NCBI GenBank assembly: GCA_044450345.1
Contig: JBIOIY010000019.1
Coordinates: forward strand, 1 to 44,190
From: Thermodesulfovibrionales bacterium
Lineage (GTDB): Bacteria > Nitrospirota > Thermodesulfovibrionia > Thermodesulfovibrionales > UBA6898
DNA: 44,190 nt
Direction of reading: 5' to 3'
Shown here: one piece after another, positions 1 through 44,190 of the stretch
How positions within the stretch are numbered: position 1 is the first letter of the stretch
Layout of the letters: every line of letters starts with the position of its first letter
Made by a program: the position numbers and the translations under genes
Notes under the pieces: model-generated
The model's input: only the letters and a program-made list of their open reading frames with translations
Databases searched by the model: none
What the model was told of the DNA's origin: nothing

Positions 1-123
1 CTTGGGACGAATATGGGTACACCTGAGGGAATTAGCAAAGCAGAACAAATGGGTTATTTCATTTCACGGTGTCCTAACTATGTCTCTTCTTCCGTAGAGA
101 TTTTAGACAAACTTCTTGATTAG
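1..123 (+). CDS. 3' end of probable C-GCAxxG-C-C family redox protein (truncated by window)
   Basis: Frame 1 reads LGTNMGTPEGISKAEQMGYFISRCPNYVSSSVEILDKLLD*, resembling the C-terminal 'TPEG...F...CP.YV....EIL' tail of this family; TAG at 121-123. Confidence 0.55.
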   Translation, partial: LGTNMGTPEGISKAEQMGYFISRCPNYVSSSVEILDKLLD

Positions 124-283
124 ATGCGACATCTTTTGGGTCATTGTCGATAGGCACGATTATAGGTTGAAAGAAACATCCATTGAGAGCGACCGTGTCA
201 CACAAATCTTGTTTTCAAGAGGATTGGCCCTTCATTTCCAAATGAACTGCGCATTGATTGCTGTACAGTCACTCGTGCGATGT

Positions 284-450
284 ATAGGGAGAACACGACA
301 AGAGTCTGAGCCCTCGTTGCTTTTTTTTATGGGAAGTTACATTTTTGAGCGAGTCTCACGATTGCTCTTGCAGCCACAACATCGCAAATCCCCTGGCAAT
401 CAAGTGAATGATAGTTATGGGTTGAAAGAAATGCATCCGAAGAAAAATTC
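284..450. repeat. Dispersed intergenic repeat, copy 1 (copy 2 at ~13805-13970)
   Basis: Shares AGCCCTCGTTGC-T8, GTTACATTTTTGAG, an identical 25-mer TTGCTCTTGCAGCCACAACATCGCA (362-386) and GGGTTGAAAGAAA with copy 2. Confidence 0.85.
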
Positions 451-600
451 CCTACACCTCAAAGGAATTTATCAAAATCAGACGGTAGATGATAACGAGG
501 GGCTGACACATTCAGCCCATCAGTCAATGGAGAGGCATATCCTTGAAGAAGCTTACCTCCTAGCGAATATTGCTTATGACTCTTTATAGATCGAAGGACA

Positions 601-634
601 AAAAAAGCTGCCCCGGGATTGGCCGGGGGCGGCT
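601..634 (-). terminator. Rho-independent terminator of the cytochrome gene
   Basis: Minus strand AGCCGCCCCCGG-ccaat-CCCGGGGCAGCT followed by a T run, ~27 nt after the stop. Confidence 0.75.
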
Positions 635-660
635 GATTGGACAGTTCCGGAAACAATGGG

Positions 661-1572
661 TCACGGAACCGTAAAATACGTCACCCAGCGATAGAAGGTA
701 TTTCCTTGGCTACCTGTTGGCGTGACACCTAGCGTGATGATGTACGTCCCGGGCGAAAGCGAGAAGTCAAGACCCTCGAGGCCGACATTCACTCCAGATA
801 CATTAGTCTTGAAGAGGACAAGATTTTCGAATTTCTTCCGTCTGTCGTTTTCGGAATTGCCCGGCATGGCGCATCCGTTTGCTATTACCGCCTCGCCAAC
901 CGACTCTGAAAAACGCTTTGTAGTACCGTCCGGATTTACGAAGAAGATATCTTCAGAATCGATCACGGGCGCAAATCCACTAAGGGCAACATCAACAGGA
1001 CAGTCGAAGGCAGCGTTCAGTAAAATGTCGACATCGTCAGCCTGTTCAACGACGATAGCTATTGGCGCTGCTGTTGCCGGGTCTGCGCTCGGCACAGGAG
1101 ATGCCACCGGGGAAAGCATGAAGACCTGCTCAGCAGTCGGACACGGCATTGTCACAGGTGTAGGCGAAGGTGACGGTGTCGGCGTCGGTGTCGGCTTTGG
1201 CGTTGGTGTAGGCGTTGGTGTTGGTGTAGGCGTCGGTGTTGGGCAAGGACCGGTACCTGGGTTTATTCCCAAATTGATCAGTTGTCCGTTGGTGTAGCCA
1301 CTACAAATGGAAGCCGCCGCTGCTGCCTTGCTTAACGCGGCCGCAAACTGACTTTGAGTCGCATTATTTACGGTGATTCCTAAAGCGGTACCATAAGATG
1401 TAAAAGGGGCGCCACCGCCAGTGGGATTTACGTGGCAGATCGAACAACTGGGGTTTGGCAAGGCTGGATAGGTCTCTGTGAACCAGAACAAATATTCCCC
1501 AATTCCAAAGGCACTGCTGGCCCCCAGCAGAAGGCACGCACCCGTCAGTAAAACAAAAAAAGTTTTCCTCAT
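661..1572 (-). CDS. Secreted monoheme c-type cytochrome domain + Pro/Thr linker + C-terminal beta-rich domain
   Basis: Signal peptide MRKTFFVLLTGACLLLGASSAFG after RBS GGGGAG; CSICH heme motif; (PT)n linker. Confidence 0.7.
   Translation of the reverse strand: MRKTFFVLLTGACLLLGASSAFGIGEYLFWFTETYPALPNPSCSICHVNPTGGGAPFTSYGTALGITVNNATQSQFAAALSKAAAAASICSGYTNGQLINLGINPGTGPCPTPTPTPTPTPTPTPKPTPTPTPSPSPTPVTMPCPTAEQVFMLSPVASPVPSADPATAAPIAIVVEQADDVDILLNAAFDCPVDVALSGFAPVIDSEDIFFVNPDGTTKRFSESVGEAVIANGCAMPGNSENDRRKKFENLVLFKTNVSGVNVGLEGLDFSLSPGTYIITLGVTPTGSQGNTFYRWVTYFTVP
1150..1241 (-). repeat. Coding hexamer repeat encoding the (Pro-Thr)n linker
   Basis: PTPTPTPTPTPTPTPKPTPTPTPSPSPTP in the translation. 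Confidence 0.9.
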
Positions 1573-1798
1573 AACTCCCCCTTTTTGCAAATTCTTTGAG
1601 CTGATTCTTGCCTCCCCGTCACACAAGCTTTGATCTTTAGGCTACATTAAGTATATTGCTATCCGACCGACAGGACAAGCCCTCGCAAGAGAAGATAGAT
1701 GTACCGGAACGACTTTCGAGGTTTACTTAATCTCCTCTTTCTTTATGGGATCGAATCTCTGAGGACCCTTTCCTATCGCCGAGATTTCTAAATAATGA

Positions 1799-3148
1799 TC
1801 ATGATTTATTTTTTCGTATCTTCTCGATTACCTTTGCAATCCCTCCGGTAATGCTTTTTGCTCTCAGCGCCACGTTGACGCCTCCCATGTCAGACATTTC
1901 ATGGCCTTCTTCTACAGCGATAGAAGATGATTTTGACATCGATAGGACCTGGCTTGGATATACACTCCTGTGTCCGGTCATCAGGAAACTGATGACGCAT
2001 GCAACAGCTGCATAAGGGGCGACTGCGGGCCCGAAGATTTCCACTGCCATAATGCTTGCCGAGATGGGCGTATTAGCAGACCCTGCCAGAAGGCTGACCA
2101 TGCCGATAGCGGCAAAAACCGCAGGATCAAGTCCCAATGCATGACCAAAGATGTTGCCCGCCGTTGCCCCTATAAAAAAAATAGGGGTCACGATACCTCC
2201 GCTGCCCCCGAAATTAAGGGTGACAGAGGTGAAGAGCATCTTCATGAAGGAAGCCGACCACGGTATCTGCCCGCCCTCAAGAGCGGTCTCGATGGTCTCT
2301 AACCCCAGACCCAAGTAGCGGGTAGATACAAGGAAAGCCAACCCCACAATGATAATACCGCCCAAGATGCCTCTATAGGGCATGGATATCTTAATCTTAT
2401 GGCTTATGCCTTTAAGGTAATTCAATAATTCGATAAATAAAAAAGAGCAGAGACCGAAGAACAATCCGCTCAAGCATACCTTGATGAAAAAAAAGCTGCT
2501 GAAGATCGGCACAAAATTCAGTGTGTGGTGAAAATAGGTAATGCCAAGAGAAGATGAAACGTGGTACCCGACTATACCGGCAACGAACGAGGGCAGGAGA
2601 ACATCATAGAGAAGGCCTCCGACAAACAAGACTTCTACCCCGAAGATCGCGCCCGCTATGGGGGTGCCAAAGACGCTGGCAAACCCGGCGCTGATTCCGC
2701 AAATGACTAATCTCCTACGGTCTTTGTCGTCAAATCTGAGAAGGTCCGACATCGCCGACGAAAGCCCCGCCCCTATTTGGGCACAGGGGCCTTCTTTCCC
2801 TGCAGACCCTCCAAGTGCGATCGTGATGATCGTCGCAAGCAATTTGACGGGAACCACCAGGGGGTTTATCTTTCCCGAACGTTTGTGGACCGCCTCGATG
2901 ACCTTTTCAGTCCCGTGGCCTTCGGCTTCAGGGGCGAGGTACTTGACAATAATGACACTCAGAAACATCGCAAGTGGAAGGAGTACGAAGTAATATTTAT
3001 ATCCCTTCGCAAAGTCCATGCTGATGCCGAGCAACTTGAGAAAAATCGCCGTCGAGAAGCCGACGATAGTACCGGCAACAGAGGCAAGAAAAATCCATTT
3101 ACTGATACTGATAAACAAGACTGAACTTTCGAGAACTTTTTTCCTCAT
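1799..3148 (-). CDS. CLC family chloride/fluoride channel or antiporter (EriC-like)
   Basis: GHGTE, GKEGP, GGIVTP and HRSVY motifs; many TM helices; ATG start MRKKVLE chosen. Confidence 0.9.
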   Translation of the reverse strand: MRKKVLESSVLFISISKWIFLASVAGTIVGFSTAIFLKLLGISMDFAKGYKYYFVLLPLAMFLSVIIVKYLAPEAEGHGTEKVIEAVHKRSGKINPLVVPVKLLATIITIALGGSAGKEGPCAQIGAGLSSAMSDLLRFDDKDRRRLVICGISAGFASVFGTPIAGAIFGVEVLFVGGLLYDVLLPSFVAGIVGYHVSSSLGITYFHHTLNFVPIFSSFFFIKVCLSGLFFGLCSFLFIELLNYLKGISHKIKISMPYRGILGGIIIVGLAFLVSTRYLGLGLETIETALEGGQIPWSASFMKMLFTSVTLNFGGSGGIVTPIFFIGATAGNIFGHALGLDPAVFAAIGMVSLLAGSANTPISASIMAVEIFGPAVAPYAAVACVISFLMTGHRSVYPSQVLSMSKSSSIAVEEGHEMSDMGGVNVALRAKSITGGIAKVIEKIRKNKS

Positions 3149-3186
3149 ATCCGTAAATCTCCACCGTTCAACTGACGAAACATAGA

Positions 3187-3246
3187 AAGAAGGGCGCAGG
3201 TCAGACCAACAACATGACGGGTGATGACCGGCTGCCTGCGCCCTCT
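3187..3246 (-). terminator. Long hairpin/terminator between pal and the CLC gene
   Basis: AGGGCGCAGG...CCTGCGCCCT followed by TCTTTCT on the minus strand. Confidence 0.5.
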
Positions 3247-3288
3247 GCAAAATTGCTTCACCTAGAATCAGTCACATAGCATCGGGTA

Positions 3289-3855
3289 TCAGCGTTTGAT
3301 GCTGTCCAGAACAAAATGGTCTCTTCTGTTTTTTGCCCAGCATACCTCGTTGCTTTCAGTGCAGAGCGGTTTTTCCTCGCCATAACTTACTGTATCCATT
3401 CTGCCAGATTGTATCCCCAGTGATAAGAGAAAGTCCTTGGCTGCCTTTGCCCTTCTGTCCCCCAGGGCTAAATTGTACTCACTAGTCCCTCTTTCATCGC
3501 AATTTCCTTCAATGGTTACTTTCAGGTTGCCATTTTTCCTGAGCGTGTCGGCAACTTGCTTAAGTATCAGTTTGTCGTTGTTCATTATGATATATCTGTC
3601 AAAATCGAAATGAATGTCCTTCATCTTTGCCTGCATTTCCCTTATAAGACGAAGAGAATCCAGATCAGCTGTTTTTGTGGCCTCTTTTGACGCAACAGTC
3701 TCCTGCGACATTTTCTTCTCCGCCACTTTATCCTTAATCTGCTCCTGTTGTGTAGCTTTTTGTTGAGGCTGACTAGTTTCTTTTACAACGCCTTTGCTCG
3801 CACATCCTGAAACAAAAAGCCCTGCTATCATTAAAGTTGAAAATATCTTTTTCAT
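3289..3855 (-). CDS. pal: Peptidoglycan-associated lipoprotein (OmpA-like domain)
   Basis: Lipobox VSGC; IHFDFD, IEGNCDERGTSEYNLALGDRRA, VSYGEEKP, KNRRD motifs; RBS GGAGG. Confidence 0.9.
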   Translation of the reverse strand: MKKIFSTLMIAGLFVSGCASKGVVKETSQPQQKATQQEQIKDKVAEKKMSQETVASKEATKTADLDSLRLIREMQAKMKDIHFDFDRYIIMNNDKLILKQVADTLRKNGNLKVTIEGNCDERGTSEYNLALGDRRAKAAKDFLLSLGIQSGRMDTVSYGEEKPLCTESNEVCWAKNRRDHFVLDSIKR

Positions 3856-3983
3856 TTTGCCTCCCTTGTTATTTAACGGCAATGGACATTAAGAAAACCT
3901 GTCATCAATTGCAAAGTAAAGATCCAAAGTATCGAAATTCTTCTCTGTGTCAGATAAGATCTTCTAATGCAAAAAAGGCGGGA

Positions 3984-4460
3984 TCAGCTTATGCGAAACG
4001 GAGGGGCAGGACCTGAATGCAGGAGATTAACCCCCCATATGGAGTTTCCTCTATCGGAAGAGACGAGCAGCCTTGATGAAGAATTATCAAAGAATCGAGC
4101 GATATGCCCAAATAACAGTAATTTTGTCGGGGGTGCAAACTTTACACTGGCATTTTCAGGTAGGATTGCCCGGGCCTTCCTGATGAGGACCCTGACTGTC
4201 GAATTGGCGTGATCAATTTCCTTTGTTGGATCTATTTTGGCGCAAATTACTTCCAGCAAAAAGATATTAAGATTATTCAAGGAGGCAGACACACCGGTTG
4301 CATCACCACTCCTGTCAATTATTTTCTTACCACTATAGGTATAGGAAAGCGGAGATATTGCGTAGACAACAAAATAGATAAGGAGCAGGAAACTTAAAAT
4401 TACTTGTTTATCTTTTTTAAAGCTTGTACTTACAAATATCTGAGAAATCATCAAATTCAT
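3984..4460 (-). CDS. Hypothetical protein with N-terminal TM helix and C-terminal HSGPAPP motif
   Basis: 158-aa ORF starting 2 nt after the vapC stop; hydrophobic N-terminal segment. Confidence 0.55.
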   Translation of the reverse strand: MNLMISQIFVSTSFKKDKQVILSFLLLIYFVVYAISPLSYTYSGKKIIDRSGDATGVSASLNNLNIFLLEVICAKIDPTKEIDHANSTVRVLIRKARAILPENASVKFAPPTKLLLFGHIARFFDNSSSRLLVSSDRGNSIWGVNLLHSGPAPPFRIS

Positions 4461-4462
4461 TG

Positions 4463-4930
4463 TCAGCCTAGGGGCAAAACCTTTAATCCCTCAGTATGCG
4501 CCGCCTTGCAAAGTGCTAAGTCAGAAGATGAGAAGAAGAGAGAGATATCGCCTTCGTCTTTGTAAGTTGTCTTGAATAGCGGCAAAAGCTTGCGCTGCTC
4601 TTTCTTTATAAGCTTCGCAGAGGAAAGCTGAATGGCACCGAAACGGGTTAATCCATATTTATTAATAAATGTGCCTGCCTCGACGTCATTGAAATCCACT
4701 TTAACGAAATGAGCCCAATCCTGGGAAAATTGCTTGATAAACATTTCGTAGTCTTTCTTCGATATGTCGTCGTTCTTAAATCGCAGATCTAATGCGGACA
4801 TCACCTCGGTAAAAGCAATCCTGCATGTCGCCAGCATCTCAGCCACTTTGGCCCAATCCCGTATTACATTTGAATATGGTTCATCAACGTAGAACTTTAC
4901 CAGACTACTTGTGCCGAGATACAGAATCAT
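4463..4930 (-). CDS. vapC: PIN-domain VapC-like toxin (catalytic Asp residues replaced)
   Basis: MILYLGTSSLVK..Y..E, TEVMSAL, GAIQLSSA, FSSSD..L pattern; overlaps the antitoxin stop (ATGA). Confidence 0.8.
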   Translation of the reverse strand: MILYLGTSSLVKFYVDEPYSNVIRDWAKVAEMLATCRIAFTEVMSALDLRFKNDDISKKDYEMFIKQFSQDWAHFVKVDFNDVEAGTFINKYGLTRFGAIQLSSAKLIKKEQRKLLPLFKTTYKDEGDISLFFSSSDLALCKAAHTEGLKVLPLG

Positions 4931-5208
4931 TGGCGTTCTTCAAGGATGGTCTCTGACAAGGATTTTCCCTTAATGGCGACACCTTCGATGCCTTTCGGCT
5001 TTTCACCTGACCACTGGGCCAACCCTGACTTCTCAAGCGATTTGACTACCATTCTTTCTCTGGAAATGGGCAGTATCATTGCGACCTCTTGGCCGTGATC
5101 CGTGACGATAGCATGTTCGCCGCGACGAACTCTTTCCACATAACTGCTTAATTTGTCTTTTAATTCCTTGATGCCTACTGAAGTGAAGTGGCCTTTTTCA
5201 CGTATCAT
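4927..5208 (-). CDS. Phd/YefM family antitoxin
   Basis: VGIKELKDKLSSYVERVRRGEHAIVTDHGQEVA, C-terminal SLSETILEER. Confidence 0.9.
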   Translation of the reverse strand: MIREKGHFTSVGIKELKDKLSSYVERVRRGEHAIVTDHGQEVAMILPISRERMVVKSLEKSGLAQWSGEKPKGIEGVAIKGKSLSETILEERQ

Positions 5209-5247
5209 TCTGGCTACAATATAACTGCGTTCTGGCTACAATGTCAA
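5208..5247 (-). promoter_or_regulatory. Sigma70-type promoter with tandem operator repeats for the TA operon
   Basis: TTGACA-18-TATATT; two exact 13-bp repeats TTCTGGCTACAAT (5208-5220, 5230-5242); ATG 9 nt after the -10 box. Confidence 0.75.
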
Positions 5248-5361
5248 TATGCCCAAATAATTTCTTCATATTGCAGCGAGAGCATGAAGCCCCACAATTC
5301 GCCTGCTAAAAACGGCAGAGAACATTTCGTGAGATACTGGCGGGCACTTAAATGTCCGCTT

Positions 5362-6600
5362 TCATCCTTCTTCTAGCAGCCCCAGCTTTCCCGCCAGCCA
5401 TTTTGTTGTGGTGGCCTGAATAAGGATGGTCATAAGGATGACGATGAAGGTAACGGCGGCAATCGTCTGGGCTCCGGGCACTTTCCTTCCAAGCAACAAT
5501 CCGGCAAGTGCTGCCGGGATGACGCCGGTCTCTCTCGTCCAGCACATAAAGAGCAGCTCGTTAAAGCTCCATTTGGCGCGCCTGTCGGGAAGGGAGCATA
5601 GAAAGACGGTAGTTGGCCTCGCAACGAGCATAAACAGTAAAGTAATGATGATTCCGCCAAACAGGAATTTACTCATAAGGCCGAAATCCACCTGCGACCC
5701 TAAAAGGATGAATATGAACATCCTCATGATCATCGCCGTTCTGGCAACATACTCTTCCAGTTTTTCCTTCTCTTCCAGCTTCATCTGAAAGCCGAAGGTT
5801 CTCTTGTTGCCAAGCATTATGCCGAATACAAAGACCGCCGTGAAGCCGCTGGCCTGCAGGTCCTCTGCACCAAGATAGGTCCCGACAACAGCCATCATCG
5901 TTATGACAGGGGCATATTTGGCCAGGAAGTCATACTTTTCATGGGCGATAAGCAGCAAGGCGAGATACCCCATTACCAGCCCTATAATAATCCCTACAAC
6001 GGACTGCTCCAAAAGGTTCAACAGGGATGTACTCAGTGAAAAACCCGCTGAGCCCGCGGCAACGGACAAGATCGCAAACGTTATGACGGAGCCCGTTGCG
6101 TCATTAAATGCCGATTCGCTGATCAGCGCTTGGGAAACCCTCTCCTTTATTCTGACTTGGCGGAAAATAGGTATTATCGTCGCAGGGTCGGTAGGAGCAA
6201 CGGCCGCTCCAAGCAGCATGGACGTTATCAGAGGGAGTCCCAGGACATAATGCGAAGCGAGGCCGGTAACTGCCGTCATGACGAGGACCCCGAAAGTGGA
6301 AAGAGCCGCCAGTGTGATCCAGATTTTTTTCAGGACCTTTAACCTGACCGAAGCACCACCGTCAAAGAGGATATAGCAGGCGCCGAAGATGAGTATGATC
6401 TGATTAAGTGCAGTTCCGGCGGGAACGCGCAATAACCCCGTCACTTCGGGTCCTAAAAGTATGCCGGCTACCAGGTACAGCGCCACGTCGGGAAGGTTCA
6501 TCTTTTGCGACAGGAATCCGGAAATAGCTCCCGCCGCGAGAACGACGGCAAAAGAAAGCAGCAGATGTTTGGCGATTTCAAAACTGATCGCAGATTCCAT
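5362..6600 (-). CDS. CPA1 cation/H+ antiporter (NhaP/CvrA-like)
   Basis: APTDPA, ESAFNDATG, ARP, RETGVIPAALA motifs; multi-TM protein; start MESAISF chosen. Confidence 0.9.
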   Translation of the reverse strand: MESAISFEIAKHLLLSFAVVLAAGAISGFLSQKMNLPDVALYLVAGILLGPEVTGLLRVPAGTALNQIILIFGACYILFDGGASVRLKVLKKIWITLAALSTFGVLVMTAVTGLASHYVLGLPLITSMLLGAAVAPTDPATIIPIFRQVRIKERVSQALISESAFNDATGSVITFAILSVAAGSAGFSLSTSLLNLLEQSVVGIIIGLVMGYLALLLIAHEKYDFLAKYAPVITMMAVVGTYLGAEDLQASGFTAVFVFGIMLGNKRTFGFQMKLEEKEKLEEYVARTAMIMRMFIFILLGSQVDFGLMSKFLFGGIIITLLFMLVARPTTVFLCSLPDRRAKWSFNELLFMCWTRETGVIPAALAGLLLGRKVPGAQTIAAVTFIVILMTILIQATTTKWLAGKLGLLEEG

Positions 6601-7240
6601 GCACCTTCTCCCGGAAGTTTTATCAATTATAACAAAATACCTGCTTTGGCAGAGGGTATCTTGGGAGCATGCTTCGCCCATCTTCGGCTTAAGAGGATAC
6701 TTTCAGCCTTTCAGATATTTATTCCTGTCTAACGCCCGCTGCAAGTCCACCAACGAACTCTATTTTGACAGGGTAGCAGTTATCATTTGGAAACTATGGT
6801 CCGCTCAATTGTGGCTGTTTCGTTCGTCGGTGGACTTGAGATCGCCCCGCTCGAAATTCGTTCTTTTGAAACGAAGTGCGAAATGCACCTTTCGGACCGA
6901 AACTCGCATTTGAAAAGAGGTTCTGGCGGCGTTTAGTATAGGGAGAAATGAACATCGGCTCTCATCTCTCAAAAGTGTTGAGTAGGATCGGCATTCCTCA
7001 GATATCAAAAAGTGAAACTCGTTTGGGAGGAAGGAGTTATACTCGGTTAACTGGTCGCGATGGTCTTACTTTCAAATGGATTAATTTGCAATCATACAGT
7101 CTGGCTGGTGGAGTCCTGACTTTTACACCCTATACTTCCAAATTTATTCTCCGGCACGCTCATAATAGCTTCGGCTAAAACACGGAAGGCATTGCGGGTC
7201 GTAGCAATTCACAGAGTTAGGCCCCATGAGAAATCCGCCA

Positions 7241-8134
7241 TCAGTGAATGAACTTGTAAAGCCCATATCCTGCTGCCGCACCGACGAAGAGGCTGATCGC
7301 AATAAGGATAACCCCGGCGATTCGCGGCAACAGAGTGTTCTTCCCTGTCTCCATCTGAACACATGGAGCGACCTGCGTGGCGTCCCTCCTTTCGGCTTTT
7401 CGGGATACGGACACATCGACATGCTGACCGCCTTCTCCAATCAGTAGTCTGTTTTCAGAAGCAGACAGCGGAAACGCGGCTAGAGCAGCTTGCGCAATCT
7501 GTTTCAATTCCTCGAACTGTTCGTTATATGCTTTCTCGCGTTCCGACCAGTCCTGGAAGGCATGCGTAAGTTGCTCCTCCAACTGCTTCAGCCGATCCGC
7601 AGTTCGCACGGTCGAACGTTCGCCCGTCGCACATTCCGCCTTCAACCGTTCAAATCCCGACGCCAGCACCCGGTTCTCTGCCGTGAGGTTTTCGGCGAGT
7701 GTCTTAAGAGTTTCCATCTCGCTTTGTAGTCTTGCCACAAGTATGTGGAGGCTATTCACCTCTTCAGCTGTGGCCGAAGCAACAGCCTTTTCCTGTTCGA
7801 CGATCTCAGTTAACTTCTCAGTTTGAACGTTCAGATTTTCCACCTCAGCTGTATCCGAATCTTCAAAACTCATTGAAGTGTCGCTGTCATTTGACTGTCT
7901 TTTTTGAAGTTCCCCTTCAAGAGACGTGATTCTCGCCTGATCCTCTCCCAGTTGCCTCTCCAACTCTCCAATTCCGGCACCCGTTGCATATTTTTCCTGC
8001 AACCCCGTTGCACCACTGCTATATTTTCGTACGGCACGGCTTAAAGAACCTTTGTTCAAGCCTCGTTGCAAGGCGAATGCACTCATGCTGAGTCCTGATA
8101 ATTCGTATTCCTTAACCGCTGTCTCCCAATCCAT
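7241..8134 (-). CDS. HTH + coiled-coil + C-terminal membrane-anchor protein (mobile-element associated)
   Basis: N-terminal WETAVKEYELSGLSMSAFALQRGLNKGSL HTH-like segment, long heptad region, C-terminal hydrophobic helix; RBS AGGAG. Confidence 0.7.
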   Translation of the reverse strand: MDWETAVKEYELSGLSMSAFALQRGLNKGSLSRAVRKYSSGATGLQEKYATGAGIGELERQLGEDQARITSLEGELQKRQSNDSDTSMSFEDSDTAEVENLNVQTEKLTEIVEQEKAVASATAEEVNSLHILVARLQSEMETLKTLAENLTAENRVLASGFERLKAECATGERSTVRTADRLKQLEEQLTHAFQDWSEREKAYNEQFEELKQIAQAALAAFPLSASENRLLIGEGGQHVDVSVSRKAERRDATQVAPCVQMETGKNTLLPRIAGVILIAISLFVGAAAGYGLYKFIH

Positions 8135-8362
8135 TCAACACTCCTGGTTCAATTCTGTCATTACAACCTCTGCGATCCGCAGTGAATGTTCCTTACGCAA
8201 CCGTTGCACTTCTTCTCTGCGAAGCCTGCAACAAGTTGGTGTTACCACCTTGCAACACTTAGGCAACTCCGTTACTCGCGTCCGTTTATCTATACTCCAC
8301 TTTCTCCCACACCCTGTACTCTTCCATGGCACAGTCAACCCTTGTAACCCCCACTCGTTGCA
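7983..8362. repeat. Cluster of TGCAAC/GTTGCA hexamers
   Basis: Exact copies at 7983, 7998, 8007, 8065, 8203, 8227, 8251, 8357; near-copies at 8196, 8262, 8343. Confidence 0.75.
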
Positions 8363-8391
8363 AAGAAATCAGTCATGACTATACCCTTTCT

Positions 8392-9162
8392 CTAATGCTT
8401 TTCAAGATGTTCCACTTCACGACAGAGATATTCCCAGCAGTTTCCCTTTGCCAAAAACCATTTCCCCGTGAAGAAACCCTCTTTTTTGACTTTTTCGAAC
8501 GTGTTCGCATAAACAGTCTTATTGCGATACAGTCTTGCGGCATACTTGCAAAGTAGTGTCATTCTTGCCAGGGTATTCGATACAATAAGAGTCACATTTT
8601 CGAAGGAATTCATTTTTGACAGAAAATCGCGTCTGCTGATTGTCCCACAGTCGACTTCCACATCATATGTTTTAGGGCCAGCTGGTGTTACGATGCCGAT
8701 CTTGAAATCCGGATAGCACAAATTTTTTCTTGGTCTAGTTGTGGCTTTCATGCAATGTTCAAGAAGAAAGAAATCGATTTCATACCCCCTCTTTTCTTCT
8801 ACCGCATCGACGACTATCCTAATCAGTCCGGCTACCATCAAATCATGGAAAATATCAGCATCCTTAGGGCAGTGACTCCAAACATTGGAAACCTCCCGGC
8901 CCAGCAAATCTGCGGCATGACGGCCACCTTTTTTATCCAATAAATATACAGTTGCGTTCACACGTGGACTCACTCTCGATATAAGAAAGCCTTCTTCCTC
9001 AAGCTTGTGAAGACGCTTTGTCATAACCCGCCTTCTCGTTTTTGAATTTGCTCTGTTCTTCGCAAAAAAAGTCTCGTAAATAGAATGGTCCGTCGCCGGC
9101 CCTTGGGCGAGGAAGCACATAATGGCCGAATCTCTTGGCGTCAAAAACAATCCTCTTCTCAT
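8392..9162 (-). CDS. Replication-relaxation family protein (wHTH + PD-(D/E)xK-like domain)
   Basis: LTPRD..I..FL, KRLHKL...GFL, YLL...G, HDLMV, YPD...VEVDCGT motif order. Confidence 0.7.
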   Translation of the reverse strand: MRRGLFLTPRDSAIMCFLAQGPATDHSIYETFFAKNRANSKTRRRVMTKRLHKLEEEGFLISRVSPRVNATVYLLDKKGGRHAADLLGREVSNVWSHCPKDADIFHDLMVAGLIRIVVDAVEEKRGYEIDFFLLEHCMKATTRPRKNLCYPDFKIGIVTPAGPKTYDVEVDCGTISRRDFLSKMNSFENVTLIVSNTLARMTLLCKYAARLYRNKTVYANTFEKVKKEGFFTGKWFLAKGNCWEYLCREVEHLEKH

Positions 9163-9192
9163 ACTTTCCCCTCTCTTTTTTTTCTGGGCGTG

Positions 9193-9549
9193 CTAGTAAA
9201 TTTCGGAATCAGACTCCACCGCATCAGATCTGTGCTTGATTATTAACGCAGTTGATGCCTGTATTTTCCGCTGAAACGCCCAGCCTTCTTCAATCGATAG
9301 TATCCGCTTTACTCCCACGCCCTTAACCCTGCTAAGTTCGCGAGGTGCCTTTTGTATGATTTGCACCGTCGTAATTCCGAATTCATTCACAACTCTTTTG
9401 GCGATGGTTGGTCCTATCCCCTCAAAAATGCACGACGCTAAATACCTTTGAACTGCTGAAATAGTCTTTTTTTCAAGAATATCGATTGATGTTTCATCGT
9501 TTTTCCCATTCATAGTGGCCTCCTCAAGAAATTTCTCCGGCTTCAACAT
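9193..9549 (-). CDS. Stand-alone helix-hairpin-helix protein (RecD2 N-terminal HhH-like)
   Basis: RYLAS..FEGIGPTIAKRVV..FG ... LSRVKGVGVKR...I..GW; RBS AGGAGG. Confidence 0.8.
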   Translation of the reverse strand: MLKPEKFLEEATMNGKNDETSIDILEKKTISAVQRYLASCIFEGIGPTIAKRVVNEFGITTVQIIQKAPRELSRVKGVGVKRILSIEEGWAFQRKIQASTALIIKHRSDAVESDSEIY

Positions 9550-9932
9550 TTCAATCCTCCTTTTTGCGCCCTTTCATTATTGGTGCGCGGTCCAGTATCC
9601 ACACGAAATGTGTGGTTGTTTGTTCATATTCGTGATTTTCAGTTTTCCTTTCTTCTCGTAATACATTTCATTTCGGGAATCTCATGTACTCTTACCTATA
9701 CGCAGTTCATCCCATCGTCTACAAAATATCGCCACGATATCAGTAACTTATAGGTTTTTTCCGTCCCGTCCGGCTCTCTTTATGACGATTCCTGGCTGGT
9801 TTATAAAATTTATAGTTCTTTTCCAAAAACATCCTTTGCTTCTCGCAAATGAGTAAAGGGAGCCTGAAAAGGGACTCCATGAGAAGAATGCTGTAAAGTG
9901 TTGACAGCGGATTTAAAGGCTAGGCGTAAAGT

Positions 9933-10451
9933 ATGGATAGTATTAGAGGAGGGCGTTGCACTATATATAACCTGCCCGGATGGGAAAGCGCGTTGGAACA
10001 GTTGTTTTCGCATATTGTGAAGTCCTGTAAACTCAACTTGGCCATAGATGCAGAGGCACCCGATTCCGACAACGAGGAATTCGAACTGGTCAGCTCTCTG
10101 GAAGGCTCCTTCAGCCGCGGGGAGCCTGCAAAAGTAAAAGCATTGCTCGTTGAGACTTCAGGAAACAACGCTGGACTAATAGAAATCAGGTTTATTGGCG
10201 GCAATCCTGAAGACGTAGAGGTCTTTGTAGAGATGCTTCATGATGTGGATGTTGCCGACGTGCATACCTTGATCGAATTTAAAACCATTGTTGTGCCGAG
10301 AACAATCAACGATGAGACATGGACAAAAAAAGAGGTCGCAGAATTCCTTGAGGAACTCAGGGAGGATCTGGAGTTCGATTACAGTAAAGTAGTTCTTCGG
10401 CCTAAAATCGAGAAAGGCGTCTTAAAAGTCGGTTGTACTTTGAAAGACTAG
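9933..10451 (+). CDS. Hypothetical acidic protein
   Basis: 172-aa ORF with natural-looking composition; no motif recognised. Confidence 0.6.
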   Translation: MDSIRGGRCTIYNLPGWESALEQLFSHIVKSCKLNLAIDAEAPDSDNEEFELVSSLEGSFSRGEPAKVKALLVETSGNNAGLIEIRFIGGNPEDVEVFVEMLHDVDVADVHTLIEFKTIVVPRTINDETWTKKEVAEFLEELREDLEFDYSKVVLRPKIEKGVLKVGCTLKD

Positions 10452-11086
10452 GGAAAAAGCATCACAAGCCGAGCATTACCTTCTACGGTGGCTTCTTTGT
10501 GCAATACGAAAGCCAATTCATACCTCATCGCGCCATGATTCACGATAGAAGTATCAGATTTATGTCGCCGAGAAAAAGGTTGGCTTGTGGCTGCAAGTGA
10601 CATTTTGATTTCCGACTGGGCGGCCTTCTGGCCGATGAGAGCTTGGACGTGTCCTTCACCTGATACTCCTCGTCGCTGACATTTAACCAGAGGTGTTAAT
10701 TTCCAAAAGAATATGTTACAAGTAGATTGCGGTGTACGACCCATAGTCTTCATTGCCATTTAACCTACGAAGCGTTGACTTCAGCCACTAAGTCGCGCCC
10801 TTGAGGGCGACCAAATATTAATGTTTCCGAGTTGAAAGGTTCATCCCCTATCGTCGTTCTTCTCACTCCCTTATCTACCATTTTGTCGGCATGATACGGG
10901 CGAAACTTATCGGGTGGCTCGGTTTATCTGAATGACTATCAGTCCTCGCGATGTCTTCCCGCACCTGATATGTGGCACAAATGGTCAACCATGCCTGATT
11001 CTCATGAAATTAAATGTCCAGCAGACTGTGTGCGAGTGAGATGTCCCCTACTACTCCTCAGAATTGAGAAATCGGAGCTGACGCTT

Positions 11087-13446
11087 CTACTGGTCCAGTG
11101 CGGCCCTCACCTTCCTGATCAGGTCACTTGGTGTCAAAGGCTTCTGGATAAAAACTGTATTCTTCTCAGTTAAGCCCCCGGAAGGAAAAATATCCTCAGC
11201 ATAGCCGCTCATAAAAATAGCCTTCATGTCCGGGCAAAACTTGAGTATATCGTCATAGGCCTCCTTGCCGTTCTTATTAGGCATTATTCCGTCAAGTATG
11301 ACCAATTTTATATCGTCCTTGTACACTTCGAATTTCCGGACAGCATCTTCTCCGTCAGCAGCCTCGATCACCTTGTAGCCATGGTGACTCAGCACTGCTT
11401 TTAACAGCGCTCTAAGGGAATCATCATCCTCTGCTATCAATATCGTCTCCGTTCCGCCTCTGATGAGCAGATCATCAGGTTTACTTTCTGCTTCCTCCTC
11501 CGCCTGCTCAGTTAGCGGCAGGTAAATCTTGAAGCTCGTCCCCTTTCCCACTTCACTATACACATTGATATAACCATTATGCTGTTTCACTATTCCATGT
11601 ACAACAGCAAGCCCGAGGCCCGTCCCTTTGCCGCTCTCCTTCGTGGTGAAGAACGGCTCGAATATATGTGATCTGGTCTTAGCGTCCATACCACAGCCGG
11701 TATCTGAAATCGTCAGGACGGCATATTCTCCCGGACTGCCGTAGCCATGCATTTCGATATACTCTCTGTCCATTACAAAGGCCTCCATCGCGATGCTAAG
11801 TCTGCCGCCGCTAGGCATGGCGTCGCGCGCGTTTGCAACGAGATTTATCAGTATCTGGCTTATCTGGTTTATATCTGCAAAAATCACCAGGTTTTTATTG
11901 GCGAGATTATATTGAATGTCGATGTCCTCCCTCACAAGCCTGTGTAACATCTTCTCAAGACCCATGACTATCTCATGCAGATTGACAGGCCTCATGTTGA
12001 GCACCTGTTTTCTGCTGAATGCAAGAATCTGCTGAGTCATCGCCGCGCCGCGCAAACCTGCCGCCATAATTTGATTGGCATAGTGAGCAAGGGGATCGGA
12101 CCTATCCATCTTCATCTGAAGCAGCCCGGCAAAGCCGACAATCGCGCTTAAAACATTGTTAAAGTCATGAGCTATACCGCCGGCAAGTTGTCCTATTCCT
12201 TCGAGTTTCTGAGACTGCCGGAGATGCTCTTCAAGTTTGCGGTGTTCTGTGATATCCCTCATGATATGCACACTACCTACCAGCCGTCCCGTTTCGTCAT
12301 AAACAGGCGTTGTCCTCACTTCAAATAAGCTGCCATCGCGCGTGTCGCTGAACTCACTCCCTTCTTCCTTGCCACTTCTCAGTAATCTTGAATGAGGACA
12401 GTAATCAGGCGGCGCTGAGGTGCCATGGACAACCTCATAGCAGCGACGACCCACTAACTGCTCAGGAGTAGACCCAAAGCGCGCAGCCATCGCCTTGTTT
12501 ACACGTTTGATGCGGTGTTTCACATCCAACAGAGCAATGAGATCAGAAACGGAATCGAAGGTTCGTTTCCATTCTTCGTTAGCGCTCACGATCTCTTTCT
12601 CCTGCCGTTTGCGTTCAGTGATATCAAGGATGGAGCCGTCCAGAATCCCTTCTTCGGGATAAAGATTCAACGACGTAAGACAATCCCGCACTCCGCGCTT
12701 TCCGTTGATCAGCTGAAACTCGAAATCAACAACTCGACCCTCGGCTTTGAGCATACGAATCATCTCCTCGCGTCGGCGGGGATCAATCTAAAAAATCACC
12801 GATGGTTTGCCGATCACCTCGTCACGGGTCCGACCAACGAGTTCGAGGAACTTTTCGTTGACATTTAGCATTTCGGATCCATCAATTCTTGTTCTAAACA
12901 TGGCAATCTCCGAATTATTGAAGAGGTTATGGAATGCCCGCTCGCTCTCCAGTAACGCCTCTTCAGCCTTTCTCATTTCGGAAATATCACGCACTATTGC
13001 GATTGAAAGATTCGACCCGGGCGGGCCCAACAGAGCTAAACGTATGTCTACAGGAAATACGGTGCCATTCTTCCTCCGGTGCATCCCCTGAACATTTGAA
13101 GTTACTCCGAAACTTATGTTAGCGTGCACAGCCTGGACTTCATCGGCACTTAGTTCAACTTCGATGTCGGTTGTCAATAACTGCAGGAGCTCTTCCCGGC
13201 TATAGCCAAGAGCAAGAGAAGCCTGCCGGTTGCAGTCCACGATTCTATTGTCTGCGAGGTTGACGATGAATATAGCGTCGCCCGCACAGTCAATCAAATT
13301 TCTGAAGTAGCTCTCATTTTTTGCAGTGCCTCCGACGCATTTTCGCACTCCTTGTCTTGCTTCATGTTTCGCAATGCAGCATTTTCCATCCCTCGTTCAG
13401 ACAATTCTCCTATAAGCTCTTCTTTTGTTTTGTCGTTATGATTCAT
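11087..13446 (-). pseudogene. Multi-PAS hybrid histidine kinase/response regulator, disrupted by a frameshift and a nonsense codon
   Basis: N-terminus MNHNDKTKEELIGEL (ATG 13446) shifts frame at the homopolymer 13317-13322; in-frame TAG at 12788-12790 (VIF*IDPRRREEM); HisKA AHDFNN, HATPase GTGLGL and REC domain are intact in 11087-12763. Confidence 0.85.
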
Positions 13447-13804
13447 GGCACTCTCAGAATTAAGTCTATGTTAAATGCTATCATGCCTCACAGCTGGACA
13501 CAAGAATAGGTTTAATTGAGGCAGTTTCCCCTCACGTGCGGCGTTGAATGCAGATTAGAAATAGGATGGGTCCAATTTTATACTCCGCGTTTAGTCGAAC
13601 GGAAGTCCTGGCGTGAAGCAAAAATCTTCCCGTTTGGTGTACTACATGGACTCCGCAAAGTACATCTCAGCGTAGGCATGCCTGTTTGAAGCGAAAATCT
13701 TGTGTCAGCTAAAAAACGGACGGGGAGGGGAGGTGCAGTCAAGATCGAAGGTTGCTTTGCGCACGGTTCGGGGACCGTGCATACTCCAGGGTAAAATAAT
13801 ATTA

Positions 13805-13970
13805 ACAGGGAGGAAGCCGACAAGGGTATTAGCCCTCGTTGCTTTTTTTTCGGAACGTTACATTTTTGAGTGTTTCTTCAGGTTGCTCTTGCAGCCACAA
13901 CATCGCACTTGCCGGACAGCTATAAGACTCACAGTTAAGGGTTGAAAGAAACGCTTCCAAAATATTTGTT
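13805..13970. repeat. Dispersed intergenic repeat, copy 2
   Basis: Same block order as 284-450; identical 25-mer at 13883-13907. Confidence 0.85.
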
Positions 13971-13992
13971 ATACCTGCTAATGCTCGATATC

Positions 13993-14991
13993 CTAATCCA
14001 TACGGGACAGTTCAACGAGAGAAAACCAGCCTTGCGGATCCGAATACCACATGTCAATCCTCAACCCAGCCTCTTCCGCCATGGCTTCTGCCGATTCCCT
14101 GCTGAACTTTCTGCAGATCTCGGTATGTATCGTCTCACCTTTTTTCATTGTGACCGACACGCCGAGTCCATTAATTTCGATCGAGACGCTACGTTTTGCC
14201 AGAAGATGCATTTCGACCCGCTCCTTATCGGCATTGTAAAACGCGACGTGATCGAAATGGGAGGTGTCGAAATCTGCGTTCAGTTCTCTGTTCACCACAT
14301 TCAGGACGTTCTTGTTGAATTCCGCTGTGACCCCCCTGCTGTCGTTATAGGCCCGCTCAAGCACCTTCGCCGGCTTTATCATGTCGATGCCGAGGAGAAA
14401 CCGATCGCCGGTACCCATTATTCCAGCCACACGTTTCAGAAGGTCAATTCTCGCTTCATCTCCAAAGTTTCCGATTGTACTTCCAAAAAATACAAATAGT
14501 TTCTCCCGTCCTAACGGTATCTTCTCAATATGCTTTGTGAAATCGGCGACCATGCCGACTATCTTCAATTCGGGATAGACATTCACCAATTCAACCGACG
14601 ACTCCACCAACGCCGATTCACTCACATCAACAGGTACATAACAGATGTCTGCCTGACGGGCCGTGAAGCATGCGTCGAGGAGCGTCCTGATCTTTAGATT
14701 GGAACCCGATCCGAATTCGACGATATCGGCCTCGCGAAAGTTCCGTACAATACGCGCCACAGAACTCTTCAGTATGGACAATTCCGTGCGTGTCTGGTAA
14801 TACTCGGGCAGGTCGCAGATCGTCTCGAAGAGTTGAGAGCCATAGGCGTCATAGAAGTATTTGCTTGGGATGGACTTCTGAGAGGAAGCCAGACCCCGCA
14901 AGATGTCTCTCCTTAGGTCGCTATGGAACGTATCTCTCATATAGTTCATGATTTCGATGCGATCCGAAGCAAGGGCGCTATACATAAGCAA
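13993..14991 (-). CDS. egtD: L-histidine N-alpha-trimethyltransferase (hercynine synthase)
   Basis: KSIPSKYFYD..GSQLFE.I..LPEYYQTRTE, EFGSGS..K, GSTIGNF, AYNDSRGVTAEFN, IHTEICRKF. Confidence 0.93.
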   Translation of the reverse strand: MLMYSALASDRIEIMNYMRDTFHSDLRRDILRGLASSQKSIPSKYFYDAYGSQLFETICDLPEYYQTRTELSILKSSVARIVRNFREADIVEFGSGSNLKIRTLLDACFTARQADICYVPVDVSESALVESSVELVNVYPELKIVGMVADFTKHIEKIPLGREKLFVFFGSTIGNFGDEARIDLLKRVAGIMGTGDRFLLGIDMIKPAKVLERAYNDSRGVTAEFNKNVLNVVNRELNADFDTSHFDHVAFYNADKERVEMHLLAKRSVSIEINGLGVSVTMKKGETIHTEICRKFSRESAEAMAEEAGLRIDMWYSDPQGWFSLVELSRMD

Positions 14992-15000
14992 GGACCTCCT

Positions 15001-18000
15001 TTATCTGCAAGGCACAAACCTCACGATGTTTCTCGAACTCTTGATAATTTCGCCGAGCGCAGATACCGTCAGTTCTATATCGTTGACGGTGCTGCCGGAT
15101 CCCAGGGATATCCTCACGGAACAGTGCGCCTCTTCCTCGGACAATCCCAGGGCAAGAAGTACATGTGAGGGGTTCGGAGAGCCGCTCTTGCACGCAGAAC
15201 CCGAGGAAACCCGCACCCCATAGCGATCTAGGGCGAGTACGATCGACTCACCCCGAAGCCCCGGAAGGACAACGTTTAAGGTGTTTGGAAGCCTCTCTGT
15301 CGGGTGGCCGTTAACTTTCATATCAGGAACAAGCCCCTTAAGGGCTGACTCAAGCGAATCCCTGAGCGCGCGGACGCGCGCCATTTTTGAAAGCCACTCC
15401 GACATGAGCTCAGCGGCGTGGCCGAAGCCCGCAATGCCCAAGACGTTTTCTGTACCCGAGCGCATACCTAACTCCTGTCCACCGCCGTGCACGAGGCTCT
15501 CGAGCTCGACGCCTTTTGCCGTATAAAGTGCGCCAACGCCTTTTGGGCCATGGAGTTTGTGCGCCGATATGCTCAGCATATCGACACCGAGTTCGGCCAC
15601 ATTCACGGGGACTTTGCCGAACGCCTGCACGGCGTCCGTATGCATGAGTATCCCGACCTCGTGCGCCACGCGGGCAAGCTCTGCAATTGGCTCGATCGTG
15701 CCGGTTTCGTTATTGGCAAGCATCACGCTTATAAGGACCGTGTCGGACGTGAGCGCTTTCCTGGCATCGTCTGGGTCTACCATGCCCTTTGAATCCACCG
15801 ACAGATAAGTTACCTTCGCCCCCAGGCGTTCAAGCCATTTAAGGGGCTCAAGCACCGAGGGGTGCTCTATCGCAGAGGTTATCACATGTGCTCTTTCCGG
15901 TCCTTTTCTAAATACCACTCCCTTTATGGCTAGGTTGTTGGCCTCCGAGCCGCTGCCGGTGAAGGTTATCCTCCTTGCGGTAATGCCGAGGGCCGCGGCT
16001 ACCTTGCGGCGCGCCCCCTCCAGGATTTCTTTTGCCTGGTTGCCGGTTTTATGGATGCTTGATGGGTTTCCGTAGCTGGCCGCGATTTCATAGGTGAAAG
16101 TGGCCACCTCGGTGGCAAGTGCGGTTGTGGCGTTGTTGTCGAGGTAGACCTCGCACGTGGATGCGCCCGTTTCTTTTTCGGCGCCCAGGGTTTCTTCCTT
16201 TTCCCTTACGCTTATGGGCTCGCTTCCGTCACGGGCGGGCTCGATTTCGCAAAGAAGGCACTTATAGACTGGAAAACCGGAGATGGGGTCAAACTGCTCA
16301 AGATCCGTGAGACGGTTTACGTTTGCCTCCCGCCATTCATGCGGGCCGAGGGGGCCGCCGCCAGCGTGGTTTGCGTCCACTGCGCCGCGCATGATGTTGT
16401 CGGTTACCTTTGCCCTCATCAGCACGCTTCCCCGCGGGGTCATTATCCTCACCCTGTCGCCATTCTTTATACCGCGCACCTCCGCATCCTCAGTATTCAT
16501 GAGCACACCCGGCTCGGGCCTTTCTTCATTTAAAATCTTTGTGCCGATGTGCTGGGTGTGAAAGCTGTTTTGCGAACGGCTTCCGGAATTGAAGACAAGC
16601 GGGAATGTTTCAAAGAGATCCGGCCTGCTAAGGGGGCCCTCGGCCGGCTCGGTATAAACGGGAAGGGGATCGTAGCCGTATTCCTCAAGCACGTTTGAGT
16701 GAATTTCGAACTTCCCCGTGGGCGTGTCGAATCCCGGCCTTCCGTCAGCCCTGAGGAGGCCTTTTTCCCACTTCCTATATTCCATCATCCTTGTTGGCAC
16801 GCTTACCGTACCCCCGGCCTCCATCACCTGCTCATAGGTAAAGCCTGATCCATCAAGAACGTGTCTCAGAAGCGCCTCGCCCTCCTGTGGGTAGAGGTGG
16901 CCGTAGCCGAGCCTTTGGGCAAGCTCGGTCATGATGCGATAATCCGGCCTCGACTGGCCAAGCGGCTCTATGAGCGGCTCACGAATTTTAAAGAGAGGGC
17001 CGTACACCATGTAGCTCCTCCCTTCAAAGAATGTCGAGGCCGGCAGCACGATGTCTGCAAAGGCGGCGTCCGCGGTAAACTGCCTGTCTATGGTCACAAG
17101 GAACTCAAGTTCCGACAGCGTCTTTTTCCATATCTCCGGCTGCGGCCAGGAGGTGATGATGGACGCACCCTGTATTATGAGTGAGCGGATCTTGTAGGGC
17201 TTCCCCTCAAGCACCGATTGCGGAAGCGCAACGGCATGGGCCTCGTCGCGGTATTTTATGTAGAGGGGAAAGCGGTCCCGGCCAAGCCGTGGTCCGGTGT
17301 CCGGGTTTGCGACATGTCCGCTTCGGTTTATGGGGAAGGAGTTCCCCGGCATGCTAAAACACCTGCCTCCCGGGACGTCAAGCTGTCCCGAAAGGGCCCA
17401 GAGCACCAGGGACGCCCTTATAGACTGGACCCCGCTTCTGCTGTACTCGAGTCCTGTGTACATGAGCTGGGATGCGCCCTTGGCGCCGGCAAGCCTCCTT
17501 GCAAGCGAGACCACCTTTTCGGCGGGCACGCCTGTGATCTGCTCGACTGTTTCGGGCCTGAAGTGCTGCACATAGCGGGAGAAGTCGTCAAAGCCGTGCG
17601 CCCAGTCACGGACGAACCTCTCGTCATAAAGCTCCTCTTCTATAAGAACGTTACACAATCCCAGTGCCAGTGCGCCGTCCGTGCCGTGTCTGATGGGTAT
17701 CCAGTCCGAACGCGGAAACCTCGCGGCCTGTGTCCTCCTAGGATCTATAACCACAATTGACGCGCCGCGGGCGTGGGCCTCGGAGATGCGCCTCATCTCT
17801 ATGGGCGGCTGGTCCGTGGCCGGGTTTGTGCCCCATACTACGATCAGGTCCGAGTTTTCAATGTCGTTGAACATGTCAATGAGCATCTTCCCCGTGGTAA
17901 GGTGAGGGGCGATCATGCCGTAGGACACGTAGCAAAGCGCGCCGACACCCATTGTGTTGGGGGAGCCAAAGGGAAAGAGCACACTTGAGGCCGATGATAC

Positions 18001-18384
18001 GGCCACGCCCCTGGGTTGAAATATGTCGCAAAGGGAAAGCTCAAACGTGCCCACCCCGGTGTATATCGCTACGGCCTCGGGGCCGTACTCACGCTTTATG
18101 GCGTTCAGTCTTTCCCTAATCTCTGTATATGCCTCATCCCAGCTGATGGGCACAAACTCGTATGTCCCCTTAGGGCCTTTTCTTCTTAGGGGGGTAAGCA
18201 GGCGGTTTTCAGAATAGACAATCTCTGGCGCATGTTCTCCCAATCGGCAGAGCATGCCCATCGGCGACCCCTCGTCGGGCCTGAGGCGGCTTATGCGACC
18301 CTGACTGTCGAACTCCACCACAACCCAACAGCCCGACGGGCAGATTCCGCAGATGCCCCGTTTCTCTTTTTGCTGAACTTTCAT
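15001..18384 (-). CDS. Molybdo/tungstopterin oxidoreductase fused to IscS-type cysteine desulfurase; metallopterin-dependent ergothioneine synthase (MES)-like
   Basis: CGICPSGC...LC 4Fe-4S motif, bis-MGD motifs (WGTNP, IDPRRT, ADIVLPA), then YLDNNATT, HTDAVQ, SAHK, RSGTEN, SSGSAC; directly upstream of egtD. Confidence 0.85.
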   Translation of the reverse strand: MKVQQKEKRGICGICPSGCWVVVEFDSQGRISRLRPDEGSPMGMLCRLGEHAPEIVYSENRLLTPLRRKGPKGTYEFVPISWDEAYTEIRERLNAIKREYGPEAVAIYTGVGTFELSLCDIFQPRGVAVSSASSVLFPFGSPNTMGVGALCYVSYGMIAPHLTTGKMLIDMFNDIENSDLIVVWGTNPATDQPPIEMRRISEAHARGASIVVIDPRRTQAARFPRSDWIPIRHGTDGALALGLCNVLIEEELYDERFVRDWAHGFDDFSRYVQHFRPETVEQITGVPAEKVVSLARRLAGAKGASQLMYTGLEYSRSGVQSIRASLVLWALSGQLDVPGGRCFSMPGNSFPINRSGHVANPDTGPRLGRDRFPLYIKYRDEAHAVALPQSVLEGKPYKIRSLIIQGASIITSWPQPEIWKKTLSELEFLVTIDRQFTADAAFADIVLPASTFFEGRSYMVYGPLFKIREPLIEPLGQSRPDYRIMTELAQRLGYGHLYPQEGEALLRHVLDGSGFTYEQVMEAGGTVSVPTRMMEYRKWEKGLLRADGRPGFDTPTGKFEIHSNVLEEYGYDPLPVYTEPAEGPLSRPDLFETFPLVFNSGSRSQNSFHTQHIGTKILNEERPEPGVLMNTEDAEVRGIKNGDRVRIMTPRGSVLMRAKVTDNIMRGAVDANHAGGGPLGPHEWREANVNRLTDLEQFDPISGFPVYKCLLCEIEPARDGSEPISVREKEETLGAEKETGASTCEVYLDNNATTALATEVATFTYEIAASYGNPSSIHKTGNQAKEILEGARRKVAAALGITARRITFTGSGSEANNLAIKGVVFRKGPERAHVITSAIEHPSVLEPLKWLERLGAKVTYLSVDSKGMVDPDDARKALTSDTVLISVMLANNETGTIEPIAELARVAHEVGILMHTDAVQAFGKVPVNVAELGVDMLSISAHKLHGPKGVGALYTAKGVELESLVHGGGQELGMRSGTENVLGIAGFGHAAELMSEWLSKMARVRALRDSLESALKGLVPDMKVNGHPTERLPNTLNVVLPGLRGESIVLALDRYGVRVSSGSACKSGSPNPSHVLLALGLSEEEAHCSVRISLGSGSTVNDIELTVSALGEIIKSSRNIVRFVPCR

Positions 18385-18560
18385 CTAAGCACCTCGTCCC
18401 ACTTTTCGGAACAATTAATAATTTCACTTTATCACGATTGATGACCTGTGTGAACACATCTTCCGAAATTATTGGGGCCGCTCATAAAATCTCACATCTG
18501 TATTTTCCTGGTTTATGTGATATGCTTTTTTCGGGAGGCTGCTGCGGCGGATAAAGCGCT

Positions 18561-19313
18561 TTGATAGAACTAATAGGAGTATCGAAGACCTACGAGAACA
18601 CGCGGGCGCTTTATACACTCGACCTTACTATACAGGCCGGCAAGACGACGGCGCTTATCGGTCCAAGCGGATGCGGAAAATCAACCCTCCTTCGTCTGAT
18701 CATTGGACTGGTTCAACCCGATGGCGGCTTTATCCGGTTCAAAGACATCCCGATAACGCCGGAAACTGTATTGTCGCTTCGCCGCAAGATGGGCTATGTC
18801 ATTCAGGAAGGCGGCCTTTTCCCTCACCTTACGGCATATGACAATATCACCTTGATGGCCCGCTATCTGGGGTGGAATTCAGACAAGATCAGAGAACGAG
18901 TCGCAGAGCTTACCGAGCTTTCCCGCTTCCCCTTTGGCGGCCTTACCCGTTATCCGCTTCAGCTCTCAGGGGGACAACGACAGCGCGTCAGCCTCATGCG
19001 TTCCCTGATGCTTGATCCGGAGGTGCTTCTGATGGACGAGCCACTCGGCGCACTCGATCCGATGATCCGGGCCGATCTACAAGAAGATCTGAAAAGGATC
19101 TTCCGGACTTTGAAAAAGACCGTTGTCCTCGTGACGCATGACATGGGCGAAGCGGGATTTTTCGGTGACACAATCATCTTGCTCCGTGACGGGAGGATAG
19201 TGCAATCCGGAAGACTAACCGAATTGCTAACTTCGCCGGCCGATCCCTTTGTCACGCAGTTCATAAATGCACAGCGCAGTCCCCTCGACGCACTCGGGAG
19301 AGATTCCTTATGA
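18561..19313 (+). CDS. ABC transporter ATPase, betaine/ergothioneine (OpuBA/EgtV-like) type
   Basis: GPSGCGKST, GYVIQEGGLFPHLT, LSGGQRQRV, LLMDEPLGALD; TTG start. Confidence 0.9.
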   Translation: MIELIGVSKTYENTRALYTLDLTIQAGKTTALIGPSGCGKSTLLRLIIGLVQPDGGFIRFKDIPITPETVLSLRRKMGYVIQEGGLFPHLTAYDNITLMARYLGWNSDKIRERVAELTELSRFPFGGLTRYPLQLSGGQRQRVSLMRSLMLDPEVLLMDEPLGALDPMIRADLQEDLKRIFRTLKKTVVLVTHDMGEAGFFGDTIILLRDGRIVQSGRLTELLTSPADPFVTQFINAQRSPLDALGRDSL

Positions 19314-20815
19314 AAGCCTTCTTATATGTGATGCTCCCTATCTTGCTTCTCGTTGCCATTGTTGTGTCTGCGGAGAACAGTAAGCCCGATGTGAAAGTAG
19401 GATCGAAAAAATTCACGGAATCCGTCATACTCGGAGAAATCGTAACGGACCTGGCAAGGAACGCCGGAGCTACTGTGGTCCACAGGAGGGAACTTGGCGG
19501 CACGCGTGTGCTCTGGGATGCGTTGTTGAAAGGAGACATCGATATCTACCCTGAGTATACCGGCACAATAAGCAGAGAGATATTGGCCGGTAAGGGGATT
19601 ACCGGCGAAACGGCGCTCCGCGAGGCATTGAAGAAACGCGGGATACTCATGACTCGGTCATTGGGGTTCAGCGACACTTACGCGATCGGGATGAAGAAGG
19701 AGACATGTAAGAAGCTGGGCATCAGCAGTATCTCAGATCTGCGGCGTTATTCCAACCTCAAGTTCGGATTCAGCAACGAATTTATGGACAGGGCCGATGG
19801 CTGGCCTGGCCTTCGCAATCAGTATGGTCTGCCGCAGAAGGGTGTATTCGGCATGGATCACGACCTTGCCTACCGCGGGCTCGAAAGCGGTTCGATTGAT
19901 GCAACAGACCTCTACACCACCGACGCCGAGATCCGGCATTACGGTCTCGGTGTGTTGGAGGACGATCTTCACTTCTTCCCTTCCTATGACGCCGTGCTCC
20001 TCTACCGCTCGGATTTAGTTGAACGTGCGCCAAGCGTCATCGCCGCACTGCACCGTCTCGAGGGGAAGATCACCGAGGCCGAGATGATCAATATAAATGC
20101 GCTCGTTAAACTGGATAAGATCCCGGAAGACAGGGCGGCCGCCGATTTTCTTTCAGAACATCTTTCCGTGAATCCGGAGGTGATCCGAGAAACGGTTGTT
20201 GAAAGGATCTGGCGTCATACCACCGAACATCTTTATCTGGTTTCGATTTCTCTGTTGGCCGCGATCTTTTTTTCGATTCCCCTCGGCATCGTCGCCGCAA
20301 AAAAGGCACGTACAGGACAGATCATCATAGGGACCGTCGGGATCATCCAAACCATTCCTTCGCTGGCCTTGCTTGTATTCATGATACCTCTGATGGGTAT
20401 CGGCGGCCCGCCTGCAATTGTGGCGCTGTTCCTTTATAGTCTTCTGCCGATCGTCAGGAACACATTCACCGGTCTGCGTGGTATCCCCCCTGATGTCCGC
20501 GAATCGGCCGAAGCGCTCGGATTACCGGCCGGCGCACGACTCAGACTGGTCGAAATGCCAATGGCCTCACGATCGATACTTGCCGGCATCAAGACATCGG
20601 CAGTAATCAACGTTGGGACCGCAACGCTCGGCGCGCTGATCGGTGCGGGTGGGTACGGACAGCCGATCCTTACCGGTATCCGGCTTGATAATACCGGGCT
20701 GATACTTCAGGGCGCAGTGCCAGCCGCGGCGCTCGCCCTGATTGTACAGGGTTTATTCGAACTGGCAGAAAGGATATTCGTGCCGAAGGGGCTGCGACTG
20801 AAATCTGAAGCATGA
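19310..20815 (+). CDS. Fused substrate-binding domain + permease, betaine/ergothioneine (OsmF/EgtU-like) type
   Basis: VGSKKFTES, DIYPEYTGT, FFPSY binding-domain motifs, then QTIPSLAL, ESAEALGL, IGAGGYGQPI permease motifs. Confidence 0.9.
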   Translation: MKAFLYVMLPILLLVAIVVSAENSKPDVKVGSKKFTESVILGEIVTDLARNAGATVVHRRELGGTRVLWDALLKGDIDIYPEYTGTISREILAGKGITGETALREALKKRGILMTRSLGFSDTYAIGMKKETCKKLGISSISDLRRYSNLKFGFSNEFMDRADGWPGLRNQYGLPQKGVFGMDHDLAYRGLESGSIDATDLYTTDAEIRHYGLGVLEDDLHFFPSYDAVLLYRSDLVERAPSVIAALHRLEGKITEAEMININALVKLDKIPEDRAAADFLSEHLSVNPEVIRETVVERIWRHTTEHLYLVSISLLAAIFFSIPLGIVAAKKARTGQIIIGTVGIIQTIPSLALLVFMIPLMGIGGPPAIVALFLYSLLPIVRNTFTGLRGIPPDVRESAEALGLPAGARLRLVEMPMASRSILAGIKTSAVINVGTATLGALIGAGGYGQPILTGIRLDNTGLILQGAVPAAALALIVQGLFELAERIFVPKGLRLKSEA

Positions 20816-20882
20816 TAGTTCGTATACCGTAGAAGTAGGGCGCATCTTGTCGCGGGCGGAGGAATGTTCAGCCTGCAGGCTC

Positions 20883-21371
20883 CTAATATTCCTTTATCGG
20901 CTTTATATTAAGCAGACGTCTGATTGTGACTATCTCTGCAATGTGATAGGCGTTGTGATCTGCTACAAGGAGGACCTCCCGAAAGACGGTGTAGTCCTTT
21001 GCATTGGGAATTGGTTTGAAGAAATCGGTCTTTGGATTCTTCACTATGCCCTTAAACGCTTCGAGATCGGCGCCGAATTTCTTGATAGTCCCTTTCCATT
21101 GGGCCACCGTCGCCACTTCGTCAGGCTTGGGCCAGTATCCTGCGGGAAATTCCGGCGAGACATGATCAGGGTTCCTGACAAATTCCAGGATGTCCCATTG
21201 CGCGATACGCATATGTTCAAGCAGGTGCCAGATCGTATAGCTCGCGTTCGGCAGCCTGCGGTTGATCTCCTTCAGGGGAAACCCAGAAACAGCATCGGCA
21301 AAGCCCATGTGGGCATTGCCGCCCTCCAATAGGGCGATTGACTGTTCCCGTATTATCTTCTCTGCATTCAT
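20883..21371 (-). CDS. DinB family protein
   Basis: AHM.F, TIWHLLEHMR..QWDIL, LVADHNAYH metal-binding His pattern. Confidence 0.85.
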   Translation of the reverse strand: MNAEKIIREQSIALLEGGNAHMGFADAVSGFPLKEINRRLPNASYTIWHLLEHMRIAQWDILEFVRNPDHVSPEFPAGYWPKPDEVATVAQWKGTIKKFGADLEAFKGIVKNPKTDFFKPIPNAKDYTVFREVLLVADHNAYHIAEIVTIRRLLNIKPIKEY

Positions 21372-21397
21372 AGGTAAATGGTCACTCTTTTAAAATA

Positions 21398-21486
21398 AAC
21401 GTAGCAGAGGTCCGTACTTTTGTCAATCGCATAGAGGTTGACGATATCGAGGGATCAGTTGACAACGCATTATTATCTGTTATGGT
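21398..21486. promoter_or_regulatory. Divergent sigma70 promoters (dinB / TrxR-like gene)
   Basis: Minus strand TTGACA-17-TACGTT with TGn; plus strand TTGACA-16-TATGGT. Confidence 0.5.
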
Positions 21487-21686
21487 TTGATTGATTCTCG
21501 CTGGTACTCGTGACCCAGAGCAGCTGCACAAACGGGCTTCGAGGGGCAACAGCAATAGAGTTGCAAGAACAAGGGCATGGAGAGCCTTATGAGAAGAGAA
21601 GAACTTTGCTCAATCCGGAAATTCGGCGGAGGCACGAACATGGTACACACGCATGTCACTGACCGCCACTCAAGAGACACATCGCC

Positions 21687-23363
21687 ATGACGGATGCATA
21701 TCCTCCCCTCAAATCGCCCCTCTCTTCGACCGCCTCAGTGTTTCCAACGCTGAAGCCGGCACAGATCGAGCGCCTGGCTGCGCAGGGACGTGTCCGTAAG
21801 GTTCAGCCCGGAGAGGTACTCGTCGAGGCTGGAGAGAAGGGCGCGCCATTGTTTGTCATCATGACAGCTCAGGTGGAGGTCGTCCAGCCTTCGGGGAGTG
21901 TCGAGAAACCGGTGGCCTTGTTTCTGCCGGGGCAGTTCACTGGGGAAATCAGCATCCTGTCTGGACGCCCCATTCTGGTTCGGGTGCGGGCGAAAGAAGC
22001 AGGCGAGGTGATCGAGATCGATCGGGAACACCTGCTTCAATTGGTGCAAGCGGACAGCGAGCTAAGCGACATCTTCATGCGCGCCTTTATCCTCCGCCGG
22101 GTAGAATTGATTCTTCAGGAGATCGGAGATGTCGTGGTTCTCGGCTCAGACCATTCGCCCGGCACACTTCGCATAAGACAATTTCTTGGACGTAACGGGC
22201 ATCCCCACTCGTACATCGATCTCGACCGTGACGCCGGTGTCCAGAACCTGCTGGATCATTTTCATGTCGCCGTGAACGATGTTCCGGTGGTGATCTGCCG
22301 CGGCGATATGGTGCTTCGGAACCCCACCAACGACCAGATCGCCGAGGGCCTCGGCTTCAACGAGGCTATCGACCAAACGGCCGTGCGTGACGTTGTGATC
22401 GTTGGCGCTGGACCTGCAGGACTCGCGGCTGCCGTGTATGCCGCTTCGGAAGGGCTGGACGTCCTGGTGCTGGAAGAGAACGCGCCCGGGGGGCAGGCAG
22501 GTTCGAGTTCGAAGATCGAGAACTACCTCGGCTTTCCTACGGGCATTTCAGGACAGGAGCTCGCAACACGCGCGTACACACAGGCGCAGAAATTTGGCGC
22601 CCAAGTGATGATTGCGAAAGGCGCCAAGATGCTCAAGTGCGATCGCAAACCTTACGCTATAGAGATTGACCATGGTTCGCCTGCGCAGGCGCGCTCGGTT
22701 ATCATTGCGACCGGCGCACAGTATAGAAAGCTGCCTGTCGAGAACCTGTCGCTGTTCGAGGGCTCAGGCGTTTATTACGCGGCGACATACGTCGAGTCAC
22801 AGTTGTGCGGTGGTGAAGAAGTGATCGTCGTGGGCGGGGGAAACTCCGCGGGGCAGGCCGCTGTGTTTCTTGCGCAAACCGTAAAACGTGTTCACTTGCT
22901 TGTCCGCTCCGACGGGCTGGCAAGCAGCATGTCACGCTATCTGAGCCGCCGCATTGAGGAGACTCCTGCCATCGTCTTACGATTGCAGACAGAAATCACA
23001 GCGCTCACGGGAGGCGACCACCTTGAGCGCGTGCGATGGCGGGATAGCAAAACGAATACGGTCGAGACTCACGATGTTCGCCATGTTTTCGTTATGACCG
23101 GCGCGACGCCGAACACGCGGTGGCTCGGTGGGTGTGTCGCACTCGACGATAAAGGGTTCATCAAGACGGGTCCCGACCTGTCAAAAGAAGACTTGACGGC
23201 GGCGCGTTGGCCACTGCTCCGGAGTCCACATCTGCTCGAAACGAGCTTACCCGGAGTGTTCGCCGTCGGCGATGTCCGCAGCGGCAACGTCAAACGCGTG
23301 GCAGCGGCGGTTGGCGAGGGATCAATTGCGATCGCCTTCGTTCATCAGGCTCTGCACGAATAG
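21687..23363 (+). CDS. cNMP-binding domain + thioredoxin-reductase-like FAD oxidoreductase (no CxxC)
   Basis: GQFTGE cNMP domain; GAGPAGLAAA, IENYLGFPTG, GGGNSAGQAA, TSLPGVFAVGD; YAATYVE at the CxxC position. Confidence 0.88.
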   Translation: MTDAYPPLKSPLSSTASVFPTLKPAQIERLAAQGRVRKVQPGEVLVEAGEKGAPLFVIMTAQVEVVQPSGSVEKPVALFLPGQFTGEISILSGRPILVRVRAKEAGEVIEIDREHLLQLVQADSELSDIFMRAFILRRVELILQEIGDVVVLGSDHSPGTLRIRQFLGRNGHPHSYIDLDRDAGVQNLLDHFHVAVNDVPVVICRGDMVLRNPTNDQIAEGLGFNEAIDQTAVRDVVIVGAGPAGLAAAVYAASEGLDVLVLEENAPGGQAGSSSKIENYLGFPTGISGQELATRAYTQAQKFGAQVMIAKGAKMLKCDRKPYAIEIDHGSPAQARSVIIATGAQYRKLPVENLSLFEGSGVYYAATYVESQLCGGEEVIVVGGGNSAGQAAVFLAQTVKRVHLLVRSDGLASSMSRYLSRRIEETPAIVLRLQTEITALTGGDHLERVRWRDSKTNTVETHDVRHVFVMTGATPNTRWLGGCVALDDKGFIKTGPDLSKEDLTAARWPLLRSPHLLETSLPGVFAVGDVRSGNVKRVAAAVGEGSIAIAFVHQALHE

Positions 23364-23383
23364 AGAAGAAGAGGAAGGAAAAA

Positions 23384-23542
23384 ATGTCAGCTATTAGAGG
23401 AGTCCCAAACATGACCTGCACGCGCGTGACTGCACCGACACAATTCATAGAGGCAAACAGAATCCGCTTCGCTTACCGGCGTTCCGCAAACAAGATGGAG
23501 TGCCGCTTCTTTTACGGGTCTGCCGGAAACAGTACGCGCTAA
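23384..23542 (+). pseudogene. N-terminal remnant of an alpha/beta hydrolase
   Basis: TAPTQFIEANRIRFAYRR resembles the hydrolase N-terminus TAPTQF.EA.GIRFAYRRFG, then degenerates. Confidence 0.6.
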
Positions 23543-23703
23543 GGAGAAGGGAAACATGACAATTCTTCGAGAGTCTGCGGCTTGACGATATTAGTGATGT
23601 AGGACCTGAACATGACCTCATTCCACAGCTGGACTTTAATCAGTAAGTCATAATTTTTTGGACGGCACACCCGCAAATCAATCACGGTCATCCTTTTTTG
23701 AAT

Positions 23704-26700
23704 CTATGGCTTTGTCAGCGGCGAACCTTTGCCTTTTCTTAAGCGCTCGCTCAAGCGCTCCATAAGCACGTAGAATACAGGCACAAACGGTATGGCCAGA
23801 AGCGTTGAAGAGAGCATGCCGCCGAACACGACTGTCCCGATGGCTCGCTGACTGGCGGAACCAGCCCCGAAGGCCACAACGAGCGGCACAACACCCAATA
23901 TGAAAGCAAATGAGGTCATGACGATGGGACGGAAACGGCGGCGGGTCGCCTCTATCGCTGCTTCGGTTATGGATTTTCCTTCCTTACGCAAGTCCCGGGC
24001 GAACTCGACGATTAAAATGGCGTTTTTGCTTGAAAGGGCGATCATCAGCACCAGGCCCACCTGCGTGTAAAGGTTGTTATCGTAGCCTCGCACGATAAGG
24101 GCAAGCAGGACTCCGGTAAGCGCGATGGGAACAACCAGGACGACTGCCGCAGGCGATGTCCAGCTCTCGTATAAGGCCGCCAGAACCAAATACACAAAAA
24201 TGATGGAGAGGGCATAAATGAAGTAAGCCTGGTTGCCGACCTTTTTTTCCTGGAAGCTCGAGGACGTCCAGTCGTACGCCATCCCCTCCGGTAGTTTCTG
24301 CGCGGCTGTCCGTTCCATGAAAGCCAGGCCCTGGCCGGAGCTGAATCCGGGGGCCGCTGAGCCGAAAATTGCCGCTGCCGGATAGAGATTGTAGCGCGTT
24401 ATCAATTCGGAACCCTGAACCGATTTTACATCGAGCAGTGCCCCCATAGGCACCATTTCGCCATTGGAATTTCCGACATACAAATTCTTTATGTGCTCAG
24501 GTGAGAGGCGGTAGCGGTCGTCAGCCTGGACGTATACCTGAAATACCTGGTTGTATTTGTTGAACAGGTTTACGAATGAGGAGCCCAGATAAGACTGAAG
24601 GGTGTTGAACACATTCGCCACAGGCACCTGAAAAGCCTCTGCTTTCGTCCTATCTATGTTCAGATAGAGCTGCGGGTTGCCAACGTTTAATGTGCTTTGC
24701 AGACCCTTCAGGCCCGGTTGAGAATTCCCCGAACGGACGAGTTCGTCCGTTGCGACCCTTAGCTGGTCCATGCCTAAGCCGCCCCGGTCTTCCACCATCA
24801 TCTGGAAACCGCCCGTCTGCCCCAGTCCCCGGATCGGCGGAGGGATTGCCACAAAGGCCAGTGCTTCCTCGATGCCCGAGAGCTCACGGTTTATGTTGGA
24901 GATAATAACGTCCTGACTCAAAGCGGTGCCGCGTACGCTCCAGTCCTTGTACGCGAAGAACGTCGACGAAACGTTGGAGACGTTGGCGAAGTCCAGGACC
25001 GAGAAGCTGCCTATGGTTACCCAGGCGGCGACTCCCGGGGTCTTTCTTAGAATGGAATTGACTTTGTCAGCCACCCGCTGCAGTCGCGGCTGTGAGGCGC
25101 CGGGAGGCAGTATCGTCACCAAAATGGCATAGCCCTGGTCCTCGGTCGGGAGAAACCCGGTCGGCCTGCTTAAAAAAAACAAAAATGAAACGGTGACGAT
25201 ACCCGCAAAAACGATTGCAAAGAGACCGGGGAGTTTCACCATCCGGGTGACGACCCCTATATAGAAATTAGACAAACTCTGAAAGGCCCTGTTGAATCCT
25301 CGGAAAAACCAGTTTGGCGGTTTTTCTCCGCACGGCCTCAGCCATAAAGCGCACTGCGCAGGTTTTAGGGTAAGCGCGTTTAGGGCGCTGATAATGGTCG
25401 TGGCGGCTATCACAAGCGCGAACTGGCGAAAGATCTGACCGGTGAGGCCCGGAAGGAATGAAGCAGGCAGGAAGACCGAAACAAGGGCGAGAGTAATCCC
25501 CATAATGGGCCCCGTCAGTTCCTGCATTGCCTTGATCGTGGCCTCTCTTGGCGGCATACCCTGTTCTATGTAGTAAGAGCTGTTTTCCACGATGATAATT
25601 GCGTCGTCCACTACAATGCCTATGACCAGGACCAGCGCAAACAGAGTCATCAGGTTTATGGTGAAACCGAGCGCGGCTATGGCTATAAAGGCGCCGAGGA
25701 TGGTGACCGGAACGGTAGTGGCCGGAACCAGCATGCCCCTGAAACTTTGAAGAAACACAACGATCACGATGAGCACAAGAATGCCCGCTATGATCAGGGT
25801 TTCATATACCTTGGATATGGCCTCTCTGACAAAAATGGTGGTGTCGTATGGAATGGCATATTTCAGACCTGCGGGAAAAGTCTTGCTCATGTCGGCAATG
25901 GCCTTATAAACGCCGTCTGCCACGGCGATGGCATTGGCATCCGGCAGGGCGAACACTACGAGCAGCGCGGTTTTATGGCCTGTAGCCCAGGCAAAATTAT
26001 TGAAGTTCTGCCGGCTCAACTCCACTTTCGCGATATCGCGCAGGCGTACGATCTGCGAAGAAGGACCGACAGCAGTCTTGATAATGATGCTCTCAAAATC
26101 GCTTTCACTCGAAAGTCTGCCAAGGGCGGTTATCGTGAGCTGGAAAGGTTGATTCTCCGGCACCGGCGGGACGCCCAACTGACCGGCGGCAACTTCGGCG
26201 TTCTGGCCCTGTATGGCTGCTACTACGTCTGATGTCTTAAGACCGAAGGTCTGGAGTCTCCCGGGGTCCAGCCATACCCTCATACTGTAAGGACCGGCGC
26301 CAAAGACCCTCATCTGGCCGACGCCGGGCAGCCGCGCAAGAGGGTTTTGCAGATTTATTATGGCGTAGTTGGACAGAAATGTCTCGTCGAAACGGTCATC
26401 GTCGGAGTAAAGGTTTACCACCAGAAGGATATTTGGTGAGACTTTCTTGACCGTGACCCCCTGCGCCTGAGCGCCTCCGGGGAGCTGGGACAAAGAGCCG
26501 TTTACGAGGTTTTGCACCAGCGAAGTCGAAGTATTCAGGTCTGTCCCGATATCGAAGGTAATCGTAAGGGCATAAGAGCCGTCGCTGCCGCTGGTGGAAG
26601 ACATATAGATGGCCCCTTCCACACCGTTCACGGCTTGTTCAATCGGCGTCGCGATAGTGGCCGCCACAACTTCCGCGCTTGCTCCCGGATAACGGGTTGT

Positions 26701-26838
26701 AACTTGGATGGTCGGAGGGACGATCTGCGGATACTGGGCCACCGGCAGGCGGTTGAGGAAGATGATCCCGATGAGTACAGTCACTATCGCTATAACGTTG
26801 GCGAAAATGGGACGATCTATAAAAAATTTGGAGATCAC
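23704..26838 (-). CDS. RND efflux permease (HAE1, AcrB-like)
   Basis: MISKFFIDRPIFA, LPVAQYP, IVVDDAIIIVEN, KNAILIVEFA, RFRPIVMTS; 1044 aa. Confidence 0.96.
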   Translation of the reverse strand: MISKFFIDRPIFANVIAIVTVLIGIIFLNRLPVAQYPQIVPPTIQVTTRYPGASAEVVAATIATPIEQAVNGVEGAIYMSSTSGSDGSYALTITFDIGTDLNTSTSLVQNLVNGSLSQLPGGAQAQGVTVKKVSPNILLVVNLYSDDDRFDETFLSNYAIINLQNPLARLPGVGQMRVFGAGPYSMRVWLDPGRLQTFGLKTSDVVAAIQGQNAEVAAGQLGVPPVPENQPFQLTITALGRLSSESDFESIIIKTAVGPSSQIVRLRDIAKVELSRQNFNNFAWATGHKTALLVVFALPDANAIAVADGVYKAIADMSKTFPAGLKYAIPYDTTIFVREAISKVYETLIIAGILVLIVIVVFLQSFRGMLVPATTVPVTILGAFIAIAALGFTINLMTLFALVLVIGIVVDDAIIIVENSSYYIEQGMPPREATIKAMQELTGPIMGITLALVSVFLPASFLPGLTGQIFRQFALVIAATTIISALNALTLKPAQCALWLRPCGEKPPNWFFRGFNRAFQSLSNFYIGVVTRMVKLPGLFAIVFAGIVTVSFLFFLSRPTGFLPTEDQGYAILVTILPPGASQPRLQRVADKVNSILRKTPGVAAWVTIGSFSVLDFANVSNVSSTFFAYKDWSVRGTALSQDVIISNINRELSGIEEALAFVAIPPPIRGLGQTGGFQMMVEDRGGLGMDQLRVATDELVRSGNSQPGLKGLQSTLNVGNPQLYLNIDRTKAEAFQVPVANVFNTLQSYLGSSFVNLFNKYNQVFQVYVQADDRYRLSPEHIKNLYVGNSNGEMVPMGALLDVKSVQGSELITRYNLYPAAAIFGSAAPGFSSGQGLAFMERTAAQKLPEGMAYDWTSSSFQEKKVGNQAYFIYALSIIFVYLVLAALYESWTSPAAVVLVVPIALTGVLLALIVRGYDNNLYTQVGLVLMIALSSKNAILIVEFARDLRKEGKSITEAAIEATRRRFRPIVMTSFAFILGVVPLVVAFGAGSASQRAIGTVVFGGMLSSTLLAIPFVPVFYVLMERLSERLRKGKGSPLTKP

Positions 26839-28040
26839 TGGTTCCCCTTCATGGGCGCATTTTCCCGCTCGGGGGTGACCCTGCTCCCCGGGCGAGCTTT
26901 CAATAAAGCGCTGACAACAATCCTCTCGTTTCCCGCAAGCCCCTCCTCAATGACGCGCAGGTTTCCCTCAAGGGTACCGGTTTTGACGCTGCGGCGCTCG
27001 ACGATATCTTGCGGGCTGACAACGAGCACGTAAGTGCCCTGTTGGTCGTTGCCCACTGCCGTGGCCGGTACGAGCATTGCCACCCTGCTCTCTAAAGGTA
27101 CGCGCACACGCGCATATAAACCCGGCATGATTTTGCCGGCATCGTTTGGGAAGATCCCCCTCATCAGAAGGGTCCCGGTTGTGGAAGAGACGCTGATCGA
27201 TGCAAAGTCGAGGCGGCCGCTGTAAGGATATCCGTCTTCACCGGTTATGCCGGCGAAGACCGGCCATTTGCCGGCATCGTTTTTTCCAGGCATCCAGTGC
27301 GTACTTTTCATAAGACGGGCAAGGTCCGTATCGCTGACTGTGAAATACACGTAGATCGGATCTATCTGGCTCATTTGGGCGAGGTTGGTGTTTGCCGCCG
27401 AGGAACCTACAAGGTTGCCGGGGTCCTGGAGCCTTCGATCGATCCTGCCGTCAATAGGGGCAGTGACCCGCGTGTAGCCCAGATTAAGCCTGGCCAGTTC
27501 CTCGTTCGCCACCGCTGTCTTTAGGTTGGCCTCGGCCGAATCCCGTTGATATCGCCAGTTGTCTACATCGGATTGCGAAGCAGCCTTGTCAGGCAAAAGA
27601 TTCGAGTAGCGGGTGAATTGACTTTGTGCATATTTGAGCTGGGCTTTTTGCGTTAAAACCTGCCCCTCGGCCTGCTTCAGACTGTCTATGTAAGTGTCCT
27701 CCTGAATCTGAAAAAGCAGCTGTCCTTTTTTCACCATCTGCCCATCGTGGAAGAACACTTTGTCCAGATATCCCGCGACTCTGGCCACAAGCTGTATTGT
27801 ATTGACAGCCTGCGTATTGCCTGTCGGTTCGAGATAGTAGGTGACCTTACGCTCTAGCGGCTGAATGACGGATACCTTTGGGGGAGGAGGCGGGGCCTGA
27901 GGTTTTTTCCCTTTGCAGCCGGCAAGGAGAAAACAGATGCAGAAACACAGAAACACAGAGAAAGAAAGTGAACGGTGAATAATAAAAAGTGAATCGTTAA
28001 GGCTGAAAAAGGTCCATTTTTTTTGTTTTGTATTATTCAC
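26835..28040 (-). CDS. RND periplasmic adaptor (MFP)
   Basis: LAGC lipobox, ARVAGYL, LGYTRVTAPIDGRI, PGLYARV. Confidence 0.93.
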   Translation of the reverse strand: MNNTKQKKWTFFSLNDSLFIIHRSLSFSVFLCFCICFLLAGCKGKKPQAPPPPPKVSVIQPLERKVTYYLEPTGNTQAVNTIQLVARVAGYLDKVFFHDGQMVKKGQLLFQIQEDTYIDSLKQAEGQVLTQKAQLKYAQSQFTRYSNLLPDKAASQSDVDNWRYQRDSAEANLKTAVANEELARLNLGYTRVTAPIDGRIDRRLQDPGNLVGSSAANTNLAQMSQIDPIYVYFTVSDTDLARLMKSTHWMPGKNDAGKWPVFAGITGEDGYPYSGRLDFASISVSSTTGTLLMRGIFPNDAGKIMPGLYARVRVPLESRVAMLVPATAVGNDQQGTYVLVVSPQDIVERRSVKTGTLEGNLRVIEEGLAGNERIVVSALLKARPGSRVTPERENAPMKGNQ

Positions 28041-28043
28041 TTT

Positions 28044-29615
28044 TCACCTTTCACTTTTCACGTTTTTTGGCTCAGGCGGATTATAAGACGCGGGAGCAAG
28101 CAAGTTGCCCCAGTCGGTACGTTTTTCCATTTCCTCTTTTACAGTAAGCGGCACCAACTCCTTCCCCTCCCTTGTCTCCCAGCCCCCGCCGAGCGCCCTG
28201 TAAACTCCCACGAGACCATGTGAAATGTCTCCCAGGGTTACAGCGAGGCTGTCTTGTTCACTAAGGAGGCTCTGCTGGGCGATCAGCACCGCTGTGAAAT
28301 CCTTGATGCCTTCCCGATATTGCTTCACCGCAAGGTCGAGAGAACTTTTAGCTGACTGCGCACTTTGGGCCAGAAAAAAGGCCCGTTCCTGGGCCCTAAG
28401 GAAAGCAGCCAGATTGTCCTCAACCTCCTGTTGTGCCTTCAACACAGTGTTCTGATAGGTAATGAGCAGTTCCTGTAATTTCGCATCCTGAAAACGAACG
28501 TTGTTTGTGATCTGGCCATAATTGAAGATATTCCACTGGAAAGACGGGCCGATCTGGTAGGTGCGGCTTTTCCACCGAAAGATATCGCTAAGCTCCGATC
28601 CTGCGGCATTGCTTGACTGAAAGCCAAATGTTCCGTTCAACGACAAGGCGGGATAAAGGGCGGCTTTGGCCACGCCGATCTGGGCAGATTGGGCGGCTGC
28701 CTGGTATTCCGCGCTACGGATATCCGGACGACGGCGAAGCAGATCTGCGGGTATACCCGCAGCTATATCGGATGGCGAAACAGGAATTTCTGACTCACCT
28801 TTAAGAATATCCTCCAAATTGTTCGGCGCCATGCCCAGCAATACGCAAAGCGCGTCTTTTTGCTGCTTCAGCTGGGCGTCAAGGGAAGGAATGGAAGCCA
28901 TGGTATTGTTGAGTTCTGTCTTGGCCTGCTCCACGTCAAGTTGTGAGGCGATGCCGTTACGGAACCTTGCTTCAGCGATCTTGAGACTCTCTTTTTGGGT
29001 TTCAACATTTTGACGGGCAATGCCTATGCGTTTTTCGAGAGTTCGAATATTAATATATGAATTGGCAACGTCCGCAGTAAGACTCACAAGCGCGTTATCG
29101 TAATCAGCTGCAGTTGCAAGCCAGGCGGCATTGGCCGACTCAATCGCCCTCCTGAACTTCCCCCAGAAGTCGAGTTCCCAACTGGCACTCACCCCAATCT
29201 GGGCCTCATTATATTCAACCGGCCCTAAGGCGAGAGCCGACGATCTGCTCGTCCTGTGATGATCAAGAGAACCGCCGGCCTGCTGGGTCTGGGGGAAAAA
29301 TCTGCCTGCGGCAATCCCCAGTTGGGCCCTCGCTTCGAGTAATCTCACGCCGGCAATCCTGAGGGAGAGGTTTTCGTCGTAAGCCCGGTCAATTATTCTG
29401 TTTAAGACCGGGTCATTGAATGTCTGCCACCAATTGCGATAGCCCGCTGTCTCGCTCTTGACCCTCTCATCTCCAGACTCGGTCCAGGCCGACGAAACCG
29501 CAACGGCGGGACGTCGAAAATCGGGACCGACCATGCAGCCGGATACTAGTACGCTTAAGACCGCCGCAATACCATAAAGGACAGAAAACGGTTTGTCCAT
29601 AGAGCGAAGGAGCAT
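28044..29615 (-). CDS. NodT/OprM family outer-membrane efflux lipoprotein
   Basis: SGCMVGPDF, WELDFWGKFRR, LLRRRPDIR, YRALGGGW. Confidence 0.95.
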   Translation of the reverse strand: MLLRSMDKPFSVLYGIAAVLSVLVSGCMVGPDFRRPAVAVSSAWTESGDERVKSETAGYRNWWQTFNDPVLNRIIDRAYDENLSLRIAGVRLLEARAQLGIAAGRFFPQTQQAGGSLDHHRTSRSSALALGPVEYNEAQIGVSASWELDFWGKFRRAIESANAAWLATAADYDNALVSLTADVANSYINIRTLEKRIGIARQNVETQKESLKIAEARFRNGIASQLDVEQAKTELNNTMASIPSLDAQLKQQKDALCVLLGMAPNNLEDILKGESEIPVSPSDIAAGIPADLLRRRPDIRSAEYQAAAQSAQIGVAKAALYPALSLNGTFGFQSSNAAGSELSDIFRWKSRTYQIGPSFQWNIFNYGQITNNVRFQDAKLQELLITYQNTVLKAQQEVEDNLAAFLRAQERAFFLAQSAQSAKSSLDLAVKQYREGIKDFTAVLIAQQSLLSEQDSLAVTLGDISHGLVGVYRALGGGWETREGKELVPLTVKEEMEKRTDWGNLLAPASYNPPEPKNVKSER

Positions 29616-29748
29616 AGACCTCAGCCTCCCCAGTTGCGCCTAAAATTCAGAAATTCATTAGGTCAAAGGAACCTATCAAAATGATATCATGCCCCCAAAA
29701 AGAGTCAAGGGCGCATTACCTCTGTGTGCATTTCTGGCAGTAGCAAGG

Positions 29749-29776
29749 TTGACATTATTCATGTGCCTGCTACTAT
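29749..29776 (+). promoter_or_regulatory. Sigma70 promoter for the VOC-ycaC-SnoaL genes
   Basis: TTGACA-16-TACTAT with TGn; RBS TAAGGAGG downstream. Confidence 0.6.
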
Positions 29777-29807
29777 TTGAAGAAGGAAAACCTTAAGGAG
29801 GTACAAC

Positions 29808-30170
29808 ATGGCAAACCCCTTTGTTCACATTGAATTGCATACGAAAGACGTTGAGAAGTCAAAAAAGTTTTACACGGGTATGTTCGACTGGAAGCTAGAG
29901 GAATTTCCCGGCATGGACTACACGATAATCAAAGTCGGAGATGGAACGGGCGGAGGAATGATGAAGAACCCCATGCCTGGCGATCCCGACAACTGGCTTC
30001 CGTATATCATGGTTGATGACGTAGAAGCATCAACGAAGAAAGCGACGTCGCTCGGAGCCGTCATTGCCAAGGATATCACAGAGGTTCCGGACATGGGGTG
30101 GTTCAGCGTGATTATCGATCCGACTGGTGCGGCTTTTGGACTCTGGCAGTCGAAGACAGTCAAGATGTGA
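29808..30170 (+). CDS. VOC/glyoxalase family protein
   Basis: FVHIEL, FY..MFDW, WLPYIMVDDV, DPTGAAFGLW. Confidence 0.9.
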   Translation: MANPFVHIELHTKDVEKSKKFYTGMFDWKLEEFPGMDYTIIKVGDGTGGGMMKNPMPGDPDNWLPYIMVDDVEASTKKATSLGAVIAKDITEVPDMGWFSVIIDPTGAAFGLWQSKTVKM

Positions 30171-30226
30171 TTTTCTGCGGCTGACACGCTCTTTCCCAGT
30201 CACCGTACAAATATAAGGAGAATGCC

Positions 30227-30850
30227 ATGACCAATCAAAACCGTCCTTACGAACCCCTGACGTCGCAAAACGCGGCGCTCGTCCTCGTCGATCATCAGGT
30301 CGGCCTCATGACAGGCGTCCGCGACTATTCGACCGGAGAGCTGAAACACAACGTAGTAGCGCTGGCCAGAGCCGCAAAAGCGCTGAAATTGCCGATTGTC
30401 GTCACCACGACAGCGAGAGACAGCATGTGGGGCCCGACGTTCCCCGAACTCGTCGAAGCGCTGCCGGGCATCGAGATCATCGACCGTTCGTCGGTCAACG
30501 CTTTCGACGACGCGCGCGTAGCGCGTGCCATCGAGGCGACCGGCCGCAAGAAGCTGATCTTCGCCGGCATCTCTCTCGAAGTCTGCGCGGCTTTCCCGGC
30601 CATCACAGCCGTGGGCAAAGGGCTCGACGCTTATGTGGCGGTCGATGCCTCGGGAACGTTCAGCGAGACCAAGCGCCAAGTCGGGCTCCTCCGCATGTTG
30701 CAGGCGGGCGTCATCGTCTCTGACTACGCAACCCTGATGGTGGAAATACTCAAGGACAATGCGCGGCCGGAAGCCGGCGAGGTCTACGGGGCTATGGACA
30801 TGCCCTGGGCGAAGCTTGTCGGCCAGATCTCCCGCGCCTACGGAAAGTAA
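30227..30850 (+). CDS. Isochorismatase-family hydrolase (YcaC-like)
   Basis: LVDHQVGL, NAFDD, GISLEVCAAFPA, DASGT. Confidence 0.9.
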   Translation: MTNQNRPYEPLTSQNAALVLVDHQVGLMTGVRDYSTGELKHNVVALARAAKALKLPIVVTTTARDSMWGPTFPELVEALPGIEIIDRSSVNAFDDARVARAIEATGRKKLIFAGISLEVCAAFPAITAVGKGLDAYVAVDASGTFSETKRQVGLLRMLQAGVIVSDYATLMVEILKDNARPEAGEVYGAMDMPWAKLVGQISRAYGK

Positions 30851-30925
30851 ACGACTGGCGGAAAGCCGACGTGCTCAACGCCGGCATCCTCGGATTCATG
30901 GTAAGTAGCTAGACAGGGAGGTCTC

Positions 30926-31771
30926 ATGGACATGAAGTCAGCTGAAGAAAGCAAAGCATTAGTTCAGAAGGCATTCGATACGCTCTTTAACAAGCGTGAT
31001 TACGCGAAAGCGGCGGAGTTCTGGTCAGAGACTTATATTCAACACAGTGCCCACATAGAGCCTGGGCGAGACGGTTTGTTCAACCTCATCCGCAGCCTCC
31101 CGGACACGCTGCGTTATGAGAACGCTCGCATCCTGGCAGAGGACGACTATGTGATGCTGCACGGGCGGTTTAGTGGACACGGCCGCCCCCGAGCATGGAT
31201 TGCTGCCGACATTGTGAGGCTAGAAGGGGGACGCCTGGCGGAACATTGGGATGTACTGCAGGACGAAGCCACCAAGGACGAATCAAAAAGCGGTCTGCCG
31301 ATGTTTGGCACTTCATTCGCTGAACCCGGTTATCAACCCGCACCCGGTGCCGCACCATTGACGATAGAGGAAGCGCGAACGATCGTGGCGCCGCTGTATG
31401 AGGCGTTGAACGAACCCGCCAAGAAGGATGTGGCTTCCTTGTTGGCCAAGGCGACTAATCCTGATTACCGATCATATTCGACAAATGAGGACTGCCTTAC
31501 GCGCGACCAACTAGTCGAAGTATTTAAGATGCTAGGCTCGGCCGTCCCGGATTTGCGCTGGACAATTGAGGATATCCAGACGTTCGGCGATCAAATCGTG
31601 GTGCGTGGTAAAGCGACCGGGACACCCAAAGGGGAGTTGTGGGGAGCGAAACCGACGGGCAAGAGATTTAACACAATGGCGATTGATATATTCACCGTGA
31701 AAAACGGCAAGCTGGCTTCCGCTTATCACGTTGAGAACTGGATGGGAGCATTGGAGCAGATTGGCAAGTAG
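30926..31771 (+). CDS. Tandem SnoaL/NTF2-like domain protein
   Basis: YIQHSAHIEPGRDG...LAEHWDVLQ, then VPDLRWTIED...YHVENW. Confidence 0.85.
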   Translation: MDMKSAEESKALVQKAFDTLFNKRDYAKAAEFWSETYIQHSAHIEPGRDGLFNLIRSLPDTLRYENARILAEDDYVMLHGRFSGHGRPRAWIAADIVRLEGGRLAEHWDVLQDEATKDESKSGLPMFGTSFAEPGYQPAPGAAPLTIEEARTIVAPLYEALNEPAKKDVASLLAKATNPDYRSYSTNEDCLTRDQLVEVFKMLGSAVPDLRWTIEDIQTFGDQIVVRGKATGTPKGELWGAKPTGKRFNTMAIDIFTVKNGKLASAYHVENWMGALEQIGK

Positions 31772-31829
31772 GGGCAACTGCGGGTGAATATGCAGCGATC
31801 TCAATAACTGTTATTATATGAGGACCTCC

Positions 31830-32975
31830 TCAAAAATGTTCTCTCCGACCCCGCCCTTTACTCTCGACCCCTCGAAAACTTGCACCCAGCGGCTCCCAGG
31901 CGCTTACCTGCCAGTTATCCAGTTTTCCTTCATCTGCAACCCATGGCGGCAGTTTAATGAGAAAGAAGGCTGCCAGCCCGTTGGCGTATGGTTCGTACAT
32001 TGCCCGCAATTTGGCCAATGGCTCGTCAGCGGCTTCTCCCTCATTAAACTTCAGGCCTGCATCCGCTAAAATTGTGTGCAATCGTGCAAGCATGTCCGGA
32101 GACAGCCGATCATGCGATGGCTTTACGGGTGGTCTGTTAAATACAAGAGAAAGGTCGACGACAGCGTGGCGGGCAATAGCAAATGTCAGTTCAGCCTGCC
32201 TCTTGCAACTTCCCTCCACACCTACCATTACCAGCGCGCAGGTGTCGAGGACCGCAGTAAGGGCACCGAGCCACGACTGATTATCGTGCTGAGATCTGAA
32301 ATAGGCCAGCACCGGGTAAGAGATATGGCCTTCGAGAAGTTCAGCAGACCAAGTCTCCCACTCCAGGAGCAGTTGCCTGAGGGCCTCCATGCCATGCGCG
32401 TCAGCGTGGCGGCGCAGAATTTCTGCGGCACAAGGAGGGGAACCCGCCCTGGCATCAAGGAGTGAGATGCTCACTTCCCGCCGGGCAAAGGACTGGTTTA
32501 GGGCTGGAATGTAACTGATAACAAGGGCCAGAAACCCAAACCCCAGCCCCGCTTCAAGCACCGTAAGAAAGCGCGCCACTCCACTGCTGGGAAACACATC
32601 TCCCAACCCAAGGGTGAAAAAAGTTGTGCCACTCATGTACAGGTCAGTAAGAAAGCCCCCGTCCCCCACGGTCGCACGGACCTGTGAGCCGATAGCCCAG
32701 TGTAGCGATGCAAAACCGATGATCAGGCAGATGACCCAAAAACCTATCATAAGAAGATTGCAAAGGGGGCCGAAGAAACTCAAACAAGTTTCACGAAATT
32801 TCTCCGGAACGAGGCTGGTGACCGTCCCCCGCCAGGAACGCCAGAAGAACCGGAAAAGGTATCTGCTGAGGCGGAACCGGCGGGTCACCCGGCGTGGAAG
32901 TACAATGGTCTCGAATCCTTCCCATAGGATGACCATAACCAGAAACACCCCAACTATCGCCGCCACTACTTGCAT
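31830..32975 (-). CDS. Potassium-channel-family (ion_trans_2) membrane protein
   Basis: TM helices flanking pore loop YMSGTTFFTLGLGD; HISYPVLAYFRS cytoplasmic motif. Confidence 0.8.
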   Translation of the reverse strand: MQVVAAIVGVFLVMVILWEGFETIVLPRRVTRRFRLSRYLFRFFWRSWRGTVTSLVPEKFRETCLSFFGPLCNLLMIGFWVICLIIGFASLHWAIGSQVRATVGDGGFLTDLYMSGTTFFTLGLGDVFPSSGVARFLTVLEAGLGFGFLALVISYIPALNQSFARREVSISLLDARAGSPPCAAEILRRHADAHGMEALRQLLLEWETWSAELLEGHISYPVLAYFRSQHDNQSWLGALTAVLDTCALVMVGVEGSCKRQAELTFAIARHAVVDLSLVFNRPPVKPSHDRLSPDMLARLHTILADAGLKFNEGEAADEPLAKLRAMYEPYANGLAAFFLIKLPPWVADEGKLDNWQVSAWEPLGASFRGVESKGRGRREHF

Positions 32976-33458
32976 CGCATAATTGTACCACACCACAAGT
33001 TAAAATAAGGACGCACTCGCTATGTAGGGGATACTGAGAACTGACTTAAGAGCAACCATGTGGTTGTCCTACTTTATCCCGACAAGACTGAAATAGTCGC
33101 AAAGAGAAGTTTGTATGGCCTGCTGAATCCCTTATTTTTTTATGAACACGCGAATCATTTCGGAATGAAGCTGTTAACGTTGACTAGAATGGTCTCTCTG
33201 CAGACTATAGGGAGTACAGGTTAACCAGATCGACTCATAAAATCTGTTCGTTATTTCCCGTACTTTGCAAACGAGAATAATTATTTTTGTTTGTACTGTG
33301 CACACAGTTGCGGCAATCTGAACCTGTTGGCTCCTGTGAGAAACAGCTTTTGAGACAGTAAAAAAGGAGGGACAAAAAAAGTTTCCCGGAAGTAAACGCA
33401 ATTTGGCCTCTTGTTTTGTCCTGTGCATTTTATATTGCCCTCCTCAAATCATGAATAT

Positions 33459-33474
33459 AGCACGAGCTGTGCCA
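33459..33474 (-). promoter_or_regulatory. Sigma54 (-24/-12) promoter candidate
   Basis: TGGCACAGCTCGTGCT (GG-N10-GC), followed by RBS GAGGAGG and ATG at 33428. Confidence 0.5.
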
Positions 33475-33622
33475 AGTGGAAAGCCATTATGAAGAAAAGT
33501 TATTCGATAGTTTCATGTATAGCCAAGTCATTGAAATAGAACTCGCAGTAACAAACTTGAAACTCTGAATAGCAAAAATCTGACGAAAAACTGGTTTAGT
33601 CTGACACAAATCTGACGAAAGG

Positions 33623-35140
33623 CTATTCCTTGATGACATAGTGAGTTGACCTCCCGGAGCCTCTCTGCTCAATAAGCGCTAACTCCATAAGCCTCTTGAA
33701 ATCCCGATTTGCCGTGTCTCTGGTTATTCCGAATTCCCTTGTGCATTCTTCGCTGGATATCCTTGAATGATCGAGAATATATTTGAGAATGTCTTTTTGT
33801 CTTGTCGTGAGCTGATTCAGCCTATCCGAAGGAATTTCAAAGACAACATTCAGCTTGCTCGGCTTGAGCTTAAGGATATCCTCAGGCCCGTAGAATGTGA
33901 CCGTGAAATAACCGGATTCATAATCGATTGAAGGGGGCTTGAGGCCGTAATTCACCATCATGTCGTGCATCCTCTTAAATCCGCCGCCGCGCTCTTCCAT
34001 AAACTTCGAGTCAAAAAGAGCGCTGGCTATAATCTAATTTCTGGATTTGGGCCGATATTTAAAAGCTCTTACCATTTCAAGGGTCAACGGTTCCGGCAAA
34101 AGGCCGGGGCTTGCTATAACTATCCTATCAGAGAAAATCTGGACCATTATAGCCGCACCTGATATGACGTAATCCCTATGTGCAAGGGCATTTATTACTG
34201 CTTCTCTTAGTGCCTCGATGGGGTATTCGGAAATCTGGACTCTTGAAAACCCCTCAATACGTGCGGCGGTCTTCATGTTTTTGAGAAAGAATGCCTCGGC
34301 GCCCTTGACCAGATCAAAAATGGCGCCCATAATCTCTTTCTGATCGATAGTGTTTCCGGGCTCAGTACCTTGAAATGCATCCGCTTTAATCTTGCTTTGA
34401 GGGAGATATGATTGAGGATGTTTACCAAACAGAAGCAACCCGGCCACGGTCGGGACCAATAGATTTCTATGCGGCAAGAAATGGAGCATGCTCCTCTTTC
34501 TGAGGAGGTCTATTATCTCAGCCTTGCCCTTAAGCTTAAGCCCTGCCGCCTTGAAAAACGCGTCGGCATCTTTCAGCGAGATTTCATTCTCCGGCGCGTT
34601 CATTATTGGTTTCTTGTCGTAATTAGAGGAAGTCTTATCAGGCTCTACGGTGCTTTTTCCTGTCGGGATCTCAATGTCATGCTTCTTCTTGAGATAATGA
34701 CTCAGGCCTTTACGAGTCCAATCTTTCAGCTCTATGTAATTTTCAAATCTCTTGTAGCTGTATCCCCGATGCCCCTTGAATTCTTTCAACAGGTCTTTCA
34801 ACTTCTCGTCTCTTCCAGTGTCTGTCTTGCCTTTGAGGAACACAAGGATATATTTGTCATCGGCCTTTGCCTGTCTATATTCCCTTTCAGTCGGTGACAG
34901 ACCGTCCTCTTCGGGTGTCCCGTATTCGTTTCCGAATATGCCTATGTAAAGATCGCACTCCTTCAGTTTTTCCAGGTATGCTTTTCTTGAAGGCACTGCC
35001 ATAGGAGGAAACCCTTCCCACATCTCGACATCGAAATAACGGTTCAAAAACTCATTATCCGTAATCGCCTCCTTAACAGCGAGGCGTTCATTCATGAGTT
35101 CCTTTAAGGTTGAGCTTATGAATATCTTAATCTTCTTCAT
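33623..35140 (-). pseudogene. DUF4062 + RecG_C/HATPase_c_4 + wHTH protein interrupted by one in-frame TAG
   Basis: KIFISST..EL..ER, YIGIFG.EYG, SPTEREY; REAVINALAHRDY, SPG; KSRN*IIASALFDSKFMEERGGG continues in frame (TAG 34034-34036). Confidence 0.85.
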
Positions 35141-35306
35141 TTACTTTCGATAGAATGTAACAGTTTTAAATCTAAGTTTTCAAATAGGATATAGTCTCAG
35201 TGTGCCTGGCGGAGCTTTACCTAAGCATAGCAGAAGGCTTTAAGGATAATGTACAAGCTAGAAGGACGGCAGCTCATGCCTTCTCCAGAGTTTTCCGATT
35301 TCCACT

Positions 35307-35326
35307 GTAGCAGAATCGTAGCAGAT
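35307..35326 (+). repeat. GTAGCAGA direct repeat, possible integrase arm-type sites
   Basis: GTAGCAGA-ATC-GTAGCAGA about 120 bp inside the tRNA fragment. Confidence 0.45.
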
Positions 35327-35447
35327 TTCTGCTCTTAAGGCAGAAAATACGGAAAAACCGGAAATTATAGAATCAGAGTTTCTTAAACAAAATCATTGAG
35401 TTAAGCCCAAATCGTTGCCAGTAGCCCATCTGTTAATAATGCCCGCT

Positions 35448-35496
35448 TCGCCCTTTCAAGGCGGTAACGCGGGTTCGAATCCCGCTGGGGACGCCA
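35448..35496 (+). mobile_element. tRNA-Glu(TTC) 3' fragment; probable attR of an integrative element lying to the left
   Basis: Anticodon arm TCGCC-CTTTCAA-GGCGG, T arm GCGGG-TTCGAAT-CCCGC, acceptor 3' strand TGGGGAC-G-CCA; no D arm or 5' GTCCCCA upstream. Confidence 0.85.
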
Positions 35497-35766
35497 ACGT
35501 TACTCTCAGCAAAAAAAAACTTGCTGAGTTCATGTTTGATGGACCTATGGGAACTATATTCCTGTAGGTCCATCTTGATACCGCCCGTCTTTTCACCGTC
35601 ACACCAGCTTTGTTTGCATCTTCAATGTCAACTATTTTTTTAAGTAAGATTTAAAGATTACCGATCTCCCGTTCAAGGCGTTCATACGGGAGATTGTCCA
35701 TACGACGCACGTTACAATCGTAAGAGAGTATGGTTTATGTGAGCTTCTCTGTATGCACTCTTCAGA

Positions 35767-37215
35767 CTATCCGCAAGCCCTGCCTTTTAAACTGAAGAAG
35801 AATTTCAGAGTCTTTTTAACCTTCTCTGAAAATATTTTCCCGGAAAAAAAAGACCCGACAACCTTCTTGTTTATCTCTCCGAGTGTTGGATAGGGATGAA
35901 CGCTGCCCGCCAGGGTCGAAAGATTGACATTGCCATTCATTACCGCCACCCATTCGCTTATCAGTTCTCCCGCATGGGGACCGAGGATTTGAACACCTAT
36001 GGGTTTTTCCTTTTCGTCAAGGAGCATTTTGATCCTTCCCACCTCTTCCCCCTCCGCAAGACTGCGGTCGTTTGCCCTGAACTCCTCCGTCCAGGCCGAA
36101 TATTCTATCCCCGCAGCTTTCGCCATTGCTTCATTCATGCCGATGTTCGCAAGTTCCGGATCAGTATAGGTGCACCAGGGCAGATTGCTAAAATCAGCTT
36201 TTCTGGGCAGGTGGAAGATGGCGTTGCTGACGACAATGCTTCCCTCATATCCTGCGGCATGGGTAAAGAGGTATTTGCCATTGACGTCGCCGATCGCATA
36301 AATGTGTTTATGATTAGTCATCATGCGGTCATTGACCTTAATGCCTCTCTTATCGAAATCCACGCCAATTTCTTTCAGCCCCAAACCTTCCACATTGGCG
36401 TCCCTTCCTATAGCGACAAGAATGGTTTCGGCGCGGAGGGCAACCGAAGTGCCTTCGGCGGTCTTGATGACGACCTCCCGTTCGCTGCCCAAATCCTGTG
36501 TGCTTTCAATAGAGGCTTTCAGATAGAAGGTCACGCCCTCTTTGCTTAACACATTCATCACCAGATCCGCCATATCCCTGTCTTCTTTATGAAGGATCTG
36601 ATCAGGACGCTGGATGACCGTAACCTTTGTCCCAAGACGGGCAAAGGCCTGCGCCATCTCCGTGCCGATGGGGCCTCCGCCTAAAATGATCATGGATTTC
36701 GGAAGTTTTTCCATAGAGAAGATCTGCCTGTTGGTGACATAAGGGGTCTTGTTCAACCCCTTTATCGGCGGAACTGAAGGGGAAGAGCCCGTTGCGATGA
36801 CCCAGTTCTTTGCCGAATAGGTTTTTCCATTCAGACGAATGGAATGTTCATCGGTGAAGGTCGATTCCCCGAATTCAACTTTAGCGCCGAGTTTGCAAAA
36901 GCGCTCCTCGGAATCATGCTTTTGGATAATGCCTATGACATGCTGAATTCTCTTTGTCACGTCTCTGAAGTCCACAGGCGGAAGCTCCACCTCCGGAAGA
37001 CCGAAATATCCCGCTTTTTTCATCATATGCCGGACATGGGAGGTCATTATGAGTGTCTTGCTCGGAACACATCCATAATGGAGACAATCACCGCCCAGTT
37101 TGCTTTCCCTATCGATAAGGAGCGTTTTTGCCCCGAGTTGGGCCGCTCCGGCAGCAACAGTGAGCCCCCCCGAGCCGCCTCCGAGTATCCCTATGTCAAA
37201 GTCAAAATTTGCCAT
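35767..37215 (-). CDS. Class I pyridine nucleotide-disulfide oxidoreductase (LpdA/MerA-like)
   Basis: GGGSGG, GGDCLHYGCVPSK, GGGPIG.E, HPYPTLGE; no C-terminal CC pair. Confidence 0.9.
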   Translation of the reverse strand: MANFDFDIGILGGGSGGLTVAAGAAQLGAKTLLIDRESKLGGDCLHYGCVPSKTLIMTSHVRHMMKKAGYFGLPEVELPPVDFRDVTKRIQHVIGIIQKHDSEERFCKLGAKVEFGESTFTDEHSIRLNGKTYSAKNWVIATGSSPSVPPIKGLNKTPYVTNRQIFSMEKLPKSMIILGGGPIGTEMAQAFARLGTKVTVIQRPDQILHKEDRDMADLVMNVLSKEGVTFYLKASIESTQDLGSEREVVIKTAEGTSVALRAETILVAIGRDANVEGLGLKEIGVDFDKRGIKVNDRMMTNHKHIYAIGDVNGKYLFTHAAGYEGSIVVSNAIFHLPRKADFSNLPWCTYTDPELANIGMNEAMAKAAGIEYSAWTEEFRANDRSLAEGEEVGRIKMLLDEKEKPIGVQILGPHAGELISEWVAVMNGNVNLSTLAGSVHPYPTLGEINKKVVGSFFSGKIFSEKVKKTLKFFFSLKGRACG

Positions 37216-37239
37216 GTTACCTCCTTTATTGCCGGGCTT

Positions 37240-37962
37240 TTACTTATTATCGGAGCTTGCCTTCTTTGATTTATATAGAGACAGCAATTTCTTTGTCGCA
37301 ATGGGGAACAGTCCGAGAAGTACGAAAGATAATATCAGGCCGGGAGAAAGTATCCCTGAAATGGAATTGATCTTTGCCAGTTCCTTGCCGGCATTCACAT
37401 ATACTATCGTTCCGGCCAACATTCCCACCTGAGAGACCCAGTAGAAGGTTCTAAGCGGCATCTTCGTGAGCCCCATAATCAGGTTGATTAGCCAAAAAGG
37501 AAAGATAGGGATCAATCGCAGGGTAAATAAGTAAAAACTCCCCTCTCTTGCTATCCCCTCGTTGACCACTTTGAGCTTGTCTCCGAACTTCCCTTGTACC
37601 CAGTCTCGTAAGACAAAACGAGATACGAGGCACGCTAAAGTTGCACCGATCGTACTCGCAAAGGAAACAACAATTGTGCCTATCAATAATCCAAACAGGG
37701 CCCCCCCTGTAAGGGTCATTATCGCGGCTCCCGGCAACGATAACGATGTCACGAGGATATAGATCAGCATGTATGCGGCAATTACCATTGGCCTGTGATC
37801 TGCGTAGAGGACGGCCAATTTTGCCTGAGATGCCTTGACGTAAGAGAGGGTAAAATACTGCTCAAGACCAAGAACCTTAAAGATCACTACTATTCCGACC
37901 ACAGCGGTTATGACCGCTATCTTTTTGGTGATTTTCTTATGCATCACGCTCCTTGCCGACAA
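37240..37962 (-). CDS. TVP38/TMEM64 (VTT/DedA superfamily) membrane protein
   Basis: LSLPGAAIMTL.GG.LFG, ASTIGAT, LRLIPIFPFWLIN, VSQVGML.GT.VYVNAG. Confidence 0.92.
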   Translation of the reverse strand: MSARSVMHKKITKKIAVITAVVGIVVIFKVLGLEQYFTLSYVKASQAKLAVLYADHRPMVIAAYMLIYILVTSLSLPGAAIMTLTGGALFGLLIGTIVVSFASTIGATLACLVSRFVLRDWVQGKFGDKLKVVNEGIAREGSFYLFTLRLIPIFPFWLINLIMGLTKMPLRTFYWVSQVGMLAGTIVYVNAGKELAKINSISGILSPGLILSFVLLGLFPIATKKLLSLYKSKKASSDNK

Positions 37963-38002
37963 GAACGGTATCTTTCAATTCTCCTCCTTGATCATGAAGC
38001 CG

Positions 38003-40003
38003 CTACATTTTAATAAACAGGGGCTGTTTGCAGTAAGGGCATGTCTCCATCCCCTGGAACTTCTTCAGATATCGCTGCACCGTAATAATAAAGGTCGCAT
38101 GACTCCATGTGAGAGGAGAAACCGAAACAGGTTCACCGGTAAAGGGGTTTACCTGTTCTGCAAGCACCCCCGACCGAAGAGCTATTTGCGCGACCCAGTT
38201 CAGTATCGGAAGGCATTCCTTTAACTCCTCCTTGTTTTGTGCCTTCTCTATCAGATACTGGGCATGCCAGAGCGTGCAAATGACCCAGGGATTGCCGGGG
38301 ATATCCTCGTTCGGTTCAACTACGCTTTGGTACCGATCGTTCTCGTATCTTGCCATGCCGCCTATTCCGGTCTTGCACCATAGCTTATCTTTCAGGGCGT
38401 TCATACTACGCTGAATCTTGTCATCATCTGCGGGAAAGACACCGAAAGCGAAGAGGCCGAAGAGACTTGCATCGAGTCTGAAATCATTCTTGAGTATCCC
38501 AAAACGTTCAGAAACCGAGCCCAGAAATCTCCCGACCTCATCGCTATAGAGATATTCCGTCAGCGCGTCCCTTATCCTATCAGCCGCTTTTTCGTATTTT
38601 TCGGACAGTTCTGTCTCGCCGAAGGCCACAGTGAAATGGCCCGCGGCCCTCAGCCCCGCGATGACGGCGGAGACGGTAAAAGCATGAATCCCCAACTGCT
38701 CTTCCCATAGGTCGTATGACGGAAGGGGGAGACCGGTCCTCTGGTCTACGAACTCACACATGAAGTCCGCTGCGGCCTTGATGACCTTTCTGTACAGGGG
38801 CTTTATGAACTCAACGTCCCGGTACATACTGTAATGCTCCCAGAGAGCCCAAACAACGAGCCCGGTTTCATCTTCCTGGATCGGCAGGTGGGGTTTTCCC
38901 TCAAGAACCCAGGGATGCCATGAACTGGCGAGAGATCCATCGGCGTTATACTTGTGCAGGAAGAACCCGTTTCTCCCTATTATCTCCCCGCAGAATTCGA
39001 AGAACCCTCGCGCAGGGATCGGATAGCCGGCAAGGTCGAGGGCATACGCGACGAGGGCACCGTCCCTTGGCCACATATACGTATAGGTGTCTCTCGAAAA
39101 GTGGAGGATGTCCGAATCGTTTGCGGCTATGACCGAGCCATTGTTGTTTATGTGGGTCCTGAGGATGAGGAGGCTTCGGGTATATAGTCTTCTGACGGCA
39201 TCCGGGAGATCACCGAATTTCATATTCTCCCTGCCGAGCCACAACCGCCAATAATCGGCTGTCCTCTTGATGAAATACCCCGGTGTCCTCTTCACAACGA
39301 GATCATTCAGCCTTTTCACACCTTTCCAGTCAATGCACGCGGCCATCCAGTAATATGCGTGCGCCTTCTTGCCGGGAGGGATCGTTGTATGCACGGCGCA
39401 GATCGAATCCACGGATCCCTGCGCAACCGGGTTACCCGACAGTACCCCGTCCTCCGCGTCGACCCACGAACCTTCCAGCCCTTTTGTCTCCTTTACCCCT
39501 GTGGCGAACTGAGCAAGACCGATGCCTTCTTCAGTCAGGGCGTTTACCAGAAAATACCTCCGTCCCTTGTAGTGGAGGAGAGCCTTCTCCTCCGGCTTGT
39601 AACATACTGTATCGCCGATCTCTGATCCATATATATGAAAATCATTGTGGAAAAAGAGCCGGAGCTCTATGAACTCCGGCGTGAGATTCCTTGCCGTGAT
39701 CTCCCTAACGTAGAGGTTTTCGTGAAAGTCGACCACATCCCGCATGAGAATTTCTATTCCAAGGGTTTTGTTGACAAGTTCGATTCTTGCTACGAGGGTA
39801 TCATCTTCATAATCCAGCGAGCGCTCCCACCCATCTCCGTCAATCCAGCTAAAAACCCCGTTTATCCAGGCGCCGACTCTGAAGACGTGACCCTGGGCGT
39901 GGTTCTCGCTGCCCACACTCGGGAAATAGAGGTCCCGCAGAAGCCCTTTTTGATCGTACAGTATCAGCAGGGAGCCGTTCCCTATAGGTATATCTCTTGG
40001 CAT
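38003..40003 (-). CDS. Glycoside hydrolase family 15 (glucoamylase-like)
   Basis: MPRDIPIGNG, YMWPRDG, QEDETG, DLWEE, LAEQ, PLTWSHA; C-terminal CPYC. Confidence 0.9.
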   Translation of the reverse strand: MPRDIPIGNGSLLILYDQKGLLRDLYFPSVGSENHAQGHVFRVGAWINGVFSWIDGDGWERSLDYEDDTLVARIELVNKTLGIEILMRDVVDFHENLYVREITARNLTPEFIELRLFFHNDFHIYGSEIGDTVCYKPEEKALLHYKGRRYFLVNALTEEGIGLAQFATGVKETKGLEGSWVDAEDGVLSGNPVAQGSVDSICAVHTTIPPGKKAHAYYWMAACIDWKGVKRLNDLVVKRTPGYFIKRTADYWRLWLGRENMKFGDLPDAVRRLYTRSLLILRTHINNNGSVIAANDSDILHFSRDTYTYMWPRDGALVAYALDLAGYPIPARGFFEFCGEIIGRNGFFLHKYNADGSLASSWHPWVLEGKPHLPIQEDETGLVVWALWEHYSMYRDVEFIKPLYRKVIKAAADFMCEFVDQRTGLPLPSYDLWEEQLGIHAFTVSAVIAGLRAAGHFTVAFGETELSEKYEKAADRIRDALTEYLYSDEVGRFLGSVSERFGILKNDFRLDASLFGLFAFGVFPADDDKIQRSMNALKDKLWCKTGIGGMARYENDRYQSVVEPNEDIPGNPWVICTLWHAQYLIEKAQNKEELKECLPILNWVAQIALRSGVLAEQVNPFTGEPVSVSPLTWSHATFIITVQRYLKKFQGMETCPYCKQPLFIKM

Positions 40004-40015
40004 GCCTACCCCTCG

Positions 40016-40624
40016 TTAATGGCCTGCCTCACTACCCCACAGCTCCTTGAGCCGCTGATCGCGACCACAGTTGAAACGGTAGAATTTGTAACGGATCGGA
40101 TTTTTCTTGTAATAGTGCTGGTGGTAATCCTCGGCTGGGTAGAACTCTGTTGCCTGTACAATCTCGGTAACGATAGGCTCCTTGAAGGTCTTGTTCTTTT
40201 CCAACAGCGCCTTCGACTGCAGCGCCAACCGGCGTTGTTCCTCATTATGATAGAAGATTGCGCTTCGATACTGATGCCCGGTATCGCAGAATTGCCGGTC
40301 CTTGGCGGTCGGATCAATATTGTGCCAGAAGACGTTCAGGAGCTTATCGTAAGTTACTTTTGCCGGGTCATAGACAACCTGAACCGACTCTGCGTGCCCT
40401 GTCCCTCCGGCCGAGACCTCTTCGTAGGTGGGATTCTTTTTCTGCCCTCCAGTGTAACCGGATGTGACGGAAACCACGCCGGGAATCTCGTCGAATGGGT
40501 GTTCCATACACCAGAAGCAGCCGCCTGCGAAGGTCGCTTTCTCGAGATTAGTTGCAGCCATGACTGTGGTGCTTGCGATAAGTATGGCCGATAGTACCGT
40601 TATCGCGATAATAAGCATTTTCAT
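40016..40624 (-). CDS. msrA: Peptide-methionine (S)-S-oxide reductase, exported
   Basis: FAGGCFWC, GHAE, QYRSAIF, AEDYHQ; signal peptide MKMLIIAITVLSAIL; RBS GGAGG. Confidence 0.95.
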   Translation of the reverse strand: MKMLIIAITVLSAILIASTTVMAATNLEKATFAGGCFWCMEHPFDEIPGVVSVTSGYTGGQKKNPTYEEVSAGGTGHAESVQVVYDPAKVTYDKLLNVFWHNIDPTAKDRQFCDTGHQYRSAIFYHNEEQRRLALQSKALLEKNKTFKEPIVTEIVQATEFYPAEDYHQHYYKKNPIRYKFYRFNCGRDQRLKELWGSEAGH

Positions 40625-40646
40625 TGCATCTCCTCCCCATACCGGC

Positions 40647-41189
40647 CTATTTTTTGGTTGCCACAAATTGCAGGGCAGCTGAATTCATACAGTAGCGCAG
40701 CCCGGTCGGTTTCGGGCCGTCGTTAAAGACGTGGCCGAGATGGCCGCTACAGCGGCGGCAGAGCACTTCTGTGCGGTGAGTGAAAAAGCTGTCATCCGGT
40801 CTGGTAATTATGTTCTCAGGAGCGATCGGAGCTGTAAAGCTGGGCCAGCCGGTACCAGACTCATACTTATCTTCAGACCTGTACAAATCGAGTCCGCAGG
40901 CTGCACAGCGGTAAATTCCATGCTCGTGATTGTCGGCATATTTTCCGGTATAGGCACGTTCAGTCCCCTTCTCCCGTAGTATGTTGTATTGTTCAGCTGT
41001 CAGTTGTTTTTTCCACTCCTCATTGCTCTTAACAACAGTTTCACTCATGACATAGTCCCCTTTTTCCGCGGAATACACCTTGATCGGGACTGGCGCTGAT
41101 ATGTCGCCGGTTCCAACCGACTTTCCTGAGCTGCAAGAAAAGATCATGCTGCCAACGATTAGCCCGCTCAGCAAGGGTAAGTATTTCAT
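40647..41189 (-). CDS. msrB: Peptide-methionine (R)-S-oxide reductase, lipoprotein
   Basis: GTERA, CAAC/CRRC Zn motifs, SGTGWPSF, HLGHVFNDGP, RYCMNS; lipobox IFSC. Confidence 0.95.
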   Translation of the reverse strand: MKYLPLLSGLIVGSMIFSCSSGKSVGTGDISAPVPIKVYSAEKGDYVMSETVVKSNEEWKKQLTAEQYNILREKGTERAYTGKYADNHEHGIYRCAACGLDLYRSEDKYESGTGWPSFTAPIAPENIITRPDDSFFTHRTEVLCRRCSGHLGHVFNDGPKPTGLRYCMNSAALQFVATKK

Positions 41190-41224
41190 TTGATTGCTCC
41201 TTTCAGTCGCCTATAATCACTGGT

Positions 41225-41707
41225 CTATTTTTTAAGTACGTTGGGCCATTTCTCATCCGCTTTTTTGATATATCCCGGAATGTCCTTACTCCACTTGTCC
41301 TTTATTCTTTTGCTGAGGTTGATATACAGCCTTCCATCAACAATGTTCCAAGCATCAGGATCAATATCGGCAGTGGTCCCCTGGCTGACCGCATATGCGC
41401 AATAACCGCCGTACTTCGGCGCATATTTGTCAGGGTCTTTAATAAACAGGTCTTTGTGTCCGGCGGTCGAGAAGCGCCACTTTGCACCCATCCATACATA
41501 TTCGAAGTCCCTGCTCCCTCTCACAGGTTTTCTATCTGTAAAATATGCAACAGGGTCATAGCCTTTAATCGCTACGCCATCAGAAGTTTTGTTTACAGGA
41601 TCGATAGCGAATGCAGGACTTAAAGTTAATAAATAGAGCACTGCAATGATAAGAATTGCCACAACGGTATTCTTTTCGCTTCTCCTTGAGATTCGAGCTG
41701 ACATCAT
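41225..41707 (-). CDS. Exported YHS-domain (seleno)protein family member, Cys form
   Basis: AIKGYDPVAYF, WRF, PKYGGYCAYAV, W.IVDGRLY; signal peptide. Confidence 0.88.
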   Translation of the reverse strand: MMSARISRRSEKNTVVAILIIAVLYLLTLSPAFAIDPVNKTSDGVAIKGYDPVAYFTDRKPVRGSRDFEYVWMGAKWRFSTAGHKDLFIKDPDKYAPKYGGYCAYAVSQGTTADIDPDAWNIVDGRLYINLSKRIKDKWSKDIPGYIKKADEKWPNVLKK

Positions 41708-41846
41708 TTTGCCCTCCGTTTACTGATTATGAAGACATCGTTCACTCCTAAGAGAAGTATATCAACCGCATAAGATATAGCAAGTCAATGGAGAACATCG
41801 ATATGTGAGAATTTAGCCATGTATTGAGAACCTGAACGTTTTTTGA

Positions 41847-42152
41847 CTATTTAATAGTTCCCAGGTAAGTACCGGCCTTCTTTAAGGCCACTTCCATTTC
41901 TTCGATTGTAACTACTGCGGGATCATAATAAACTGTGTTTATCTCTTTAAAGTAGCGAAAGCCTTTTTCAACTCTCTTCACTCCCTTCAGCCCTTCCAGG
42001 GCTTCCTTGCCGACATCATATCATTTAACATAGAAGATCGCCTGGGATATTCCAGCATCTTGTGCGAGAGAAAGCCCATAACCTGAAAAGATAAACAGCA
42101 TCAATACAAAAAGAGTCAAAGGCTGAGTGATTCGGTTCTTCATATATTTCAT
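41847..42152 (-). CDS. Candidate exported selenoprotein with minimal MsrA/HMA-like fold (Sec at TGA 42021-42023)
   Basis: MKYMKNRITQPLTLFVLMLFIFSGYGLSLAQDAGISQAIFYVK-U-YDVGKEALEGLKGVKRVEKGFRYFKEINTVYYDPAVVTIEEMEVALKKAGTYLGTIK*; RBS GAGGA; hairpin after the TGA. Confidence 0.75.
41989..42003 (-). promoter_or_regulatory. Putative bacterial SECIS hairpin
   Basis: mRNA AGCCCU-GGA-AGGGCU starting 17 nt after the UGA, G in the apical loop. Confidence 0.55.
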
Positions 42153-42535
42153 CAATAGCCCATCCTCAAAGATCCTTGCGTAATTGGGGTTACACTTTCC
42201 ATGCTCATTGTATCACGAGAAAGGAAACCGACCTAATTAGGGCGGGCAAACCGAAGGGGGGGAGTAGTTGTCAATTTGAGAAGAGGCTGCCGGCGCGGAC
42301 TTTAGAGAATACTTTTCGCCAGCTAAGTCTCATTTTTTTGCGCCTTTGGAGGCAAATCAAATAAAGTACCCTAATTGCTATAGTGCGAAAAACTCATGAA
42401 TATGAGTGGATAATATATGGCAATTATGCTATTTTCTCGTAATAAACAATAACTTGGCTTGGGATTATTTATCTGTGTTGGGATCATTAAGAACACGAAA
42501 TGATGTCTTAAAGAGTTTTGCTGAGAGTCACGCCC

Positions 42536-42578
42536 GGGACGCCAACAAATTCAAGGGTCGCGAAAGCGGCCCTTTTTT
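42536..42578 (+). terminator. tRNA-like 3' end (GGGACGCCA) plus intrinsic terminator
   Basis: GGGACGCCAAC identical to 35488-35498; AAGGGTCGC-GAAA-GCGGCCCTT followed by a T run, with no plus-strand gene upstream. Confidence 0.65.
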
Positions 42579-42779
42579 GTTTTAGGGCGGCCCGGCATCG
42601 CCTATGCCTGGTGGGTTATACTATCGTGATGATTAAAACCGCAATCATTGACATAGACAATAAGCCTGCGATGATGACAGGGAAGTACGAGAGAATATCG
42701 AAGCAGTCCGGACCGGGCATCGGACTTGAAGTTGCTGGCTTACAATGAAAAAACAATCATATATGAGAGGAGAGAAATT

Positions 42780-43367
42780 ATGAGTAAAATTAAAATCGAG
42801 AAAGGCATGTTCTGTCTTCCCGGGACTCAGACACTTCTTGGTACTCATCTGAATGGAAAAGTGAACTTCATGGCTCTGGATTGGTTGACAAGGGTCAACT
42901 ATGACCCCGTAATGTTTGGCATCTGCGTCAACAAAAGGAATGCATCGAATTCAGCCATTAAGACTAGCGGTGAATTCAGTATTAATGTCCCTAGTATGGA
43001 TATGGTTGATGTTACCGATTATTGCGGCATTGTATCGGGATGCAAGATAGACAAGTCTGATATATTTGAGGTTTTCTATGGTGAGTTGAAGGCTGCCCCA
43101 CTTATCGAGATTTGTCCAATCAATATCGAATGCAAAGTAATTGAAACTGTTGAACTGCCGACGAATACTTTGTTTATTGGAGAAGTGCTTAACATTTATA
43201 GCAAAGAAGATTTTCTCACAGACGGCAAGCCGGATGTAAAGAAAGTCAATCCATTTCTTCTCACTATGCCAGACAATAGATTCTGGTCGGTTGGCGACAA
43301 CGTTGGTAAAGCATGGAAGGATGGAGCTAAGTACAGAGAGCGGCTAGAACAAAAGAAACCAGAATAG
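42780..43367 (+). CDS. Flavin reductase / flavoredoxin family protein
   Basis: GKVNFM, GEFSINVP, DYCGIVSG...DKS, APLIEICPINIECK, LFIGEV; RBS GAGGAG. Confidence 0.9.
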   Translation: MSKIKIEKGMFCLPGTQTLLGTHLNGKVNFMALDWLTRVNYDPVMFGICVNKRNASNSAIKTSGEFSINVPSMDMVDVTDYCGIVSGCKIDKSDIFEVFYGELKAAPLIEICPINIECKVIETVELPTNTLFIGEVLNIYSKEDFLTDGKPDVKKVNPFLLTMPDNRFWSVGDNVGKAWKDGAKYRERLEQKKPE

Positions 43368-43400
43368 ACTGGGGACTGTTATCCGCTGAAGGAGAAGGGT

Positions 43401-43721
43401 ATGATTTGTCCGTTTTGCAAAGAGGAAATTAAGGACGGTGCCTTAAAATGTAAACATTGCGGGTCGATGCTTGCAGATGCGTCACAGACAACCGGGGCAG
43501 TCTCGAAGTCTGGGAAGAATAAAATCGCAGCCGGTTTATTTGCAATACTCCTCGGTGGTCTTGGAGTCCACAAATTCTATCTGGGGAGAACAGGATGGGG
43601 AATCATCTACTTAATTTTCTGTTGGACATTCATACCTGCCCTTGCAGGTATTATAGAGGGCATACTTTATCTCACTGCTTCCGATGAGGAGTTCGAAAGA
43701 AAATATACATGGAGAAAGTAG
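43401..43721 (+). CDS. Zinc-ribbon + TM2 domain membrane protein
   Basis: CPFC...CKHCG; KNKIAAGLFAILLGGLGVHKFYLG. Confidence 0.9.
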   Translation: MICPFCKEEIKDGALKCKHCGSMLADASQTTGAVSKSGKNKIAAGLFAILLGGLGVHKFYLGRTGWGIIYLIFCWTFIPALAGIIEGILYLTASDEEFERKYTWRK

Positions 43722-43800
43722 AACTGAAACAGCCATCCGGGGCATTCTGAAAAAAATCGGGGCGGAATATGGGGAGCAGTGGGGAATTTGACAAATGGCT

Positions 43801-43827
43801 GCGAGTCACCCTCCGAGGGTGACCCGC
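43801..43827. terminator. Hairpin between convergent genes
   Basis: GCGAGTCACCCT-CCG-AGGGTGACCCGC. Confidence 0.55.
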
Positions 43828-43837
43828 CTTCTGAAGT

Positions 43838-44190
43838 TCATCTGTCGTCGTCAGGTTCCGAAGACGGCGGCACTGCAGGCACCTTCTCCCATCCGCCGGC
43901 GCATCTCCGCACATACGGATAGTAAGCGTTGGACTTTTTGCAGTAGTACCAGGTGTCCCCTGCTGACGACCTCGTCCGAGCCGGCTCCGAATATGCCCGT
44001 TCGTCGGCGTACGCCGGTTCCCGCTCACGGACAATCATCCTCGTCGAAGGACCATATGCCGGAGCGTATGCATAGGGGTCATACGGATAGTATGGATAGT
44101 ACGGCTGGTAGTAATACGGATAGCTCAGAAGCGCCCCCGTGGCGACCCCGAAACCGAAACCGGGCCAGCCCCAACCCCAGCCCCAACCAC
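43838..44190 (-). CDS. 3' part of a Pro/Tyr-rich exported protein (truncated by window)
   Basis: WGWGWGWPGFGFG...YPYYYQPYYPYYPY...WYYCKKSNAYYPYVRRCAGGWEKVP. Confidence 0.75.
   Translation of the reverse strand, partial: GWGWGWGWPGFGFGVATGALLSYPYYYQPYYPYYPYDPYAYAPAYGPSTRMIVREREPAYADERAYSEPARTRSSAGDTWYYCKKSNAYYPYVRRCAGGWEKVPAVPPSSEPDDDR

Follow-up and report, generated by a model that had tools for sequence, protein, structure and literature searches.

Methionine sulfoxide reductases (Msr) outside the cytoplasm can be fed by a thioredoxin (Trx) fold and CcdA (DsbD), as in PilB/MsrAB of Neisseria and Etrx-CcdA-MsrAB2 of Streptococcus, and a seven-gene cluster from a Thermodesulfovibrionales bacterium raises the question of how exported MsrA and MsrB are served when no such partner lies beside them. 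The cluster is found in a window of 44,190 nucleotides, meaning the whole stretch of DNA that was analysed (contig JBIOIY010000019.1 of assembly GCA_044450345.1), and a preliminary description had proposed that a DedA-family membrane protein and a flavoprotein reductase, together with a selenoprotein and a YHS protein, deliver reducing power to the two enzymes independently of DsbD/CcdA and thioredoxin. All seven genes named there were recovered at the same coordinates and co-oriented on the minus strand (Table 1), and none of the 37 window ORFs scanned has a thioredoxin-fold or DsbD_TM match. The intergenic gaps from the YHS gene to the reductase gene are 12–40 nt (minus strand of the window), and a pattern scan gave no excess of promoter-like sites (7 against 7.8 expected) or terminator-like sites (8 against 6.8 expected), which is compatible with a single transcription unit. 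Co-transcription, export and Sec insertion at the cluster are all predicted, with signal peptides and the lipobox judged by eye.

Table 1. Features of the seven-gene cluster, with positions counted in the window.
Feature	Positions	Strand	Basis
Whole seven-gene cluster	35767-42155	(-)	tightly spaced, co-oriented genes
SelP102, predicted small exported selenoprotein, 101-102 aa	41847-42152/42155; ATG at 42152	(-)	one in-frame TGA, export predicted
SECIS-like hairpin (A)GCCC-UGGAA-GGGC(U)	41989-42003	(-)	starts 20 nt after UGA
Exported YHS domain-containing (seleno)protein, Cys form GGYC	41225-41707	(-)	NF041384 168.5 bits vs cut-off 70
Lipoprotein MsrB	40647-41189	(-)	TIGR00357 191.6 bits vs 113.05; PF01641 170 bits
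Secreted MsrA, GCFWC type	40016-40666	(-)	TIGR00401 215.2 bits vs 108.1; PF01625 229 bits
Cytoplasmic GH15 hydrolase, glucoamylase/trehalase-like	38003-40003	(-)	PF00723 98.1 bits vs 22
TVP38/DedA membrane protein, COG0398-type VTT domain	37240-37962	(-)	PF09335 84 bits
Cytoplasmic class-I FAD/NAD(P)H disulfide reductase	35767-37215	(-)	PF07992, PF02852, PF00070 matches

Comparison with about 160 related loci indicates that the cluster most likely combines two independently conserved modules, module A (SelP102, YHS, MsrB and MsrA) and module B (GH15, DedA and reductase), and the stretch is probably one stress-type operon in which these have been placed side by side. Module A would repair oxidised methionine in envelope proteins and module B would form a separate membrane-associated redox unit.

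The most unusual member of module A is SelP102, whose reading frame stays open only if the in-frame TGA at codon 45 (bases 42021–42023) is read through, and which has a signal-peptide-like N-terminal segment, a single Sec and no Cys. Across 157 homologs this site appears as Trp, which is how gene callers read TGA, or as Cys (the latter in P0047, P0057 and P0115). Because the codon is TGA in 58 of the 61 copies scored (TGT in two, L083 and L094, and CGA in one), and because the genome carries both a tRNA-Sec gene (C4:78884-78981) and SelB (382.4 bits, cut-off 242), the residue is read as Sec and, judged by sequence, SelP102 is a member of a genuine Sec family, with coding conservation on both sides of the UGA and the motif V-x-U-[YF]-D-V-G around it. 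Of 56 distinct sequences of the SECIS-like stem (5–6 bp, with a G-rich loop), 42 form every one of the five core pairs in standard fashion, two pairs each showing one U-A variant, and 50 have UGGAA, UGGAG or UGGCA as the loop; the folding energy equals that of shuffled sequences (z 0.0), and the stem overlaps the codons of a conserved ALEG segment, so that the hairpin is partial evidence only. SelP102 exceeds no curated NCBIfam selenoprotein cut-off (best NF041383, 29.5 bits against 275) and matches no entry of the 119-family selenoprotein table in PMC13188914. If confirmed, it would be a new selenoprotein family, absent from current lists, that gene callers now truncate or read as Trp, and it would have a link to the repair of envelope methionines in Nitrospirota, Desulfobacterota and a small number of further phyla.

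That exported Msr enzymes come with a selenoprotein and a YHS protein, as first noticed in this window, turns out to be a widely recurring association. Of 63 SelP102 loci spread over at least four phyla, 28 have Msr genes no more than 2 kb away (25 of them on the same strand), 18 have a PF00174 molybdenum (Mo) enzyme of the sulfite-oxidase fold just upstream, and 43 have MsrA/B or the Mo enzyme beside SelP102; YHS is present in nine of the loci, and four have a second Mo enzyme copy together with a cytochrome b561 gene. Neither Trx-like nor CcdA genes recur as neighbors of the SelP102-Msr clusters at these 63 loci. Two-component regulators are seen upstream in many related loci. The arrangement thus resembles the MsrPQ/HprSR system of E. 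coli in the repair of periplasmic methionine sulfoxide (PMC6316033, PMC9302797), in the Mo enzyme beside the selenoprotein of some relatives and in the frequent regulators, but the window itself has MsrA/B and not a Mo enzyme, and the Mo enzymes found in relatives fall well short of the MsrP and SorA cut-offs.

On sequence reading, MsrB has a lipobox-like segment (...MIFSC), two CxxC zinc motifs, the catalytic RYCMNS motif and no resolving Cys (SGTGWPSF), and its fused relatives have an identical set of invariant Cys. MsrA probably begins with the ATG at 40624 and has a signal peptide after it. YHS domains are usually regarded as metal-binding. The YHS protein belongs to a YHS domain-containing (seleno)protein family (Zhang and Gladyshev, 2007; PMC1976440) that is also tabulated in PMC13188914, and TGA falls exactly at its GGYC Cys position (GGY-stop) in eight related loci. 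These relatives would have Sec at GGYU, whereas the window copy has Cys. The neighbors of YHS genes at 17 loci, the set to which this oxidative-stress setting applies, include three types of superoxide dismutase (SOD), cytochrome c peroxidase, OsmC, rubrerythrin and a Sec-type MsrA; DedA, the reductase (PNDR) and GH15 are near none of the 17.

In the proposed scheme the GCFWC-type MsrA and the one-Cys MsrB would do the chemistry, and SelP102 and YHS, each with one reactive Sec or Cys, would be accessories to periplasmic sulfoxide reductases generally. For SelP102 itself we tentatively favor a role as selenol redox partner of, or oxidant trap for, the reductases, which may well be wrong, and rank metal handling next. 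The Msr reductant would most likely come from cytoplasmic thioredoxin through CcdA to an exported TlpA-like protein, all encoded elsewhere in the genome. CcdA is present on contig C40 (57.3 bits, cut-off 27.1) and in five of five relatives carrying the cluster, and the genome encodes four thioredoxin-fold proteins of the TlpA-like type with predicted export, one of them with UxxC, so that a conventional route is available. The genes for a CcdA/Trx supply, which would undercut a local relay, are therefore encoded, and their use by these Msr enzymes is a prediction. MsrA and MsrB outside the cytoplasm, with CcdA and exported TlpA-like proteins in the genome, recall the systems of Neisseria and Streptococcus, but here the Trx-like domain is neither fused nor adjacent and Sec and YHS proteins are found instead. 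Selenium compounds can recycle one-Cys MsrB enzymes (PMC6316033), and SelP102, if confirmed, would be a concrete candidate for servicing the one-Cys MsrB and exported MsrA in anaerobes.

Module B is centered on the DedA protein and the reductase. Because reductase orthologs adjoin DedA orthologs in 29 of 40 DedA-ortholog loci and fused forms exist (seven VTT-PNDR fusions among the 20 long proteins listed, four of these also with DUF547), gene order identifies the two as a genuine functional pair; 14 of 20 distant loci contain it as well. Todor et al. (2023; PMC10127716) describe COG0398 DedA proteins that are fused to or paired with pyridine-nucleotide disulfide oxidoreductases, and the same pair is present here as two genes. 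Relative to that description, the clade studied here adds a Cys in the reductase tail, a Cys in DedA and a CPxC-tailed GH15, and places the pair also beside Msr genes. The reductase has a CxxxxC center (GGDCLHYGC) and a conserved C-terminal extension ending in KGRACG, whose tail Cys all 34 distinct ortholog strings share (GRAC form in 32), and DedA has a single conserved Cys, residue 111, which 43 of 46 close homologs retain and for which all 22 distant homologs have Phe. In the distant clade Cys111 occurs in none of 22 DedA copies and the tail Cys in none of 14 adjacent reductases. The GH15 hydrolase, which has no signal peptide as judged by eye, ends in ...CPYCKQPLFIKM with a CPYC motif, and the CPxC tail is kept in six of seven distinct orthologs, one ortholog having TGA at its first Cys (UPHC). 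The Cys residues of DedA and of the reductase and GH15 tails are thus clade-specific and hint at thiol chemistry. As to the enzyme types, the reductase scores 464 bits against NF004991 (cut-off 620) and also stays below the cut-offs for MerA (TIGR02053, 348.6 against 454), dihydrolipoyl dehydrogenase (TIGR01350, 385.8 against 408.8) and glutathione reductase (NF004776, 264.7 against 480); GH15 scores 325 bits against TIGR01577 (cut-off 820.7), with trehalase models lower still.

The company kept by this pair does not bear out the idea that it is dedicated to Msr, which adjoins DedA orthologs in just three of 40 loci. The flanks of 22 DedA-PNDR pairs contain GH15-DUF547 fusions (five loci), MGH1-like hydrolases (two), glucokinase (three), PGI (three), G6PD/6PGD (two) and the radical-SAM type ArsS, TIGR04167 (five), together with TIGR04282/TIGR04283 transferases. 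Elsewhere module B usually accompanies compatible-solute hydrolases, glucose- and NADPH-producing enzymes and ArsS-type radical-SAM/glycosyltransferase genes. For the unexplained DedA-reductase fusions this provides a setting in this phylum, and the gain of Cys or Sec in GH15, DedA and reductase by one clade offers a way to test what COG0398 DedA proteins do.

Each module is conserved in its own right, and modules A and B adjoin in eight of the 63 SelP102 loci, with varied gene order. Two of these, in Desulfobacterota, have the genes tightly packed as DedA-PNDR-Mo enzyme-SelP102; one locus has MsrAB-DedA-ArsS. At least three lineages show such juxtaposition, and they differ in partner enzymes and in gene order; this is more than would easily arise by chance and could reflect direct coupling. 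The best reading of the link is shared stress regulation, with an electron conduit less likely; a redox link between the modules is in our estimate unlikely, and it is kept alive by the juxtaposition in those lineages and by the clade-specific Cys of DedA and of the reductase and GH15 tails.

Among the alternatives, the one that survives best, although still unlikely, is that SelP102 and YHS are periplasmic binders or chaperones of soft metals (Cu, Hg, Ag) that pass no electrons to Msr, with metal stress being what oxidises the envelope methionines. The predicted structure of SelP102 (pLDDT 81) is a ferredoxin-like beta-alpha-beta-beta-alpha-beta fold of the MerP/HMA type with the Sec placed where helix 1 begins, its top Foldseek matches are MerP (best), ATP7B domains and CopZ, and its profile finds MerP among PDB sequences (E 0.049). 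SelP102 thus resembles MerP in fold, in the reactive residue at the start of helix 1 and in a predicted periplasmic location. Counted along the alignment with MerP, the Sec presumably falls on the second Cys of the MerP CxxC. Also consistent with metal handling are a weak match to NF041115, a model of UxxU metal-binding (seleno)proteins (27.8 bits, cut-off 95), the name 'copper chaperone CopZ' that some sources give to SelP102 homologs, the two-component regulators upstream and a tie of E. coli MsrP to copper stress and CusF (PMC9302797). SelP102 has, however, one Sec in place of CxxC and so lacks the second ligand residue, and its neighbors are sulfoxide reductases rather than metal pumps, with only one P-type ATPase among 33 extra ORFs. 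Pfam yields no family at E 0.01, PF00403 (HMA) included, and the likeness to HMA domains is one of fold only. The YHS relatives adjoin SODs and peroxidases of different metals, and an hhalign comparison with the N-terminal half of MsrA pairs the Sec with the catalytic Cys (72% probability). With metal binders as the nearest solved relatives of SelP102, a redox role for it is tentative.

The relay of the preliminary description is slightly less likely again. It would pass flavoprotein electrons, or a reduced small thiol, through TVP38/DedA to the periplasm, where SelP102 and/or YHS recycle MsrA/B independently of CcdA/DsbD, and a concrete path would run from NAD(P)H through FAD, CxxxxC, the tail Cys (GRAC) and DedA Cys111 to the Sec of SelP102. 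The tight operon, the eight juxtapositions, the MsrAB-DedA locus, the co-occurrence in one clade of the tail Cys and Cys111, both absent from the distant clade, and SelP102-Msr clusters with neither a Trx nor a CcdA gene beside them all point this way, and an EgtD and a MES-like enzyme encoded about 17 kb from the cluster suggest that a low-molecular-weight thiol could be made. The parts of this proposal that stand are the selenoprotein/YHS-Msr association and the DedA-reductase pair; what does not stand is specificity of the pair for Msr, since 37 of 40 DedA-ortholog loci have neither Msr nor SelP102 adjacent and many genomes with DedA orthologs lack SelP102 (SelP102 in five of 151 genomes of the order, DedA homologs in 240 of 401 of the phylum). 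The Msr module and the DedA-reductase pair lie apart in SelP102 genomes G001, G007 and G042, DedA has one Cys against the Cys pair of CcdA/DsbD, the co-occurrence of the Cys residues amounts to one phylogenetic split, and CcdA and TlpA-like proteins are at hand. Known DedA proteins, moreover, are described as flippases or scramblases of lipids or undecaprenyl phosphate (PMC10127716). It is more doubtful still that DedA and the flavoprotein are a new transmembrane reducing system of anaerobes, in which the tail Cys reduces the DedA Cys and this a periplasmic single-Sec protein that serves MsrA/B and Mo sulfoxide reductases, with NADPH drawn from stored sugar through the redox-tailed GH15.

That the adjacency of modules A and B has no functional meaning, the region being an accessory one assembled by gene transfer and rearrangement, is improbable. 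In its favor, the same-genus genome G121 lacks the entire 16-kb region at the DNA level and has no YHS, DedA-ortholog or SelP102 match, a tRNA-Glu 3' fragment is found 270 nt past the end of the reductase gene, the close relatives L046 and L048 have a truncated GH15 or have lost it, and transposases flank two related loci; against it stand the closely packed genes and the repeated juxtaposition in separate lineages with differing partners and orders.

A stress operon is the best reading of the cluster: a periplasmic methionine-repair module, which besides MsrB and MsrA contains a YHS protein in its Cys form and a previously unlisted selenoprotein, is joined to a separate redox module made up of a DedA membrane protein, a disulfide flavoreductase and GH15. 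The preliminary description of seven co-oriented genes was borne out in both orientation and position, as all lie on the minus strand where it had placed them. The intergenic gaps from the YHS gene through the reductase gene are 12-40 nt, in a consensus scan neither promoter-like nor terminator-like sites were in excess, and Rfam gave no matches at the gathering threshold in the whole window. The signal peptides assigned to the selenoprotein, the YHS protein and MsrA were judged by eye, as was the MsrB lipobox. No NCBIfam equivalog model was above cut-off for the reductase, the best being NF004991 (464 bits vs 620).

Genes of the cluster
Feature	Position	Strand	Basis
102-aa ORF, open only with read-through of a single TGA	41847-42155	-	ORF reading
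YHS protein	41225-41707	-	Pfam/NCBIfam; NF041384, 168.5 bits vs cut-off 70 (full member)
MsrB	40647-41189	-	Pfam/NCBIfam; lipobox by eye
MsrA	40016-40666	-	Pfam/NCBIfam; signal peptide by eye
GH15	38003-40003	-	Pfam/NCBIfam; no signal peptide by eye
VTT/TVP38 DedA protein	37240-37962	-	Pfam/NCBIfam
Class-I disulfide flavoreductase	35767-37215	-	Pfam/NCBIfam; no signal peptide by eye

Codon comparisons identify the 102-aa ORF as a predicted selenoprotein with Sec at position 45. A word-indexed search returned 157 homologs, and in the alignment most database entries show W at the TGA position and three show C, the W appearing because gene callers read TGA as Trp. Codons were then read directly from public genomes, at 63 loci (6 hits were not scorable); the 61 scored copies had TGA in 58 cases, TGT in 2 and CGA in 1. 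The genome carries tRNA-Sec and SelB (382 bits vs a cut-off of 242). A SECIS-like hairpin, GCCC-UGGAA-GGGC, begins 20 nt past the UGA, and in 42 of 56 distinct sequences none of its five core pairs is lost, but it overlaps conserved codons and its folding energy is no better than that of shuffles, so that it lends only partial support. Searching 1.84 billion representatives with a profile yielded 223 matches at E <= 0.001, many of which start directly past the Sec codon, as expected from truncated gene calls. Among the 150 matches listed, 149 are of at most 170 aa and none is an informative fusion, the one candidate being a weak 575-aa repeat protein. None of the NCBIfam selenoprotein models reached cut-off, and the family matched none of the 119 entries in the table of a 2026 review (PMC13188914, section 7), a comparison limited to that table; the supplementary tables of PMC13188914 and PMC9312934 may list the protein under another name.

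The proposed association of this selenoprotein with Msr enzymes recurs in other genomes. When 443 ORFs around the 63 selenoprotein loci were clustered and tblastn was run with the window proteins, MsrA or MsrB was found within 2 kb in 28/63 loci (on the same strand in 25), a sulfite-oxidase-fold molybdenum (Mo) enzyme (PF00174) lay directly upstream in 18/63, and 43/63 had either the Mo enzyme or an Msr no more than 3.5 kb away. YHS genes are present in 9/63 and response-regulator/kinase genes in 36/63, extra neighbours in the loci lacking Msr are heterogeneous, and neither thioredoxin-fold proteins nor CcdA formed a recurrent neighbour cluster around the 63 loci, which according to record titles span Nitrospirota, Desulfobacterota lineages, Planctomycetota, Leptospirales and Sphingobacteriales. 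Directly upstream of the selenoprotein in four loci (L052, L064, L071, L086) there is a gene for a 'lactonase-like' protein with a 7-bladed beta-propeller, and such a gene is near a YHS gene in one locus (L034).

The YHS family is itself described as a known selenoprotein family (PMC1976440). Matches above cut-off occur in 16 of 151 genomes of the same order, and 8 of the 19 matches in these genomes carry TGA exactly at the Cys of GGYC. Neighbours in 17 fetched YHS loci include Cu/Zn, Ni and Fe superoxide dismutases, cytochrome c peroxidase, OsmC, rubrerythrin, a Mo enzyme and a Sec-type MsrA. DedA, the reductase and GH15 were found beside YHS in none of the 17.

DedA, the reductase and GH15 form a separate module. 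With DedA orthologs of at least 56% identity as the anchor, 401 genomes of the phylum yielded 40 fetched loci, in 29 of which a reductase ortholog adjoins DedA; Msr or the selenoprotein adjoins it in three, all from close relatives, and window-type GH15 is present in three. Among more distant DedA loci a reductase is within 5 kb in 14/20, and of 20 long proteins listed seven are VTT-reductase fusions, four of them also with DUF547. Such VTT-reductase fusions are already in print, with no function given (PMC10127716). The flanks of 22 DedA-reductase pairs repeatedly encode GH15-DUF547 fusions (trehalase-like), MGH1-like hydrolases, sugar enzymes (glucokinase, PGI, G6PD/6PGD), ArsS (TIGR04167, above cut-off), TIGR04282/TIGR04283 transferases, DUF3047 and a fatty-acid hydroxylase; GH15 therefore belongs to this module and is not a stray insert. 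DedA proteins have a link to selenite, which prompted the idea that the pair is a selenium uptake or reduction unit, and this was set aside as the pair is also widespread beyond the lineages checked for Sec use. DUF547 has a conserved CxxxxC, seen as a VCAS-x-SCP motif common to L143, L144, L148, L150, L173, L165 and L169, where the domain, either on its own or in fusion with a GH15 or MGH1-like hydrolase, adjoins DedA-reductase pairs in the phylum.

It had been proposed that the reductase and DedA, with the YHS protein or the selenoprotein, could supply reducing power or a small thiol to periplasmic Msr independently of CcdA. The two modules do adjoin in 8 of the 63 selenoprotein loci, where DedA and the reductase are both present in several gene orders. 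A conventional electron route exists in the genome, which encodes elsewhere a CcdA that has both of its Cys motifs, a cytoplasmic thioredoxin and four exported proteins of TlpA-like type, of which one carries UxxC. CcdA is also present in 5/5 relatives carrying the cluster or its variants. The CcdA-independent relay is a possible reading, but others are better supported. In its favor, two Desulfobacterota loci have the order DedA-reductase-Mo enzyme-selenoprotein, with gaps of 25-35 nt in one (L065), another family of the phylum has regulator-MsrAB-DedA-ArsS, and the selenoprotein gene directly precedes a hydrolase gene of the DedA module, either GH15 (L058, L060, L086) or MGH1-like (L065). 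Cys residues also follow the clade of the window, being present in the reductase tail in 34/34 distinct strings (32 as GRAC) and at DedA Cys111 in 43/46, while in a distant clade DedA has Phe in 22/22 and Cys occurs in 0/14 tails of DedA-adjacent reductases. GH15 has a C-terminal CPxC in 6/7 distinct orthologs; in one, TGA takes the place of the first Cys codon and the coding sequence beyond is conserved. The CxxxxC of DUF547 was likewise counted. These juxtapositions and clade-specific Cys are suggestive but represent few independent events. Against a necessary link, the selenoprotein is found in 5 of the 151 order genomes, in three genomes (G001, G007, G042) it is far from the DedA-reductase orthologs or on a different contig, and a genome of the same genus (G121) lacks the whole 16-kb region.

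Selenium compounds are described as recycling one-Cys MsrB (PMC6316033), which makes it chemically plausible that the selenoprotein serves as a selenol redox partner; the alternative is a metal binder. The selenoprotein model (pLDDT 81) has a beta-alpha-beta-beta-alpha-beta order in which Sec45 falls between the first strand and the first helix. The top Foldseek ranks were MerP, ATP7B domains and CopZ, a profile search against PDB sequences gave MerP at E 0.049, and in the ESM Atlas the nearest cluster was from Nitrospirota, and an HMA cluster (0.82) gave a weak lead. MsrA structures ranked 12 and 41 in Foldseek, and hhalign against the MsrA of the window (72% probability) placed Sec on the catalytic Cys and also aligned a V-x-YDP motif. 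NF041383 (the type-2 VPGUxxT model) weakly matches both the selenoprotein and MsrA; it had no matches in the 151 order genomes, but the controls were silent too. Both the MerP-type and the MsrA likenesses are weak, and the protein was assigned to neither family. Complex prediction of a natural Cys-form selenoprotein with its neighbouring fused MsrAB (L094) scored 0.00 and gives no verdict either way.

Several further features were observed. Another contig (G000:C29; L002 8986-10089) encodes a further MsrAB fusion of 367 aa that is also exported, about 4 kb from a DsrE-like gene and from a 452-aa disulfide flavoreductase (L002 3643-5001) with 32% identity to that of the window. In the GH15 orthologs of L140 (G374:C45) and L111 the first Cys position of the C-terminal CPxC holds an in-frame TGA, giving UPHC; these may be GH15 selenoproteins, which are absent from the review's table (PMC13188914). 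The same-genus genome lacks, at the DNA level, window 28000-44190 except for a reductase paralog, and 51 nt at 35448-35498 (+), some 270 nt past the reductase gene, match the 3' part of its tRNA-Glu(UUC) at 100% identity; no full tRNA is present within the window, and the stretch looks like an integration scar. At 33623-35140 (-), the two halves of a RecG-C-like HATPase_c_4 domain lie in separate ORFs, the first in a DUF4062 protein and the second, together with a DeoR-like HTH, in the ORF that comes next; this looks like a single gene split in two. An apparent anaerobic ergothioneine cluster occupies 13993-18384 (-) and 18561-20815 (+), with an EgtD histidine methyltransferase (TIGR03438, 366.8 bits vs cut-off 290.9) and, divergent from it, genes for an ABC ATPase and a fused OpuAC-permease protein, which resemble the EgtUV ergothioneine transporter. 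Beside EgtD is a 1127-aa protein that joins a molybdopterin-binding module to a NifS-like cysteine desulfurase, the architecture described for a metallopterin-dependent ergothioneine synthase (PMC9516567). The 558-aa protein encoded at 21687-23363 (+) combines a cyclic-nucleotide-binding domain with a thioredoxin-reductase-like flavoprotein, its TIGR01292 score of 226.6 bits being under the cut-off of 343. Elsewhere in the genome, in-frame TGA codons occur in two further genes of the redoxin fold, in an exported TlpA-like protein (G000:C66:6141-6509, WUPYC) and in a peroxiredoxin (G000:C59:13532-13948, FVUATE).
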